Source: Leptolyngbyaceae cyanobacterium
GTDB lineage: Bacteria > Cyanobacteriota > Cyanobacteriia > Phormidesmidales > Phormidesmidaceae
Direction: 5' to 3'
Length of the DNA stretch: 64,000 bases
Assembly (NCBI GenBank): GCA_965263355.1
Contig: CBDHHL010000056.1
Location: 96,001-160,000 of the forward strand
Numbering within the stretch: the first letter of the stretch is position 1; every line of letters starts with the position of its first letter. Shown one piece after another: positions 1 through 64,000 of this stretch. Under the pieces are notes generated by a model. The model searched no databases. It worked only from the letters and a program-made list of their open reading frames with translations, and was not told where the DNA came from. The position numbers and the translations under genes are program-made.

Positions 1-3000
1 CACATGCTGTTTGCCTTCCGGTTTGATTTTGGCAAAGCCTAACGGTTTAGCAATCTGCTTCAGCTCTAACATTTTTACCAGCTGTTCCACCGCTGTTGGA
101 ATTGGCCCAAACCGATCATTCAGGTCAGTCACAATTTGCATCAGCTCCCGCTTGGTATCAGCAGCCACCAATGACCGGTAAATACTCATCTTTTGATCCG
201 TATCATCAATGTATTTGTTGGGAATAAACGCCGTTAGTTTCAGATCAATCTGAGTCTCGTCCACCTGGGGAATTTCTTGACCACGAATCTCGGCAATGGC
301 CTCCTGTAGCATATCCATATATAGGTCAAAGCCAATCACCTCCATCTGTCCTGACTGCTGTACGCCCAAAAGATTACCAATCCCGCGAATCTCCATATCC
401 CGCATGGCTAGCTGATAGCCAGACCCCAGCTGAGTAAATTCCTGAATTGCCCGCAGTCGCTTCCGAGCCTTGTCCGAAAGTTTGTCCTGTCTTGGGAAAA
501 ACAACCAGGCGTGGGCCTGAATCCCAGAACGTCCCACCCGACCCCGTAACTGATATAGCTGGGACAAACCAAACTTTTGAGAATCCTCGATCAAGATGGT
601 ATTGACTCGAGGAATGTCTAACCCCGACTCAATAATGGTGGTACACACCATCAGGTCAGCCTCACCATTACTAAAGGCCAGCATCGTTGCTTCTAGCTCA
701 CCCTCTGGCATTTGACCATGGGCAACCGCTAGACGAATGGACGGAATCATCTCTCGAATCCGGGCGGCAACCTCTTCGATACCCTCCACACGGGGTACCA
801 CATAAAACACCTGACCACCCCGATCTAATTCCTGACGAATGGCAGCGCGCACCTTCTCGGGATCGTAGGGGGCCAGGTGAGTCATAATCGGACGACGAGA
901 CGGTGGCGGTGTGGTGATCAGGCTCATTTCCCGCACACCAGAGAGAGACATGTACAATGTCCGAGGAATAGGTGTGGCACTCAGGGTTAAAACATCCACC
1001 TGAGTTTTCATCGCTTTAATTTTCTCTTTTTGGTTTACCCCAAACCGCTGTTCCTCATCTACAACTAGTAATCCCAGGTCCTTGAATTTAACCGCTTTCC
1101 CTAAAAGCTGATGGGTACCAACAACAACATCTAGCTCTCCTGTCGCCAGTCGCTGAATAATATCTTTTCGTTCACTGGCAGTACGGAATCGGTTTAATAA
1201 CCCTACCTGGATCGGATAGGGGGCATATCTCTCTTTAATGGTGTGGTAGTGCTGTTGGGTGAGAATTGTGGTGGGGGCCAGCATAGCCACCTGTTTGCCA
1301 GCGGTGATCGCCTTAAAGATGGAACGAATCGCCACTTCGGTTTTACCAAAGCCCACATCGCCACATACCAGTCGGTCCATGGGGCGAGAACTTTCCATAT
1401 CCCGTTTTACATCCTGGGTAGCCTTAAGCTGGTCGGGTGTCGGCTGGTAGGGAAATGAGTCTTCTAGCTCCTGCTGCCAGGGCATATCGGTGGGATAGGT
1501 AAAACCTTCAAGTTCAGAACGCTGGGCATAGAGTTTGAGCAGGTCCACGGCCACTTTTTGAATGGCTTTCTTGGCCTTAGTTTTGGTTTTCTCCCAAGCC
1601 TTGCCGGTCATTTTGTTGAGCTGGGGGCGTTTCTCTGCCGAGGCTCGAAACCTTGACAGGGATGCCATTTGGTCGGCTGCTACCCGGAGTAGCCCATCGG
1701 CATATTTAATTACCAAATACTCGCGGGTTTCGGCATCAAGGGTGAGACTTTCTAATTTGAGAAATTGTCCAATGCCATGGTTACGATGGACCACATAATC
1801 ATTGGGCCGTAGTTTGTTGGGGTCAACCTTTTTGGACGCTGCCCGACGGCGTTTGCGTACATAGCTGGGGGTGGCCAGGGTATGCTGCCCAAAGAACTCG
1901 CGATCGCTAACAATGCCAATCCGAAATGTAGGCAGAATAAACCCTTCTAGCTCAGCCAGGCCAGAGTATTTGACGCCGATGGGTACATACTGACTGTGGA
2001 GTTTTTCGATGGCTGGATAGTCTTTGGGATTGGGAATAAACTGGGCGGGGCAGTCATGTTCTTGGAGTAAGGCTACGGAGCGGCTAGGTTGGGCAGAGAT
2101 TAGCCAGATCTGGTGTTTGCGATCGCATTCTTCCCTCACCGTCTCCGCCAATTTCCCAAACTGGTGAGGAATCGCCGGTACCGGACGACTCGCCAGGTTC
2201 AGCCCTTCACCCTCTTCAGCAATTTCCGACAACAACACCTGGGAAAACAGAGATAAATCCTCCAATGCCTCATCAAAAGGCCGATGCAATTTTGGTACCA
2301 CTGGCCCCGGCAGCTGAATCTCATCACTGTTGGCCAGGGTTTCATTCACCTCATGCCAATAATCATCCACCTGGTCATACCAGCGACCACTATGGGCTCG
2401 ACACTGATCCGGCTCATCAATGGCAATCAGCGTATCTTCTGATAAATACTCTAAGAGCGAAGCAGGCTGATCAAAGGCAATCCCCAGAAACCGACGGAGA
2501 CCTTCTACCCGTTGACCACTGTCATACTCTTCCTGCGCTTCCGGCGACATCAGGTCCGTCAATACGCCTTTTTCCTCTAGCTTCGAGGCAATCAACGGAC
2601 TAAAATCCGTCGTCGTTAGCAGCAGGGTCGATACATTATCCAAAGACCGCTGATTAGCAGGGTCAAACTCCCGCAGTCGCTCTAGTTCATCACCAAACAG
2701 CTCCAATCGTACGGGTAGCTCTGCTGATACCGGAAAGACATCAATAATATCTCCGCGCTGACTCCACTGCCCCTCAGTTTCCACCGTCGGTACCTTTTCA
2801 TAGCCCAACGTAGCTAAGGTCCGCGCTAGCTCCTTCAAATTCAGCTCCATGCCTTGTTCCAGCTGCAGACAGTAGGGCTTAAATGCTTCTACTGGTGGCA
2901 AATGGGGCTGCAATGCCCGTTCCGTTGCCACAATCACACTGGGCTCAGTATCCTTGAGGAGATCCGCCAATACCTGTAGCTGCCCCCAGGTCATCTCTGA

Positions 3001-3288
3001 CTCCTGGTCAAAGGGATCATAGGGCGATGCTTCGGAGGTGGGATATAGCGAAACCCTGGGCCATCCCATGGCCTCTAGCTGAGCAGTCCAGCGTCCGGCT
3101 TCTTCTAAGGTAGCCGTAACCACTAGCATGGGCCGTTCTTGGGCTTGGGCCAAGGCTGACGCTACCAAACCCTTTGGCAAACGGGGTACCCCATTGAGTA
3201 CCAGCTGCTGCTGCTTGTCTAACTTAGTTAACAATTCTTGGGTTAAGGCAGCTTTACTAAGGGCACGGACAACGGACGAAAAAGCCAT
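1..3288 (-). CDS. mfd: Transcription-repair coupling factor Mfd (3' end runs off the window)
   Basis: Minus-strand frame from ATG at 3288 ([12 protein letters not shown]...) stays open to position 1. It contains [35 protein letters not shown] and [10 protein letters not shown] helicase motifs. Absent from the ORF track because it is truncated. Confidence 0.95.
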
Positions 3289-3520
3289 GAAAGCGGTCGA
3301 GATGGATTACAGCATCTATAGATTGTAGAACCTGATTTATTAAAACGATAAGCTGATTGTTGGGTGGGTAATGATGGTAATAGTCGGTGGGCAATGTCCA
3401 CCTTATGGCTTAAAAAAATAGCTGTGGGGAATAAAAAGATCGTTACTATTGAGCGAAGGCTATTAAACCGTTAGGGTGTATAGGGCATACCGAGTTGGCA
3501 CAGGACACAGCAAACCTAGA

Positions 3521-5197
3521 ATGCGATATCTGATCACCAGCGCACTTCCTTATATCAATGGAATTAAGCACTTGGGCAACCTGGTGGGGTCGATGCTGCC
3601 CGCCGATGTGTATGCTCGATTTTTGCGTCAGGAAGGCGAAGACGTTTTATATATATGTGCGACCGACGAACATGGCACTCCGGCTGAAATTGCTGCCCTT
3701 GAAGCAGAGTTAGAAGTGGCCGAATTTTGCACCCGTCAATATGAAAAGCAAAAGGATATTTACGAACGCTTTGGGCTGTCCTTTGACTACTTTGGTCGTA
3801 CGTCAGCGCCAGAGAACCATGAGCTTACCCAACATTTTTACCATCAGCTCTCGGAAAACGGCTTTATCGAAGAACGGGAAATCAGCCAGATCTATTCATT
3901 GGACGATGAACGTTTTTTGCCGGATCGCTATGTCACGGGGACCTGTCCTAACTGTGGCTATGAAAAAGCCCGAGGCGATCAGTGCGAAAACTGTACTAAG
4001 GTCCTCACACCCACCGAATTAATCGATCCCCGCTCCACTATTTCTGGCAGCACAAACTTAGAAGTCCGTAGCTCCAAGCATTTGTTCTTGTTACTGGATC
4101 AGCTCAGCGATGAAGTCCGGGCCTGGGTTGAGCAGCAAACACAGTGGCCTAAGCTCACTTCCTCCATTGCGTTTAAGTGGCTGGATGAAGGTTTGCAAAG
4201 TCGAGGCATTACCCGCGACCTGAGTTGGGGCGTACCGGTACCGGCTGATGGCTTTGAGGGCAAAGTCTTTTATGTTTGGTTTGATGCCCCCATTGGCTAT
4301 GTATCAGCCACAAAAGCTTGGGGAAATGCCACTGGCAACGATTGGGAAAGTTGGTGGAAAGGGAGTGACGATGTCCATTACACCCAGTTTATGGCCAAGG
4401 ACAATCTGCCCTTCCATACAATCATGTGGCCTGCGACCATTCTGGGCAGCCGTGAGCCATGGAAAATGGCGGACTATATCAAAGGCTTTAACTGGCTCAA
4501 TTACTATGGTGGCAAGTTTTCCACTAGCTCAAAACGGGGGGTGTTTCTCGACCAGGCATTAGAAATTGCCCCAGCCGATTACTGGCGCTATATGCTGATG
4601 GCCAGTGCCCCCGAGTCCTCTGACTCTGCCTTTACTTGGGAGCAGTTCCAGAATCGGGTAAATAAGGAACTGGCGGACAATCTAGGTAATTTTGTTAACC
4701 GCATTTTGAAATTTACGGCGTCTAAGTTTGGTAAGGAAATACCTGATGGGGGTACCCCCGGTACTGCGGAAGCAGAGCTAGAGTCCACCTGTAAAGAGCT
4801 GGTGGAAAAGCTGCGGGGCCACCTGCGCCAGCAAGAATTTCGTCGGGCGACGGAGACATTGAATGCCCTGTGGACAGCGGGCAATCAGTACATTGACGTG
4901 CGGGCACCCTGGGCACTGTTTAAGCAGGATAAAGCTGACGCTGCGGTGGTGATTCGCACCTGTATTAACTTGATTCGACTGTATGCGATCGCAAGTGCTC
5001 CCTTTATTCCCCATACCGCCGAGGCCCTCTACGACGCCCTCCAACTCACCGACGACGAACGCCATAGCACCATGGCCGCTGCCACAGACCTCACCATTTT
5101 GGCGGCGGGTCGTCCGTTTGCAGTGCCTGCCCCACTATTTCAAAAGCTTGACGATGATCGCGTTGCTGAATTAAAAGCTCAGTATGGAGGCGATTAG
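3521..5197 (+). CDS. metG: Methionine--tRNA ligase
   Basis: MRYLITSALPYING..HLGN (HIGH-like), CPNC..CENC knuckle, YVWFDAPIGY, KFSTS (KMSKS-like). ATG 3521 preferred over the upstream GTG. Confidence 0.95.
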   Translation: MRYLITSALPYINGIKHLGNLVGSMLPADVYARFLRQEGEDVLYICATDEHGTPAEIAALEAELEVAEFCTRQYEKQKDIYERFGLSFDYFGRTSAPENHELTQHFYHQLSENGFIEEREISQIYSLDDERFLPDRYVTGTCPNCGYEKARGDQCENCTKVLTPTELIDPRSTISGSTNLEVRSSKHLFLLLDQLSDEVRAWVEQQTQWPKLTSSIAFKWLDEGLQSRGITRDLSWGVPVPADGFEGKVFYVWFDAPIGYVSATKAWGNATGNDWESWWKGSDDVHYTQFMAKDNLPFHTIMWPATILGSREPWKMADYIKGFNWLNYYGGKFSTSSKRGVFLDQALEIAPADYWRYMLMASAPESSDSAFTWEQFQNRVNKELADNLGNFVNRILKFTASKFGKEIPDGGTPGTAEAELESTCKELVEKLRGHLRQQEFRRATETLNALWTAGNQYIDVRAPWALFKQDKADAAVVIRTCINLIRLYAIASAPFIPHTAEALYDALQLTDDERHSTMAAATDLTILAAGRPFAVPAPLFQKLDDDRVAELKAQYGGD

Positions 5198-5204
5198 GAT
5201 AAAG

Positions 5205-6236
5205 ATGCAATTAACTATGACACACGCTCGCTTTTTAACTAAAACGCTTATTGCGCCTGTTTTACTCTCAGCCACCCTGCTAGGCTGCGGGAATGATGAT
5301 AACGTCGCCAAGGATGAATACGGTGACACCATCGCCACGGACGCTCCCTACATAGCCGTCACCCAGATCGTTGAGCACCCCGCCCTTGATGCCGTACGCG
5401 ATGGTCTGCAGGATAAGCTGAAAGAAGAAGGCTATGACCAGGCGGATAATTCCCTTAAGTGGACATGGGAAAGCGCCCAGGGCCAGGCGGCCAATGCGGC
5501 CCAGATTGCCCAAAAGTTTGTGGGTGATAATCCAGACCTGATTGTGGCCATTGCAACGCCCTCGGCCCAGGCGGTCGTGGGGAACACCGACACCATTCCG
5601 GTGGTCTTTTCAGCGGTTACCGATCCGGTGGCGGCTGAACTGGTGCCTAGCCTGGACGCATCAGGGGGGACAGTAACTGGTGTGAGTGATTTGTCCCCCA
5701 TTGATGAACATCTAGCACTGATTGCGGATATTGTGCCCGATGCCAAAAGTGTAGGGGTGATTTACAACGCTGGGGAATCCAATTCTGTCAGCCTGGTATC
5801 GTTACTGAACCAAGAAGCAGAATCCCAAGGGTTTGTGATTGAAGCTGCGACAGTAACCAATTCTGCGGATGTGGCCACGGCAGCGGAAAGCTTGGTGGGT
5901 CAGGTGGATGTGATTTATATTCCCACCGACAACACGGTGGTATCTGCCTTAGAAGCAGTCATTAAGGTGGGTAATGAAAATAAGATACCGGTATTTGCTG
6001 GCGATACGGACTCGGTGGAGCGGGGTGCGATCGCAACTGCTAGTTTTGACTATTATGAAGTGGGTCGCCAAACAGGGGATATGGTGACCCGCATTCTTGG
6101 GGGTGAAAGCCCTGGGGACATGCCCGTAGAGTTAGCCAAAACAGTAGACTTAGCCGTTAATCTAACGGCAGCTGAAACCATGGGCGTAACCGTACCTGAT
6201 GTCATTAAAGATAGCGCTGATCAACTATTTGAATAA
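5205..6236 (+). CDS. ABC transporter substrate-binding lipoprotein (ABC_sub_bind, aromatic amino acid-binding-like)
   Basis: Lipobox LLGC, QIVEHPALD, IATPSAQA, FSAVTDPV, PTDNTV. Start 5205 or 5217. No cognate permease adjacent. Confidence 0.85.
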   Translation: MQLTMTHARFLTKTLIAPVLLSATLLGCGNDDNVAKDEYGDTIATDAPYIAVTQIVEHPALDAVRDGLQDKLKEEGYDQADNSLKWTWESAQGQAANAAQIAQKFVGDNPDLIVAIATPSAQAVVGNTDTIPVVFSAVTDPVAAELVPSLDASGGTVTGVSDLSPIDEHLALIADIVPDAKSVGVIYNAGESNSVSLVSLLNQEAESQGFVIEAATVTNSADVATAAESLVGQVDVIYIPTDNTVVSALEAVIKVGNENKIPVFAGDTDSVERGAIATASFDYYEVGRQTGDMVTRILGGESPGDMPVELAKTVDLAVNLTAAETMGVTVPDVIKDSADQLFE

Positions 6237-6321
6237 CCCAGTTAAGGGTCTGTTGGTGAATGTTGGGCTTCCCTTACACTGGCGGCGATATGATCTAATT
6301 TTTATAGAGTATTTTGACGTT

Positions 6322-8478
6322 TTATCTTGCTCCAAGAACTACCGTGGTCGGTATTTCATTTAAATACTCGTTGATTTTGCTGAGTAACTGATCACGCTTT
6401 AAAGGTTTTTGAATACAAGCATTACATCCGACGGACAAAATCTCATCTGATTGAGCATCAATGGTACTGGCAGTAATCGCAATGATCGGTAAATGGGGAT
6501 CCCGTTGCCTAATGTAAGCGGTGGCATCATAGCCATTCATCACAGGCATTTGAATGTCCATAAGAATTAGATCCGGACGGGACAATTGCCATGCTTCAAT
6601 GGCCTGCTGACCATTGTGAGCCTCACAGACCTTAAACCCAACCGCGCTCAAAATTTTCCTGAGCAGCAAACGATTGGTCGGTGCATCTTCCACTACTAAG
6701 ATTTCTATATCTTGAATAGAAATTTCAGGTGTATTTGATTCTATGGAAGCGGCTCCTTTACAAGCAAGGGCAGATTGCAGAACAGTCACTGGCAGATGAA
6801 TATCAAATGTGGTCCCTTGACCGAGTTGACTGCGACAGTCAATAGTACCTCCCATGAGTTTAACCAATCCTTTACAGATGGCTAGTCCCAACCCCACACC
6901 CTGGGTACCAGCGTCCCAAACAGACGCACTGTGGGTCTGATAGAACGGATTAAAAATTCTCTTTTGCTCATCGGGACTAATGCCGCAACCCGTATCGGAA
7001 ATCTCTATACCGAGCTTAGTTGTGCTATCTTGAACTACAGAATATACCCTGAGCAAAACCTGGCCTTGATGGGTATATTTGATGGCATTGTCGAGTAAAT
7101 TGAGCACAAGCTGACGTAGTTTGCTGATATCAATACGCACATAGCGGGGTAGGGTGCGATCGCACTCTACCCGTAGCTGTAATCCTTGTTTTTTTGCCTT
7201 GAGCTGCACCATGCCACCCAGTTGATAAAACAACCTGGATACATCTACATCGCTGGGCTGTAGCCTGACATGGCCTATGTCTAATTTAGTCAATGCCAGA
7301 ATGTTGTTGATCAAGGTCAACAAATGATTACCACTAGTCTCAATAATCTCCAGAGAATAACTATGTTCGTTAGAAAGAGCCGGATCCTGAGCCATGAGTT
7401 CGGCAAATCCTAAAATAGCATTGAGGGGAGTCCGCAGCTCATGATTAACTTTAGCTAAAAATGCACTTTTTGCTTGGTTGGCCTTTTCAGCAGCATCCTT
7501 TGCCTGTTGTAGCTCATCCGTACGTTGTTGAATCCGATTTTCTAAATCGTCGTAGGCTGCCAATAAAGCTTTTTCTGCCTGACGACGCTTGAGTTCAGCG
7601 GCTGAACGAGTAGCAAATATCCGTAAAAACAACTTAGCGAGTTCAACATCCTCCAACGGCCCATCATGGAGAATAAACAATGTGCCAATCACTGTTTTCT
7701 CGCCATCTAATAAAGGCACCCCCAGGTAGGTGGTAGCCCCTAGTTGAGCCATTGGGTGATCCAGCGGTAGCTTAAGATCTAAACAGTATTGCACTTTTGT
7801 TGTTTCAATCGCCTGGGCGCAGGGTGTTTGGAAGGCAGTAATGGCAATATTTTTCCGCAGTTTACCCTGTTGCCATATCGCCAGGGTGTATAGTTCAAGG
7901 GAGTCTGGTTGAAGCCGTTCAGCAATGATGACATTCTGTACATTGAGTATCATCGCCAGACTTGCCACCAAGCTGGAGAAGTATTCTGACCCAGTGGCCA
8001 AGGATGTACAGGTAACGAGACTTTGAAATGCTGTTTGTATATAGTGACGGCGAGACATTTCAGCTTTGAGTTGCTGATTTACCTGGGCTAGCTCTGACGG
8101 AGTTTTGAGGGCAAAAAATTTAGGCAGTAGGGTAATCAGCTCATAGGCCGTAAAGGTTGAAACGATAGCCGTACAAGCACGTACACCGTCAGACAGCCCA
8201 GGAGATAGAGCCAGCTCCAATCCATAACAGAGGCCACAGAGAGTAAGCAACGTTCCCAAGAGCCAGCACAGGCATCGAACGTAAACTGGCCCCTGGCGAT
8301 ACTTACAGGCAACATAAAACAACGTCACTGAAATGAAAAAAAAAGCCAGAGCAGTAATCCCATTGCTAACCCGATGGAAACTACCCCAGGGTAATTGCCA
8401 TACATAACTATGGGAGATACATTGACCAGATGAAAATATCTGCCAACAATAAGTATCCATTCCCCTCCCGTTTTGCAT
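6322..8478 (-). CDS. Hybrid sensor histidine kinase (ethylene-receptor-like TM region, GAF, HisKA, HATPase, REC)
   Basis: HELRTPLNAI H-box, NLLDNAIKY, DTGCGI, GVGLGLAI, REC domain LVVED..DLILMDIQMP, three N-terminal TM helices. Confidence 0.9.
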   Translation of the reverse strand: MQNGRGMDTYCWQIFSSGQCISHSYVWQLPWGSFHRVSNGITALAFFFISVTLFYVACKYRQGPVYVRCLCWLLGTLLTLCGLCYGLELALSPGLSDGVRACTAIVSTFTAYELITLLPKFFALKTPSELAQVNQQLKAEMSRRHYIQTAFQSLVTCTSLATGSEYFSSLVASLAMILNVQNVIIAERLQPDSLELYTLAIWQQGKLRKNIAITAFQTPCAQAIETTKVQYCLDLKLPLDHPMAQLGATTYLGVPLLDGEKTVIGTLFILHDGPLEDVELAKLFLRIFATRSAAELKRRQAEKALLAAYDDLENRIQQRTDELQQAKDAAEKANQAKSAFLAKVNHELRTPLNAILGFAELMAQDPALSNEHSYSLEIIETSGNHLLTLINNILALTKLDIGHVRLQPSDVDVSRLFYQLGGMVQLKAKKQGLQLRVECDRTLPRYVRIDISKLRQLVLNLLDNAIKYTHQGQVLLRVYSVVQDSTTKLGIEISDTGCGISPDEQKRIFNPFYQTHSASVWDAGTQGVGLGLAICKGLVKLMGGTIDCRSQLGQGTTFDIHLPVTVLQSALACKGAASIESNTPEISIQDIEILVVEDAPTNRLLLRKILSAVGFKVCEAHNGQQAIEAWQLSRPDLILMDIQMPVMNGYDATAYIRQRDPHLPIIAITASTIDAQSDEILSVGCNACIQKPLKRDQLLSKINEYLNEIPTTVVLGAR

Positions 8479-8596
8479 TCAACATCTAGATTGCCCATTT
8501 ACTAAGCCAAGTGGCTTAATAAACAAGTAATTAAGGATGAATGTTGAACGAGTGCCAAGATTGTTAACAATTAAACAGAACAAGTTTAATGTTTAA

Positions 8597-9976
8597 TTAT
8601 TCTACCGAAGTCTTTACTGGTTTCCCAGCAATAGCTCGATCTAAAAGTTCAATGGGATGCATGACTGGTATTGTCTGGCCCTGACGAGCTAAATGCTTTT
8701 GAATCTGCAGGGCACAGCCTGGGTTAGATGAGGCTATTAGGGTAGCCCTTGTATTCACTAGATTAGTTACTTTCATTTGACCCAGCTCATTGGCCACTTT
8801 AGGCTGCAACATGTTGTAAACGCCAGCGCTGCCACAACAAAGCTCGGCATCAATGGGGTCACAGACGCTCACCTGAGGAATCTGTTTGAGTAGCTGGCGG
8901 GGAGGCTGGGTAATGCCCTGGCCATGGCGCAGATGGCAGGCATCCTGGTATACCAGCTTGAGGGGCTGATCAGTAATGGCCGAGAGTTTGGCCGTTAAGC
9001 CCACTTCGGTCAGGAATTCCTGGATATCACGGACTTTTTTACTAAAGGCAACCGCCTTATCACGATAGTCTGGATCATCCTGCAAAATATGGCCGTAGTC
9101 CTTGAGGGTATGGCCACAGCCAGCGGCATTGATAATAATGTAGTCTACCGCTGTGTCAGCAAAGCTATCGATCATCTGTCGTGCCAATGCCTGAGCTTGC
9201 TCCGTTTCTCCCTGGTGGGCGGGCAGCGCAGAACAACATCCCTGGCTTTTAGGAATCACCACTTCGCAGCCATTGGCACTCAGCACTCGGGCAGTAGCCT
9301 CATTGACATTGGTGAAAAACACCCGCTGAACACAGCCCAGAATCATGCCTACTCGATAGCGTTTTTCCCCCTGGGCAGGCACCGTTTCTGGCAAATTATC
9401 CTGAAAACATTGGGGCGTGACCGTTGGCAAATTGGCCTCCATGGCTGCTAGTTGGGGAGTCCATTGCTCCAGTAAGCCCGTACTGCGGATCAATTTAGAC
9501 AGCCCTAACCATTGATAGAGAGCCAGGGGACCCAGTAACAGACGAATGCGGTCAGGGTAAGGAAAGAGGGAAAAAATCAGCTGGCGCAGTAAACGGATGG
9601 GAAGCGGTCGCTGGTGGTTGCGGTTGACTTGCGATCGCACCGAGTCAACCAATCGGTCATACCTTACCCCAGACGGACAGGCCGTGGTACAGGCCAAACA
9701 GCCCAGACAAGACTCAAAATGACTGACCGCCGCATCAGATAGCGGCGCATCGCCCTTGTTAATAGCATCCATCAGATAAATCCGCCCCCGAGGCGAGTCA
9801 GTTTCCTTACCGATGACTCGATAGCTGGGGCAGGTGGTTAAACAAAAACCACAATGAACACAGGCATTAATCAACGACTGGTCAGGTGGCTCATGGGCAT
9901 CAAAGCCAACCAGATTAGATTCCAGACTCGTATCAAGTTTCAGAGTAGACGCTGTAGATGATTCCGAAGGCTGCAT
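8597..9976 (-). CDS. glcF: Glycolate oxidase iron-sulfur subunit
   Basis: CVHCGFCLTTCP and CLGCLACTTACPSGV 4Fe-4S motifs plus two CCG-type domains. Confidence 0.85.
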   Translation of the reverse strand: MQPSESSTASTLKLDTSLESNLVGFDAHEPPDQSLINACVHCGFCLTTCPSYRVIGKETDSPRGRIYLMDAINKGDAPLSDAAVSHFESCLGCLACTTACPSGVRYDRLVDSVRSQVNRNHQRPLPIRLLRQLIFSLFPYPDRIRLLLGPLALYQWLGLSKLIRSTGLLEQWTPQLAAMEANLPTVTPQCFQDNLPETVPAQGEKRYRVGMILGCVQRVFFTNVNEATARVLSANGCEVVIPKSQGCCSALPAHQGETEQAQALARQMIDSFADTAVDYIIINAAGCGHTLKDYGHILQDDPDYRDKAVAFSKKVRDIQEFLTEVGLTAKLSAITDQPLKLVYQDACHLRHGQGITQPPRQLLKQIPQVSVCDPIDAELCCGSAGVYNMLQPKVANELGQMKVTNLVNTRATLIASSNPGCALQIQKHLARQGQTIPVMHPIELLDRAIAGKPVKTSVE

Positions 9977-10116
9977 TCAGAGGCACAAGAGGCAATACCC
10001 TAACTAGCTTATCGCTTTAGTTCTCCTGAATTTACGCACCCAGGGTGATTTAAGGTGAATATGTTAGTCTGCCATAAGGGAAAAAATCCTCAATAATTCT
10101 TATCAGGTGATAATCC

Positions 10117-10938
10117 TTGGTTACTACAGCAGCCCTGCCCACCCCCCAGCTACGCTGGACGGTGGTCATTTCAACGGTCATTCTTCACTTACTCGCTCTC
10201 CTAGCGCTGCTGCCAAGCAATTTTAGTTGGAGAGCCATTGGTGTGGCTCTTTTTTTACACGCAATCACCCAGGGGCTAGGTATTTCCCTCGGGTTTCATC
10301 GTATGGCTAGCCATCGCAGTTTGCGCGTACCGCCTTGGTTAGAACACCTTTTTATTTTGCTTGGCACCCTTGCCTTTCAGGGGGGTGTCTATGGCTGGGT
10401 CGGCTACCATCGCCTGCACCATATGCATACTGATCAGGAGTTAGACCCTCACAGTGCTAGCAAAGGGTTTTGGTGGAGCCATATTAACTGGCTAATGCAT
10501 ACTGTTCCCACCCACTCCCTGCTACCTCGTATGACCCAAGATATCCGTGATGATAAGTTCTATCAGTTCTGCCACGATCACTACATTAGTCTTCAGGCGG
10601 CGTTAGCGCTTTTACTATACCTGGCAGGGGGCATGCCATTTCTCGTTTGGGGCGTGTTTGTCAGGCTCTTTATTAGCTTTCACAGCACCTGTTTTGTTAA
10701 CAGTGCCTGTCATCAATTTGGCTATCGTCCAACCAATACCGATGACATGTCCACCAACTGTTGGTGGGTGGCTGTTCTAACCTACGGCGAAGGCTGGCAC
10801 AATAATCACCATGCTTGTCAATCCTCTGCCTGCTTCCAAAAAAACTGGTGGGAGGTTGATCTGGTATGGCAGGTTATTCGCCTATTACAGGCCTTTGGAT
10901 TGGCGGAAAAGGTAAAGACTGCGAATGCTAAAGGTTAG
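10117..10938 (+). CDS. desC: Delta-9 acyl-lipid desaturase (DesC family)
   Basis: His boxes HRMASH, HRLHH, HNNHH; GFWWSH; GEGWHNNHH. Confidence 0.85.
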   Translation: MVTTAALPTPQLRWTVVISTVILHLLALLALLPSNFSWRAIGVALFLHAITQGLGISLGFHRMASHRSLRVPPWLEHLFILLGTLAFQGGVYGWVGYHRLHHMHTDQELDPHSASKGFWWSHINWLMHTVPTHSLLPRMTQDIRDDKFYQFCHDHYISLQAALALLLYLAGGMPFLVWGVFVRLFISFHSTCFVNSACHQFGYRPTNTDDMSTNCWWVAVLTYGEGWHNNHHACQSSACFQKNWWEVDLVWQVIRLLQAFGLAEKVKTANAKG

Positions 10939-11074
10939 GGTTGGGTGAATTTTAGACAGCATCCGCTCCTTGGGAGGGAGTTTAGTTTTGAGTTAGTCAG
11001 TGCCATTCGTTCAAGATTTAAAACTTCCTTGATATGACATTGGTGTGACTTTGGGAATCATTTTTTTATTAAGG

Positions 11075-11265
11075 ATCAGTTAGCCCCTCGGGCTGGTATC
11101 GACTAGCTGAGGGTGGCCCATTGCCTCCTTAATTATGGAGATGATGTTCTCTCATCTACGACCAGGTTCAAACCCTATCAGCTCTGCGGTGAACTACCTT
11201 GAATGCGTTTGGGCTCTGCAGGTTAAGACCTCCGCCCAGGGGCTGTGGCGGTTTACCGTAGAGTT
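11075..11265 (+). ncRNA. Candidate structured RNA upstream of the slipin/SPFH gene
   Basis: 15-bp stem 11180-11194/11251-11265 with 3 G:U pairs on the + strand, hairpins agccc/gggct and agatga/tcatct, and a T-loop-like GGTTCAAACC. Confidence 0.45.
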
Positions 11266-11276
11266 CCAATCGTTAC

Positions 11277-11978
11277 ATGTTTCCCATTCGGATTACGATT
11301 TTTGAATACGAGCGCGGTCTAAAATACGTTAAGGGTCGGTTTAAGCAGGTGCTGGGAGCAGGGCAGTACTGGCTATGGGCCTTTGGCAATACCACCATTC
11401 GTAAAGTAGACATGCGCCCCCAGTACCTGAGTGTGCCAGGGCAAGCGGTACTGACCGCCGATGGGGTGGGTCTAAAGATCAGTCTGACAGCGGTTTATGA
11501 AATCAGTGACCCGGCAATGGCGATTAATCAGGTGGCTGATTATCGTCAGGGACTCTATCTAACAGTACAAACGGGGTTGCGTGAATTGATCGGCACGGTG
11601 GCCATGGACGATTTGCTGGGCAATACCGAACTCAATCAACGGCTGCTGGACACAACTGCTAGCCAGGTCACTTCCCTGGGACTACGGCTGATTAACCTCA
11701 GCATTCGTGACCTGATGCTGCCGGGGGAATTGAAAAAGCTCTATGCCCAGATCGTGCAGGCCCGTCAGGAAGGGCTGGCCCAGCTGGAACGAGCTAGGGG
11801 TGAAACGGCGGCCCTGAGAAGTTTGGCCAATGCAGCTCGGCTAACCAATAAAAATCCAACTTTACTACAGCTAAGACTGTTGCAAGCCCTGGAACAGTCC
11901 ACTGGCAATACCTTTCACATAGAACTAGCGGCGAGTGCACAGGACACTGGTTCAGAAAACGCTGGTTCTGCGGATTAA
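11277..11978 (+). CDS. Slipin/SPFH (band 7) family protein
   Basis: FEYERGL..G.F, VDMR, LTADGV, IRDLMLPG, ARGETAALRSLANAA, NPTLLQLR. Confidence 0.85.
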   Translation: MFPIRITIFEYERGLKYVKGRFKQVLGAGQYWLWAFGNTTIRKVDMRPQYLSVPGQAVLTADGVGLKISLTAVYEISDPAMAINQVADYRQGLYLTVQTGLRELIGTVAMDDLLGNTELNQRLLDTTASQVTSLGLRLINLSIRDLMLPGELKKLYAQIVQARQEGLAQLERARGETAALRSLANAARLTNKNPTLLQLRLLQALEQSTGNTFHIELAASAQDTGSENAGSAD

Positions 11979-12185
11979 TATTGAAGGACGATGGCACTCA
12001 TTGCCAAGATTCAGACTTGGCGGAAGTTACGGTGAGGTGAGGGTAAACTTCCAACTCCTCCTAACTAACCCTTGGTTTCAAAAGACGGCTCAACTCGCTA
12101 ATCTCACCAATCAGTAGAAGCACGCTAAAATTCAACTAACAGACTCTGCTAAAATAGTACATATAAACTATATAGCTGCGGTTTA

Positions 12186-12956
12186 ATGACCATGCCTGCT
12201 GAACTCGCCTCCCCATTAGCAACGGCCCACGACGACAGCCGTTTAATGGCTGGCGAGTCTGGTGTATTCCCGACTGGGGATTTTATTAGCGACGAACCAC
12301 CGTTGGAAAGCTCTTTACACCTGCAGCAGATGTTGCTGCTCATTAGCTGCCTGGAATGGCTATGGCAGGATCGAAACGATTATTTCATAGCAGGCAACCT
12401 GACCGTTTACTATAGCGACCGTCAGCTCAAGTCCGAGAAATTTCGAGGTCCCGACTTTTTTGTCGTGCTAGGCACAGAGAAAAAGCCCCGCAATAGTTGG
12501 GTCGTGTGGCAAGAAGGGGGCAAATATCCCAATCTAATTGTGGAACTGTTGTCCGACTCCACGGCCAATACAGATCGAGAAACCAAAAAAGCAATTTACC
12601 AGGATGCATTTCGTACCCCTGAGTATTTTTGGTTTGATCCAAAGACCCTAGAGTTTGCCGGATTTGAACTGGTAGATAGTCAGTATGTGCCCATTGAGCC
12701 GACAGTTGAGGGCAGGCTATGGAGTAAGCAGCTGCAGCTATTTTTAGGCATCCAGGACGAGCAGCTACGGTACTTTTTGCCCGATGGGGCACTAGTGCCC
12801 ACACCAGAAGAATCGGCTAAATTAGCCCAGGCAAAAATGGAAGTGGCTGAGCAGGAAGCTGCGATCGCAAAAGCCAAAGCAGAGCAGTTAGCCCAGAAAC
12901 TCCGAGAATTGGGTGTAGATCCAGATTCTTTATCCCCAGAAACCCAACAATGCTAG
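12186..12956 (+). CDS. Uma2 family (PD-(D/E)xK) endonuclease-like protein
   Basis: SDEPPLES..H, RGPDFFVV, PNLIVELLS.ST, PEYFWFDP. Confidence 0.9.
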   Translation: MTMPAELASPLATAHDDSRLMAGESGVFPTGDFISDEPPLESSLHLQQMLLLISCLEWLWQDRNDYFIAGNLTVYYSDRQLKSEKFRGPDFFVVLGTEKKPRNSWVVWQEGGKYPNLIVELLSDSTANTDRETKKAIYQDAFRTPEYFWFDPKTLEFAGFELVDSQYVPIEPTVEGRLWSKQLQLFLGIQDEQLRYFLPDGALVPTPEESAKLAQAKMEVAEQEAAIAKAKAEQLAQKLRELGVDPDSLSPETQQC

Positions 12957-13149
12957 GAGCAGCTATAGGTCAAATTACAAGCAGAAACCATTTCTCTACA
13001 AGAACATCAGAATCTGCTGGCCTTAGAATCTGCTGGCCTTAATCGATACTGTGGAACAGGCCGATGCTAAACGCCTGGAAACCCTGATGAACCTAGCTCA
13101 ACTTCGTCAGGTGTCTCTCCCCGATCTTAATCATGCACTTGTTTCTTAA
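12957..13149 (+). pseudogene. Remnant of a small helical cyanobacterial protein (often labelled STAS/SEC14-like), in frame with the Uma2 end
   Basis: Reads KLQAETISLQEHQNLLAL / IDTVEQADAKRLETLMNLAQLRQVSL, with in-frame stops and a 16-bp tandem duplication (13009-13024, 13025-13040) that shifts the frame. Confidence 0.55.
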
Positions 13150-13271
13150 CAACGCCTTTAATGCAGGCTGCTGTTACAGTTTCAGTTAAATAGAGATTTT
13201 CTAAGCAACCATTCCAGGCTCAATGCGATACGATAGCCTGAAATTGACCATTTGCAAGGGGGGCGCATCCC

Positions 13272-14216
13272 ATGAAACCCCAGGCCATATCTGCTGCTGC
13301 TTTGACTGTTGATCGATCAATTAAGGAGTCAACTAACTGTGTGGGCGATTATGCCCATCAGGCCATTCAGAAATACGTCAACCACATTTGTCGACAGGAG
13401 AAAGGGGTGTTGGCCCATGACGATCCTGAGTTTTTGCACCAAATGCGCGTGGGGTTACGCCGTTTGAGGACAGTATGTGGAGTGTTTGGTTTTGCGATCG
13501 CACTCCCCAAAACAGTCGATGATCGTGCCCTCAAACGGTTAGGCAAACGTTTGGGTAAGGCAAGGGATCTAGATGTATTGCAAAGTTGGTTACAAACCTA
13601 CGCCAACCAGACACCTTTGAACAAGGCAGAAACTAAAGTGTTACGTACCCTGACCCGAAAGCTGGAAAAACAGCGGCAGAACTATGTAGCCCAGACAGAC
13701 AAGCTTCTGCGGAGTACGGCCTACAATCGGCTGTTTAAGACCCTCAAACAATGGTTAAAGCAGCCCAACTATCAGCCATTATCCAGTTTGCCGCTAACAA
13801 TGGCTTTACCAGACCTCCAGTTACCCATGATTAGTCAGCTATTGCTACACCCCGGCTGGCTAGTAACCAATGATGCGGATACTGAGCAATTAGAACAGGT
13901 CCACGCATTGCGCAAACAGATCAAAGGCGTGCGCTATCAAATGGCGTTATTTCGTGAATTTTATGGAGAGGAGTATAAAACTCAAGTAGGTACCTTTAGG
14001 CAGATGCAAGATCTCTTAGGTGAACTACAGGATGAAGTCGTTTTACAATCGTTCTTAGTAAAAGCATTGGGGTCTAAATGGGCCAAGAAATTGCCTAGCT
14101 TAAACCAATATTTTCGACAACGGCACCAACAACTTTGGCAACAATGGTTAACACTGCGGCAGCCCTATCTATCGTTGGAACAGCGTAATACATTGTATCG
14201 GCTGTTTTTAGCATAA
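13272..14216 (+). CDS. CHAD domain protein
   Basis: LHQMRVGLRRLR, LGKARDLDV, VHALRKQIKGVRY, QDLLGELQD. Confidence 0.9.
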   Translation: MKPQAISAAALTVDRSIKESTNCVGDYAHQAIQKYVNHICRQEKGVLAHDDPEFLHQMRVGLRRLRTVCGVFGFAIALPKTVDDRALKRLGKRLGKARDLDVLQSWLQTYANQTPLNKAETKVLRTLTRKLEKQRQNYVAQTDKLLRSTAYNRLFKTLKQWLKQPNYQPLSSLPLTMALPDLQLPMISQLLLHPGWLVTNDADTEQLEQVHALRKQIKGVRYQMALFREFYGEEYKTQVGTFRQMQDLLGELQDEVVLQSFLVKALGSKWAKKLPSLNQYFRQRHQQLWQQWLTLRQPYLSLEQRNTLYRLFLA

Positions 14217-14479
14217 TATCGAGGTCTATCCCTGGGATACTGGGGATTATAAGCCAGAACTTTGTAATGCTAGGAGAACCTTACCCTAACATCTTCATAA
14301 AATCTCCAGCTTTGTGCACTATCACAGTAACAGCATCAAATCCTGGAAATGATTATGAGTTACTGCCTTTGTTGCAATAGTTTGCTATTACGTCATGTTC
14401 GTCATGGTGTAGAGGCACACCGATGTATCCCCAACACGGAGTATGCTTTAGTTGTTGTCATTAGTTCTTGCCAACTTCT

Positions 14480-14507
14480 GTAGGGATACAATAGTGTGTA
14501 TCCCTAC
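14480..14507. repeat. GTAG-type REP-like palindrome, possible bidirectional terminator between convergent genes
   Basis: gtagggataca-N6-tgtatccctac, a perfect 11-bp inverted repeat. Confidence 0.6.
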
Positions 14508-14537
14508 GGATTATTCAACAATTCTGACAACAATCTT

Positions 14538-15071
14538 CTAATGTGCGCCCCAGGATACCCATTTATGGGTGTTATCATTGGCTTCATTCAGCACGGGACT
14601 CCTAAGATGACAAAGGTTAGCGCCATCATGATCGGTATCGTCTAAACCGGTCTCATCCAGACATGCGGCCGTGAGATTAGCATTACAGAAGTTAGCGCCA
14701 CTGATGATGGCGGCAGTGAGGTTAGCACCTCGAAGGTCTGCTCCTTCGAGATTTGCCATTCTCAGGTCTGCATGACTCAGGTCTGCGCCTACTAGGCTTG
14801 CTTCTGAAAGGTCTGCCCCAATAAAGTTGGCACCTATGAGTTTGGCACCGCTCAAATCTGCTTTGCTGAGATCTGCATTAGTGAGATTAGCACTGTTTAG
14901 GTCGCTGCGACTCAGGTCTGCATGACTCAGATCTGCATGGCTCAGGTCACATTGGCTAAAGTCTACACCACTGAGACGGCTTTGTTTTAAGTTCGCAACG
15001 TGGAGGCTAATGCCAGAAAAGTCGCGGTAGCCTTGGTTGTATTCGTGACGGAGTTGTTGAATGTCAATCAT
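14538..15071 (-). CDS. Pentapeptide repeat protein
   Basis: Tandem A(D/N)LXX repeats. Confidence 0.92.
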   Translation of the reverse strand: MIDIQQLRHEYNQGYRDFSGISLHVANLKQSRLSGVDFSQCDLSHADLSHADLSRSDLNSANLTNADLSKADLSGAKLIGANFIGADLSEASLVGADLSHADLRMANLEGADLRGANLTAAIISGANFCNANLTAACLDETGLDDTDHDGANLCHLRSPVLNEANDNTHKWVSWGAH

Positions 15072-15438
15072 GGTCTGTCTCCTATAGTGGCTTCGTTGGT
15101 GTGAATTAGGAAGATGCGTTGTTCCCTAACCAACAAGAAACAGTTTGGCGCTATGGGCGGAATACCGACTACACAGAGCATGATGAGATCGATGACCTAA
15201 TCTATTGTGATGGGTAGACACAACAGATACAGGGTAATGTTTCGCCGCTCGTCAACACTGTCCCTAACGATACGTTTATCTTGACGTACTTTTTTGAAAG
15301 CGACACAGGTTATTAATAGATTGCAATGTTTTTTGGGGGTTGCTAGAGTGGCGATAGTGGCTAACCACCCCGCTTTCAGCCTGCCCTTTCGAGACACTTA
15401 ATAAACAACTACAACTCCTTGAACTAAAACCAATTCAG

Positions 15439-16218
15439 TTGGGAACAAGTTCCCTGGCGGTGGTTACCTATCCAGGCACGTCTACAGTACCCGCACCTCA
15501 GCCACCACCAACCATCAATAATATATTTAATATTTCTGGTAGTACCCTGACGAATGTATCGGCTTCTGGCAACATCCAATATACCGAAGCCGCTAGCCCG
15601 TCAACTCTCTCGGTTGAGGTAAATGATATCAATCAGGCCACATATGGCAAGAAGAAAACGATCTTAATGCTTGCGGCAAACCCTAAAGATACCGCTCAGC
15701 TTCGTTTAGGGGCAGAATCACGGGAAATTTTAGCCGGGTTAGAACGCTCAAAACACCGAGATCAGTTTGAGTTAATCACTCGCTTTGCCCAACGTCCTGA
15801 TGATATGCGGCGCGCGCTGCTGGATATTAATCCAGATATTGTGCATTTTTCAGGCCATGGTGGTGGCTCCAATGGTCTGGTACTGGAAAATGACGCTGGT
15901 AAACTGCAGTTTGTCCCGACGGCTTCCCTAACCCGACTGTTCAATTTTTTTAGCAATACAATTGAGTGCGTTGTGCTGAATGCCTGTTACTCAGAAGAGC
16001 AGGCTACTGCTATCCATGAGCATATCAATTGTGTTGTAGGGATGAACCGAGCCGTGGGCGATCGCAGCGCCATCAAATTTGCCATCGGCTTTTACGATGC
16101 CCTTGGCGCAGGGCGCTTCTACGAAGATGCCTTTGAAATGGGCCTAATTGCCATTGATGTCGATCGCCTGAAAGGGTTAGATATTCCCCGCCTAAAATTG
16201 CGCGAACCAACGTTTTAA
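15439..16218 (+). CDS. CHAT domain-containing protein (start uncertain, possibly N-terminally truncated)
   Basis: ILMLAANPKDT..LRLG.E.REI, PDIVHFSGHG, CVVLNACYS, F..GFYDALGAG. Confidence 0.8.
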   Translation: MGTSSLAVVTYPGTSTVPAPQPPPTINNIFNISGSTLTNVSASGNIQYTEAASPSTLSVEVNDINQATYGKKKTILMLAANPKDTAQLRLGAESREILAGLERSKHRDQFELITRFAQRPDDMRRALLDINPDIVHFSGHGGGSNGLVLENDAGKLQFVPTASLTRLFNFFSNTIECVVLNACYSEEQATAIHEHINCVVGMNRAVGDRSAIKFAIGFYDALGAGRFYEDAFEMGLIAIDVDRLKGLDIPRLKLREPTF

Positions 16219-16455
16219 TCAAACTGAGTTTTTAGAGAAATTCGTTTGAGGTTAAGTGTACTGTTAGGAGCAGGTGCTTTTATCCATTAGTTAAGAGTCT
16301 AGTTAAGAGTCAACCTATTGTTCAACGTTAAACTCCAGCTGTAAATGACTTTAAGATAATTTTAGATATGCTTAAATCTAAAATATTATGTTCTAAATTA
16401 TCCATACCTTTAACTGAAATCTATAGTGGAAAAGTCTATTCTTTAGCACTAATAA

Positions 16456-16947
16456 ATGATGGTTAGCAATGATTTATTACCGCAGACAATTAGTGGCTAT
16501 GAAATTGATCAATTAGACCTGAATATTATTAAACTTCTGCAACATAATGGACGCATTGCCTATAGCGATATTGCTCGTTCGATTGATGCCCCTGAGGCAA
16601 CAATTCGATATCGGGTTAAGCGGCTCATTGATGAAAAAATCATTTCTATTAGTGCCTTTATTAATACGGGCAAAGTTAAGTATGAAAATGTTGCTTACAT
16701 TGAGTTGGAAACTGAGCCTAATTTCTTAGACGATGATCTCAATGAGCTGGTAGTAATGGAAAATATTAGCTACGTAGCATCCGTCACGGGAGACTATGAT
16801 GTTATGTTGGAATATATCTACAAAGATAATGAGGATTTGCTAAATTTTATCAACACATTAAAGCAAAATCCTAACGTAAAACGTCTCAGCTCAAGAACAA
16901 TTCTGAAAATTCATAAGGCCCAGTATCCGGCTAGAGTTCAACCGTAA
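16456..16947 (+). CDS. Lrp/AsnC family transcriptional regulator
   Basis: IDQLDLNIIKLLQHNGRIAYSDIA..ATIRYRVKRL HTH, SVTGDYD RAM domain. Confidence 0.92.
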   Translation: MMVSNDLLPQTISGYEIDQLDLNIIKLLQHNGRIAYSDIARSIDAPEATIRYRVKRLIDEKIISISAFINTGKVKYENVAYIELETEPNFLDDDLNELVVMENISYVASVTGDYDVMLEYIYKDNEDLLNFINTLKQNPNVKRLSSRTILKIHKAQYPARVQP

Positions 16948-16970
16948 ACCTCTTAAAAATAAATTTTGCA

Positions 16971-17179
16971 ATTTTAATTTTATACTCTGCCCTCTTCGCA
17001 GGAAACCAGTCCAAAACATATATAATCGCCCCCGCCGTAAACCCAACTTATGCAAGTAGAGATAACATAGTATGAGGGTTGTAGGGCGGCATCCCGCCAT
17101 GCCCAGGGGGTTTGGGGAACTCGGAGGGACCCCAAGCAACATCTTGAACTTCCTTGCCAACCGCGCAGCGTCCCTACAA
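16971..17179. repeat. Dispersed ~200-250 bp repeat element, copy 1
   Basis: Shares identical 21-nt (17076-17096) and 24-nt (17122-17145) blocks and further homology with 31830-32085. Confidence 0.8.
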
Positions 17180-17223
17180 GATCACCTATTCGAATAAAAC
17201 TTACTGAATACGAAAGAAAAAAA

Positions 17224-18078
17224 TCAAGGCATTTTAGCCGTCTTTCCAATTACATCCAGTGGGTCTTCTCTTAATAACGTCTCCTGGGTATTAACATCCG
17301 CTTCAATTACATTTTCTAGATGACGCTGTAGGGCTAGAAAATCAGAATCGTAGCGATCGCAAAATCTATCCTCAGAAATATTCACCGTTTCAATAATCCG
17401 ACCCGGTCTATCCCCAATCACAATTAACTTTTGGCCCAACAAAATCGCCTCTTCCACATTGTGGGTCACCAGCACCATCGTCGTTGCCGTATCTTCCCAA
17501 ATAGACGACAAAAATTTCTGCAACCTGCGCCGTAGTTGAATATCTAAGGCAGAAAAGGGTTCATCTAATAACAGCACATCGGGTTGGACTGCAATGGATC
17601 GAGCAATGGATACCCGCTGTTTCATGCCCCCTGAAAGCTGATGGGGATAGGATTTCCGGGCATGGGAAAGGCCCACCTGTGCCAACACATCCCTAACTTT
17701 GGTGGCATAATGGATCTGTTTTTTGCCCCGGACCTTAAACCCAAAGCCAATATTTTGTTCAACTGTTAACCAGGGATACAGGGTATTTTCCTGGAACACC
17801 ATGCCAATTTTTGGGGTGATGCCCTTAAGGGGAACCCCATGGAATAGCACCTGACCCGCACTGGGATGGATAAATCCACCTAACAGTTTGAGTAAAGTGG
17901 ATTTTCCGCCGCCTGATTGTCCCAAAATGGTAACAAAATCTCCCTGGTTGACGTTCAGGTTAACGTTGGCTAAGACGGTTGTTTGGCTGCGACCGGATGA
18001 AAAATGTTTAGCGACATTCTGGCAGGTGAGGATGGCAGAGCTGGAAATGGGGGTTGGGGTGCGATCGCGAGACTCCAT
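17224..18078 (-). CDS. NitT/TauT-type ABC transporter ATP-binding protein
   Basis: GQSGGGKST, VFQENTLYPWLTV, LSGGMKQR, LLLDEPFSALD. Confidence 0.92.
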   Translation of the reverse strand: MESRDRTPTPISSSAILTCQNVAKHFSSGRSQTTVLANVNLNVNQGDFVTILGQSGGGKSTLLKLLGGFIHPSAGQVLFHGVPLKGITPKIGMVFQENTLYPWLTVEQNIGFGFKVRGKKQIHYATKVRDVLAQVGLSHARKSYPHQLSGGMKQRVSIARSIAVQPDVLLLDEPFSALDIQLRRRLQKFLSSIWEDTATTMVLVTHNVEEAILLGQKLIVIGDRPGRIIETVNISEDRFCDRYDSDFLALQRHLENVIEADVNTQETLLREDPLDVIGKTAKMP

Positions 18079-18129
18079 AGCTTATACCAAATTCGAATTC
18101 ATTAAACCCGATTAAAAATGGATAATCCT

Positions 18130-18156
18130 GTAGGGGCAATCCCTTGTGGTTGCCCT
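18130..18156 (+). repeat. GTAG-type REP sequence
   Basis: gtaggggcaatcccttgtggttgccct; homologous to the reverse complement of 61297-61324. Confidence 0.6.
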
Positions 18157-18189
18157 TCAATACTGGGTGCCATCAGCCAGGATTTAGTA

Positions 18190-18999
18190 TTACACCTGCC
18201 ACCAGAAAAACTTTCGCTGAATCAACAACAGCAGTCGATCTACCGCAAATCCAGTAATCCCAATAATACAGATCCCCAACAAGATCAAATTACTATTAAA
18301 CAGATTTCGTCCAGTCATCACCACTGTACCCAGCCCATCTCGCAATCCAGTCATTTCTGCTGCCAGTACCGCCATCCAGGCCGCAATAAAATTTAACCGC
18401 AATAGGGTAAATACCCCTGGCAAAACCGCTGGCACGATCACCCATCGCCACCGATTAAAACTACCCCCTCCCAGATTTTGTGCTGTCATTAACAGTGGTT
18501 CAGGGATGCGTTTAATCTCCGCCACCGTAGCAATGGTCAAGGTAAAGAACACACCCATAAACACAATAAACACTGCCGTTAAGTTACTCACCCCAAAGAC
18601 AACCAGGGCCAATGGTACCCAGGCAATGGGGGCAATCGGTGCAATTAATCCTAATATGGGCAAGATAAAAAGCTCCGACCACTTCGAGAGACTGATTAAA
18701 AGACCACACACAATCGACCCAATAAAGGCCACTGTCATTCCCAGTAGCACACGAACCAACGTGACTGCCACCGATTGGTAAATCGAAGCTGCCTGGGAAC
18801 CCAGACCAATCTTAAAATCACTCTCAAATAAGACGGGCAAAAACTGAGATGGCGGTGGTAAAACCTGGGTAATCGGATTCTCTGGATTGCGACCAATGCT
18901 TTCCCAAAGTCCTACTAAAACAGCACAAGATAGCAGACCACATCCAATCGAAAGCAGCGATTGTCGCCAGACTTGTTGATCCCGAATACTGTGTTTCAT
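18190..18999 (-). CDS. NitT/TauT-type ABC transporter permease
   Basis: LPPPS, PIAPIAWVPL, EAA-like loop, W...LAAEM.G...GLG. Confidence 0.9.
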   Translation of the reverse strand: MKHSIRDQQVWRQSLLSIGCGLLSCAVLVGLWESIGRNPENPITQVLPPPSQFLPVLFESDFKIGLGSQAASIYQSVAVTLVRVLLGMTVAFIGSIVCGLLISLSKWSELFILPILGLIAPIAPIAWVPLALVVFGVSNLTAVFIVFMGVFFTLTIATVAEIKRIPEPLLMTAQNLGGGSFNRWRWVIVPAVLPGVFTLLRLNFIAAWMAVLAAEMTGLRDGLGTVVMTGRNLFNSNLILLGICIIGITGFAVDRLLLLIQRKFFWWQV

Positions 19000-19056
19000 T
19001 GGCCTAGGGCTTGTTAAAAAGTAAGCTCTGCGAAGTCATTTTTAAACAACCCCCTC

Positions 19057-20130
19057 CTACTCTAATGATTTGACCAAGGTCGTATCAAAAATATCCTTAG
19101 CCGGAACATCTGATTCGATGTACTTCAGTTCCACCATTTTATCGACCACAGTTTGTACAGCATCTAAGTCAGGCGTAAACGTAATCGGTGATGGCTGAGT
19201 TTCAAAGGCCGTTAACAATACCTCATCTTCAACCCGATAATAATTTCCATCCTTCAACAGTTCAATTGCTTTGGCTGGGTCAGTATTAATAATCTCAGCA
19301 GAACATTGCATCCCTTTGATGTAGGCTTTGACCACTTCTGGACGCTCACTGAGGGTTTTGTCTAATACACTCACTACGGTGTTTGGCGTGGTGGGAGACC
19401 AAACCTCGGCATTATCGGTTAAGACAGTTGCCTCACCGCTGGTAACAAACTGAGTAGTATAGGGCTTAATGTGACTGAGAATATCCACCTCGCCGACTCG
19501 GAAGGCGTCTACCATGGCCAACAGATCATCAAAGTAGACCATTTCAAAGGCGTCGGGCGAAATACCTGCCTCTTCAAAGGCATCCACCAAAATTAGTTCA
19601 AGGGTATCGCCTCGTAGGGTGGCGATTTTTAGTTTAGTATCTGGGTTTTCTGAGACAAATGCTACTAAATCTGATATTGATGCCACTCCATGCTCATTGT
19701 TAATGATTACCTGCATGACGCCCCAACCCCCAGCGGCGGAGACAGTCTTGATGGGGACACCACTATTCGCGGCAAAAAATGGCAAAGTAAAAGGATTGGT
19801 ACTAAAGTCAATGCTGCCACCAGCCAGGGCTGCATTGTTGTCACCAGGGTTTGTAAACGCAACTGTTTCAACGGCCAGACCATTGTCTTCAAAACAGCCT
19901 GACTCCACCCCCACAAACAAAGGAGCCATATCTAAAGCAACCAAGTGCCCCGCTTTGACAGGGGTTAACTCAGCTACTGGGGCTGCCTCTGCCTCTGCAA
20001 TCTCTGATGTCTCAGCTGCTGGAGATTCTGTTACATCATCTGTGGGACTAGATGAAGCACAGGAAATCCACAAAAGACTACCTGCAGATAAGACTATTAT
20101 CCGCTTTAACAATAGAAAAGTGGGATTCAT
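19057..20130 (-). CDS. NitT/TauT (SsuA/NMT1-like) ABC substrate-binding lipoprotein
   Basis: Lipobox WISC, AL..G.ID motif, operon with the permease and ATPase. Confidence 0.85.
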   Translation of the reverse strand: MNPTFLLLKRIIVLSAGSLLWISCASSSPTDDVTESPAAETSEIAEAEAAPVAELTPVKAGHLVALDMAPLFVGVESGCFEDNGLAVETVAFTNPGDNNAALAGGSIDFSTNPFTLPFFAANSGVPIKTVSAAGGWGVMQVIINNEHGVASISDLVAFVSENPDTKLKIATLRGDTLELILVDAFEEAGISPDAFEMVYFDDLLAMVDAFRVGEVDILSHIKPYTTQFVTSGEATVLTDNAEVWSPTTPNTVVSVLDKTLSERPEVVKAYIKGMQCSAEIINTDPAKAIELLKDGNYYRVEDEVLLTAFETQPSPITFTPDLDAVQTVVDKMVELKYIESDVPAKDIFDTTLVKSLE

Positions 20131-20198
20131 ATGGTTACTCAGCCCCCAACGCTGCTCTTTAAACTTGGAAGAAAACGCTTACTGCTCACACAACTATG

Positions 20199-20240
20199 AG
20201 GGTAGGTGAGTCAATAGGTATTTTTTGTAACTGATGAAAC
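20199..20240 (-). promoter_or_regulatory. Candidate class II NtcA-activated promoter for the ABC operon
   Basis: Minus strand GTTtcatcagtTAC (20240-20227, one mismatch to GTA-N8-TAC), exactly 22 nt, then TAcccT (20204-20199). Confidence 0.55.
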
Positions 20241-20350
20241 AATCTCAGCAAAAATACAGCTACAAAAGTTAATCAATTCGCAAAAGTAGAACCATCAGCT
20301 ACGAATTGATTAAGTCTTGCTTTCTTTTTTATAGAATTGTTGACTCTAGC

Positions 20351-20410
20351 CCACGTCCAAGGTGTACCCTACAGGTTCTTTACGGAAAAATGACCATTCT
20401 GGACGTGGAC
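20351..20410 (-). repeat. ~60-bp palindromic mini-repeat, copy A
   Basis: ccacgtcca/tggacgtgg termini; homologous to 62543-62604 and 58499-58560. Confidence 0.7.
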
Positions 20411-20426
20411 AAAGGATATATCCTCA

Positions 20427-21098
20427 TCAAACTAACGTAGTCTCCAAGAGAGCAGACGAGTGTGCTACCCAACCCAGTACCCCTCCCTCTGATTGCAGGA
20501 TATGGACCGTGGCATCATGATCCCTGGCATCGAAAGCAGCACAGCAATCATCCAATAGCAGGCAGTAATACCCCAAATCACTAGCATGGCGATAGGTAGC
20601 TAAAACACAACATTGGGTGGTCACGCCACTAATCAAAAGGTGAGTGATATTATCAGCGTGTAATCGTTGATCAAGGCAGGTATTTACAAAGCAAGAGTGA
20701 GCCGGTTTATCGAGTTGTTCCTCTTCAGACACCGGTTGTAACTCATCAATAATGGCAGCCCCAAGCTCCCCTTGCACGAGAAACCGACCCATTTTGCCCG
20801 CCTGACCAATGGGTGATCCGGCATTGGCATAGCGGATTTTTTTGCTGGGTGATAAATCCGATAGGTCCGGCACATGGCTTTCTCGAGTAAAGATAACCTT
20901 AAGTCCGATTTGTCTGGCCCAGGCCACTAAGGATTGAACCGCAGGTATAATCGCGCGAACAGCTGTCATATCAAGCCCTAACTCACTACCATTGAACCCA
21001 TCAGGATGGCAAAAGTCATTTTGCATATCAATAACCAGTAAGGCTGTTTGGTCAAGCGGCAGATCGAATGAATGGGTATAGGTATTGACTACAACCAT
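20427..21098 (-). CDS. Isochorismatase-like cysteine hydrolase, biuret/guanylurea hydrolase subgroup
   Basis: IDMQNDFC, TRE.H.PDLSD, G.MGRFLV.GE.G, DKP, GVTT.CCV, EGGVLG. Asp-Lys-Cys triad present. Confidence 0.8.
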   Translation of the reverse strand: MVVVNTYTHSFDLPLDQTALLVIDMQNDFCHPDGFNGSELGLDMTAVRAIIPAVQSLVAWARQIGLKVIFTRESHVPDLSDLSPSKKIRYANAGSPIGQAGKMGRFLVQGELGAAIIDELQPVSEEEQLDKPAHSCFVNTCLDQRLHADNITHLLISGVTTQCCVLATYRHASDLGYYCLLLDDCCAAFDARDHDATVHILQSEGGVLGWVAHSSALLETTLV

Positions 21099-21325
21099 AA
21101 ATACCTCATGGGAACATCTCCAATGCTATTAGGTGATACTGTTATGCCTAAAACTGTTTTAATAAACAGCTCTTGAGATTTAATCTAATCCTGATAAGAT
21201 CGTTTTTAAGCCTAATCTATGCAAATAGCGTATCAAGTTTCACATTTTTCACATTTACACTTATTGTCACATTTATCGGATGTAGTCGCCGCCTACTCAT
21301 TTTTGAAAGTAATGGGATTAAAGCC

Positions 21326-21946
21326 ATGACATCGCATCATCATCGTCCTGAATCTGAAATCGCTCTGCGGGTTAAAGCTATTGAGTCGCTGTTGGTAGAG
21401 AAAGGAATTGTTGACCCAGCTGCCCTGGATGCCATTATTGATACCTATGAGCATAATGTGGGTCCCCATATCGGTGCTCAAATTGTTGCTAAGGCTTGGG
21501 TTGATCCTGAGTTTAAGCAACGACTTTTAGCTGATGGTACCAGTGCGATTTCAGAACTAGGTTTCACAGGGTTTTCTAGTGAACATATGGTAGTGGTGGA
21601 AAATACCTCGGCTGTACACAACTTGATTGTCTGTACTCTTTGTTCCTGTTATCCCTGGGCAATTTTAGGGCTACCTCCTACCTGGTACAAATCCTTTGCC
21701 TACCGATCCCGTGCGGTGATTGAACCCCGCAAGGTTTTGCAAGAGTTCGGTTTGGACATTCCTGAAGACGTTGAAGTGCGGGTATGGGACAGTAATGCAG
21801 ACTTACGTTATCTCGTTTTACCCGAACGACCTGCAGGAGCTGAGGAGTTGTCAGAAAAAGACCTGGCAGCCCTTGTTACCCGCAATGCCATGATTGGCAC
21901 AGCTAACGTTCAATCGCCCATTGTGTCTACCTCTATTGTTGCTTAG
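21326..21946 (+). CDS. nthA: Nitrile hydratase alpha subunit, cobalt type
   Basis: [10 protein letters not shown] metal motif (Thr/Tyr marks the Co type), LGLPP.WYKS..YR.R.V..PR, VRVWDS..RYLVLP.RP. ATG 21326 preferred. Confidence 0.95.
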
Positions 21947-21957
21947 GAGCTATCGCC

Positions 21958-22263
21958 ATGAATGGTCCCCATGATTTGGGTGGTATGCATGGATTGGGTC
22001 CAATTCCCATTGAAGAGAACGAACCTGTGTTTCATAGCGAATGGGAAGCCCAGGTATTTGCCATGAGCTTTGCCACCTTTGTGAACTATTTTCCAGTGGA
22101 TGAAACTCGCCATGCGTCAGAACAAATGCCTCCTGGTGAATATTTAAGCTCCAGTTATTACGAACGTTGGCTCTATGCCCTAGAGCTTTTACTCACCAAG
22201 CATAATCTTGTTACCCCAGACGAAATCGAAGCCAGAATCGCTGAATTTGCCCAGGCAGAGTAA
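21958..22263 (+). CDS. Nitrile hydratase beta subunit, N-terminal part (separate ORF)
   Basis: MNGPHDLGGMHG.GP, EPVF..EWE, RHA.E.M.P.EYL..YYERWL. Confidence 0.9.
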   Translation: MNGPHDLGGMHGLGPIPIEENEPVFHSEWEAQVFAMSFATFVNYFPVDETRHASEQMPPGEYLSSSYYERWLYALELLLTKHNLVTPDEIEARIAEFAQAE

Positions 22264-22294
22264 CCTCTCATATCACTCCGTTTACCCCTACCCC

Positions 22295-22663
22295 ATGGCC
22301 ATCGAAACTCCTAACCAATGTATGACTGCCCAAGATGCCAAAACTCTTCTAGGCGAGGGGTTAAGCTGTCAGGCAGAAAGTGATTTACCTGCTCAGTTTC
22401 ATGTGGGGGACCTGGTCAGGGCAAAAGTTATGCACCCCAAGACCTATACGCGTTTACCCCGCTACATTCGAGGCAAAGTGGGAGAAATTGTCAAAGATCA
22501 TGGTACATATATTTTTCCGGACACCATGGGACAACGGCTATCCACAAAACCTCAACACGTCTACAGTGTGCGGTTTTCTGCCCAGGAGCTTTGGGGACAG
22601 GACGTCTCACCCAATGACTCCCTCTATATTGATTTATTTGATGACCATTTAGAATCTCCTTAG
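22295..22663 (+). CDS. Nitrile hydratase beta subunit, C-terminal SH3-like part (separate ORF)
   Basis: F.VGD.VR, TRLPRYIRGK.G, FPD, PQHVYSVRF...ELWG, IDLFDDHLE. ATG at 22295. Confidence 0.88.
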   Translation: MAIETPNQCMTAQDAKTLLGEGLSCQAESDLPAQFHVGDLVRAKVMHPKTYTRLPRYIRGKVGEIVKDHGTYIFPDTMGQRLSTKPQHVYSVRFSAQELWGQDVSPNDSLYIDLFDDHLESP

Positions 22664-22676
22664 AGCTTACGGATTT

Positions 22677-23042
22677 ATGTCTCTACCACAAAACAGAAAT
22701 TCTCCTCTGTCTGCCTCTGCTCAAAAAGATAATGAACCCGTCTTTCAGGCACCTTGGGAAGCCAGGGCATTTGCCATTGTCAATCAACTCGCTAATGCTC
22801 TGGAATACAGTTGGTCTGAGTGGACTGATCAATTTGTAGAGGAAATCTCAGTTGCTGAGAATGATCCCACCGATACAAGCTCGTATTACGAACGTTGGGT
22901 GCGAACTTGCGAAAAGCTGTTAATTGCTAAAGGCATTCTGAATCCATTGGCTATTGATCAGCGCATCAAAGAATTGCGAGTTGAACGTGAAACCAATGTA
23001 GAACATGAGCATCAGGAGCCAGAAGCTAGTAAGACCCTATAG
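22677..23042 (+). CDS. Nitrile hydratase accessory/activator protein (P14K/NhlE-like)
   Basis: EPVF.APWEARAFA, W.EW, YYERW...EKLL..KG, C-terminal HEH. Confidence 0.85.
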   Translation: MSLPQNRNSPLSASAQKDNEPVFQAPWEARAFAIVNQLANALEYSWSEWTDQFVEEISVAENDPTDTSSYYERWVRTCEKLLIAKGILNPLAIDQRIKELRVERETNVEHEHQEPEASKTL

Positions 23043-23099
23043 TCTGACTTCTAATTAAGAAAAATCCTACTTTGAGTTGACACCCACCCAGAGGTTATT

Positions 23100-23954
23100 T
23101 TGGAACTTCTAGTTTTGCGTTCATGGTGTACCGGCCCAGCCAATTTAGAAGCGCTTGTTCAGCAGACCTTGGATGACGGCTTTGACGGGATTGAGGCACC
23201 AATTCCCGAAGACATTCAACAAAGGCAGCTCCTTCGTCGTCTCTTGCAGGAGCACGGGCTGGTTTTTATTGCGGAAGCAACCACGGGGATCGACCCAGAT
23301 AATACCAAGGATTGGTGGATTCCTCACCCTGACCGTAGCATTTGCGATCATCTGGCTGATTTGCAGTGGGCGGTGGACCATGCTAATGAAATCGGGGCCA
23401 TGTTTGTCTCTACGATGTGTGGCTATGATGCCTGGTCCTGGCAGCAAAATGTGGACTTTTTTGGCCGTGCTTTAGAACTAGAGCAAACATCCGGTACTAC
23501 CATTAGTTTTGAAACCCATCGTAGCCGCTCACTTTACAATCCCTGGATTACCCGAGACCTGCTGAACCAGTTTCCTGCGATGAAGCTCACCTGTGACTTT
23601 AGCCATTGGTGTGTTGTCTGTGAACGCTTGCTTGACACGGAGTGGTCAATCTTAGAACTTTGTGCTGAAAGAGCCCAACATATTCAATGTCGTGTGGGTT
23701 ATTCTCAACATGCCCAGGTTGCAGATCCCCGTGCGCCTGAATCCCAGGAGGCATTAGAGGCCCATGAGCGTTGGTGGCGTTTGATTTGGGAGAAACAACA
23801 GCAACGGGGTATGGCTAAGACAACGATGATGCCGGAATTTCTCTACGATGGCTATATGCAAACTTTGCCCTATACGGGAATGCCGGTGGCCGATGTGTGG
23901 GAGATTACCTGTTGGATGGCTGAGCGGCAACGGCAACACTTCTCTAAGCAGTAG
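23100..23954 (+). CDS. Sugar phosphate isomerase/epimerase-like TIM-barrel protein
   Basis: GFDGIE, FETHR.R, LTCDFSHW..V.ER, RVG....QV.DPR, PEF. Confidence 0.75.
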   Translation: MELLVLRSWCTGPANLEALVQQTLDDGFDGIEAPIPEDIQQRQLLRRLLQEHGLVFIAEATTGIDPDNTKDWWIPHPDRSICDHLADLQWAVDHANEIGAMFVSTMCGYDAWSWQQNVDFFGRALELEQTSGTTISFETHRSRSLYNPWITRDLLNQFPAMKLTCDFSHWCVVCERLLDTEWSILELCAERAQHIQCRVGYSQHAQVADPRAPESQEALEAHERWWRLIWEKQQQRGMAKTTMMPEFLYDGYMQTLPYTGMPVADVWEITCWMAERQRQHFSKQ

Positions 23955-23985
23955 CAACGTTACGTTTATGGTAAATAAAAAGGCT

Positions 23986-24035
23986 TAGTGCAGCGTCAAC
24001 GTTAAAAATTAGGATTCTGTATGGATGCAGCGTAA
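23986..24035 (+). mobile_element. Solo end of an IS630-family element
   Basis: TA-gtgcagcgtcaa..taaaaattagg matches the reverse complement of the IS630 end at 28032 (TA-gtgcagcgtcaagactaaaaattagg). Confidence 0.7.
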
Positions 24036-24552
24036 GGGGTAATAGGAGAATTACATTACGAGGGTGCGATCGCTATTTTGTCAGACGGATATGACAGTGC
24101 CACCCTTGCTAAAACTTTGGAAGTTAGGACACAATGATTGCTATTCGGGGAGCATTGATGGTGTAAATGCTGTTTCTCTCTTTCAGCGGACAATGCAGCA
24201 GCTACCTCAGGTATTATTGCATTGCCAGTGAGGGGGCAAACCTATGTGTTGCAAAAAACACCTGTATTAATTTTGACAAAAATAACCGTATCGTTGATCG
24301 GAATCAAGCGCAAAATTCAGCCCCTAAAAAATATCTAACCTGACCGGAATTTCCCAACGGTAAGCGGATATTAATAAAGGTGTACTCTCTAAATTTGTCC
24401 ACTAAGAGCCTTAGTCCAGGATCGTAGCCTGCAAATGTAAAGTTGGCTACGGATCTACCCCTGCTCCATGTCCAGGACCACAGGTTTCTTTAGACGAAGC
24501 AACCGCTTTAAACTGGGACATGGTTATGTTCTGCAAATTGTGTCCAGATTAA

Positions 24553-26040
24553 ATGCTTGACTCAACATACCATCAACTCACCAATAACGAGATAGCTCAG
24601 CTTGGAGAACGCTATGAGCTACTAGAGGCCATTGGACATGGCGGTATGAGCATTGTATTTCGTGGGCGCGATCAGGTACTCAACCGAGCAGTTGCCCTCA
24701 AGCTATGCAAACCCAATATCGATGTTTCGCGTCTGCATCGAGAAGCCATCGCCATGGCGGGCATTCAGTCTCGCCACGTAGTCACCGTCCATGACTTTTT
24801 AAAGCTAAGTCAGGACCGGGGCGTACTGGTGATGGATTGGATTGAAGGTAAAGATCTGGCCACGATTATGGGCGATCAATCCTGCTCCCTAAAGGATGAT
24901 GTCGTGCGGCAGTGGATGCGGGATGTCTGTATTGGCATGATCGATGCTGAGTCTAAAGGCGTTATTCACCGAGATCTTAAGCCATCTAACATCATTATCG
25001 ATGCCCATCAGCGTGCTTTGGTGATGGATTTTGGCATTGCCACTGGCAAAACGATGAATCAGCTGACGTTGGATGGTCAAGTGATTGGCACTCCACTATA
25101 CATGGCTCCAGAACAGGCTGAAGACCCAAGCAAGGTCGATACCAGAGCTGATGTGTATAGCTTTGGTGCAACGTTCTACCATGCCATTGTGCGACAGCCG
25201 CCGTTTGACGCTGAAACGCCCTGGTCCGTTGTGTGGAAGCATAAGACAGAACCCTTAATTCCACCCAAATCCCTCAATCCATCCATTAGTAGTGTATTGA
25301 ATGATTGTATTGAACGGTGTTTAGCCAAAGATCCAGCCGATCGGTTTTCTAGTTTTTCCCAAATAAATGAAGTCCTGAGTTCGTCTACTGTGCGTCCTTG
25401 GGAACACACTATTGACGAAACCCTCGCTAACTATTTGGGCGTTTTCAGGGTTCATCGCAAACAATTTTTAAGCCCTGATCTAGCCGAAATCGATCGACCG
25501 ACAATTTTTGATTTTCCCAATAGGCGTCGCCTCAAGATTCTCTTTGGTGATTTAACTGAACAAGGGGTAGACGCCCTTGTGAGTTCAGATGATGCCATGT
25601 TAACTATGAGCAGCGGTGTGTCCGCTGCCCTAGCCCAAAAAGCCGGTGGAGCATTCCGCGAAGAGGCCCAACGATTTACCCCCGCGCGGGCCGGCAGAGT
25701 TGTTGTTACCCCTGCCGGAGATTTGCCATCAAGGTTTGTATTTCATGGTATTTCCATTGGCATAGATGGAGAATCTCAACAGTTTCCCACCCGCGATGTC
25801 ATTGCCGAAATTGTTGACAGCTGTTTCTACCAGGCAGAAACCCTATCTATTCAGTCAATTGCGTTTCCCCTGCTGGGTACAGGAAACGCTGGGTTTCCCC
25901 GTGGGGTTGCCTTAGACACCATGTTTCGCATCATTGCCCACAGACTGCTCAGACGCATTACCCCCATCAAAGAAGTAAGAATTGTCCTTTGGCCAGAGGA
26001 CACCTCACCAGATGACGACAATACTCTGATTTTGAACTAA
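24553..26040 (+). CDS. Ser/Thr protein kinase fused to a C-terminal macrodomain
   Basis: GHGGMS, VALK, HRDLKPSN, DFG, YMAPE; then GDLT...DALV, GVS.AL..AG, VVVTPAGDL, SIAFPLLGTG..GFP. Confidence 0.88.
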   Translation: MLDSTYHQLTNNEIAQLGERYELLEAIGHGGMSIVFRGRDQVLNRAVALKLCKPNIDVSRLHREAIAMAGIQSRHVVTVHDFLKLSQDRGVLVMDWIEGKDLATIMGDQSCSLKDDVVRQWMRDVCIGMIDAESKGVIHRDLKPSNIIIDAHQRALVMDFGIATGKTMNQLTLDGQVIGTPLYMAPEQAEDPSKVDTRADVYSFGATFYHAIVRQPPFDAETPWSVVWKHKTEPLIPPKSLNPSISSVLNDCIERCLAKDPADRFSSFSQINEVLSSSTVRPWEHTIDETLANYLGVFRVHRKQFLSPDLAEIDRPTIFDFPNRRRLKILFGDLTEQGVDALVSSDDAMLTMSSGVSAALAQKAGGAFREEAQRFTPARAGRVVVTPAGDLPSRFVFHGISIGIDGESQQFPTRDVIAEIVDSCFYQAETLSIQSIAFPLLGTGNAGFPRGVALDTMFRIIAHRLLRRITPIKEVRIVLWPEDTSPDDDNTLILN

Positions 26041-26164
26041 AAGCATCATTACATTAAACTAAAGCGCAGTATTCAGTCGATTAGCATAACCAATCATCCC
26101 CAAATAGCCCTTTGCCCTAACGACTGGTCTGCCACAGTACCTTCAAAGCTAACTGCACCTATTT

Positions 26165-26776
26165 CTACCAAATTTTTGTCATCTTGAGTTCAAACATTGG
26201 CATTTCAGGTTCGCAGCTAACAGATTCAGGGTTATCTAAAATTTCTGTTGCTTGTTCAGGTCGATAAATGTAAACTTTGCGACTCTTCCTATCGATCAAC
26301 AATCCTAGCCGCACACCATTAGCAATATATTCTTCCATCTTTTCCTGCAAGCTAACCAACGTATCGCTACTGGACCGTAATTCCACAACAAAATCAGGAG
26401 CAATCGGTGCAAAGGATGCCTGCTGTTCAGGTGTCAACGCATGCCAGTGGTCAGCCAAAATCCAGGCTGCATCTGGAGAGCGCGTGGCCCCATTGGGTAA
26501 GGTAAACCCTGAGCTAGAATCAAAGGCTTCTCCAGTTCCATCAGCTTCAGACCAAATATATAGCTGCCCAAAGATTCTGCCATTGCGGTTGCCAGTATCC
26601 GAAAAGGCTGGAGGCATAACGATTATCTCTCCGTTTGCATTCCGCTCGATTCGTAAATCAGGGTTTGTCTGACAAAATTCATAGAACTGCTGGTTACTCA
26701 TCTTCTCTAGGGTGGTTAGCGAAGATAAGTTAATTGGCACCGCTGCCTGTACAGATTTAACTAGCAGGTTCGTCAT
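26165..26776 (-). CDS. Uma2 family endonuclease-like protein
   Basis: IERNANGEIIVMPP, FDSSSGFTLPNGA.RSPDAAW, PDFVVELRS, LQEKMEEY..NG. Confidence 0.9.
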   Translation of the reverse strand: MTNLLVKSVQAAVPINLSSLTTLEKMSNQQFYEFCQTNPDLRIERNANGEIIVMPPAFSDTGNRNGRIFGQLYIWSEADGTGEAFDSSSGFTLPNGATRSPDAAWILADHWHALTPEQQASFAPIAPDFVVELRSSSDTLVSLQEKMEEYIANGVRLGLLIDRKSRKVYIYRPEQATEILDNPESVSCEPEMPMFELKMTKIW

Positions 26777-26823
26777 ACCCAACTCTATCCAAGAAGGTTT
26801 GCATAATTATAGCTAGTGCAGTG

Positions 26824-27519
26824 TCAAAGCTTAATTTTAGGGTAAACGGAGGCTAGCTTACAGCGAGCATCATCGACCTGCATCTGCCAGTCAACTCCCC
26901 GTTGCCTGTTGTTGATATCGTTCGACCAAGCTGTCGTTTCAGCCCGTAGCGTATCGATGTCTTCAAAGCGTCTACCATCAATGCACTGTCGAGTCATTGC
27001 ACTCACATCATTTTCTGCGATGTTGAGCCAACTGCCATGCTTCGGGGTATAACAAAATTCGATTCGCTGCACCAATTTTCGCGCTCGTTCAGGCTCGAAT
27101 GCTTCGTAAAAAGCCCCTTTGGTGTGTGTATTGAGATTGTCACACACCAATCGTACTTTCTCGCAATCGGCATAGCGGTTTTCCAGTATGTCAGCCACTT
27201 CAAGCGCCCAATCCACTTTGGTGCGACTCGGACGTACGCTCACTTGCCGCCAACCGGCTAACGGCTCAGTAAACATGAAAATACTCGCGGTCCCGGCCCG
27301 TTCATACTCATAGTCCACCCGTTTGCCATGGTTAGCCGTGGCCGGAAGCGGGGGACGACTCTCTCGTTGAAATTGAACGGGTTGTTCATCCATGCAAATC
27401 GTCGGACGGGTTGGGTCGTAAGGCTGGGCATAGACATCAAGCACCGCTTCCATGTGAGCCACAAATTCAGCATCGGTCTCAGGGGGAATCACCCAGTACT
27501 CTATCTTGCGATTGGTCAT
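26824..27519 (-). CDS. IS630 transposase, DDE catalytic part (ORF B)
   Basis: CMDEQP, DYEYER.G, LVCDNLNTH, YTPKHGSWLNIAE. Confidence 0.9.
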   Translation of the reverse strand: MTNRKIEYWVIPPETDAEFVAHMEAVLDVYAQPYDPTRPTICMDEQPVQFQRESRPPLPATANHGKRVDYEYERAGTASIFMFTEPLAGWRQVSVRPSRTKVDWALEVADILENRYADCEKVRLVCDNLNTHTKGAFYEAFEPERARKLVQRIEFCYTPKHGSWLNIAENDVSAMTRQCIDGRRFEDIDTLRAETTAWSNDINNRQRGVDWQMQVDDARCKLASVYPKIKL

Positions 27520-27959
27520 GCCATTTTTTTCAGAGTCTGTCGCACCGTCTCATGGCTGACCGTGTCAACCAGACCCAATTCAACCACCTTACGAGCTAGC
27601 AAACGCAATGACCAATTGGCATACCCGGCGGGAGGGGCTCCTAATCGCAGGGCAATCACCTGGGCTTCCTGCTCGCCATCAAGGAGCTTATCCGTGGGGG
27701 GACGGCGTCGCTTCGCACCATTAAGAGTTACCGCAAACCCTTGCTCAACCAAGCGGCGGCGAATATTCTCCACGGTCTTTGTTCGACAGTCAAACGCATC
27801 GGCGATCTCCTGGTCAGTCCAGTTCGATCCATCGGCATCCGCTTTCAGTAAAATCTGAGCGCGACGCACTTTCTGGCTGCTGCCCTTCAGCTTTTTGATC
27901 ACCGCTTGTAACTGATGGCGCTCATCGGGAGTTAGACGGACAATATACTTTTTCTGCAT
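27516..27959 (-). CDS. IS630 transposase, HTH part (ORF A), likely joined to ORF B by a frameshift at an A7 run
   Basis: KKYIVRLT, RRAQILLKAD, PP.GYANWSLRLLA, SHETVRQTLKK; minus-strand CTGAAAAAAATGG at the ORF junction. Confidence 0.88.
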   Translation of the reverse strand: MQKKYIVRLTPDERHQLQAVIKKLKGSSQKVRRAQILLKADADGSNWTDQEIADAFDCRTKTVENIRRRLVEQGFAVTLNGAKRRRPPTDKLLDGEQEAQVIALRLGAPPAGYANWSLRLLARKVVELGLVDTVSHETVRQTLKKMA

Positions 27960-28034
27960 AGGATTCCGGTACGCTGCATAGAGCTTACAGCAACACTCTC
28001 AATAACCCTAATTTTTAGTCTTGACGCTGCACTA

Positions 28035-28444
28035 GTATGGATGGCTTTGCAGTGCTGGAGCGGGTGCTCTCTGCCGATGCCGATGTGTTGTTCTGTGGTC
28101 ATACCCATGTTCCCTATGTGCGAGAGTTAGAGGATGCTAAACTGTCGGTCACGGTGAAACAACCTGCTCGTTCTGAAAACCCCCAACAGTTTCAGGTAGC
28201 GTTGAAACGCATTATCAATGCGGGCTCTGTGGGCGAACCTCGCCACGGTCGGCCCAATGCTACTTATGTTCTCTACGACACCGAGACAACCCAGGTGACT
28301 CTACGGGAAGTTGCCTATAACTACACTAAGACCTGTCTGGCCATCCTGGAAAAGGGATTACCTTCTATTTTTGCATGGCGGTTAGCACGGGGCATGGAGT
28401 TTGCAGAACGGGCGGACGATCCCACCCATGTTTGCGAGCGATAG
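28035..28444 (+). pseudogene. 3' fragment of a metallophosphoesterase, truncated by IS630
   Basis: DVLFCGHTH.PY, INAGSVGEPRHG.P.ATY. The N-terminal DxH/GD/GN motifs are missing and the fragment abuts the IS end. Confidence 0.8.
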
Positions 28445-28469
28445 ATATTGAAAATGGAGAGATAACCCG

Positions 28470-29197
28470 ATGAAGTGGGCGATCTTAAGCGGCATTGAAG
28501 GCAATCTGACGGCCTACGAGGCAGGATATACGGCGGCAGGCGGTGAGCGATCTGCTATTATATCTGGGGGATGTGGTCGGCCTCCAGGGAGATAATGAGG
28601 CGGTGATTCAACGGCTGCAGTCTCCTCAGCCTGACGAGTTAGCACCTCAGGTATGTGTGGGTTGGTGGGAGGAGCAGTGTTTTAGTTTGCACGGGGTGAG
28701 CGGTCTGCAGGATGCGCCGGAGCTAATGGAGAAAGTTGGCGGTGATGGGGTAAAAGCCCTTTGGGAATCGGTGTCACGGGAGTCGGTGCGGTGGTTGCGA
28801 TCGCAGCACTTTGGCTTCCATGAACTCGACTGTTTACTGATCCATGGCAGCACCGTCAGCTATGCCGATGAACTTACGTCTGACACCCCGGCGATTGAGT
28901 TGTGCGATCGCTTAGTTCGCGCCGATGCTAATTATCTCTTTTGTGGTCGCTCTGGTCTCACCTTTGAATGCTGGGTCACCCCAGTGGAGCTACGTTCGAC
29001 TGCGACCACTCTGCCACCTCCTTATTTGAGCCCCTCAGGATTATGGCAAAACATCTCGCCAAGTGATTGGTGTTGGCTCGGTGGGTCGTACTCCTGGAAA
29101 GTCTACCTACGCGCTATTCAGTCCTGGTAATGGTCAACTCTCTTTTAGAACTGTGAGCTATGGCCAGGTAAAAGGGTTTGGAGCAACGAAACAATAA
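28470..29197 (+). pseudogene. Frameshifted metallophosphoesterase-like gene
   Basis: MKWAILSGIEGNL.AYEA from 28470, a shift into the frame with YLGDVVG..IHGS..LFCGRSG, then a second shift near 29010 into VIGVGSVGR..., stop at 29197. Confidence 0.75.
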
Positions 29198-29199
29198 CA

Positions 29200-29817
29200 C
29201 TACACCTGTTGCAGCTCTTTCAAGGATTTTGACAGCACGTTTCCAGCCGATTTTGCAAAGACAACGGTCAACAATAACCCAACTGCCAGATCAGGCAAAA
29301 TTGAATGGGTGAGCAATACTAAGATTGCCGCCACCAGGACCGACGTGTTGGCAATAATGTCATTCCGAGAACACAGCCACACCGATGACATATTTAGATT
29401 ATCATTACGATGCCGCGTCAACAGCAACAAACACACCAGGTTAGCCAGCAGCGCCAATACACCCACCGCGCCCATGATAGCCCCTTCGGGACTGGCCCCT
29501 GCAAATAGCTGATAGGTAGCCCTAGCAAATACAGCAATAGCAAACAAAAACATAATCAGGCCCTTAAGCAATGCCGCCCCCGCCTGAGCTTTAGCGCTTT
29601 TATGAATCACATACAAACTACTGGCATACACCAGGGCATCCCCTAGCATATCCAGCGAGTCCCCAGTTAATGACAGCGAAGCCGCTCGAATACCTGCTCC
29701 AAATTCGACCACAAACATCACAGCATTGATTAATAGCACCGACCAAAGAACCTTTGCCTGTCGTTCTTTGAGCTTAGACACTTCACAAGCCTTGGCCTGA
29801 CAGCAATGATCAGCCAT
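29200..29817 (-). CDS. Cation diffusion facilitator (short CDF, Zn/Cd/Co efflux)
   Basis: MADHCC, SLSLTGDSLDMLGD, N.NMSSVWLCSRND..AN, PDL. Confidence 0.85.
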   Translation of the reverse strand: MADHCCQAKACEVSKLKERQAKVLWSVLLINAVMFVVEFGAGIRAASLSLTGDSLDMLGDALVYASSLYVIHKSAKAQAGAALLKGLIMFLFAIAVFARATYQLFAGASPEGAIMGAVGVLALLANLVCLLLLTRHRNDNLNMSSVWLCSRNDIIANTSVLVAAILVLLTHSILPDLAVGLLLTVVFAKSAGNVLSKSLKELQQV

Positions 29818-29829
29818 ATCGCCCCCTAT

Positions 29830-29982
29830 ATTCAAACAGTCAAACGAGTATTAGAACGTTTACTCAAACAGCTACTTCAATATTCAAGCCAGTATTAGAA
29901 TACTTACTCAGTCACTCAAACATTCAAGCTAATATTAGAACGTTATCACACACAAGAGTTTCATTCAAACCTTTATTAGAAT
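29830..29982. promoter_or_regulatory. Array of four ArsR/SmtB(CadC)-type operator-like imperfect palindromes
   Basis: TCAA(A/G)C-N3-TATTAGAA with TATTAGAA at 29849, 29893, 29933 and 29974. Confidence 0.65.
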
Positions 29983-30088
29983 GACCTGGATGACCGTGCT
30001 GAAGCTAGCAGGTTGTTGCGCTAAAGGTAGTTAGAAACCTCAATCAGATTCTGGTCGGGGTCTCGGAAGTATAAGAACGGAGGTATAA

Positions 30089-30466
30089 CTATTCGACCAG
30101 TTGCCTTAGTGCATAGCAAAGGATGTCAGCAACCCGTGGATCTTTTAGGGAGTAGTAGGCCAATTTACCGTCGTTGCGATACTTTAAGATACTGAGGTCA
30201 CGGAGCTTTCGCAGGTGATGGGAGGCGGTTGCAACCTTGATTTTCAAAAGGGAAGCCACATCACAGACGCATAGCTCCTCACCATTGCTTAGGGCATACA
30301 ATATCTTTAGCCGAGACCGATCGGCCAGGGCTCCAAACATGATCTGGGCAGATTCCAGCAGGTCATCGCCGGGAAGCACCTGGCCGATTTGGTGAACTAG
30401 CTCTTCGTTGAAGCAACGGACTTGGCAGACATCACTAGATTTGGTCACAGATTTTGCAAGGTTCAT
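30089..30466 (-). CDS. ArsR/SmtB family metal-sensing repressor (CadC/ZiaR-like)
   Basis: ALAD.SRLKIL, ELCVCDVA, SHHLRKLR, GK.AYYSL; N-terminal Cys residues. Confidence 0.92.
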   Translation of the reverse strand: MNLAKSVTKSSDVCQVRCFNEELVHQIGQVLPGDDLLESAQIMFGALADRSRLKILYALSNGEELCVCDVASLLKIKVATASHHLRKLRDLSILKYRNDGKLAYYSLKDPRVADILCYALRQLVE

Positions 30467-30568
30467 CAGATGCTATATGTCCATGCTATGACTCTATTAT
30501 GGGCGGCCCTCCAATCTCCATCGTCTCTCAAACGTTAATAAAGGGTAACGACTCAATGTTTTGGCAGC

Positions 30569-30587
30569 AAGAATGATTATCATTCTT
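30569..30587. promoter_or_regulatory. Zur-like (Fur-family) box
   Basis: Perfect 9-1-9 palindrome aagaatgat-t-atcattctt upstream of a COG0523 gene. Confidence 0.75.
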
Positions 30588-30834
30588 ATGCAATTATAAC
30601 CAGGTAACCAGGCAACGGTCCCGGATAAAAGCGGACCAGGCACTACCCCAGTCTAAAGCTGAAATGTAGGCACTGTCAGAACTCCTTGGCATCCATGCCG
30701 ATCATCTGTCCGGTTCGCTGGGGCTGTACAAAGACTATGGCGCTGAGGTGGGTGCGATCGCGCACGCGTTGACTTGCCAGTTCGCACTTACCCACGTTCA
30801 AAGATAGGCAAACACCCTTATAAGGAGACGATTC

Positions 30835-31815
30835 ATGGTAACCGAAAACATTTATAATACCGTGCCCGTAACCGTTTTGACCGGCTACTTAGGTGCAGGT
30901 AAAACCACCCTACTAAATCGCATTCTCACCCATGAGCATGGCAAAAAAGTAGCCGTAATCGTCAACGAATTTGGAGAGGTGGGCATCGACAATCAGCTGG
31001 TAGTAGATGCCGACGAAGAAGTATTTGAAATGAACAACGGCTGTATCTGTTGCACCGTGCGGGGAGACCTGATTCGCATCATTGGTAACCTGATGAAGCG
31101 CCGCGACAAGTTTGACCATCTAGTAATTGAAACCACAGGACTGGCGGACCCGGCCCCAGTAATCCAAACCTTCTTTGTGGACGATGAGGTGCAGTTGCAA
31201 ACCCGTCTAGATGCAGTCGTAACGGTGGTAGACGCCCGTCATATCTGGCAGCATTGGGAAGCAGAAGAAGCCGTGGAGCAAATTGCCTTTGCCGACGTTA
31301 TTTTGCTCAATAAGATTGACCTGGTCACAGAAGAGGACCTAACAGAACTGGAACAGCGGATTCGAAGCATGAATGCCCTAGCCAAAATCCATCGCACCCG
31401 TGATGCCCAAATCGAAATGGACGCCCTCCTTGGCGTCAGCGCATTTGACCTCAATAACGCCCTACAAATCGACCCAGATTTTCTCGACGAAACCGCCCAT
31501 GACCACGACGAAACCGTCGGTTCAGTTGCTCTGGTAGAGTCAGGGCAACTCGATGGCGACAAACTGGAAGCCTGGATAGGAGAACTACTACGCGACCACG
31601 GACCCGATATTTTTCGCATGAAAGGCATTCTCAACATGGCCGGCGAAGACAACCGATTTGTCTTTCAAGGCGTGCACATGTTGTTTGACGGTCGCCAGGA
31701 CCGCCCCTGGAAACCAGACGAATCCCGCAAAAACGAACTAGTATTTATCGGTCGTAACCTGGAGCAGCTAAATCTAGGCGAGCGCTTTCGCGACTGTTTG
31801 GTAACGAGTCTCTAG
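30835..31815 (+). CDS. COG0523/CobW family zinc metallochaperone GTPase
   Basis: GYLGAGKTT, NEFG, GCICC, ETTG.ADP, NKID, CobW_C RMKG..FQGVH. Confidence 0.93.
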   Translation: MVTENIYNTVPVTVLTGYLGAGKTTLLNRILTHEHGKKVAVIVNEFGEVGIDNQLVVDADEEVFEMNNGCICCTVRGDLIRIIGNLMKRRDKFDHLVIETTGLADPAPVIQTFFVDDEVQLQTRLDAVVTVVDARHIWQHWEAEEAVEQIAFADVILLNKIDLVTEEDLTELEQRIRSMNALAKIHRTRDAQIEMDALLGVSAFDLNNALQIDPDFLDETAHDHDETVGSVALVESGQLDGDKLEAWIGELLRDHGPDIFRMKGILNMAGEDNRFVFQGVHMLFDGRQDRPWKPDESRKNELVFIGRNLEQLNLGERFRDCLVTSL

Positions 31816-31829
31816 GAAACAACGTCATG

Positions 31830-32085
31830 ATTTGAATCTTATGCACTGAATTTCCTGCAGAAATCGATCTAGAACCTTTATAATCGACCCCGCCGTACCC
31901 CTAAACTTGATGCCATTAAGAATAACCTGGTACGGTGGGTTGTAGGGCGGCATCCCGGCCCGGCCCAGGGGAAACTCCAGTATGCCTAAAAGAGATAACT
32001 GAACTATTTCCAGAAAGGGAACACGGAGGGACCCCAAGCAACATCTTAAAACTCCCCACCAACACTTACGCCACGTTTCCTAAAC
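31830..32085. repeat. Dispersed repeat element, copy 2
   Basis: Identical blocks 31937-31957 and 32024-32047 versus copy 1, with an internal insertion of roughly 40 nt. Confidence 0.8.
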
Positions 32086-32114
32086 AGCCTCTCTAGCCAG
32101 TAATACCCAGGACC

Positions 32115-33197
32115 ATGCTGAAAACAAAAAAGCATAAACAAACCGTGCTCAAGCGGCTGTGGGACACTCATCTTTCAGACTACGTAACCACCGTTACCTG
32201 GTCCCCCGATGGCACTCACCTCGCCGCCAGTTCTGGCGCAGGCGAGGTGTTACTCTACACCCCTGAAACAGACAAATCCACCTACCTACAAAGCCCTCAG
32301 GGAGAGTCTGTAGACGCCCTAGCCATCTCCGCCGATAGCCAATTTCTAGCCGCTGGAGGACAGGCCGGTACAGTCTGGATCTGGCAAATTGACAGCGATT
32401 CACCCACACTGCTAACAACTTTAGAACATGCCCGCACCTGGATTGACCGTCTACAATGGCATCCCCACTCACCGGAACTCGCCTTTAGTTTTGGTCGCTA
32501 CGTTCAGGTATGGCATGCCGTTGATCAAACAGTTGTCACCACCTTAAATTTTGAAGACTCTTCTGTGTTAGACCTGGCCTGGCATCCCCAGGGAACAGAG
32601 CTATCACTGGGCGGTAACCAGAGCATCAAAACCTGGCAGTCCCAGGACTGGGACAAGGACCCAGAGGTGAGGGAATTGGGTGGAGCTAGCGTGGCGGTTG
32701 CCTGGTCACCAGACGGCACCTATCTGGCATCGGGCAACAATGATCGGTCGGTTTTGGTGTGGGAAAAAGATCATCCCGCTCCCTGGCGGATGCAGGGATT
32801 TCCTGGCAAAGTGCGACAGTTGGGTTGGTCAAAACCTACGGTAAGGGATGCACCGCTGCTAGCATCGATGAGTGGAGAAGGAATTGTTGTGTGGACAAAA
32901 GCGGCTGATCCATCAGAGGGCTGGACTCCTAAGGTACTGGATTTACATGAGGGGACGGTGCAGGCAATTTCGTTTCGGCCCGGTACTCTATTACTAGCCT
33001 CTGCGGCTGAGGATGGTTGTTTGTATTTGTGGCAAAAGGCCCGTCGGATGGCGCAAGTTTTGGAAGGTGCCTCTAGCGGATTTTCGTGTCTAGATTGGTC
33101 TGCCCAGGGCACAATGCTAGCCGCTGGCGGTAGTGGCGGAGAGCTGTTTGTATGGACCGAAACAACCAAAGGAAAAGGATTTAGAACTCTTAGATAA
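32115..33197 (+). CDS. WD40 repeat protein (COG0523-associated)
   Basis: Repeated W(S/H)P.G..LA, V.(V/I)W blades. Confidence 0.9.
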   Translation: MLKTKKHKQTVLKRLWDTHLSDYVTTVTWSPDGTHLAASSGAGEVLLYTPETDKSTYLQSPQGESVDALAISADSQFLAAGGQAGTVWIWQIDSDSPTLLTTLEHARTWIDRLQWHPHSPELAFSFGRYVQVWHAVDQTVVTTLNFEDSSVLDLAWHPQGTELSLGGNQSIKTWQSQDWDKDPEVRELGGASVAVAWSPDGTYLASGNNDRSVLVWEKDHPAPWRMQGFPGKVRQLGWSKPTVRDAPLLASMSGEGIVVWTKAADPSEGWTPKVLDLHEGTVQAISFRPGTLLLASAAEDGCLYLWQKARRMAQVLEGASSGFSCLDWSAQGTMLAAGGSGGELFVWTETTKGKGFRTLR

Positions 33198-33334
33198 TTT
33201 TTAATGAGTTATCTATTCCATAAAGTAGGATGGATATCATACTCGACACAATGTGTTGCCTTGGCGATATTAGGTAGTTCTTAAAGAGTAGGGCTATCGG
33301 TTGTGATAGCTGTAAGCTAAGGCGTATCTACTCG

Positions 33335-34144
33335 ATGGAGCTAACTATGTTAACTGAGCCTCTCAATCTCAAATCGCTTCAGGCTAAAAAAGCCTTTATC
33401 TGCGATATGGATGGCGTCATTTACCATGGCAATCAGCTACTACCAGGTGTATCTGAGTTTGTCGATTGGCTACACCAGAACAACAAAGCCTTTTTGTTTT
33501 TGACTAATAGTAGTGAGCGATCACCTCGTGAGTTAAAAGAAAAGCTCAGCCGATTAGGTATTGAGGTATCGACCAGCAACTTCTACACCAGCGCCCTAGC
33601 GACTGCTGCCTTTCTTGCTCAGCAAAAGCCTGGTGGCAGCGCTTTTGTGGTGGGAGAACCAGGCTTAATCAACGCTTTATATGAGGCAGGGTTTTCCATC
33701 AACGATACAGCTCCAGATTATGTGGTAGTGGGCGATACTCGTAGCTATAGTTACGAAAAATTAGAACAGGCCTGCTTTTTGGTGCAGAAGGGGGCAAAAC
33801 TGATTGGCACTAACCCAGATGTCACGGCTCCGTCAGAGAAAGGTATTGTTCCAGCAACAGGGGCTCTCATCTCTCCTATTGAGCAGACAACAGGCGTTAA
33901 TGCTTACTACGTGGGGAAACCCAACCCACTAATGATGCGAAACGGTCTCAAGAAGCTAGGAACACTTCGAGAGGACACAGTAATCATTGGAGACCGTATG
34001 GATACGGATATTATTGCGGGCATTGAGTCAGAGATTGAAACGGTGTTGGTGTTTAGCGGTGTTACACAACCAGAAGACCTCCACCGCTTTGCCTATCGGC
34101 CCAACTATCAGGTCTCTGGAGTAGGAGAGATTGTACCGCAGTGA
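33335..34144 (+). CDS. HAD-IIA family hydrolase (NagD-like)
   Basis: DMDGV, LTN.S, TNPD, GKP, IGDRMDTDI. Confidence 0.9.
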   Translation: MELTMLTEPLNLKSLQAKKAFICDMDGVIYHGNQLLPGVSEFVDWLHQNNKAFLFLTNSSERSPRELKEKLSRLGIEVSTSNFYTSALATAAFLAQQKPGGSAFVVGEPGLINALYEAGFSINDTAPDYVVVGDTRSYSYEKLEQACFLVQKGAKLIGTNPDVTAPSEKGIVPATGALISPIEQTTGVNAYYVGKPNPLMMRNGLKKLGTLREDTVIIGDRMDTDIIAGIESEIETVLVFSGVTQPEDLHRFAYRPNYQVSGVGEIVPQ

Positions 34145-34702
34145 GGCGCTATGTTTTAATTCTTCTCAATTGACACGTCCTGCGAGCTATCAGCATCAGT
34201 AATCGTAGATTCCATGGTGTAGCCTCAAGCCGACACCATACAGGGCACACTGACCTGACTTTGTGGCTAGATCCCCGTTATCATACTTTTTGATCATGTA
34301 ATTTCTGTGCTTGCAGAGTAGTGCGGTATACGGTTCTGCCAGCAATACATTGCAACTAAGCTGTGGCATAGGAGTTTGGCTCGTTCCTCGCCCACATCCT
34401 ACGCTATCTCTCATAGAGGACTTATTCTGACTTCCGTAAAGGTTTGCTCTTCTCGAAGAGTATTCACTCCTAGTCGAGATTTTCTGACTTAGGTTGTTAC
34501 CTGATTGAACGACTCCAATTCAATGCTCAGAGGATAGTGACAGTGAGCGCTTAAGGTTGACAGGACAATACTGTTCGGCATAAATCCACGCATCGCCAAT
34601 AACGTTGGTCAGAGAATGGATATATCGTAGGGCAATGTTGGATTTGACAAATTTCTATGCCCAGGGGATAGAAGGTGCAGAAATGATTTGCACGTTTATG
34701 AT

Positions 34703-34719
34703 AAAATGATAATCATTCT
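34703..34719. promoter_or_regulatory. Zur-like (Fur-family) box upstream of the cysS paralog
   Basis: aaaatgat-a-atcattct; the core aatgat/atcatt palindrome is the same as at 30569. Followed by a cataat -10-like hexamer. Confidence 0.7.
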
Positions 34720-34789
34720 CATAATACTGGATGTCTGTCCTAGTTCACCCTTGCGCTCCCATTACTGTTTTTAGTTAACACCATTCTCT

Positions 34790-36094
34790 ATGAACCTCAC
34801 CCTTCATAACACCCTGACAGGCCGAAAGGAGCCATTTGTCTCTATTCATCCGGAACAAGTGGTGATGTATTGCTGTGGTGTGACGGTCTATGACCATTGC
34901 CACTTAGGGCATGCTCGTTCATACATGGGTTGGGATGTGTTGCGACGTTATTTGCAGTGGTGTGGATACACAGTGCGCTATGTGCAGAACTTTACAGATA
35001 TTGACGACAAGATTCTCAATCGTGCCAAGGTAGAAGGGGTAACGATGCAGGAGGTGAGCGATCGCTACATTGCTGCCTATTTTCAAGATATTCGCCGACT
35101 CAATATTCTCGATGCCGATGACTACCCTCGTGTGACAGAGCACATCCCTGCCATTCATCAATTGATCCAGGCACTAGAACAGCAAGGATACGCCTATGCG
35201 ATCGATGGTGATGTTTACTACAGCGTGCGGCAGTTCGAAGAGTATGGCAAGCTCTCTGGACGGAAGCTGGAGCAACTGCAGGCGGGTGCCGGGGGACGGG
35301 TTGCTCCTGATGCTCCAGGCCAAAAGAAGCGCGATCCGTTCGACTTTGCTCTATGGAAATCGGCAAAACCGGGTGAACCTGCCTGGGAGTCGCCTTGGGG
35401 AATGGGACGACCAGGGTGGCACATTGAATGCTCGGCCATGATTCGGGCGCGATTGGGCGAAACCATTGACATTCACGGTGGGGGAGGCGATCTGGTGTTT
35501 CCCCACCATGAAAACGAGATTGCTCAATCAGAAGCGGTAACTGGACAACCGCTAGCGCGTTACTGGCTGCACAATGGGATGGTGACGGTGAATGGGGAAA
35601 AAATGTCGAAATCCCTGGGCAATTTCACTACGATCCGGGACCTGCTGGATGGGGTGTGGGCAGAATATCCGCAACCGATAGACCCGATGGCGGTGCGACT
35701 GTTTGTGCTGCAGGGGCATTATCGGAAACCGTTGGATTTTACGAAGGATGCGATCTCAGCTGCGGTCAACGGTTGGCAAACGCTAAAAGCTGGACTTCTC
35801 TTTGGCAACCATCATCAAGCCGCATTGGCATGGCCAGACATCCAGTCTTTCCCACAGGAACCCAGCTCAGAAGACCCGTGGGTCAAACGGTTCCAAGCCG
35901 CCATGGACGATGATCTGAATACATCAGGTGCTCTGGCGGTGCTGTTTGAGCTGGCCAAAGGGCTGCAGCGAGAGGGGAATCGTCTGGTGCACGAAGGGCA
36001 GACTCAAGTCAGTCCGGAGCTGCTTTGGCAGCAGTGGCAAACTTTGGTGTATCTGGCTCAGGTTGTGGGGTTAGAGTTCGATATATTTACCTAA
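34790..36094 (+). CDS. cysS: Cysteine--tRNA ligase paralog lacking the C-terminal anticodon-binding region
   Basis: [42 protein letters not shown]. Ends at ..GLEFDIFT (434 aa). Confidence 0.85.
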
Positions 36095-36526
36095 TTTGAG
36101 TGTATTATGTGGACAACTTGCAGCCTATCCACCTGACTTGGCGAGATATACTGCGAAGAATCAATATATTCACCCTGTTTCAGGCAGATAGACTGAAACT
36201 ATCAGTCTAATAAGAGTTAGCTGGCTTTACTTCTATGCGTGTAGAGTTCTGCTAAGTTACTTGAGAGGGACTAATCAGTTACTCCTTAGCGCGCCAAACT
36301 TTGACTATGCATTCTAGATTTAAAGAAGATTTAAACAACTAAGTAGGTGGCCAAAACTATTCAATATCCCGAATACTGCCAGATAGGCAGCTTAGCGATT
36401 CAGAGCTACGTTTACTTATGGCACCTACTTAAGATGTTGAGGCAACATATAATTTGAAAGCCTTACTTAACTTAGGGTTAGGAGTTGATAGAAGAACCGA
36501 GTCCAATAACTAAGTAAAATATTTTT

Positions 36527-37348
36527 ATGGCATTTATCCTCGATCTTGAGCCACTACGTCAAAAACTAGCTATAGGAACTAATTTAAGGGTACTTCGGAA
36601 GGAATGGATGGCTTACCTAGCTTTCTATCTCAAGCCTTACCCTCCTGAGCAGATACGTATTGTCCTATTTGCTCAGGGTCGTACAGGTAGCACACTCCTT
36701 GAAAATCTAACTTGCTCGACAAACAAGTTTCAAGAAAATGGGGAACTACTCTCTTGGCGTAATAGTCCATTTAAACGGAGATTTCTTCTGCCATATCAGT
36801 ATGTTTGCGGCCTTGCTAAACTTTCAAAAAAGAATTTCATATTTCATGTGAAGCTTTATCATCTTACTGAAGAGCAGAAAATCGAGCCATCATTTTTTTT
36901 ACAGAAACTAGCCGAGGCAAGATGGAAGATAATTTATTTACATAGAGAGAATAGAGTTATGCATGTAATATCTAATCTTTTGGCCAAGAAACGTAAGGGT
37001 TACCATAAGTTTAAAGACGACGAAGAAGACTTACGCATAAAAGTTGATCTTAGTCATTTTGTTGCAGGGATTAACAAAAGGGAAAGATACTTTCAGGAGG
37101 AACAAGAATGTCTAAAATCTTTAGAGCATATTGAAATTGTCTATGAAAGAGATCTAAAGGATAGCTCATCACATCAGGAAACAGCTAATAAGATTTTTGA
37201 CTTTCTCGGGATAAGTCATCAGAATGTCAATACAAAACTAAGAAAAATAAATACGCAGTCACTAAAAGATATTGTGATTAACTATAGTGAATTTAGACAA
37301 TGTATTTTCGATAATGGATGGGATATGTTCCTAGAGGAGGAAAGATAA
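36527..37348 (+). CDS. Sulfotransferase (Stf0/NodH-like)
   Basis: GRTGSTLL 5'-PSB loop, GELL, IIYLHREN...ISN 3'-PB motif, YE.DL. Confidence 0.75.
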   Translation: MAFILDLEPLRQKLAIGTNLRVLRKEWMAYLAFYLKPYPPEQIRIVLFAQGRTGSTLLENLTCSTNKFQENGELLSWRNSPFKRRFLLPYQYVCGLAKLSKKNFIFHVKLYHLTEEQKIEPSFFLQKLAEARWKIIYLHRENRVMHVISNLLAKKRKGYHKFKDDEEDLRIKVDLSHFVAGINKRERYFQEEQECLKSLEHIEIVYERDLKDSSSHQETANKIFDFLGISHQNVNTKLRKINTQSLKDIVINYSEFRQCIFDNGWDMFLEEER

Positions 37349-37549
37349 TCTAAACTTCATAAAATATGATTTATCTTCTGATGTGTGGACGTTGATTTTT
37401 TTTAAGTTTCTAACAAGAACATTTGGGATTCAAGAGTAACGAAATATAATAACCCCTAAACTGAAAGTATGTGGAAGACGCTACATCTCTATGATTTTAT
37501 GCTACATATTAAACTTAGCGAGGTGTAGGCGAGAAACTGAATCTTATAA

Positions 37550-37750
37550 CGGCTGGTTAGACCAATATGTTCTCCAATGATCCTTGGTGTAAGTGGACCA
37601 TCTTCCAAAAGATTAAGCGATCGCAAATCATTGCGGTGTATGCCGAAGTGTTCGGAAATTGCATAGTCAATCGCATTGCAGGCCGCATGGATCCTTCGGC
37701 CTGCAATGATTAAGGTTTCGAGGTTTTTACTGTCATTCAAAATATTTGCC
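37550..37750 (-). pseudogene. Truncated MarR family regulator fragment
   Basis: AIDYAISEHFGIHRNDLRSLNLLEDGPLTP..IGEHIGLTS, after which homology is lost. Confidence 0.55.
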
Positions 37751-37856
37751 TTGACGATCAAGATTCTTTGGGCTCTACTTGTATCAAGTATGGACAACTT
37801 GCATTAAGGAATGGGTGTCAAGATATAGCCGTCATCAATCTTGAATGGAGAAATAA

Positions 37857-38120
37857 ATGGGAATTGTTCTGTCTGGGGTGATCTGGCTCGTCGTTTTATT
37901 ACTCATGCTAGTGATCTTTCTGCCTAATGCTGTCCGAGATTCAGAGAAGATTGTTGTTAACGTCCCAGCCGAGCAAGTGTATGACAATATCCGATGGCAA
38001 GCGAGACTGATGCAATGGTCTCCATGGCCTGAAGCAACTGGCTCAACCTGTTCGGTCGAGAATACGGATGGGAGAGTTGGTGCCCGGACTATCTTTTCAA
38101 GGTTTGAAAACTTATTCTGA
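37857..38120 (+). pseudogene. Truncated SRPBCC/polyketide cyclase-like fragment
   Basis: Signal-like N-terminus, IVVNVPAEQVYD...WSPW, G.VGA; stops early at 87 aa. Confidence 0.55.
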
Positions 38121-38193
38121 ATTACGAAAAGCCCTGTAATGTGCTGGTTTCTTGTTGATCGTTTTTTGATGAAGGGTTAGTGATTTGAGTGAG

Positions 38194-38277
38194 ATCTAAC
38201 AATGCCCATACACTCGATCGAGAGGTTTTCAGTGAGCATTCAAGGTCATTTACGGTGGTTAATGGTCAACGTTAGGC
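38194..38277 (+). other. attC-like integron recombination site (degenerate)
   Basis: R'' atctaac (38194-38200), inner ccat../..atgg arms, R' gttaggc (38271-38277, GTTRRRY). Confidence 0.55.
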
Positions 38278-38370
38278 AATTCATTTTGTCTGGTTTTTCA
38301 AATACCTAAGGAAACTACTTGCCTAGCGATGTACTGATAAGGTAATAATCAAGACAGATAAGGAGGCTAC

Positions 38371-39225
38371 TTGAACAGTTCACTTCGTGTATGGTTAGGC
38401 GCTAAGAAACGTCGAATGAAAAATATCGTCGGGTTGCCTCGCCAAAAAACTTCATCGCCTCCTCCACCGCCCCCAGGACATGTGATTGGTGCGCCTGACT
38501 TTGTCGGCATCGGAGCGCAAAAATCGGGGACCTCGTGGTGGTATCACGTACTAACAGCTCACCAAGGAGTTTATCACCCGTCCTGGATGGACAAATACGT
38601 CCATCCATCCTATCTAAACAAGGAACGTCACTTTTTTGATAGCTTCGCGGAACGCTCTTGGGATCCAAGCCACATTGAAGAGTATCACGCTTGGTTTCCC
38701 CGCCCTGCCGACACTATTACTGGGGAATGGACACCTCGATATCTTTGTGACTTCTGGACCCCACCACTCTTGAAGCAAGCGGCACCTGAAGCCCGAATTC
38801 TTGTCATGCTGCGAGATCCCGTCCAGCGGTTCTTCTCGGGACTTCAACACTCACAGCGTGGCAGTGAGAGATTGACACTGGATAAGTTTAACGAACACGC
38901 AGCACGTGGGCTGTACAGCCAAGGTCTTCACTACTGGTTGAATTGGTTCGACCCCGCTCAGATTCTCGTACTTCAGTACGAGCGTTGCATAGCTGACCCA
39001 ATGCCACAACTTGTCCGCACCTGTAACTTCCTCGGGTTAGATACTACATCACTTAAGGCGTGCGAGAAACGCTTCGGCCTTCGAATCAATGCAGGTCTGC
39101 CAAAGTCAGTATCGCTAAAGTCACATTTGGTCGAGCCCCTTAGAGAGTACTATCGAGCCGATATCCTCAGTTTGGTCGAGTCTTTCCCATCCATTGATCC
39201 AACTCTGTGGCTGGAATCCCGTTAA
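38371..39225 (+). CDS. Sulfotransferase (Sulfotransfer_1/3 family)
   Basis: PDFVGIGAQKSGTS, KE.HFFD, GEWTP.Y, LRDPV.RF.S, RG.Y. The start may be ATG 38416. Confidence 0.85.
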   Translation: MNSSLRVWLGAKKRRMKNIVGLPRQKTSSPPPPPPGHVIGAPDFVGIGAQKSGTSWWYHVLTAHQGVYHPSWMDKYVHPSYLNKERHFFDSFAERSWDPSHIEEYHAWFPRPADTITGEWTPRYLCDFWTPPLLKQAAPEARILVMLRDPVQRFFSGLQHSQRGSERLTLDKFNEHAARGLYSQGLHYWLNWFDPAQILVLQYERCIADPMPQLVRTCNFLGLDTTSLKACEKRFGLRINAGLPKSVSLKSHLVEPLREYYRADILSLVESFPSIDPTLWLESR

Positions 39226-39372
39226 CGATGAATTAGCCCTCAAAGGAGTACTTTGTAAGTCAAACCGAGAAAATTTTCGATTATCTATCTTGGCGATGAT
39301 GATGAGTGAATGGCCTCCTCTAGAAAGTTGGTTTCAGTAGATTCCTTCTAGGAAATTAAGAGAGCTTTAGAT

Positions 39373-39933
39373 ATGAAAAAAAAATCTAAACCAAAGATAT
39401 TTAGTAAGTGCAAGTTTGTACTACTTATCCTGCTATTAATCATGGGATTGACTATACCCTACGGTCTTAAATTTTTATCGCCTCGTTTGGAGCCTTATCC
39501 AGCAATTATTTTTCCTGCTGGATCCGGAACGGTTAGACAGTCTGAGGGTAAGTTTAGATTTAGAACTATTAATATTTACTGCCTTGATTTATCGACGGAG
39601 GAGTGGATGAAACAAGACACATCTAGCTTCTTATCACCAATTCCTCGTCGGTATTTTAGCGCTATCGTAAAGAATGAATTTGGGCTAAACCCTAATTTAA
39701 AGCATACGGTAAAGTTTAGAAAAAACATTTTTCCGAGCTTTACTTATATGAACTCTAATGCTTTGGATGCAGCAAACATAGACCGTACTAAAGCGTGGCT
39801 TAGAGGTAAGCTTCTAAAACATGGGTGCAAAGATGACTCCTTGTTAATAAGAACAACACTGATGTCAGCGAATTTAAAAACTAAAGTGGTTTCTGAAATT
39901 AAGATTATGGATGAACAACTCTTTAAGTTATGA
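39373..39933 (+). CDS. Hypothetical membrane-anchored protein (partner of the HTTM-like gene)
   Basis: N-terminal TM, LEPYPAIIFP; ATGA overlap with the next gene. Confidence 0.65.
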   Translation: MKKKSKPKIFSKCKFVLLILLLIMGLTIPYGLKFLSPRLEPYPAIIFPAGSGTVRQSEGKFRFRTINIYCLDLSTEEWMKQDTSSFLSPIPRRYFSAIVKNEFGLNPNLKHTVKFRKNIFPSFTYMNSNALDAANIDRTKAWLRGKLLKHGCKDDSLLIRTTLMSANLKTKVVSEIKIMDEQLFKL

Positions 39934-41051
39934 AAAGCCCTGTTCTATTTGCTGAAAAAATCATCAAGAAGATCCTTACAAGAATTCAGAGATCAGTCCC
40001 CATCCCCGAATGGCATTCATCAATTTTCCGAATATTTCTTGGGATATACATTCTTCTTTTTTCCATTTCCGAATTTGGATGGATAAATGACGTTCCTAAA
40101 AGTTTATTTAACCCTCCTCTTATTAGCTTGTCTAGATTATTTTCTGGTTTTCCGTCTGGAATTCTATTTTATCTAAACATTCTGATTGTCTTGTTTGCAG
40201 TATTCATCACATTAGGTATTCGTTCACGAGCTTCAAGTCTTACCTTTGTCGTAATTAATATATTTGGCGATTCATTCATATATAGTTTTGGCAAAATAGA
40301 TCATGGCGGAGTCATGCTGATAGCGACTCTTGTTTGCTTCTCATTTTCAAATTGGGGAACTAAGAATGCTCTCATCCCAGATAAGTATTGCCCATATCAC
40401 AAACTCTCTAGTGTGCTACTAGCCATATTATTGGCATTTGGGATGTTTACAGCAGGATTTGAAAAGCTCATATTCTGGGTAGATTTTGACTTAAGCACTA
40501 ACGGGTTTTTAAGCTGGTTCTACCCTGGATACTTTAATTTGGGTAAGCAAGAACTTTTGGCTAATTTAGTCTTCTATCTTCCTACACCATTTCTAGAGAT
40601 ACTTGATTATTCCGCTGTCATATTTGAACTAGCACCCTTTTTATGCTTGATAGCTGGTGCCCGCTTTTGGAAGTCTTGGCTCTTACTAGCTTGTGTATTT
40701 CATCTAGCGAACGCATGTCTCTTAAATATTACGTTTCTTAACCACCTTCCAATATATTGTGCTTTCTTTCTGTATCCAACGCTAGATCGAGCAAAGCTTG
40801 AGAAGACTATGCAAATGAAGAGGCTGATAAGGTTTACTTATATTTTAGCTATTTTATTAGGTGCCATGCATATTGCTCTTCGGCTTAGGGGGGATGGTGT
40901 TGCCTCTCTTTTAATATCTGCCGATGGTATCTCAAAACTTTGGTTCTCTTTAATCCTTTGGCCTGGAGCAATTATTCTAGGTTTTCTTGGCTTATTTTCT
41001 CACCACAGAAAACCTTTTAACCTCTTCAACTTGAACCATGAGAAATCATGA
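39930..41051 (+). CDS. HTTM-like multi-pass membrane protein
   Basis: FRIFLG, LG..SR, YSFGKIDH, F.AG..K, FE, FHL.N motifs. Confidence 0.6.
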   Translation: MKSPVLFAEKIIKKILTRIQRSVPIPEWHSSIFRIFLGIYILLFSISEFGWINDVPKSLFNPPLISLSRLFSGFPSGILFYLNILIVLFAVFITLGIRSRASSLTFVVINIFGDSFIYSFGKIDHGGVMLIATLVCFSFSNWGTKNALIPDKYCPYHKLSSVLLAILLAFGMFTAGFEKLIFWVDFDLSTNGFLSWFYPGYFNLGKQELLANLVFYLPTPFLEILDYSAVIFELAPFLCLIAGARFWKSWLLLACVFHLANACLLNITFLNHLPIYCAFFLYPTLDRAKLEKTMQMKRLIRFTYILAILLGAMHIALRLRGDGVASLLISADGISKLWFSLILWPGAIILGFLGLFSHHRKPFNLFNLNHEKS

Positions 41052-41331
41052 ATGTTGTCTAACATAGTCCCTGAGGCGGACGAGGTCAATAGCAAAGGCT
41101 AAACTTCTTTTTCTAGTTAAGCTTGAGTCTGTATTCAGACATGCAGGATTAACCTGATACTCAGTTGTTCAGGGAGGAGATTGTTCTCTCTCAGAGAGGG
41201 CTGCTTTGCTGTATGACCGTGAATACGGGTTAGCTGTTCATCGGATATTGCTCCAAGTGATTACATCGAGTGCTCGATCTTGTTGTTGTAGTTGTAGTAG
41301 TTGTTGTTATCTGCCTTTAAAGTATTACTTG

Positions 41332-42675
41332 TTATTTTTGTGATTGTTGTTTAGGTTGTTGTTGAACGCCCAATAACTTTGCTAGTGGGGACTTTTTGCG
41401 TCTCAGTACAGCTATGTATTTTTCTTCATCATAAGGGACACCATCTTGCCAACAGCGCCAGAGAATTCTTCCCCACTTATAGGCCAAGGCACGAATCGCT
41501 TTAGGATGACTTTTACCTGATTGCTTCTGCTGTAGATAAAAGGCTTGGGACCAAGTCGAATGTCGACGCGCTTGATCGACCCATTCAACAAAGGTTTGTC
41601 TGAGGAAAATTGGACATGACCAACGCCAATGAACCCAGCACTTTTTGCCGCTTTCCTCCTTGACAGGGGCAATACCGATATAGCTCATAAAGGCCTGAGC
41701 CGACGTAAAGCGCGTGCGGTCTTCGCCAAAGGCGACTAACAGTCGTGGCGCTAGATGCGGTCCGGCTCCCGGTAAGGCCTGAAATAACTCGGCATCTGGC
41801 AATGACTCAAACAGGTTAGCAATCTGTTGGTTAAATTCAGTTAATTGTTGTAAAACAACCTTAAGCAGAGTGATTAGACTTAAAGTCAGTGTTTTAGCCG
41901 GTATCACAATGGCGTCATCCTCAGTCAGCGGTGGGCCTGCGTCTTTGATTTGCTGAATCCTACGCTGAATCGTCGTCCGTCGAACAACATGATGGCGATG
42001 GAAAAACTGAGTGATTGTTTCAGGGGTTGCTGCTTGGGCCGCTTTGACATCGTCGAACTGCTCAATAAACTCACAAAAGACCTGCGTATCTTTATCTCTA
42101 AACCAATCAAGAACTTGAGGAAAATAGGATTTGAGTGATGCGGTGATACGGTTAGTCAAACGCACCTTTTCGCCCACTAACATCCGACGCGATTCTACCC
42201 ATTGTCTGAGGGCACGATGTTCAGGGCACCCTGCCACCCAAGCCTTTAGTTTATTGCCATGCTTACGCATTAACTCCACCAGAATACGGGCATCTACGGG
42301 GTCGGATTTGGCTCGTGATGGCTGAAACGCTTTTCGATAGTTGGCCACCGTTCTGGGATTAATGGGAAACAGCACTAAATTGTCATACTGACACAGCGCA
42401 TAGAGTAGAGGCCCTCGCTGTTGTTCAAGAGCAACCGCAATTTTGCCAGGACCATACCGTTCTCGGAGTTGTGTGACCCAATCCAGAATAGCTTGAGGAT
42501 GGTTTTGAATAATACTATTTTTCCAGGTGTCTGTTGCACAGTCATATACCGCAATGTCATTTTTTCGGTCAGCCCAGTCAATGCCCACATAGGCCACATA
42601 GTCAATCGACTCGATGGCCTTAGGCATAGGTGTTTCTGAAGCTGAGTCTGTAGTTATGGTTGGGGCTATTGTCAT
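41332..42675 (-). CDS. IS110 family recombinase/transposase
   Basis: GIDWAD, ALE, KSDPVDA (DEDD RuvC-like); LPGAG, GIAP..ESG (Tnp domain Ser); A.RALA.K. Confidence 0.95.
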   Translation of the reverse strand: MTIAPTITTDSASETPMPKAIESIDYVAYVGIDWADRKNDIAVYDCATDTWKNSIIQNHPQAILDWVTQLRERYGPGKIAVALEQQRGPLLYALCQYDNLVLFPINPRTVANYRKAFQPSRAKSDPVDARILVELMRKHGNKLKAWVAGCPEHRALRQWVESRRMLVGEKVRLTNRITASLKSYFPQVLDWFRDKDTQVFCEFIEQFDDVKAAQAATPETITQFFHRHHVVRRTTIQRRIQQIKDAGPPLTEDDAIVIPAKTLTLSLITLLKVVLQQLTEFNQQIANLFESLPDAELFQALPGAGPHLAPRLLVAFGEDRTRFTSAQAFMSYIGIAPVKEESGKKCWVHWRWSCPIFLRQTFVEWVDQARRHSTWSQAFYLQQKQSGKSHPKAIRALAYKWGRILWRCWQDGVPYDEEKYIAVLRRKKSPLAKLLGVQQQPKQQSQK

Positions 42676-42721
42676 TGTGTTAGATTAGAAGCCAATTTGT
42701 TTAACAGGGGTACGTCTGCTA

Positions 42722-42990
42722 CCTACTTGAAGAGCGAAAAGATTATGGAAGCGATTGAATCCCCTTCCCTGAGAGTTCGTTTAAGACAAGTAGGACAAAG
42801 ACCAGAGGCGAGGCGATATGTTAGTAGTCATTGACTGACGTGCGTTGGATAGTCGTCCTCTAGTCCTAGCAGACAAGCCCCATTTTTTGACTTTACGCTT
42901 TTCTTGACAGTTGGGATGAGTGAAGATGAGGAGCGATGCGATATGTTAGTAGACATGCAGGCTGTCGCTCGTTGCATAGTCGTCTCCTCG
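42722..42990 (-). ncRNA. Candidate bridge RNA: target loop 1 (42928-42989), target loop 2 (42804-42861), donor loop (42722-42794)
   Basis: Three stem/internal-loop modules whose guide segments match the empty attC target and the end-to-end donor junction. Confidence 0.75.
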
Positions 42991-43175
42991 GTTCGTCCCC
43001 CCATAACCCGTTGGGGCGGACGTATAAAAGGCGTCGCAAGTACTGTACAAGATATCGGTCGCCGCTCAACTTAGCCGTTAGTTGGGTATGGGTCTGGGTA
43101 TGGAGTTACGAATCGTAATGAGATTAGCTTCTGGGTTAGAGATCGTTGATTTTCATCTTTGACGCTGAGGGTGGA

Positions 43176-43206
43176 TAACATAGCCTCTGAGGCAGATGAG
43201 GGCAAT
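43176..43206 (+). mobile_element. Relic of a related IS110 end at a second TAACATAG site
   Basis: taacatag|cctctgaggcagatgagggcaat versus taacatag|tccctgaggcggacgaggtcaat (18/23 identical after the junction). Confidence 0.55.
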
Positions 43207-43216
43207 TTCACACTGC

Positions 43217-43253
43217 TTGACAGCTTCCTTTCCCGTGATTACATTGTAATTAC
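43217..43253 (+). promoter_or_regulatory. Sigma70-type promoter and palindromic operator of the TA operon
   Basis: TTGACA (43217)-17 nt-TACATT (43240), overlapped by the palindrome gtgattac-att-gtaattac. Confidence 0.65.
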
Positions 43254-43281
43254 ATTTTCCTGTTCGCAAGTATCTAATTCT

Positions 43282-43542
43282 ATGGGCACAATTGTCAGAA
43301 CTCGGATCGTTAAAATTGGCAATTCTCAAGGCATTCGTATTCCTAAGCTCCTCTTGGAGCAAAGTGGTATTCATGAAGACGTTGAGATTGAAGTACAGGG
43401 TGATTGTCTGACTATTCGCAAAGCACAATGTTGGCGTGCCGGATGGGATGAGGCCTTTGCTGCAATGGCTGAGAATCAAGATGATGTACTTCTAGATGAC
43501 GTCAACACTACTGACTGGGATCAATCTGACTGGGAATGGTAG
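43282..43542 (+). CDS. AbrB/MazE family antitoxin
   Basis: IVKIGNSQGIRIPK.LL, acidic C-terminal DW..EW. ATG at 43282. Confidence 0.92.
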   Translation: MGTIVRTRIVKIGNSQGIRIPKLLLEQSGIHEDVEIEVQGDCLTIRKAQCWRAGWDEAFAAMAENQDDVLLDDVNTTDWDQSDWEW

Positions 43543-43859
43543 TCAAGCGTTTCGATGTTTTTCTGGTCAACCTAGACCCCACTGTTGGCAGTGAAATTCA
43601 GAAAACACGCCCCTGTGTTGTTATATCACCGGATGAGATGAACCGTTATATCGCTAAGGTTATCATTGCTCCAATGACTACGAAAGGTAAGCAATATCCC
43701 ACTCGTGTTGTCTGTCAATTTCAGGGCAAAAATGGGCAAATCGTTTTAGACCAAATCCGCACAGTAGATAAAAATAGATTGGACAAAAAGATTGGCCAAA
43801 TCAGTCAAGATGAGCAAAAAATGCTTCTTGCGACCTTAGCTGAGATGTTTGCTGAATAG
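43536..43859 (+). CDS. PemK/MazF family endoribonuclease toxin
   Basis: V.LDPT.GSEI.KTRPCVVISP, APMT, DQIRTVDK.RL. Confidence 0.93.
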   Translation: MVVKRFDVFLVNLDPTVGSEIQKTRPCVVISPDEMNRYIAKVIIAPMTTKGKQYPTRVVCQFQGKNGQIVLDQIRTVDKNRLDKKIGQISQDEQKMLLATLAEMFAE

Positions 43860-44033
43860 GTTTCCTAATAAGGGCTTGCAACGGAACGGAGATATAAATT
43901 CAGAGAAGTAGGATGCGCGCTGCTCACAGCAAGCTATGACAATATTTAACCTCTTATTTTTCTGAGATTCAGCTGTTTTTTTACAATTTTATAACTCACA
44001 ATTTTAAAGAAAAAGATGTGAGAATTATCCCTT

Positions 44034-45698
44034 ATGCTGAGTCCATTCCATTCTCGCCTGGCTAGTCTGTCTGATCGTGTTTATTCCTGGTTGGGAATGC
44101 GATCGCACTCCTGGTTAGGGATTACCCTGGGACTGTGGCTGATCCTAACCTGGGCACTTCCTGCCTCAGCCCTTACGGTACAAGATATTCCCAGCCCACG
44201 AGCACACGGTGGCTGGGTCAGCGATACAGCGGACCAAATTTCGCCCCCCATGGAGCGGCGACTCAATGGCCTGATCACCTTTTTGGAAGCGAAAACCACC
44301 TCAGAAATGGCGGTGGTAACAATTTCTGACACACCCCCAGACATCTCCCCAAAAGACTTTGCCACAGAATTATTCAATACCTGGGGAGTAGGAAAAGTAA
44401 AGAAAAATAATGGCATGCTAATGCTGTTGTCGATGAGCGATCGCCGTATCGAGATCGAGCTTGGACGGGGCATGGAAGATGTGCTACCGAACGATTACCT
44501 TGCCAGCCTGATCCAAGATACCCTGCGTCCATTGCTCCAGAGTAGGGATGTGGATCAGGCATTGTGGGCGGGGGTAGGGGCAATCGTCGCCGACCTCACA
44601 GGCATTGACCCCAATGCCCCAACAGTTTTGCCCTGGGCACCTACCAGCTACACAATCTTTCTAGTTCTGGGCATCCCCTGCCTAGTGGGCAGTATCCTCC
44701 GCCTCCGCTGGCAGTATCAGCAACTTGCTCCGCTTCCTCCCACAGGCAGCGAGCCATTCTCTGGGTCCCTAAAGCTTTCGGAAATCGATTTTGATCGCCT
44801 GGTCCAAACAACCTCCCATTGTCCCAAACGCCCCTTCTTGCCGCTGCTGCTCCTTGTCTGTAGTTTCCCTCTGATAGCCCCGGCACTGACCTTCTGGGTT
44901 ACCTCCCTCTGGGGTGCCCCTTTCGATACCCGCACAGACCTCTTCCTTGACTTGATGGTGATTCCAGCCAGTGCCTACGGATTGCTCCTAACGCTCTATC
45001 TAGACCCCTGGCTGCACCCTGTTCCTGGCAACCGTCCCTTCAACCTGTTGGAATTTTTGGACAGCATTGACAGCAGCCAGCAAACGACCTGGCAAGATCG
45101 CATTGTAAAATGGGCCATCAAGCTTTTAATACTCAATTACTTCGTTCTCCTTATCGGTGGTGGGCCGTTTCTTCTGTGGCTTATCTATAAGCAGCTCTGG
45201 ATGCTGGCAACACCATTCACCCCCGCTTTACGGATTTCGGTTGCTGCCCCCCTATTCGTTGCTCTGGGAAATGTCGCGATCGCGACCTTCTACATCCAAG
45301 CAGAACGCTGGAGCAGCCGCCCTACCCCTGGCTATTGCTGCACAATCTGCCAGGGCGACATCGTCGATTTAACCAGCTATTCATCCGAACTTCGCAAGTT
45401 ACTCCCCTATCGGCCAAATACCACCTATCGGGCATGGCACTGTCCCACCTGTTATCCCACCCTCAGCCAAGACGGCATCTTCCTTTTCACCGAAGAAAAG
45501 TCTCCATCGACCCCGTCCAGCGTTTCAGCAAGGTCCCAAAGCCGTCACTCAAAGAGGTCCCAAAGCCGTCGATCAAAGCCCCGCCAGTCCAGCTCCTACA
45601 ATGACTCCAGCAACTCTGTTGGATCAATCTTATCCTCCGACAGTAGCGACTTTGGGGGGGGTAGCAGTGACGGTGGTGGCGTAGGAGATAACTGGTAA
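44034..45698 (+). CDS. TPM (TLP18.3/Psb32/MOLO-1) domain membrane protein
   Basis: WVSD.A, EMAVVTI, FATELFN.WGVG....NG, RRIEIE.G.G, CxxC pairs, FGGG.S.GGG...W tail. Confidence 0.85.
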   Translation: MLSPFHSRLASLSDRVYSWLGMRSHSWLGITLGLWLILTWALPASALTVQDIPSPRAHGGWVSDTADQISPPMERRLNGLITFLEAKTTSEMAVVTISDTPPDISPKDFATELFNTWGVGKVKKNNGMLMLLSMSDRRIEIELGRGMEDVLPNDYLASLIQDTLRPLLQSRDVDQALWAGVGAIVADLTGIDPNAPTVLPWAPTSYTIFLVLGIPCLVGSILRLRWQYQQLAPLPPTGSEPFSGSLKLSEIDFDRLVQTTSHCPKRPFLPLLLLVCSFPLIAPALTFWVTSLWGAPFDTRTDLFLDLMVIPASAYGLLLTLYLDPWLHPVPGNRPFNLLEFLDSIDSSQQTTWQDRIVKWAIKLLILNYFVLLIGGGPFLLWLIYKQLWMLATPFTPALRISVAAPLFVALGNVAIATFYIQAERWSSRPTPGYCCTICQGDIVDLTSYSSELRKLLPYRPNTTYRAWHCPTCYPTLSQDGIFLFTEEKSPSTPSSVSARSQSRHSKRSQSRRSKPRQSSSYNDSSNSVGSILSSDSSDFGGGSSDGGGVGDNW

Positions 45699-45777
45699 GC
45701 ATCGGGCTAATATCAAGTCAGGTTAAACACCCGCAATTGATCACCGAACCATTCCATCGTGAACTCGGAAACTAAAA

Positions 45778-46683
45778 ATGAGCCGCCCACCAGTCATACT
45801 ATTCCCACACGAGCCTTCTTCACCTGACACAATCGACTCTGAGTTTGTTGTTGAAGTTGAGGCCGCACGATCGGTTGGATTTTCGACAGGGTTTTACGAT
45901 CACAAGGCTGTGGCAGCAGGCAACCCAAAAGAGGGCCTGGCTAGCCTTTGTTCCTGCGAAACTCAACAATCATTAATCCTGCGTGGCTGGATGCTGCCTG
46001 GGCAGACCTACTCATCACTCTATTCTACTTTGGTTACGAAGAATTATTGCCCAGTGACTGCACCGGACGATTACGCACAGGCCCATTACTTACCATTTGC
46101 CTACCCACTGATAGACGGTCATACGCCTCGGAGCGCATGGATTGAAGGAGATGATCCGGATGCTGCCTGGGAACTGTACCAGGGATTCCGTGCCAAGGAT
46201 TCAATCATTAAAGACTGGGTTAAGTCGGCCAAGAAACGTTGGCAGGAAGCTTGCTACATCCCTGCCAATACTGACGAAACACGATTCCGTGAAATATATC
46301 GTGCCTTTCGAGCAGAAAGAGGTAAGTTGTTTAATCGAGGTGTTGTTCTGCGTGAGTTTATGCCCATCGTCGAGCGTGGGAGTGACATTAGAGGTTTACC
46401 CATTGTGGAAGAAATTCGACTGTTCTTCTGGCAGGGAAAGGTGCTTGTTCGACCTGAGGAAAGATCGCCATCACCGATGGACGAGGCTGATCGATGGGAG
46501 GAAATTGCCTCTAGATTCACGTCGCCATTTATCACGATTGATGTTGCTTATTTGACCGACGGTACATGGAAAATTGTTGAGGTTGGAGATGGTGGCGTTT
46601 CTGGACTTCCCATGGGAATGGAACCAACACGCTTCTATGCCGCCCTGTGGGAACATACAAAACTAAGTTGTGTATCGGCGTAA
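45778..46683 (+). CDS. ATP-grasp domain protein (R2K-like)
   Basis: LRGWML, IKDWVKS.K, GVVLREF, E.RLF, F.TIDVA...G.W.IVEVGDG.VSG. Confidence 0.7.
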   Translation: MSRPPVILFPHEPSSPDTIDSEFVVEVEAARSVGFSTGFYDHKAVAAGNPKEGLASLCSCETQQSLILRGWMLPGQTYSSLYSTLVTKNYCPVTAPDDYAQAHYLPFAYPLIDGHTPRSAWIEGDDPDAAWELYQGFRAKDSIIKDWVKSAKKRWQEACYIPANTDETRFREIYRAFRAERGKLFNRGVVLREFMPIVERGSDIRGLPIVEEIRLFFWQGKVLVRPEERSPSPMDEADRWEEIASRFTSPFITIDVAYLTDGTWKIVEVGDGGVSGLPMGMEPTRFYAALWEHTKLSCVSA

Positions 46684-46688
46684 TCTGT

Positions 46689-47576
46689 CTATGCTGATAT
46701 TTCTGCTTCAGAACACACTGCATTGGCCTGCATCTCCAGGTAACAATGTAAGTATTCTGACAGAACGCCGTGTAGGAGAAGATTATGGGCTGCGGCAAAA
46801 GGACTATTTGGTGCTAAAGGATAACGATTGGTAATCAAGTGATTCCAGCTGTAGTCCCCGGTCAGCTTACTGAAATATAGGCCAAAGCTCTCATCAAACT
46901 GTAACGACACCACTGCCCGGTGGAACTCGTCACTGGTGACGCATAGGGAGTAACAAATTTTGAATAACTCCAATGCCGATTCCATATCTAACACCTGCAA
47001 CCAGCCCCGTTGACTCACGTCAATATTCAATTTGATCGGGCGAATGCTGCGGTAGGTCAGTCCTTGCTGCTGGACGTTTGATAACCAATTTGGATAACGC
47101 TGTTGCGCGGCATGGTAGTCCAGCACAAAGTTATACAAAATCAAGTCGTGCTCCAAAAAGGCATTGTCTGCTAATTCCTCAACTGTAGAGGGATACAAAT
47201 CAGAGCGTGGCATATTGGGGTCCGGGCCATTGTCCACCAGAAAGTTGACAATGTTTGAGCCAATCCACAAGTGGCGCACAATGAGATAACAGGCTTCTGG
47301 GGTGGTAAACGTGTTGAGGAACCAGACTGCCATGTAGTGCATAAACCAGTAAGAGCGGAACTGAAATGGCAGCAGACGCTTTATGGTCATGATGAGCCCC
47401 AGTCCGATGTTGGCGATCACCTTGATGGGCATCAGCAAATAGCTGCGTGACCAGCTTTGCAGGTCTTTGACCATATAGGCTTTGGCTTGAGGATCGACGG
47501 GAATGGCACTATCGAAATAGATAGCGTCCCACATACTAGGATCCCGACGATCTCGGGGAGCACTGGTCCAAGTCAC
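46689..47576 (-). CDS. Conserved hypothetical protein (DUF6999-like) coupled to the KAS III fusion
   Basis: DPS.W.A.Y.D, P.A.YLI.RH..GS, HD..LYNF, LQ.DE; its start overlaps the upstream stop. Confidence 0.6.
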   Translation of the reverse strand: MTWTSAPRDRRDPSMWDAIYFDSAIPVDPQAKAYMVKDLQSWSRSYLLMPIKVIANIGLGLIMTIKRLLPFQFRSYWFMHYMAVWFLNTFTTPEACYLIVRHLWIGSNIVNFLVDNGPDPNMPRSDLYPSTVEELADNAFLEHDLILYNFVLDYHAAQQRYPNWLSNVQQQGLTYRSIRPIKLNIDVSQRGWLQVLDMESALELFKICYSLCVTSDEFHRAVVSLQFDESFGLYFSKLTGDYSWNHLITNRYPLAPNSPFAAAHNLLLHGVLSEYLHCYLEMQANAVCSEAEISA

Positions 47577-49468
47577 TAACCGATTTCCTCCAGTTGCAAG
47601 CGATACAAACGAGCGGTTACCTTTGCAGTCTTCACTATGCGATTTCCAATCTCCGGAGTCATCCAGTCAGCTTCGAGAAAGGTATTTAGCTTCTGGATAT
47701 GGGCTTCGTCATTATCAGCGTGGTAGCCCAAAAAGGACACCTGTTGTTTGGTCAGTCCCAGGGTTTGCCGAATTAGCTCGGCCCACTGTCCAGCCAGTCG
47801 ATTTCCTAACCCCTCGATAATGAACATACTGCCCAGTAAGTCAATGGGATTTTCATGGGACGCTCGATGAAAAATATAGGCCGATAATGCTTCGGAACCA
47901 ATGTTTTGTTGAGCATTGACAATGTCGTTCAGGTCGCCGCCTATGGATACATAATCTCGCTCTAACATCTGGAAATCTCGGTGTTCGTCGCGGGCATGGT
48001 GAATCATGAGCGATCGCAACGAGAAATTGGTAGCATTGGACGCCGCTCGAGTAATCCATCGGGCACCTTCTACCACCTGAGGTCGTAAATTACGCAGCAG
48101 GGCTTTGTAGTCCTCCAGGGTAAACTCGCCCCGATGGAGGCGTTGCACAATCGGTACAGACCGCAGTTGACGATCAAACTCTAGCCATACCAGCATCAGT
48201 TGCCGCAGCAGCTCGGCAGACCCTGTGAATGCTGCGGCTGGGGGAGCAGTGATAGGGTTGGGTGCAACCTGGTAAGTCAGCGCTGGCACTGGCGCGCGCT
48301 GGTGAGCAACCACTGTCAGCAGCATATATGCGGTAGTAAATCGCCCACTTTCAGGTACAAAGCAGAAAATCGTTTGCCCTGCTTGCAGTTTGCCAGAGTG
48401 GAAAAGTTCTTCCAACATCAAATAGATGGAAGCACAACCCGTATTGCCACGGGTATAGAGGTTGGTAAACCAACGATCTTCCGGAATCATGCAGTCTGCT
48501 TTTGTTAACAAATCAATAATTTGACTGCGGAAAAAGTGAGATGAGTAGTGACACAACAACCAGTCAATCTCGTCGGGCTTCACCCGTTTGGCCTCAATCA
48601 AGCGTAACCAACCTTCCACACCCAGCTGCATCACCGTGTCTAATAGGCGAATGTTTTGTCGCAGGTCAATGGCCCCATCTCGCGTCGCCTCGGTTTGAGA
48701 TGGATAATCCATCCAACTGGTAAGCAAATTGGGATTGTCCACCCCAGCATACATACAGACTGGATAAGCATTGGCGTGAGACACTAGTTCAATCCATTCC
48801 ACTTTGAGACTGAGACCGTTGGCCGCTGGGCGATCACTTACCAAGACGGCACCGGCACCGTCCGATAGCATCCAGCGCAGAAACTCGGTATCAAAGGACA
48901 GCTTCTCCCCAGCTTGTACCGAGGTTTCCGCCTCAAATCGAGTATGCTTAAACAAGCGAGAGGCTAACTCTGATGCCACTGCGATCGCTCGTCGCTTTTT
49001 GCCTAACTGTACCTGCGATGTCGCATACTTTAATGCCGCCACCCCAGCACAACAGACTCCCTGATGCGTTGTTGCTTCCAAGGGAGACAGTTCGGGCAAC
49101 TCACCATGCACCATACTGCCAAATCCTGGCACCAATAAGTCAGGCCATGTAGTACCGCAGGCCAACAGGTCAATGTCACAGGGAGGAATACCGGTTTTTC
49201 CCAAAATATCGCGCACTGCGATCGCGGCCATTTGACTATTGCTATGGGTGCTCTGCTGCTGTTGGTTCAGGGCGTAATATCGCTGTTGAATACCATTGCT
49301 CTTAAGAATCCGACCTTTAAACCGTGAGGTTTGACCATTGACTCTGCCTAAATAGGCTTCCATGGCGTCATTGCCAATAGGATCGCCAGGTAGACACTTA
49401 CCGACCTGGGTAATATAAGCCTGACCCGGTGCGTAAGGATGGGTCGTTTGAGATGCTTGAGATTGCAT
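47576..49468 (-). CDS. StlD/DarB-like beta-ketoacyl synthase III fused to a heme-oxygenase-like iron redox domain
   Basis: GVCCAG, FLRWMLSDGAGA, CHYSS, RGNTG, VPESGRF; C-terminal Y..LLRNLR.QVVEG, HARDEHRD, IIEGLG, HADNDEAH. ATG 49468 preferred. Confidence 0.85.
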   Translation of the reverse strand: MQSQASQTTHPYAPGQAYITQVGKCLPGDPIGNDAMEAYLGRVNGQTSRFKGRILKSNGIQQRYYALNQQQQSTHSNSQMAAIAVRDILGKTGIPPCDIDLLACGTTWPDLLVPGFGSMVHGELPELSPLEATTHQGVCCAGVAALKYATSQVQLGKKRRAIAVASELASRLFKHTRFEAETSVQAGEKLSFDTEFLRWMLSDGAGAVLVSDRPAANGLSLKVEWIELVSHANAYPVCMYAGVDNPNLLTSWMDYPSQTEATRDGAIDLRQNIRLLDTVMQLGVEGWLRLIEAKRVKPDEIDWLLCHYSSHFFRSQIIDLLTKADCMIPEDRWFTNLYTRGNTGCASIYLMLEELFHSGKLQAGQTIFCFVPESGRFTTAYMLLTVVAHQRAPVPALTYQVAPNPITAPPAAAFTGSAELLRQLMLVWLEFDRQLRSVPIVQRLHRGEFTLEDYKALLRNLRPQVVEGARWITRAASNATNFSLRSLMIHHARDEHRDFQMLERDYVSIGGDLNDIVNAQQNIGSEALSAYIFHRASHENPIDLLGSMFIIEGLGNRLAGQWAELIRQTLGLTKQQVSFLGYHADNDEAHIQKLNTFLEADWMTPEIGNRIVKTAKVTARLYRLQLEEIG

Positions 49469-49782
49469 GCAAGGAACCTCTAGAATTATAGTTTTAATAA
49501 GGTCATGGGGCATTGTTATCGATGCTATTGATGCCATTCTTGTGGTTAAATGTGTGAAGCTACAATGACAACAATGCAGCACTAGAAAGCATTTGCCAGT
49601 GCTAGGAAAATCTCAGTAGCCTTCAGTAGAGGCAGAAGTTCTCCGAAGTTTTAGATGGATAAGGCTATTGAACAGCTACACACGGCTTAAATCATACGTT
49701 TACACCGTTACGTTTTGCCGTTATGATTTTACTCAACTCTCATTAGATTTTCGCAAAATGGACAAATTAGTTTCTGTAAACC

Positions 49783-50724
49783 ATGGGGAGAACTCAGAAA
49801 ATCTGGCTGGCGCTTAAAATTTTTGCTGTGATTGTAGCTGTATATATGGGATTTACAGCCTATCAGCTCTATCAACTTTTTGAACAAATCGATAATACGG
49901 TTCCCCATGGTGACCAATGCTTGGCAGAATTGCAGGGTGAAAACTACCGCTGTTGGGATCTGTTTGTGCCAGATGATTTAGGCGACGAGGCTGTACCGTT
50001 AGTTATTGATTTGCATGGATACTTTAACTCTCCGAAGACGCAACGTGGTTACTCTAATTTTGAAACACTTGCTGCTGAGGAAAAGTTTATTGTTGTTTGG
50101 CCTTATGGCATTGACTATAGTTGGAATGGAGGTGGTGAGCCTTGGCCTGAGAAAAATAAACCAGCGCAAGTGGTTGGCGAAGGATGCTGTGGCCCTGCCC
50201 TTTTTTATAGCATTGATGATGTCGGGTTTCTTGTTGATATGGTCAAACAGTTAGTGCAAGAGCAACCCATTGATGAGCAAAGAATTTATCTGTCTGGTTT
50301 CTCTACGGGCTGTGTTATGGCACAACGACTAGCCTCTGAGCATAGTGAACTGTTTGCAGGTTTGGCATGTATGGCAGGCACGGTTATGGTAGATGCTGCA
50401 TCAGATTACTCGCCCCTATCAATTCTAGAGATACGTGGCTCTGAAGATGACACGGCTCCCTATGAAACAGACTACTGGCTTGGCGCGATGGACAATTTCG
50501 AGACGTGGAAATTGCGTAACAACTGTCATGGCTCAACAGAGATAGTTTGGCAGGAGGGTAACCATAGGATGATACGGACCAATGATTGCACTAACGGCAC
50601 GCTAGTTGCACAACTGACTATCATGGGCGCAGGGCATCTTGTCTATGAAGATGCTGGAGAGATCGACATAACTAGGATAGCGTGGGACTTTCTGGTCGGC
50701 GAAACTGAGGTATCAAAACCATAG
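49783..50724 (+). CDS. PHB depolymerase/LpqC-like alpha/beta esterase
   Basis: PLVIDLHG, DDVGF, RIYLSGFSTG (GxSxG), G..D, GAGH. Confidence 0.85.
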   Translation: MGRTQKIWLALKIFAVIVAVYMGFTAYQLYQLFEQIDNTVPHGDQCLAELQGENYRCWDLFVPDDLGDEAVPLVIDLHGYFNSPKTQRGYSNFETLAAEEKFIVVWPYGIDYSWNGGGEPWPEKNKPAQVVGEGCCGPALFYSIDDVGFLVDMVKQLVQEQPIDEQRIYLSGFSTGCVMAQRLASEHSELFAGLACMAGTVMVDAASDYSPLSILEIRGSEDDTAPYETDYWLGAMDNFETWKLRNNCHGSTEIVWQEGNHRMIRTNDCTNGTLVAQLTIMGAGHLVYEDAGEIDITRIAWDFLVGETEVSKP

Positions 50725-50736
50725 ATAAATCACACA

Positions 50737-51753
50737 CTAAGCCTCAACGCGATTTCGTCCGTTGCTCTTGGCGCGATAGAGGTTCTTATCACTGCGCTTC
50801 ATCCAGGTCGTCCAATCTTCTCCCGATTGTAGCGTCGCTATCCCTACACTGACCGTTACCGAACGCTTTGGCAATAACTCCAACAATGAAATCCGATGGC
50901 GTAGTTCCTCTGCCACTGTCCGAGCATTCTCTCCATCCGTTCCATGGAGTAATATCAAAAACTCTTCACCACCTAATCGAAACGCCTTATCCACCTGCCG
51001 AATCCGTGATTTGATAAATTGGCTTACCCCTTGCAAGACCTTGTCCCCCACATCATGGCCAAAGGTATCATTCACCGCTTTGAAGTGATCAATATCCAAT
51101 GTAATCAGAACCATTGGCAGATCCAGACGCTTGGATTGCTCAATTGCCCAGTCCAATGTCGTATGTAGTAATGTTCGATTTAACAAACCTGTAAGTGGGT
51201 CAGTTGTTGCCTGTACCCTGAGTCGATACTGCTGTTCGCTAATGACCCGTACAAAAATAGCTGTTGCAATGCTAACCAATGCTAGGGTAGCAATCACTCT
51301 CATAGCCAGGTCCAGGGTGATAAAGATACAAATAAGTGGTATTGCAAGTACAAACAACAAGGCCGTAGCCGCCCAGGCTTTGCCTCTAGGCAACATAAAA
51401 TGAAATGACCCTGCTGCCGGATAACACCAAAAAATGCCAATTATTTCTTTATTGCTTAATAGAAGAACTAACAACAAGAGAATGGCAGGCACCAGGCCAA
51501 ATTGGGTGACAACAATCCGGTAGTGATTATGCCGAACAATTGACCAGGCATTAAATGCGAAGATAATTAGAATAACACAGCAAACTGTACCAATTAAATA
51601 ACGTGCCCCGATTAGATTGTGGATCGTAAAGGGAGTTATAACGGCAAGCGCTACTATGGCAAGGCGCAAAAACGACTTGCGTAGAAATTCGGATCTGGAT
51701 TGGAGCTGCTTTGGATATAAATCCATGCTGAGTTCCTGAGTGTGATAATCCAA
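50737..51753 (-). CDS. Membrane-bound diguanylate cyclase
   Basis: TM region, TDPLTGL.NR, DIDHFK.VND.FGH, GGEEF. Confidence 0.9.
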   Translation of the reverse strand: MDYHTQELSMDLYPKQLQSRSEFLRKSFLRLAIVALAVITPFTIHNLIGARYLIGTVCCVILIIFAFNAWSIVRHNHYRIVVTQFGLVPAILLLLVLLLSNKEIIGIFWCYPAAGSFHFMLPRGKAWAATALLFVLAIPLICIFITLDLAMRVIATLALVSIATAIFVRVISEQQYRLRVQATTDPLTGLLNRTLLHTTLDWAIEQSKRLDLPMVLITLDIDHFKAVNDTFGHDVGDKVLQGVSQFIKSRIRQVDKAFRLGGEEFLILLHGTDGENARTVAEELRHRISLLELLPKRSVTVSVGIATLQSGEDWTTWMKRSDKNLYRAKSNGRNRVEA

Positions 51754-51903
51754 GGTATTCAGATTCGGATAATATCCCGCCTAAGGCTTTAAAGATACCA
51801 CCTGCCCTTAGCAAAAAATTTTCCAGGAATATGGATTAAATCCAAGATCAGTCCACAATTTACCCTATTACTCAAAGTTTTTAGTTTGACGCAATACCAT
51901 CCC

Positions 51904-52818
51904 TTAGCCTAAGTCAATTCCAAATACCCAATCCTGATACTGCTGATCTCGACCTTCTGTAATTGCCGTCAGCTTATCTCGAATCTGATCAGTTACAGGC
52001 CGCACCGTCGGTAGTGTGTAGTTTTCCACCTGTCGGACAGGGGTGACCTTAGCCGCTGTACCACTAAGAAATACCTCATCAGCGATCAACAACTCTGACT
52101 TATCGACAGGGCGCTCTATGACATCAATGCCCAAGTCTTGAGCAACCCGTAGTACGCTATCACGGGTGATTCCCTCAAGAATATCTTGTTCAAAGCCTGG
52201 GGCGATCAGTTTACCATTACGAACAATAAAGATGTTCATGCCTGAGGCTTCACTTACTTTGCCCTGGGAGTTCATCAAAATAGCTTCGTCAAAGCCTGCC
52301 TCGACTGCTTCAGTTTTGGCTAGAGATGATGTGATATAAGCACCGCTGATTTTACCCCGCAGCGGCAGACTGCGATCCTCCTGGCGATACCAAGAACTCA
52401 CTCGGCAACTGACGCCTTCCGGTGAGAGATAGTCCCCTAGCTCTAGACCATAGACAAAAAAGTCTTTTGTCACATTGTGTAATCGTGGGGAAATTCCCAG
52501 GTCCGAAGTATAGACAAAGGGACGAATGTAAAAGGAGGTCTTGGGACTGTTCTTTTTAACAAAGTCTGTAATTACGTGCTGAATTTTGTCCGCCGGTAAA
52601 TCAAAATTCAATAGGTGAGCGCTTTTGCTCAGTCGCGCACAGTGACGATCTAACCGAAATAGCAAGGCCCGATTTTCATTCTGAGGATCGGGTATGCCTC
52701 GCAACCCACCAAAGGCACCCGTGCCATAGTGTAAGGCATGGGTAGCGATGGAAATTTTGGCATCTGCAAATGGACAAAACTGACCCTCAAAATAAGAAAT
52801 CGGCAGAAAGTTGTGCAT
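51904..52818 (-). CDS. ilvE: Branched-chain amino acid aminotransferase
   Basis: HALHYGT, YIRP, GKISGAY, E.SGMN.F, ILEGITR, EVFLSGTAA. Confidence 0.92.
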   Translation of the reverse strand: MHNFLPISYFEGQFCPFADAKISIATHALHYGTGAFGGLRGIPDPQNENRALLFRLDRHCARLSKSAHLLNFDLPADKIQHVITDFVKKNSPKTSFYIRPFVYTSDLGISPRLHNVTKDFFVYGLELGDYLSPEGVSCRVSSWYRQEDRSLPLRGKISGAYITSSLAKTEAVEAGFDEAILMNSQGKVSEASGMNIFIVRNGKLIAPGFEQDILEGITRDSVLRVAQDLGIDVIERPVDKSELLIADEVFLSGTAAKVTPVRQVENYTLPTVRPVTDQIRDKLTAITEGRDQQYQDWVFGIDLG

Positions 52819-52925
52819 TGGACCGGTGGCTTCAAGAAATCGTTCTCCCTAGGATAGAGGAGTTCTTGGTTAAACGGGAGATTGGTGGTGGGAATGTAGA
52901 GGTTCTTTAAGGTTTCCACGTAGAG

Positions 52926-53765
52926 TTAATTTTGCCCCTGCACCAGGGTAATGGCTGTAATTTCTGGATTACAAAACAATCGCCCTGGTGCATAGCTGCC
53001 TAAGCCTCGATTGACATAGAGTAAATTCTGCCCCACGCTGTGTAGGCCTAGGGCCCACTCCCAACGCTGGACCAAGTTGGCACACCGGTCGCTAATAAAA
53101 GGAAACCCACTTTTGCGGATGAATCTGGGTAGCTGCTGACGGAACTGAAACCAATGCTGGGCCATATTGCCAATGCCCGGCAGGATAATTTGGCCACCGT
53201 GGGTATGACCGGAAAGCTGCAGGTCAATGCGCCAGGGCATCATGACTTCAGCTGTATCGGGATTGTGGGATAGGACGATGCGCGGCAGAGAATTGGGTAA
53301 CTGGTCTAATATCTGCGGGGTAAAGTCTGGATGATAATAATCAGCGAGACCTACCAGGGCGAGGTCATGGCCCAATGGGTAGGCAATTTGGTTCCAGAGA
53401 ACGTTGATGCTGTTGTCAGTTAGGGCAGTGGTGACCTCCTGGTGGGCTGTGGGCCAGTAGTTATCGTGGTTGCCTAGAATGGCATAGGTGGGAAATGCTT
53501 TGGCGATGGGGCGAAGCTGAGCTGCTAGATGATAAATTGGTTCAGGGTCGCTAGTAATAAAATCCCCGGTAAACACCACCAGATTTGGGTTTAAGGTGAG
53601 TACGGTTGCGATCGCATCCGCCAATAGCTTGTCTGACAGCCGTTGCTTATCGTAGTGAAAATCTGATAGCTGTACGATAACGTTACCCTGGAGCCGTTGA
53701 GGTAAATTCTGAATGGGGATTTGTAACGACTCGACCGTAAGCGGACCGACAAATAATGGGCGCAT
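52926..53765 (-). CDS. Metallophosphoesterase (YkuE-like)
   Basis: SDFH, TGDF, GNHD, SHNPD, SGHTHGGQ, VNRGLG. Confidence 0.9.
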   Translation of the reverse strand: MRPLFVGPLTVESLQIPIQNLPQRLQGNVIVQLSDFHYDKQRLSDKLLADAIATVLTLNPNLVVFTGDFITSDPEPIYHLAAQLRPIAKAFPTYAILGNHDNYWPTAHQEVTTALTDNSINVLWNQIAYPLGHDLALVGLADYYHPDFTPQILDQLPNSLPRIVLSHNPDTAEVMMPWRIDLQLSGHTHGGQIILPGIGNMAQHWFQFRQQLPRFIRKSGFPFISDRCANLVQRWEWALGLHSVGQNLLYVNRGLGSYAPGRLFCNPEITAITLVQGQN

Positions 53766-54129
53766 AGTTTGAGGAACTGGACCTATAGTCTCAGGAACAA
53801 AAGTTTTGTTACTTAACTTAACTCTAATGATGATGAGCCATCATAGTTACCTGACATCGTTAACCAGCTCATTTGCCAGTTAGCAGACTGGTCTAGGTGA
53901 GCCCACAGGTGCAGAGTTTACCGACAAAACTATAAAATCCACATGAATTTAATTTTGAGTTTTAAGGTTTAAATTTTGGGGCCAGTGGTTGGAAATATCG
54001 CAGAAAAATGACATCAAGATTACATTGATGCTTATCTGTATTATCTGTATTAGCAATGCTCCAGCTCAAACCTCAAAATTAAAAACTCACTAAAGGCGCT
54101 TCTAGACACCGTTTTACAAGGACGTTTCT

Positions 54130-56052
54130 ATGACTGTTGGCACACTTACGCCCCAAGAACAAAGCAATCTCGCCAAGGCAATTGACTATAGTCATGTCCA
54201 GTCGGTGGCTGACATTTGGCCCATCGTTGCTGAGCAATATCCTAACCAAATCGCCCTGGAAGATCCCCATGGGACACAGCTGACTTTGACCTACGGTGAA
54301 CTGGCGCAGCAGATCCAACAGTTTGCCGCTAGCCTTCAGACCTTAGGGATTCAACCCCAGGACAAAATTGCGCTATTCTCAGACAATCAGCCCCGCTGGT
54401 TAGTGGCAGACCAGGGTATCATGACCGCCGGTGCCGTCGATGCCGTGCGCGGGTCCCAAGCCGATCGCGATGAGCTGGCCTTTATCCTCGACAATAGCGA
54501 TGCCGTGGCGATGATTGTGCAGGATCAGGCCACCTTAACTAAACTGGCTGACTGCATTGGGGATAAAAATCTGCAGTTTATTGGGCTGCTGTCCGATGAA
54601 ATTCCCCAGCTGGAGACCCCGGTTAAGCTCCTAAACTTTAATCAGCTGATGGCATTGGGGGACGGTGTCGCGGTCAAATCGGTGGAACGCGATCGCACCA
54701 ACCTAGCCACCTTGATGTACACGTCTGGCACCTCCGGTAGACCCAAGGGGGTCATGCTAAGCCAGGGAAACCTGCTATCCCAAATCGCCGGAGCCTGCAG
54801 CGTTGTGCATCCAGGTCCCGGTGAAAAAGTCATGAGTATTTTGCCTATCTGGCACTGCTACGAGCGCACCTTTGAATACTTCACCCTTTCCCAGGGCGTC
54901 CATCAGATTTATACAACTATTCGCTACGTTAAAAAAGACCTCAAGGCCTACAAACCTAACTATATGGTGGGTGTTCCTCGGCTGTGGGAATCCATTTATG
55001 AAGGCGTTCAAAAACAGTTTCGTGAGCAGCCCAAAAGTAAGCAAAAACTGATCAACTTTTTCCTGCATCAAAGTGAGCGCTACATTGCCGCCAAACGCAT
55101 TGCCAATAACCTCAGTATTGACCAAACCCCCAACGCCTTTGACCGCATCATGGCCAGCACCCAGTGTGCCGTTCTATGGCCTTTTCATAAATTAGGCGAC
55201 ACCATTGTCTACAAAAAAGTCCGCGAAGCCACTGGCGGTGATATTAACTTTGTTGTCAGTGGCGGTGGTTCCATTGCCGACCACCTCGAAGACTTTTACG
55301 AAATCATTAGCGTTGATATCCTTGGCGGTTACGGCCTCACCGAAACCTCACCCATCACCCATGTGCGTCGCCCCTGGCAAAATCTGCGGGGAGCAGACGG
55401 CCAACCCCTCCCTGGCACTGAAACCCGCATCGTCGACCTTGATAATCGCCAGGACGTCCCCCAAGGTCAGCAAGGATTAGTTCTGATTCGTGGTCCCCAG
55501 GTGATGCAGGGTTACTACAAAAACCCTGACGCCACCACCAAAGCCATTGACCCTGACGGCTGGTTCGACACAGGTGACCTCGGTAAAATCACTGCCAATG
55601 GCGACCTAATTATTACCGGTCGTGCCAAAGACACCATTGTTCTTACCAACGGCGAAAACATTGAACCCCAACCCGTCGAAAATGCTTGTGCCCGCAGCAA
55701 ATATATCGACCAAATTATGCTTGTTGGTCAGGACCAGAAAGTCCTTGGAGCCTTGATCGTGCCTAATCTAGAAGCCCTTAATCAATGGGCCTCTGACCAG
55801 AGTATTACGATCAACGAAATCAATCCTGCCGAGGCCCTCAACGACCCCAAGGTCGAAACCTTGTTTAAGCAAGAACTCGCCCGCGAAGTCAAAGCCCGTC
55901 CCGGCTATCGCCCCGATGAACGCATTGGCCCCTTCACATTACTCAGCGAACCCTTTTCTGTTGAAAATGGTATGCTCACCCAAACTTTAAAGATCAAACG
56001 CCCCGTCGTCACCCGAAATTACCAGGCCGTGATTGATAGGTTATTTGAATAA
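54130..56052 (+). CDS. aas: Acyl-ACP synthetase / long-chain fatty acid ligase
   Basis: YTSGTSGRPKG, GYGLTET, WFDTGD, GRAKDTIVL.NGENIEP, LTQTLKIKR. Confidence 0.85.
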   Translation: MTVGTLTPQEQSNLAKAIDYSHVQSVADIWPIVAEQYPNQIALEDPHGTQLTLTYGELAQQIQQFAASLQTLGIQPQDKIALFSDNQPRWLVADQGIMTAGAVDAVRGSQADRDELAFILDNSDAVAMIVQDQATLTKLADCIGDKNLQFIGLLSDEIPQLETPVKLLNFNQLMALGDGVAVKSVERDRTNLATLMYTSGTSGRPKGVMLSQGNLLSQIAGACSVVHPGPGEKVMSILPIWHCYERTFEYFTLSQGVHQIYTTIRYVKKDLKAYKPNYMVGVPRLWESIYEGVQKQFREQPKSKQKLINFFLHQSERYIAAKRIANNLSIDQTPNAFDRIMASTQCAVLWPFHKLGDTIVYKKVREATGGDINFVVSGGGSIADHLEDFYEIISVDILGGYGLTETSPITHVRRPWQNLRGADGQPLPGTETRIVDLDNRQDVPQGQQGLVLIRGPQVMQGYYKNPDATTKAIDPDGWFDTGDLGKITANGDLIITGRAKDTIVLTNGENIEPQPVENACARSKYIDQIMLVGQDQKVLGALIVPNLEALNQWASDQSITINEINPAEALNDPKVETLFKQELAREVKARPGYRPDERIGPFTLLSEPFSVENGMLTQTLKIKRPVVTRNYQAVIDRLFE

Positions 56053-56111
56053 GAAAGATTCTGGCAAAGATGACTTAGTCTCTCCAGAGGCATCCACAAT
56101 CCCTGCTCATA

Positions 56112-57020
56112 CTATTCATCGACCAATGCTCTTTTCTGAGCGAATAGAGTTGCAAAGATAGCTTCAAAAGGTTTGCCGTTACTGTCTTTTCGGTGGAATG
56201 TTCCCAATTCTTCTCGATACTCACAGATCTGCCAATGGGCATAATAGCGGCGTAACTCCTGAGGAGCGAAGGTAAACGAAAAGTCAATAGAGCAAGGGAA
56301 CTCGGCTGAGGAGACAGGGGCAATAATAAAATGGTAGCCGTATTGATTGGTGTGGGCTTGCATATCCTCAATCACAGGAGCCAATGTGCTGCGTCTTAAA
56401 AACTGAAAAACAACTGTAGAGACAATGAGATCATAGTGATCCTCAAGGGTCGCTGATTCAATGTCATATTCCCGTGCTTTAAATCGATCTCCCGCATTTT
56501 CCATTTCAATAACCGTCTGTAAGCGATTAATCGAGTCAACGTTTTTATCCAATGCTGTAACCAGGTGTCCCTGATCATATAGGTAGATTGCGTTGCGACC
56601 TTTTCCACAGCCTAAATCCAAGATGCTCATGTTGGTTTGGTCTGCTAACGGTCCTTGAATTAAGGCTTGGATATCCCGATGGGGAGCTGCGAACTGATAT
56701 TTCTTTTGCAAATAGTTCTCCATGCGACAGTAAAACTCAACAAAACAGCGTAATGTTCCCAATGGCTTAACCCGATGCCAAACCCCCGGTGATACAAAAA
56801 AATCTGTGTGCTGCGGTGTAATAATCTCTGTAGATGAAACTTCTCCAGTTTCACTCAACACATCGTATTGCAATCGCCCCGCTTCTACCGTAATTTTTGC
56901 CCAAGTCCCTTGTTTCGTGTTGTGCCGAGTTTGAAATGACTCTGGTAGAGTTGTTTCTGTCCATGTGGGCAAGGTTTTATATTTGACCAGTAAGTCTGAA
57001 GTTGCCATAGATTCTGTCAT
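56112..57020 (-). CDS. tehB: SAM-dependent methyltransferase TehB with an N-terminal DUF1971 domain
   Basis: W...LP..F...HNTK.GTW, WHRV, LDLGCG.GRN, STVV.QFL. Confidence 0.85.
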   Translation of the reverse strand: MTESMATSDLLVKYKTLPTWTETTLPESFQTRHNTKQGTWAKITVEAGRLQYDVLSETGEVSSTEIITPQHTDFFVSPGVWHRVKPLGTLRCFVEFYCRMENYLQKKYQFAAPHRDIQALIQGPLADQTNMSILDLGCGKGRNAIYLYDQGHLVTALDKNVDSINRLQTVIEMENAGDRFKAREYDIESATLEDHYDLIVSTVVFQFLRRSTLAPVIEDMQAHTNQYGYHFIIAPVSSAEFPCSIDFSFTFAPQELRRYYAHWQICEYREELGTFHRKDSNGKPFEAIFATLFAQKRALVDE

Positions 57021-57357
57021 AACGATTACCCTGAACAGATAATTAACTATCTAGCCTCATAATAGAGCGATCATGCCGCCTCGTAGGCTGGGCTGGGCAA
57101 CAAAATTCGGCAGTTACAAGTATTTGTAAGCTTGACAACTCAAGATGAACAATTTGAATATTTCAGGCATTGGGCTAACTCTATCGACCAGTGCAATGGC
57201 AAATGGGAATGCAACTACGAACATTAACATACCCCTTGGATTTCGGTAATTAAGACGATAACCATTCATTGTGACGGTGTGATTCTTGCATCAGTCGCAG
57301 ATGATTTGCTTTATGCCCCTGGCAGAGATAATGTCAAGGGGATTTATTCCTACTGAA

Positions 57358-58059
57358 TCATCCATTACTCTCATCAGAGATGTATGCCTTAAAGTAGTCA
57401 TTATTCAAATCATTTGCTCCTGGTATTTCCAAGAAGTTTGTCCAGTACTTAAAAAACTCAAAGGTCACTAAATTCCGGGTTACTTCATATGCAGCCGCGA
57501 TCTGTGCCTGTAAGCTATCAAATGAAGTTGCTGTTTTTCTAGAAGAATCAGCAAAAGATTCTATATTTGCCCACATATCAATTCCGGCATTATCACAAGC
57601 CTTTTTCATGGCTTTCATGTAGGCTGTCACCACATCAAGGGGAACGCCTTTTGCCCCAACTCCATCTTGTAGCATTAATACAGTCAGGGATGTTTCTCCC
57701 AAAAAACTGCTATAAACCTTGTCAGTGATTTCTGATTCTTCTGATGTAAATTTATTAATGAACGGAGAGGTTGATACTTGCAGCCTATCGTTCTTCGCGC
57801 TGCAATATCTACTCACCTCAATTAAATAATTTTTCAAATAGCCAAGTTCGCCATTATTTCCTGGTGTCCACCCTTCAAGTGAAAGATAAAAGCCATCAAA
57901 CGAATCTTTCTCTCCCCATTCAGTCCAAATTAGATCGGCAGAACACTTGCTTCGCTTAATAATATCTTTTATTCGGCCCTCGTCTTGAAGACATACTTCA
58001 TCTCCAGAACAATCTTCCAGGAGGGCGAGGCCTATCCAAACTTTCATCGCCCAGGTCAA
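57358..58059 (-). pseudogene. DUF4434-like glycoside hydrolase-like fragment (N-terminus apparently missing)
   Basis: MKVWIGL, F.G.Y.S.E, QDGVGA, WANIESF, QI.AA; TTG start next to AT-rich DNA. Confidence 0.45.
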
Positions 58060-58498
58060 AACCTCAGATAAATAGAAAACAAAGAAAATGACTATTTTGT
58101 GAGTCTCCTCACCGTCTGTTGATCTGCATCACTTCACGTTAATTCTGTTTTATGTATCCAACCCAAAATCAATCGTTTTATATCACTTAAAGTATGTTTC
58201 GTTCCTTAAACAACTAAACAATAAAAATAATAGAATTAACTGAAGCCGAAAAGTCTTAACTAGATTAGGAATCAACACTCAGAGAGCAAAGTTCAGGACA
58301 TTCTTAATTCCAGAGTCCTGACCACTATCCTTGGGAAAACTTCCTGATTCAAGTCGGCAATCAAAAGAATTAAACCAATCGATTATTGACATCGATCACA
58401 CAAGGCAGAGGATAAATGGTTTTTACTGAATTGAGATGGTAAAAATTATACATTATGCTCACATTATTCGATTCTCTCATCTCTAACTCTTAAATCTC

Positions 58499-58560
58499 GT
58501 CCATGTCCAGAATTAGAGTTTTTCCGTAGAGGGAACTGCAGGTTTTCACTAAACCATAGT
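58499..58560 (+). repeat. ~60-bp mini-repeat, copy C (degenerate 3' end)
   Basis: gtccatgtccagaa..tttccgtagagggaact, homologous to copies A and B. Confidence 0.55.
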
Positions 58561-58800
58561 TTCACTGAACCATAGTTTGCTTTAGTCAGTCACGAACTTT
58601 TTGCAGAAATCACTTGACTTAAAACCGATAATGTTATCAACTTTGTTATACTTCTCTACTCCCTTTAAGACGGGAATTACCATAACTATAATCTATCTTA
58701 TTTATAATAAAATAACACCGATTTTAAGGTTCTTGTTTTAAATCCTTATGGAATCTTCTTTTTTAATTTGTAGTAAATTCAAACAGTAAGGAACACGATA

Positions 58801-59718
58801 ATGATGAGCAAAGCTGAACAACTTCCAGTTGGGTTTGTGTTTACACTACAGCGTCTAGTCCACATATTTATTTCACAGCAATGGAAACAACTGGAATCTC
58901 GTGTCAGTTCGATTATCGTAGGACTTGCAGTTGCTTATATTTTATTAGAACTTATTCCTGCTGTTAATTATGAATATACGGCGTTTGGAAAACAGCTTTA
59001 TTGGCTATTGTTGCTAATATTGAGCCTGTATCCAGGACTTAAACAAGTTCTTCCATATCATTTCTCCTATGGCTTTCTATATCAACGTATCAGCAACCAG
59101 AATGCTCACCTGAAGAAAACGAATCAACAGCTTTGCCAAATTCTCCAAGAGCAAGAAATAACGAAGCAGGCGCTCGAAAAAGAGAATCAAACGTTATACA
59201 GGCTAGCAACTATTGATGAGTTAACCCAAATCCAGAACCGTCGTTTCTTTGAGCAACAGATCCAGCATGAGTGGCAACAGCTTCAGCGAGAAGGACGTCC
59301 GATTTCTTTAATTCTATTCGATGTGGATTACTTTAAACGCTACAACGATCACTACGGACATCTTGCTGGAGATAATTGCCTGCAGAAAATTGCCCGAGCC
59401 GCCAAAAAGAGTCTTCAGAACACAACTGATTTTGTAGCTCGATATGGTGGAGAAGAATTTGCTGTAGTTTTGCTAGATACTGATGAGCAAGAGACGGTTA
59501 AAATCGCACAAACTATTCAACAGGCTGTGCAAACTTTGGCTATCCCCCACGCCCAATCCGACATCAGTCCTATTGTCTCCATTAGCCTTGGCATCACCAG
59601 TCTCCTGCCTACACCAAAGGACTCATACAAGACGTTAATAAACCTGGCTGATCAAGCTCTATATAAAGCCAAACGCCAGGGTCGCGATCGCTATGTAGTC
59701 AGCAGCTGTAATAGATAA
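58801..59718 (+). CDS. Diguanylate cyclase
   Basis: Two TM helices, coiled coil, DELT...NRR, DVDYFK.YND.YGH, RYGGEEF. Confidence 0.9.
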   Translation: MMSKAEQLPVGFVFTLQRLVHIFISQQWKQLESRVSSIIVGLAVAYILLELIPAVNYEYTAFGKQLYWLLLLILSLYPGLKQVLPYHFSYGFLYQRISNQNAHLKKTNQQLCQILQEQEITKQALEKENQTLYRLATIDELTQIQNRRFFEQQIQHEWQQLQREGRPISLILFDVDYFKRYNDHYGHLAGDNCLQKIARAAKKSLQNTTDFVARYGGEEFAVVLLDTDEQETVKIAQTIQQAVQTLAIPHAQSDISPIVSISLGITSLLPTPKDSYKTLINLADQALYKAKRQGRDRYVVSSCNR

Positions 59719-60048
59719 ATCAATTACGCGTACTCTCAGGTAAGAGCACGCCTTTGTGGATACCCTGTTATGGCCAAGCCAACAAAATCCATCGCGTCAA
59801 TGATGTTAAAGACCTTGCATGATCACAGAGGTTCAGCCATTCAGCCGTCTAAGAACTTGTGAAAATTAAGCTCATGGCTTTAGCTGAAATAAGCCGTAAT
59901 TTTGAATATAAATGCCTTATCCTTAATAACCCCCGTGAATTATCAGAAGATTAGCAAAGGTAACGCTATGACATTGTCGAAGCTGTTCACTATATCTATG
60001 ATCAATAGGCTAGTTCTTTTACTATCAAAATAGTTTCATATCGATGCC

Positions 60049-61065
60049 ATGGTGAGGCCGTCCGTTCCATCTAACCCGGATGCGTTCAAACTCATAAAAG
60101 CCTTGGAGCTTTTTGCGCAGACATTTGGTAGCTCTCAATCTCAGTTAGAGCTACAGGCTGCTATTGGAGCCCTGGCGGTAGTAATGGACCTGAATGATGG
60201 CAATTTAAATGTTTTGGTTCATCAGGTAACTAGCTATTATCAACAAACTCAGCTTCACGATAAATCAGTTGAAGCAGCAAACGACCAGATATCTACGGCA
60301 ATTATTCAAACAGCCAAGGAACGTCTGACAGACACAGAAGAAACCCTAATCTTATTAATTCGTACCTATTTACAACGGGTGTCGGCCAAACTGTCGGCCA
60401 TAGAATTTATTGAATTGACAAAAGCTGCGATCGCACTCCTAGATCACAGTTCACCTGATCCCAAGCAGCCTGCACCACAACTGAGCCTACCTGAACGCAA
60501 ACGCCTGTTATATATAGCGGTTCAAACCTTTAGCAATCAGTTATCCCAACCCATTCCTGTCATTGGAGAAACAGTTCCCAAACCCATTGCCAGACTCCTT
60601 GCCAGACTGGTCCGACATCAAAAAATAATCCGTACCGACGGGGTGAAAGCGGTCTTTGCCAAACTAGTGGCTCAAACCTTGGCAGCTAAGGTCCCAGGAC
60701 TAAGCCTCAGCCTAATTCGCACCGCATTAAAAAATGACCACATAACCATCGCCCCTGACCTTGATACCCAGGATGGGTTAGACGACTTTGCCAGGGTCCT
60801 ATGGTTCGAAACGCAGCTCCAAATGCCATCCCCAAAAGGAATGAAGTCCGCAAAAGCTATTGCCGAACAAGTAAATCAAGCTATTGCTGACTTTAAGGCC
60901 AGGTATCAACCGCTAGCCGATGTGACTCAGCCTAGATGGGATAACGAATTATCCGTTAGCAGCCCATTTTTTACCCCCAGCAACCTAGAAATAACCAGCA
61001 ACGAATTTACCTGGCCACCGCAAAGTTACACCCCAAAAACTTTAAAAGACGAAACAAATTCGTAG
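60049..61065 (+). CDS. Hypothetical protein
   Basis: 338-aa open frame with helical character; no recognisable motif. Confidence 0.55.
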   Translation: MVRPSVPSNPDAFKLIKALELFAQTFGSSQSQLELQAAIGALAVVMDLNDGNLNVLVHQVTSYYQQTQLHDKSVEAANDQISTAIIQTAKERLTDTEETLILLIRTYLQRVSAKLSAIEFIELTKAAIALLDHSSPDPKQPAPQLSLPERKRLLYIAVQTFSNQLSQPIPVIGETVPKPIARLLARLVRHQKIIRTDGVKAVFAKLVAQTLAAKVPGLSLSLIRTALKNDHITIAPDLDTQDGLDDFARVLWFETQLQMPSPKGMKSAKAIAEQVNQAIADFKARYQPLADVTQPRWDNELSVSSPFFTPSNLEITSNEFTWPPQSYTPKTLKDETNS

Positions 61066-61296
61066 CATTCTGTTTTATTTACATTCAAATAAAACATTCT
61101 TAACAATATTCTGAGCCAGGGCTTTTCGTTTTGTCTGGTCATAGTGAGGTTGGCCATGATTAATTCCAGGTGTAAATAAGATGGCCCCTTACAAAAAAAT
61201 GGAGTCCCCTTGTAGGAGTTGTGCATTATGCAAGAACTGTGCCTGATGCCAGCCCAGGGGCTTTGAGATTAATAGTTTCCTTATTGGTACAAATTT

Positions 61297-61324
61297 TAGG
61301 GGCACCCACAAGGGGAGCCCCTAC
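61297..61324 (-). repeat. GTAG-type REP sequence
   Basis: Reverse complement reads gtaggggctccccttgtgggtgccccta, similar to 18130-18156. Confidence 0.6.
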
Positions 61325-61673
61325 GGGATAACGCAAACTAGGCAAAGGTTTAATTACCTCTTATATGGCTACGCCATTTAAATCACCGGACTAAAAACGG
61401 AAATCCTTTCTAGACAAGAGATATAGCCAATAGAAATAATTTGTCTTTTGATCTACTTTTTATATAAGTGGTTATCAAAATTCCTATTTAGGCTCTGATA
61501 TAGCCTAATCAAGGATTAGGAAAAACCAGGGCTATTTACGGGCTTTAGGATGTGCTAGGAAGCTTTTTACATAGTCATACATTTTTTGCCCCTCTATTCA
61601 ATCACCAACTTATTGACCACAATGACCTCCAGATAGGGTCCAAGCGACCACTCACCAAAAGGAGACAACGAGC

Positions 61674-62537
61674 GTGAAACTCTCGGTCTACGGCAAAGGC
61701 GGCATTGGCAAATCCACCACCAGCTGCAATATATCGGTCGCATTGGCTAAACGCGGCAAAAAAGTCCTGCAAATCGGCTGTGACCCCAAACACGACAGCA
61801 CATTTACCCTCACGGGCTTTTTAATTCCCACGATTATTGACACCCTGCAAGAACGGGACTATCACTACGAAGATATCTGGCCCGAAGATGTGATCTATCA
61901 AGGCTATGGCGGTGTTAGCTGTGTAGAGGCCGGAGGTCCCCCGGCGGGTGCAGGCTGCGGCGGCTATGTGGTCGGTGAAACTGTTAAGCTGCTCAAGGAG
62001 CTAAACGCCTTTGATGAGTATGATGTCATCCTATTTGACGTCCTAGGTGATGTGGTCTGTGGCGGATTTGCGGCCCCCCTTAACTATTCTGACTATTGCA
62101 TGATCGTCACTGATAATGGCTTTGATGCGCTGTTTGCGGCTAATCGCATTGCGGCATCAGTGCGCGAAAAAGCTCGGACTCACCCACTGAAGCTGGCCGG
62201 TTTAATCGGCAACCGCACGTCTAAGCGAGACCTGATTGATAAGTACATCGAAGCCGTACCTATGCCCGTGCTCGAAATTTTGCCCTTGATCGAAGATATT
62301 CGTGTCTCACGGGTAAAAGGTAAAACTATGTTTGAGATGGCTGAAACGGATCCTTCGTTAGAGCCCGTATGTCAGTACTATCTAAACATTGCCGATCAGC
62401 TCATTGCTCAGCCCGAGGGTGTGGTACCTAATGATGCAGCTGACCGTGAGCTGTTTGCACTGCTTTCGGACTTCTACCTCAACCCACCGGAAGATGCGCC
62501 TGCTCAGCAAAATGAAATGGATCTGATGCTGGTTTAA
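61674..62537 (+). CDS. chlL: Dark-operative protochlorophyllide reductase Fe protein
   Basis: [37 protein letters not shown]. Confidence 0.97.
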
Positions 62538-62542
62538 ATCTT

Positions 62543-62604
62543 GTCCACGTCCAGAACTGTAATTTTGCCGTAGAGGAAACTCTGGGTTTCAACTTGGACG
62601 TGGA
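62543..62604 (+). repeat. ~60-bp palindromic mini-repeat, copy B
   Basis: tccacgtcca/tggacgtgga 10-bp terminal inverted repeat just after the chlL stop. Confidence 0.7.
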
Positions 62605-62741
62605 TTAGCTTACATTCTCCGGTTAATTCGATAGGTTGCTAATCGTTGTATTCGCTTTGAGTTTCTCAAAAGACTGGCCATTCTGACGCTGAGGTGCTAC
62701 ATTGCTGCGTGCTTAGTTAGTTTTAGAAACAGTCTCAAGAT

Positions 62742-63098
62742 ATGGCCTTTTTTGAGAATTTCACCACTGCCATCCGCGACAAGTGGTTGAACTATGTGCA
62801 AGATAATCGCGCCTGGTTAGAGCTGCAGATGAGTAACGTCTCCGTTAGAACGCCTGACGGTGGTCGGCGTCCGTCTTCGCTGTTGATTTTAGGCGTGATC
62901 AATGCCATAGAGCCAAAGCTATCAAACTTGATGGTGCCGTTCTACAAGCTCAACTCTGATGAAGATGCACTCGTCGAAGTACTGGGTCTAAATTTTGATC
63001 CTGAAATGGCCTTAGACGGCAAGGGTGACGTTGGCCCTACGCTAGATGCTTCTCCAGATGACGATACTCCACTGTTGGAAGGCTTAGACGGTCTCTAG
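62742..63098 (+). CDS. DUF5331-like protein between chlL and chlN
   Basis: KWL.Y..NR.W, TPDGGRRPSS..ILG, LGLNFDP. Confidence 0.75.
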   Translation: MAFFENFTTAIRDKWLNYVQDNRAWLELQMSNVSVRTPDGGRRPSSLLILGVINAIEPKLSNLMVPFYKLNSDEDALVEVLGLNFDPEMALDGKGDVGPTLDASPDDDTPLLEGLDGL

Positions 63099-63181
63099 TC
63101 GATTCAGCAACCGATCGGATTATGGCTCAGCGAACAATTGCTGGAGAGGTTTTTATGCGCCTTTGTTATGTGCCTAATTAG

Positions 63182-64000
<819 letters not shown>

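Follow-up and report, generated by a model that had tools for sequence, protein, structure and literature searches.

Cyanoguanidine (dicyandiamide) is widely used as a nitrification inhibitor and fertilizer additive, and we know of no natural source of it. Guanylurea is one of its known degradation products (PMC11410670), and the cysteine hydrolase described in the work on plasmid pMET-2 acts on guanylurea at 11 umol/min/mg versus 0.4 nmol/min/mg on biuret (PMC9800807). For the biuret hydrolase BiuH, kcat/KM on biuret is 149742, compared with 115 for the Q215E variant, and exchanges at K145 leave practically no activity (PMC5806882). As for nitriles, Co-type nitrile hydratases (NHases) hydrate the N-cyanoimine of acetamiprid (PMC11573777), and ScNHase from Streptomyces canus is a three-subunit enzyme with a split beta subunit (PMC7329996). 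The natural origin of guanidine is itself an open question (PMC12623156, PMC12186494). In the literature searched, outside which lies most of the subscription and pre-1995 work on dicyandiamide degraders, no paper names both dicyandiamide and nitrile hydratase.

The cluster discussed here lies in a window of 64,000 nucleotides (the whole stretch of DNA that was analysed) from a Leptolyngbyaceae cyanobacterium. On balance, it is probably a nitrogen-starvation module for an N-cyano guanidine, taking cyanoguanidine to guanylurea and then to carboxyguanidine or guanidine plus NH3, with cyanoguanidine as the simplest candidate substrate. All the genes named in a sequence-only reading of this DNA (Lrp regulator, NitT/TauT importer, hydrolase, NHase, activator and TIM barrel) are in place (Table 1). 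That reading was also right that the usual partner of an NHase is missing: the 12 proteins around the cluster and 27 further large ORFs of the window include no member of the amidase-signature or nitrilase families, and no amidase or aldoxime dehydratase linked to the NHase. It had, on the other hand, counted the TIM barrel as a cluster member. Among the loci mapped, no copy of the module other than the window's and that of one close relative (L127, 91%) has this gene next to it; on this synteny it was dropped from the pathway, and it is probably a bystander outside the system.

Table 1. Features of the cluster and their positions in the window.
Feature	Position	Strand	Remarks
Lrp/AsnC regulator	16456..16947	+	Pfam PF13404 and PF01037; faces the ABC operon convergently
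ABC importer ATPase, NitT/TauT type	17224..18078	-	
ABC importer permease	18190..18999	-	
Substrate-binding protein, NMT1/SsuA fold	19057..20130	-	Module marker
Putative NtcA-type (class II) promoter	20199..20240	-	Sequence match, upstream of the binding-protein gene
BiuH-fold (isochorismatase-family) cysteine hydrolase	20427..21098	-	Predicted guanylurea hydrolase
Co-type NHase alpha	21326..21946	+	CTLCSCY; TIGR01323
NHase beta, N-terminal half	21958..22263	+	PF21006
NHase beta, C-terminal half, own subunit	22286..22663	+	PF02211
NHase activator (accessory protein)	22677..23042	+	TIGR03889
Sugar-phosphate isomerase/epimerase-like TIM barrel	23100..23954	+	AP_endonuc_2

The residues of the cysteine hydrolase point to guanylurea as its substrate. 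Its catalytic triad D24/K131/C164 aligns with Asp36/Lys142/Cys175 of BiuH, and its predicted fold matches those of TrtA and BiuH closely (TM 0.94-0.95). The motif differences noticed earlier are real: DKPAH stands where BiuH and TrtA have DKPGK, and SEGGVLG where BiuH has MQGGVFG. Both biuret-binding residues of BiuH are absent, with E204 aligned at the site of Gln215 and H134 at that of Lys145. The Gln-to-Glu exchange put forward in the sequence-only reading is borne out by the alignment: opposite E204, the pMET-2 hydrolase also has Glu, and both BiuH and TrtA have Gln. We take this Glu to be the mark of the guanylurea hydrolase GuuH. We equate the pMET-2 protein with BB_00025, the P. mendocina MET enzyme whose guanylurea hydrolase activity was measured. 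The window enzyme is 43-46% identical to the assayed one, and the two fall in separate clades of a tree whose deep branches are unresolved. Assignment to BiuH is ruled out by Glu204, His134 and a score of 208 bits on the NCBIfam BiuH model NF050097, under the cut-off of 370. Among full-length BiuH-like hydrolases adjoining the module, a set that was not dereplicated, Glu occupies the Gln215 site in 50 of 50 and Lys the 145 site in 0 of 50. Nine cyanobacterial loci have an unrelated isochorismatase-family hydrolase instead.

The nitrile hydratase is of the cobalt type. Its alpha subunit, with the motif CTLCSCY, reaches 307 bits on TIGR01323 (cut-off 250), and its activator 66 bits on TIGR03889 (cut-off 46). 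The beta subunit is encoded by two ORFs in different frames, which keep both conserved Arg motifs, DETRH and TRLP. Could this split be a frameshift artefact? This was ruled out, since a single public contig spans 18120-24100 free of gaps and, in relatives, the beta subunit breaks at this very position with spacers that differ. The three nearest control NHase operons that were fetched (66-69% and 63% identity) all have an amidase, and two an aldoxime dehydratase. Free trees split the module NHases, and likewise the module hydrolases, while AU tests leave a single clade standing in both cases (p=0.13 with 25 of 67 rows, and p=0.19 with 27 rows, respectively). Independent recruitment of either enzyme is not claimed, the tests being compatible with one clade.

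Concerning uptake and control, a search with the binding protein gives 483 proteins at E<=1e-60. Comparison with solved structures gave no clue to its ligand, the nearest being at most 20% identical. Upstream of its gene, the sequence reads GTN-N8-TAC, 22 nt, TAN3T, a pattern that fits the NtcA class II promoter consensus. It recurs in 15 of the 16 further intergenic regions taken from cyanobacteria; among all 17 regions, the window's included, chance alone would give 0.26. Across the whole window the pattern has three matches. The Lrp/AsnC gene is kept in the cyanobacterial copies, and a LysR gene takes its place in the proteobacterial ones. In Prochlorococcus (L016/L147), the binding-protein gene is immediately preceded by a guanidine-I riboswitch; the window contains no match to a guanidine riboswitch, and its intergenic regions no riboswitch or conserved RNA of any kind.

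The gene association noticed in the sequence-only reading is conserved across phyla, with copies of the module in both cyanobacteria and proteobacteria. Its carriers come from marine, soil and wastewater habitats; Terrihabitans rhizophilus PJ23 is a cultured one, and Leptolyngbya sp. PCC 6406 has the binding protein. An NHase alpha gene stands alongside in 43 of the 60 core binding-protein clusters, joined by an isochorismatase-family hydrolase in 42; the remaining clusters are truncated (14/60) or have another enzyme (3/60). One locus (L153) keeps the Glu-type hydrolase but has a nitrilase instead of the NHase, which again points to a nitrile as the substrate. In L116 and L118, the NHase gives way to an amidohydrolase whose nearest kin are peptidase-like proteins. 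Four extra genomes include two whose transporter has no adjoining enzyme (L196, L198) and one with the NHase on another contig than the transporter (L199). Of 120 genomes from the nearest cyanobacterial family, 26 carry the importer, and a search of 151 Prochlorococcus genomes found NHase alpha in 2 and GdmH in 34. In eight loci, a second importer lies beside the module; its partners are an NHase with an Arg motif (CYPR), a true BiuH in one lineage, or a two-domain nitrilase-family protein.

Links to guanidine catabolism were found within the loci themselves. CgdAB or guanidine carboxylase genes are present in 11 of the 60 clusters. In four (L098, L101/L115, L105, L106), CgdA and CgdB sit between binding protein and permease, with allophanate hydrolase downstream; no guanidine carboxylase was matched in these loci. 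The four operons are related to each other and hence are not independent evidence. CgdAB, guanidine carboxylase and GdmH had no match in the window, which has no allophanate hydrolase (AtzF) gene either. The genes embedded in other copies, together with the riboswitches, tie the module to guanidine catabolism. What of the unlinked GdmH? It was present in all ten cyanobacterial carrier genomes first tested, versus 32 of 201 across the phylum. This co-occurrence was downgraded because the baseline of the closest family is already 94 of 120; within that family, GdmH occurs in 24 of 26 importer carriers versus 70 of 94 others (two-sided p=0.06), so that with kinship controlled the enrichment is weak.

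How would such a module work? The ABC importer would bring in the substrate under an NtcA switch in the window and a guanidine riboswitch in Prochlorococcus, both sites being recognized by their sequence. The three-subunit Co-NHase would then add water to the N-C#N group and so form guanylurea, from which the Glu-type hydrolase would free NH3 at the carbamoyl end, leaving N-carboxyguanidine if the mechanism is analogous to that of BiuH. In these cyanobacteria, carboxyguanidine may decarboxylate to guanidine, a substrate for the unlinked guanidine hydrolase GdmH. In some proteobacterial copies, CgdAB and allophanate hydrolase encoded in the same operon may take it over, and all four nitrogens would then be freed.

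Other readings must be weighed against this one. The same chemistry might serve a natural substituted N-cyanoguanidine or N-cyanoamidine, with free cyanoguanidine at best a side substrate. Binding proteins are 57-65% identical between phyla, and the module is present in Prochlorococcus and open-ocean contigs, so that it should predate industrial dicyandiamide; NHases, moreover, accept bulky N-cyanoimines. However, the embedded CgdAB and the guanidine-I riboswitch point to an unsubstituted guanidine or carboxyguanidine product, and we consider a substituted substrate unlikely. We give still less credence to two co-selected units of nitrogen scavenging, an importer and hydrolase for guanylurea itself and an NHase for some other small nitrile without relation to it, for example cyanamide. 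The divergent transcription of NHase and hydrolase in the window would suit such a pair, as would members of the hydrolase clade without NHase (L005, L010-L015) and transporters without enzymes. Yet importer, NHase and hydrolase form a single same-strand run of abutting genes in proteobacteria, the hydrolase accompanies the NHase in 42 of 43 clusters, and the binding protein adjoining the pMET-2 hydrolase gave no score against that of the module.

Least probable in our judgement is an ordinary carbon-nitrile pathway with an isochorismatase-family substitute for the amidase, or a non-nitrile hydrolysis by the NHase fold (for example, of an amidine to guanylurea). The cyanobacterial alpha subunit does group with canonical amidase-linked Co-NHases in the free tree, and sequence comparison found no residue diagnostic of N-cyano substrates in the NHase. 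Such a pathway nevertheless fails to account for the Glu that never varies, for the CgdAB and allophanate hydrolase genes inside some operons, and for the riboswitches, and in L153 it is a nitrilase that stands in for the NHase.

If the N-cyano guanidine reading holds, the module offers the first testable genes for the conversion of cyanoguanidine to guanylurea, as candidates for expression in an assay, and its genes could mark the places where the dicyandiamide inhibitor would be lost. Guanidine would gain a new upstream source, and NHases that lack an amidase partner would gain a physiological role. More tentatively, and with the chances against it, the module may fill the genetic gap between cyanoguanidine and guanylurea and, at the same time, form the centre of an ancient N-cyano scavenging network that spans phyla and includes the second importers; the lineage with a true BiuH may then convert cyanourea or dicyanamide to biuret. 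Since the module occurs in Prochlorococcus and open-ocean proteobacteria, such a network would imply an overlooked natural N-cyano pool feeding the guanidine cycle, along with recent plasmid spread in wastewater.

Among known systems, the hydrolase shares with GuuH (known from P. mendocina GU, and compared here through BB_00025 of P. mendocina MET) the isochorismatase-like fold, the Asp-Lys-Cys triad, Glu at the Gln215 site and the lack of Lys at 145, but it is coupled to an NHase and another importer, whereas the MET enzyme lies beside a deaminase on a metformin plasmid. With BiuH it has fold, triad and the equivalents of Phe41 and Thr171 in common, and it differs in the two substituted residues and its score below the NCBIfam cut-off. 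The NHase resembles ScNHase and the acetamiprid-hydrating Co-NHases in CTLCSCY and activator, and ScNHase also in its split beta. Unlike Co-NHases with an amidase or aldoxime dehydratase, it comes with an importer and a hydrolase resembling GuuH, and module enzymes carry a polar Thr or His (in the window, a Thr before the conserved Arg of beta) at a position that Phe occupies in Co-NHases of solved structure and in amidase-linked ones. Thiocyanate hydrolase (SCNase) is likewise a three-subunit enzyme, with Arg after CSCYP (CYPR); the window alpha has CYPW and scores higher as an NHase than on the SCNase model TIGR03887 (307 versus 188 bits, the latter below the cut-off of 291), which rules that assignment out. 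Finally, the guanidine carboxylase/CgdAB/AtzF and GdmH pathways are met through the CgdAB, allophanate hydrolase and riboswitches in or beside module copies, but the module would be an upstream feeder of these pathways rather than a guanidine-degrading system.

All of the genes named in the sequence-only reading are present in the window, as ORF lists and family scans reveal: Lrp lies on the plus strand; the importer ATPase, permease and substrate-binding protein (SBP) and the cysteine hydrolase lie on the minus strand; and nitrile hydratase (NHase) alpha, beta-N, beta-C, activator and a TIM barrel lie on the plus strand. At 307 bits, alpha exceeds the NHase cut-off of 250; on the thiocyanate hydrolase model it reaches 188 bits, short of the 291 required. 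The split of beta into two genes is genuine, because the matching public contig is gap-free and relatives of the window are split at the identical place. With regard to substrate, the only signature seen in the NHase pocket is a Phe-to-Thr/His change adjoining the conserved beta Arg, and the SBP fold offers none. Three control NHase operons (63-69% alpha identity) all contain an amidase, two of them also an aldoxime dehydratase; among three further controls, two have amidases and none was seen in the other.

Which enzyme, then, is the hydrolase? Its nearest relatives among the best 80 of 532 genome-scan matches (89% and 74-80%) come from filamentous cyanobacteria of the Leptolyngbya/Halomicronema type, and the solved structures nearest to it are those of TrtA and the biuret hydrolase BiuH (TM 0.94-0.95 to the predicted model). 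BiuH is reported to bind biuret via Gln215 and Lys145; kcat/KM falls from 149742 to 115 in the Q215E variant, and substitutions of K145 leave virtually no activity (PMC5806882). TrtA retains both residues (PMC7948467). The window enzyme has Glu204 and His134 at these sites, so that identity with BiuH or TrtA is ruled out. The one match on plasmid pMET-2 is a cysteine hydrolase adjoining a deaminase gene; from its fit to the published description, it is probably BB_00025, for which 11 umol/min/mg on guanylurea vs 0.4 nmol/min/mg on biuret is given (PMC9800807). The Gln-to-Glu change named earlier as the mark of guanylurea hydrolase (GuuH) stands in the alignment, being present in both the window and pMET-2 enzymes, and the latter likewise lacks Lys145, with Tyr in its place. 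The two are only 43-46% identical, however, and do not group together in the tree. The window hydrolase is predicted from its sequence to work like GuuH and is a candidate member of that family.

Conservation of the module was assessed with a hydrolase genome scan (best 80 of 532), an SBP plasmid search and an SBP-alignment metagenome scan (best 80 of 102), which together gave 93 SBP-bearing loci, or 68 clusters at 95% identity; 60 of these form a core at least 57% identical to the window SBP. The gene association first seen in the window is conserved: NHase alpha lies within 7 kb of the SBP in 43 of the 60, an isochorismatase-family hydrolase being present as well in 42. In 14 the sequence stops short of the alpha position, and three have another enzyme (amidohydrolase in L116 and L118; nitrilase plus a Glu-type hydrolase, that is, one with Glu at the Gln215 site, in L153). 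No NHase was seen in the eight more distant clusters, just two of which are long enough to judge. The usual order in proteobacterial carriers (Terrihabitans, Stutzerimonas and Klebsiella plasmids, soil and ocean contigs) is LysR-SBP-permease-ATPase-beta-alpha-activator-hydrolase, with beta intact, unlike in the window, and often with HupE next. Full-length BiuH-like partners have Glu in 50/50 and Lys at the 145 site in 0/50 (not dereplicated; one truncated row excluded); in nine cyanobacterial loci the hydrolase is instead another, unrelated member of this superfamily. Against this constancy, four extra carrier stretches contained the full module in one case, the transporter alone in two and the NHase on another contig in one, and in one of these four genomes the NHase search gave no match whatever. 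Independent recruitment found no support in AU tests.

Positions of features in the window and in compared loci (L-numbers)
Source	Positions	Feature
Window	17070-17145, 18084-18185	Short repeats either side of ATPase gene, matched by many other contigs
Window	18120-24100	Matched by one public contig (2 substitutions, 0 gaps)
Window	24553-26040	C-terminal macrodomain fused to Ser/Thr kinase
Window	26824-27959	Transposase, two-ORF element, putatively IS630-like
Window	30835-33197	CobW/COG0523 metallochaperone, then WD40 protein; 8 kb from NHase; possible role in cobalt supply
Window	41332-42675	IS110-family transposase gene
L116; L118	4002-5429; 3402-4799	Amidohydrolase-family gene after same importer, no NHase; could serve a deamination route
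L083, eight other loci	9009-9608 (L083)	Non-orthologous ~199-aa isochorismatase-family hydrolase in place of Glu-type enzyme
L085, L086 (NZ_CP056226.1)	27884-48249	Wastewater Klebsiella plasmid: module and two-domain nitrilase unit among Tn3 and IS elements
NZ_CP056226.1		Second Glu-type hydrolase with TIGR03427-type binding protein
L103	423-5357	Second-importer unit
L140	12368-16494	Second-importer unit
L119	10665-14862	Second-importer unit
L085	7231-11489	Second-importer unit
L013	3267-7617	Second-importer unit
L001, L189 (G521)	11357-14300 (L001)	Third NHase operon: DUF1097, CobW, intact beta, alpha, activator; alone in Prochlorococcus-genus genome
L016, L147	8-4808 (L016)	Module under guanidine-I riboswitch, Prochlorococcus single-cell genome; very long NHase branch
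L010, L011, L012, L015	6005-8639 (L010); 4847-14224 (L015)	Window's hydrolase clade without NHase, behind creatininase-family gene and NMT1 binding protein, or near GdmH

A second importer adjoins the module in L085, L091, L103/L104, L119, L124, L140, L148, L153 and also L199, its partner being a CYPR-motif NHase or a two-domain nitrilase-family protein (~555 aa). True BiuH (412 vs 370 bits) accompanies the CYPR-motif NHase in L099/L103/L104. An anionic N-cyano substrate, e.g., cyanourea converted to biuret, would fit as a lead, making this unit a candidate cyanourea or dicyanamide pathway. The third NHase operon adjoins the module in several cyanobacteria and elsewhere occurs alone or with amidases.

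Regulation offers another view. Rfam scans found guanidine-I riboswitches in 8 of 41 sources. In Prochlorococcus L016 and the near-twin L147 the riboswitch immediately precedes the module SBP; in L089, L142, L144, L152 and L111 it is on adjoining guanidine genes, and in L013 it stands before guanidine hydrolase (GdmH). The scans found none in the window or nine other cyanobacterial module loci. An NtcA-type promoter, called with the consensus relaxed to GTN, precedes the SBP in the window and 15 of 16 other cyanobacterial regions (0.26/17 expected); the region without a match is a 61-base stretch.

As to the co-occurrence with guanidine catabolism raised earlier, carboxyguanidine deiminase (CgdA/CgdB) or guanidine carboxylase shares the locus with the module in 11 of 60 core clusters; the GdmH association is weak within the cyanobacterial family (24/26 SBP carriers vs 70/94 other genomes, p=0.06). 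GdmH-like genes occur in 34 of 151 Prochlorococcus-genus genomes. In four related clusters (L098, L101/L115, L105, L106), CgdA and CgdB are inserted after the SBP gene and before that of the permease, with an amidase gene next to and beyond the hydrolase; no guanidine carboxylase matched in these 16-19 kb loci, and one may be encoded in another part of the genome. Both Cgd proteins of L098 exceed their cut-offs, and its amidase scores over the cut-off of NF006043 (502 vs 487), a model for allophanate hydrolase, and under that of TIGR02713 (477 vs 511). CgdAB is reported to act on carboxyguanidine (PMC11446756, PMC12186494), the first product expected from guanylurea by the BiuH mechanism, which points to guanylurea as the predicted hydrolase substrate; cyanoguanidine would then be the nitrile that hydrates to it. 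In L013 and L015, a hydrolase of the window's clade lies near GdmH with no NHase; loci of the NHase-free kind may represent another route converging on guanylurea.

Alongside the observed genes, residues, synteny and regulatory motifs, the proposed pathway would run as follows: cyanoguanidine would be imported under nitrogen limitation, hydrated by the Co-type NHase to guanylurea and deaminated to carboxyguanidine, which would undergo either decarboxylation and GdmH action or conversion by CgdAB and allophanate hydrolase. Cyanoguanidine itself is somewhat favored as the substrate, and N-cyano-to-guanylurea chemistry in general, substituted substrates included, is quite probable.

A full-text literature search, with most subscription literature outside its coverage, found no description of the operon and no paper pairing "dicyandiamide" with "nitrile hydratase"; an earlier description is possible. 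Precedents are reported for N-cyanoimine hydration by an NHase (PMC11573777) and for a three-subunit NHase (PMC7329996). The parts of the module are from known families; the way they are combined and the pathway proposed for them appear to be new.

What the first reader, a model, noticed from the sequence alone, without database searches (positions are those of the whole stretch)
41057..43083. IS110 with an apparent dual-target bridge RNA programmed against integron attC sites
Seen: the ~330-nt region upstream of the IS110 recombinase holds three stem/internal-loop modules. Read on the minus (gene) strand, loop 1 (42989-42928) carries tgcaacga...ctaacatatc and loop 2 (42861-42804) carries tccaacgc...ctaacatatc. 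Under IS621-type geometry (left guide = left arm, right guide = reverse complement of the right arm) they specify ctaacatatcgttgca and ctaacata(g/t)cgttgga on the + strand. Deleting 41068-43008 recreates ctaacatagcgttggg, the R''-spacer-L'' of an attC, matching loop 2 at 7/8 and 9/10. Loop 3 (42794-42722, closed by cctacttg/caagtagg) contains tccctgag (42766-42773), identical to the element end 41068-41075, and agattatgg (42740-42748), the reverse complement of the junction ccataacc|t at 8/9. That is a donor-binding loop. Established: IS110 bridge RNAs described to my knowledge have one target loop and one donor loop, and attC-targeting IS1111-group elements exist. Inference: a naturally duplicated target loop widens specificity to two attC variants, giving a three-loop RNA-guided recombinase.
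Basis: partly seen in the sequence, partly recalled or inferred. Interest (0 to 1): 0.93.

Follow-up and report, generated by a model that had tools for sequence, protein, structure and literature searches.

The report
Bridge RNA with two target loops
A cyanobacterial jumping gene of the IS110 family carries a guide RNA with two target-reading loops instead of the usual one, and its relatives appear to use both loops to choose integron-type hairpin sites.

Summary

**Conservation.** Every close cyanobacterial relative found has the same layout: two target-binding-type loops (M1, M2) plus one donor loop (M3). These relatives form one recombinase clade. Sister elements have one target loop.

**Guide use.** In 40 independent insertions, the left guide of M1 matches its own insertion site far better than shuffled pairings do (p<1e-4). 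M2 adds a weaker signal (p 0.007-0.05; one unconditional test gave p 0.21). Two 97.7%-identical copies sit at an M1-type and an M2-type site.

**Targets.** They are about 88-nt attC-like hairpins, but the window holds no integrase.

**Corrections.** Uninterrupted copies of the target show that the element is 41065-43005 (±1). This insertion cannot be assigned to one loop (6 against 5 matches).

**Not shown.** There is no RNA evidence. 12 of 40 sites match neither guide.

**Verdict.** My searches found nothing like it in print.

The parts
41057..41064 (+). Right half of the target. It is the attC R'' core GTCTAAC plus A. On the gene strand it reads T|GTTAGAC.
   Evidence: Natural uninterrupted copies end ...T|GTTAGnn.
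41065..43005 (-). IS110-family element, 1941 bp. It could equally be 41064-43004, because one T is shared by both junctions.
   Evidence: Occupied sites compared with uninterrupted sites. Copies diverge at 43008.
41065..41075 (-). Right-end terminus ...CTCAGGGACTA. CTCAGGGA (41068-41075) is the left donor arm, identical to the left arm of M3.
   Evidence: It is conserved at the right end of relatives.
41084..41089 (-). TTGACC, a -35-like hexamer 16 nt from CAGGGA. A circle junction would place it 17 nt from a TATGGG-type hexamer.
   Evidence: TTGACC-17-TATGTT in the integrated state. TTGAC is conserved in the right ends of relatives. The junction promoter is inferred by analogy with IS621.
41078..41083 (-). 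Sub-terminal inverted repeat, right-end arm (TCGTCC on the gene strand).
   Evidence: Read. It pairs with 42993-42998.
41332..42675 (-). Recombinase gene, 447 aa, intact.
   Evidence: Pfam DEDD_Tnp_IS110 (E 4e-26) and Transposase_20 (E 4.5e-16). It aligns to IS621 over both domains (E 7e-13), including GIDWA, SDPVDA and ESG.
42707..42721 (-). 3' arm of a long-range stem that encloses M2 and M3.
   Evidence: (I8). In the alignment the stem has compensatory changes, for example GC 10 / AU 10 at one pair.
42722..42794 (-). M3, the donor-binding loop. The left arm holds CTCAGGGA (42766-42773). The right arm CCATAATCT (42740-42748) is the reverse complement of the left-end start TTATGG.
   Evidence: Both arms are nearly invariant in 28 sequences.
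42805..42860 (-). M2, the second target-type loop. Left guide 42840-42851 (core TCCAACGCAC), inner hairpin 42827-42839, right guide 42812-42826 (CTAACATATCG).
42867..42881 (-). 5' arm of the long-range stem.
   Evidence: (I8).
42928..42989 (-). M1, the first target-type loop. Left guide 42967-42978 (core TGCAACGAGC), inner hairpin 42952-42966, right guide 42937-42951 (CTAACATATCG).
42990..43005 (-). Left-end terminus TATGGGGGGACGAACC. It holds the right donor arm and the left-end arm of the sub-terminal repeat (GGACGA, 42993-42998).
   Evidence: TATGGrrGAC is conserved at the left end of 46 elements.
43006..43083 (+). Remainder of the interrupted attC-like site: spacer, L'' GTTGGGG, central part, L' CTCAAC and R' GTTAGTT (43077-43083).
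   Evidence: The rebuilt site is 87 nt.

Best explanation
An active-looking IS110-family insertion sequence sits in the R''-L'' spacer of an attC-like hairpin. Its left end encodes a roughly 300-nt bridge RNA with three loops.

**Donor loop.** M3 reads the element's own joined ends: CTCAGGGA of the right end and TTATGG of the left end.

**Target loops.** M1 and M2 are two alternative target-binding loops. They share the same right guide, which pairs with the constant GTTAG end of the hairpin plus an NT core. Their left guides differ and read the variable L'' arm. Either loop can bring a target to the recombinase, so one element can enter two classes of hairpin.

**Shown:**
- the anatomy;
- its conservation and single origin;
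- donor-arm identity;
- the fit of the M1 guide to insertion sites.

**Supported but weaker:** use of M2.

**Inferred:**
- one transcript from a promoter formed at the circle junction;
- binding by the recombinase;
- the exact cleavage positions.
For: **Architecture**
- Two target-type modules lie between the left end and the donor loop in 38 loci (31 distinct sequences). One module lies there in 8 loci. Eleven further two-module copies came from two genomes.
- RNAalifold on 28 sequences predicts 46 pairs, 17 with compensatory changes. It recovers the stems of both modules and a long stem around M2 and M3.
- In both modules the stems (0.17-0.30 bits) and right guide (0.24 and 0.43 bits) are constant. 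Left-guide positions 5-10 reach 1.0-1.8 bits, as variable as the linker.
- On a quick recombinase tree the two-module elements form one group with 100 SH-aLRT support and a stem length of 0.7. It holds 29 labelled rows and 3 unlabelled ones, two of which show both modules. One-module cyanobacterial and proteobacterial elements lie outside.

**Guide-to-site fit, 40 unique insertions**
- M1 against its own flank versus shuffled pairings: p<3e-5 in all three scores.
- M2, unconditional: p 0.003 (local segment), 0.0014 (exact run), 0.21 (Hamming).
- Gain from the element's own M2 beyond its own M1: p 0.007, 0.011 and 0.049.
- Assignment: 17 to M1, 11 to M2, 12 to neither.
- L082 and L107 are 97.7% identical over 1850 nt and carry the same guides. 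L107 sits at TGCATTGGG (9 of 9 with M1). L082 sits at TGCAGCGC (8 of 8 with M2).
- Rare guides match rare sites: L019 M2, 9 of 9; L085 M1, 7 of 7.

**Geometry and enzyme**
- The loop geometry agrees with IS621 (passages).
- The recombinase has both domains and the aligned catalytic motifs.
Against: - The case for M2 depends on the score used. The register-restricted Hamming test is not significant unconditionally (p 0.14 with n=32; p 0.21 with n=40).
- 12 of 40 sites match neither guide with a score of 6 or more. These include 2 of the 6 unique sites of the eight-copy genome G044.
- The distance between the left-guide match and the crossover varies by 0-2 nt. IS621 has a fixed register.
- The window's own site fits M2 at 6 and M1 at 5, which decides nothing.
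- The donor arms never vary, so they give identity but no covariation.
- No Rfam family matched.
Confidence: 0.65

Rival explanations
1. Only M1 guides insertion. M2 is kept as scaffold inside the long stem, for folding or protein binding. Its left arm drifts among common hairpin-like words, which produces chance matches.
For: M1 carries most of the signal: 17 against 11 assignments, and p<3e-5 against 0.003-0.21. The unconditional Hamming test for M2 is not significant.
Against: - The element's own M2 adds fit beyond M1 in all three scores (p 0.007-0.049).
- L082 and L019 have 8- and 9-nt exact M2 matches while their M1 guides score 4.
- The M2 right guide is conserved like that of M1, which a mere scaffold would not need.
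Confidence: 0.2
2. The two loops divide the work. M1, which lies outside the long stem, is released as a target-loop-only RNA. M2 and M3, inside the stem, form the complete bridge RNA. The two RNAs then act in different steps or pathways, as proposed for CazIS110-1.
For: - M1 lies 5' of a conserved A-rich linker and outside the stem that encloses M2 and M3.
- A preprint reports abundant TBL-only RNA that supports one transfer step (abstract and section 8).
Against: - No RNA ends are known here.
- Both loops' guides fit final insertion sites, which simple alternative use also explains.
- This rival does not contradict dual targeting. It refines it.
Confidence: 0.1
3. One of the two loops is an inert leftover of a duplication or of a nested insertion.
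For: M1 and M2 are clearly paralogous. Some copies carry insertions in one loop: L016 in M1, and L083/L101 in M2.
Against: - Both loops are retained throughout a clade with path lengths up to about 0.9 changes per site.
- Their stems show compensatory changes.
- The pattern of constant scaffold with a variable guide holds in both loops.
Confidence: 0.04

Closest known systems
IS621 bridge RNA (IS110 group). Sources: Durrant et al. 2024, PMC11208160, and Hiraizumi et al. 2024, PMC11208158; passages read.
   Same: - The RNA is encoded in the left end, upstream of a DEDD/Ser recombinase.
- Its internal loops have a left guide equal to the top strand of the left arm and a right guide complementary to the right arm.
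- A few guide bases beyond the core fit the partner DNA, like handshake guides.
- The core ends in T.
- A -35 element sits in the right end.
   Different: - It has two target loops instead of one.
- A long stem encloses the second target loop and the donor loop.
- The RNA is about 300 nt.
- Left-guide pairing stops about 2 nt before the core, and its register varies by 0-2 nt.
- The target is a structured attC-like hairpin.
- The recombinase is only distantly related (E 7e-13).
IS1111-attC group (ISKpn4, ISPst6, ISPa25) and their seekRNA. Source: Siddiquee et al. 2024, PMC11187229, passages read. Tetu & Holmes 2008 and Post & Hall 2009 were seen only as references.
   Same: These are IS110-superfamily elements that insert at one end of attC sites in a fixed orientation, guided by a short RNA with two target matches.
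   Different: - Their guide RNA lies downstream of the gene. Here it lies upstream.
- They have one target specificity.
- Their hosts are proteobacteria. Here they are cyanobacteria.
- The sub-terminal repeat here is short, 6-8 bp.
CazIS110-1 target-loop-only RNA. Source: Sun et al. 2025 preprint, 10.1101/2025.10.25.684509; abstract and section 8 read.
   Same: A second RNA species that carries only a target loop works beside the full bridge RNA.
   Different: There it is a truncated product with the same loop and the same guide. Here it would be a separately encoded loop with a different left guide.
ISPpu10 target stem-loop gate. Source: Na et al. 2026 preprint, 10.64898/2026.03.19.712850; abstract only.
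   Same: An IS110 element whose target lies in a conserved DNA hairpin.
   Different: It has a single target loop. Whether hairpin structure matters for the element here was not tested.

Membership tests
IS110 family (DEDD recombinase elements) | The recombinase has a RuvC-like DEDD domain followed by a Tnp domain. | tested here: met
   PF01548 scores 92 bits and PF02371 scores 59 bits, both above their cut-offs.
IS110 family (DEDD recombinase elements) | Catalytic acidic residues and the Tnp serine are present. | tested here: met
   In the alignment to IS621 (8wt6), GIDWA, ALEQ, SDPVDA and ESGK stand opposite GIDTA, IEAT, TDTVDA and ESGS. That these motifs hold the catalytic residues is recalled, not computed.
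IS110 family (DEDD recombinase elements) | Site-specific insertion without long terminal inverted repeats or a long target duplication. | tested here: met
   Occupied and uninterrupted sites differ by the element alone, with one ambiguous T. The sub-terminal repeat is only 6-8 bp.
Bridge RNA of the IS110 group | A structured non-coding region lies in the left end, upstream of the gene. | tested here: met
   The left end is 330 nt. The consensus fold has 46 pairs, 17 with compensatory changes.
Bridge RNA of the IS110 group | The guides of the target loop covary with the insertion site. | tested here: met
   M1: p<3e-5 in three scores, n=40.
Bridge RNA of the IS110 group | The same test applied to the second target-type loop (M2). 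| tested here: inconclusive
   Unconditional p is 0.003, 0.0014 and 0.21. Conditional gain p is 0.007, 0.011 and 0.049.
Bridge RNA of the IS110 group | The arms of the donor loop match the element's two ends. | tested here: met
   CTCAGGGA matches the right end. The reverse complement of CCATAA(TC) matches the left-end start. Both are conserved in all 46 elements with a left-end anchor. They are invariant, so no covariation is possible.
Bridge RNA of the IS110 group | Exactly one target loop and one donor loop. | tested here: not met
   There are two target-type loops in every member of the clade.
Bridge RNA of the IS110 group | The RNA is transcribed and bound by the recombinase. | not testable with these tools
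   This needs small-RNA or RIP sequencing, or an assay.
IS1111 group / IS1111-attC | The guide RNA lies in the long right end, downstream of the gene. | tested here: not met
   All three loops lie upstream of the gene.
IS1111 group / IS1111-attC | Sub-terminal inverted repeats of 7-17 bp. | tested here: inconclusive
   GGACGA/TCGTCC is 6 bp, or 7 of 8 when extended. Only about 5 bp is conserved in relatives.
Integron attC site (the target) | R''/R' cores RYYYAAC and GTTRRRY at the two ends, with a total length of 57-141 nt. | tested here: met
   GTCTAAC ... GTTAGTT, 87 nt when rebuilt. 22 of 39 flanks have NNYTAAC 55-129 nt upstream under a strict motif, and others have RTAAC.
Integron attC site (the target) | Paired L boxes with extra unpaired bases on one arm and an unpaired spacer. 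| tested here: met
   These features were seen by eye in uninterrupted copies L140-L159 and in the folds. The window's own rebuilt site folds no better than shuffles (z about 0).
Integron attC site (the target) | The site lies in a cassette array next to an integron integrase. | tested here: inconclusive
   - None of the 58 window ORFs scanned matches an integrase.
- A second attC-like site lies at 38197-38275.
- In 1 of 5 relatives' genomes the element lies about 0.6 kb from an IntI fragment. Another of the five has a full IntI elsewhere.
- Uninterrupted copies are dispersed.
Integron attC site (the target) | Recognition by the attC covariance model of IntegronFinder. | not testable with these tools
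   That model is not held here.

The most novel reading that the evidence does not exclude
In IS621 the target loop and the donor loop of one synapse come from two different RNA molecules. A second, independently programmed target loop could therefore do more than widen the insertion range. It could let the recombinase pair two different attC hairpins with each other. That would delete, invert or shuffle gene cassettes without the integron integrase, a natural multiplexed RNA-guided recombinase acting on the integron's own sites.
Probability: 0.07. Interest if true: 0.9.

Novelty: new variant of a known kind. Interest (0 to 1): 0.75.

Why it matters
Bridge RNAs are described as bispecific, with one loop for the target and one for the donor. 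A conserved natural form with two target loops sharing one donor loop would show that the scaffold tolerates multiplexing. It would also show that evolution uses this to follow a family of variable sites, where the R'' end is constant and the L'' arm varies.

- **For genome engineering:** it offers a natural template for one RNA that addresses two targets.
- **For integron biology:** it adds a left-end-guided, cyanobacterial counterpart to the IS1111-attC elements.
- **For mechanism:** it supplies a set of natural guide-target pairs, with a flexible register, on which rules of recognition at structured DNA can be tested.

Tried and rejected
- **Whole genome:** none is held for the window, so other copies in the organism could not be read.
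- **Rfam:** at E up to 1 over 40500-43600 there was one chance snoRNA hit only.
- **RNA runs:** no RNA holder is listed. The laid runs are contigs and showed no joint, neither an empty site nor a circle.
- **Plasmids:** the blastn of the RNA region found no match. The protein search found only relatives below 60% identity.
- **More copies:** the pattern search in five relatives' genomes found none beyond those already held.
- **attC scan:** a strict scan of the window (R''/R' complementary at 6 of 7 or better) missed the site itself and returned unrelated palindromes.
- **Core:** I tried GA, CT, TAT and TATG as candidate cores by comparing junctions. None fitted all loci. The uninterrupted copies then settled the crossover to within one T.
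- **Site near 20433:** its likeness to the right-end junction overlaps a gene start and needs gaps, so I treat it as chance.
- **Our earlier findings:** searches by place and by sequence returned nothing for this stretch.

Full report
**What is there**

The minus strand of 41332-42675 encodes an intact 447-aa protein with the two IS110 domains. It aligns to the IS621 recombinase over both domains, including the motifs GIDWA, SDPVDA and ESG.

- M1 (42989-42928) and M2 (42860-42805) are diverged tandem copies.
- Each has a left arm after GACGAC, a short inner hairpin, and the right arm ACTAACATATCG.
- M3 (42794-42722) has CTCAGGGA in its left arm and CCATAATCT in its right arm.
- The single-sequence fold recovers M2, M3 and a long stem around them (42881-42867 with 42721-42707), with z -2.43.

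**Relatives**

A protein-based scan of species genomes gave 80 loci. A DNA pattern for the donor loop gave 36 metagenome loci.
- The distance from the left-end motif TATGG to the donor loop falls in two classes. It is 220-255 nt (333 in L016, which carries a 99-nt insertion) in 38 loci, or 31 distinct sequences, with two target-type modules. It is 137-141 nt in 8 loci, with one module.
- Proteobacterial relatives at 40-50% identity also have one target-type loop.
- In an alignment of 28 two-module sequences, RNAalifold predicts 46 pairs, 17 with compensatory changes. It finds the stems of both modules and a long-range stem around M2 and M3.
- In both modules the stems and right guide are nearly constant, while left-guide positions 5-10 are as variable as the linker.
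- A quick maximum-likelihood tree (the careful search did not finish) puts all two-module elements in one group with 100 support on a long stem. One-module cyanobacterial elements are sister to it and proteobacterial ones lie outside. Three rows in that group carried no label because my left-end motif failed. Two of them (L003, L004) show both modules. L105 was not checked.

**Do the guides track the sites?**

IS621 geometry says that the left guide equals the top strand of the left target arm, and that the right guide is complementary to the right arm (passages).

I compared the 10-nt left-guide core of each module with the 18-24 nt upstream of the left end.
- The first set had 32 unique insertions.
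- The second set had 40, after adding an eight-copy genome and a three-copy genome.
- With n=40, M1 beats shuffled pairings at p<3e-5 in all three scores.
- With n=40, M2 gives p 0.003 (local segment), 0.0014 (longest exact run) and 0.21 (register-restricted Hamming).
- The fairer test for an either-or model keeps each element's M1 and flank together and permutes M2. The gain from the element's own M2 then has p 0.007, 0.011 and 0.049.
- By local score, 17 sites go to M1, 11 to M2 and 12 to neither.

The clearest single case is L082 and L107. They are 97.7% identical over 1850 nt and carry the same two guides. L107 lies at an exact 9-nt match to M1, and L082 at an exact 8-nt match to M2. L019 (M2, 9 of 9) and L085 (M1, 7 of 7) pair rare guides with rare sites.

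Against this reading:
- Two of the six unique sites in G044 match neither guide. That genome also shows swapped flanks, which point to later rearrangement.
- The window's own site fits M2 at 6 and M1 at 5, so it cannot be assigned.
- A near-identical copy in another organism's contigs sits beside a ...GCAACGCA left arm, which fits both guides at 7 of 8 (read by eye).

**The target and the boundaries**

Rebuilt sites are about 87-92 nt. They have YTAAC at one end and GTTAG at the other, paired inner boxes with extra bases on one arm, and an unpaired spacer.

I searched the flank of L009 in 41 related genomes. Its last 70 nt hit dozens of dispersed, uninterrupted copies of the same kind of hairpin. 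Twenty were fetched. On the gene strand they end ...GAATT|GTTAG...GGGGTT|GTTAG or ...GCAGT|GTTAG.

Set beside occupied sites, such as L095 with ...GAAT|TATGG at the left and GGGACTA|TGTTAG at the right, they place the crossover at T|GTTAG with one ambiguous T.
- In the window the element is therefore 41065-43005 (or 41064-43004).
- The empty site is GTCTAAC-AACCC-GTTGGGG.
- Independently, contigs of the organism's own run and of another organism part from the window at 43008, and three different right-end contexts share CTAACATAG.

With the corrected frame:
- the right guide reads AT-AT-GTTAG in reverse complement (two handshake-like bases, a two-base core, five target bases);
- the donor right arm reads GA-TT-ATGG;
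- the donor core is AT and target cores are TT, GT or AT, so the core is NT as in IS621;
- the 8-nt left donor match ends 4 nt before the crossover. The commonest register of left target matches is the same, but offsets of 0-2 occur. This flexibility is unexplained.

**Is it an integron site?**

The anatomy fits attC. The context is mixed.
- None of the 58 window ORFs scanned is an integrase.
- A second attC-like site lies at 38197-38275.
- In one of five relatives' genomes the element lies about 0.6 kb from an IntI fragment, and another has a complete IntI elsewhere.

I call the target attC-like.

**Expression**

The right end carries a conserved TTGAC 16-17 nt from its tip. A circle would place it before a TATGGG-type hexamer, as described for IS621. 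This is inference.

**Literature**

Six searches found no paper that describes a bridge or seek RNA with two target loops.
- I read passages of Durrant 2024, Hiraizumi 2024 and Siddiquee 2024.
- I read passages and section 2.4 of the 2026 language-model survey of 32,190 bridge RNAs.
- I read the abstract of Na 2026.
- I read the abstract and one section of Sun 2025.
- Figures and supplements were not seen. Durrant's Extended Data Fig. 10 and Supplementary Table 5, and the survey's Fig. S12, could hold such a structure.

**Verdict**

This is a real, conserved three-loop bridge RNA. M1 is a working target loop with high confidence. M2 probably is as well. The finding is a new variant of a known kind.

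Noticed in passing
window 43176-43206: An 84% copy of the 31 nt that span the R'' core and the element's right-end tip (41060-41090), without any element attached. It looks like the footprint of a related element. A promoter-like TTGACA-17-TACATT (43217-43245) and a MazE/MazF-like gene pair follow.
   Followed up: partly
window 38197-38275: A second, uninterrupted attC-like hairpin (ATCTAAC ... GTTAGGC) between small ORFs. On the gene strand its left arm reads TGTATGGGCATT, a class matched by the M1 guides of other elements but not by this element's guides.
   Followed up: partly
window 41061-41089, minus strand: In the integrated state the right end forms a promoter-like TTGACC-17-TATGTT. It points out of the element, antisense to the upstream ORF 39930-41051.
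   Followed up: no
L036:1087-1150: A one-loop relative ends directly against the reverse complement of another copy's target-loop DNA, at the right-guide word ATATGTTAG. This looks like an insertion guided by a half-site match into a sister element.
   Followed up: no
L016 (M1 right arm); L083 and L101 (M2 3' stem): L016 has a 99-nt insertion with inverted ends, MITE-like, splitting CTAACATAT in M1. L083 and L101 have a 25-nt insertion in M2. These are the only disrupted loops among the 31 distinct sequences.
   Followed up: no
G001:C1 751494-752060 and 1521605-1522105 (L122, L118): The two halves of an integron integrase gene lie about 770 kb apart. The C-terminal half is about 0.6 kb from the element's right end, which suggests a rearrangement through the integron.
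   Followed up: no
L160-L167 (G044): There are eight copies of one two-loop element in a complete genome. Three share at least 110 nt of left flank, which indicates a segmental duplication. L165 shares its right flank with L161 and L163, so flanks have been exchanged between copies.
   Followed up: partly
window 26824-27959, minus strand: A second, unrelated transposase in two overlapping ORFs (HTH domains followed by DDE_3).
   Followed up: no
window 41271-41364: Runs of TTG/TTGTAG repeats cover the 3' end of the recombinase gene and the DNA just downstream of it, giving the protein a low-complexity tail that IS621 lacks.
   Followed up: no
window 36000-44000: A low-GC island (0.38-0.45, against about 0.49 around it) directly after the cysteinyl-tRNA synthetase gene. 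It holds sulfotransferase genes, ORFs without a family, the element and the toxin-antitoxin pair.
   Followed up: no
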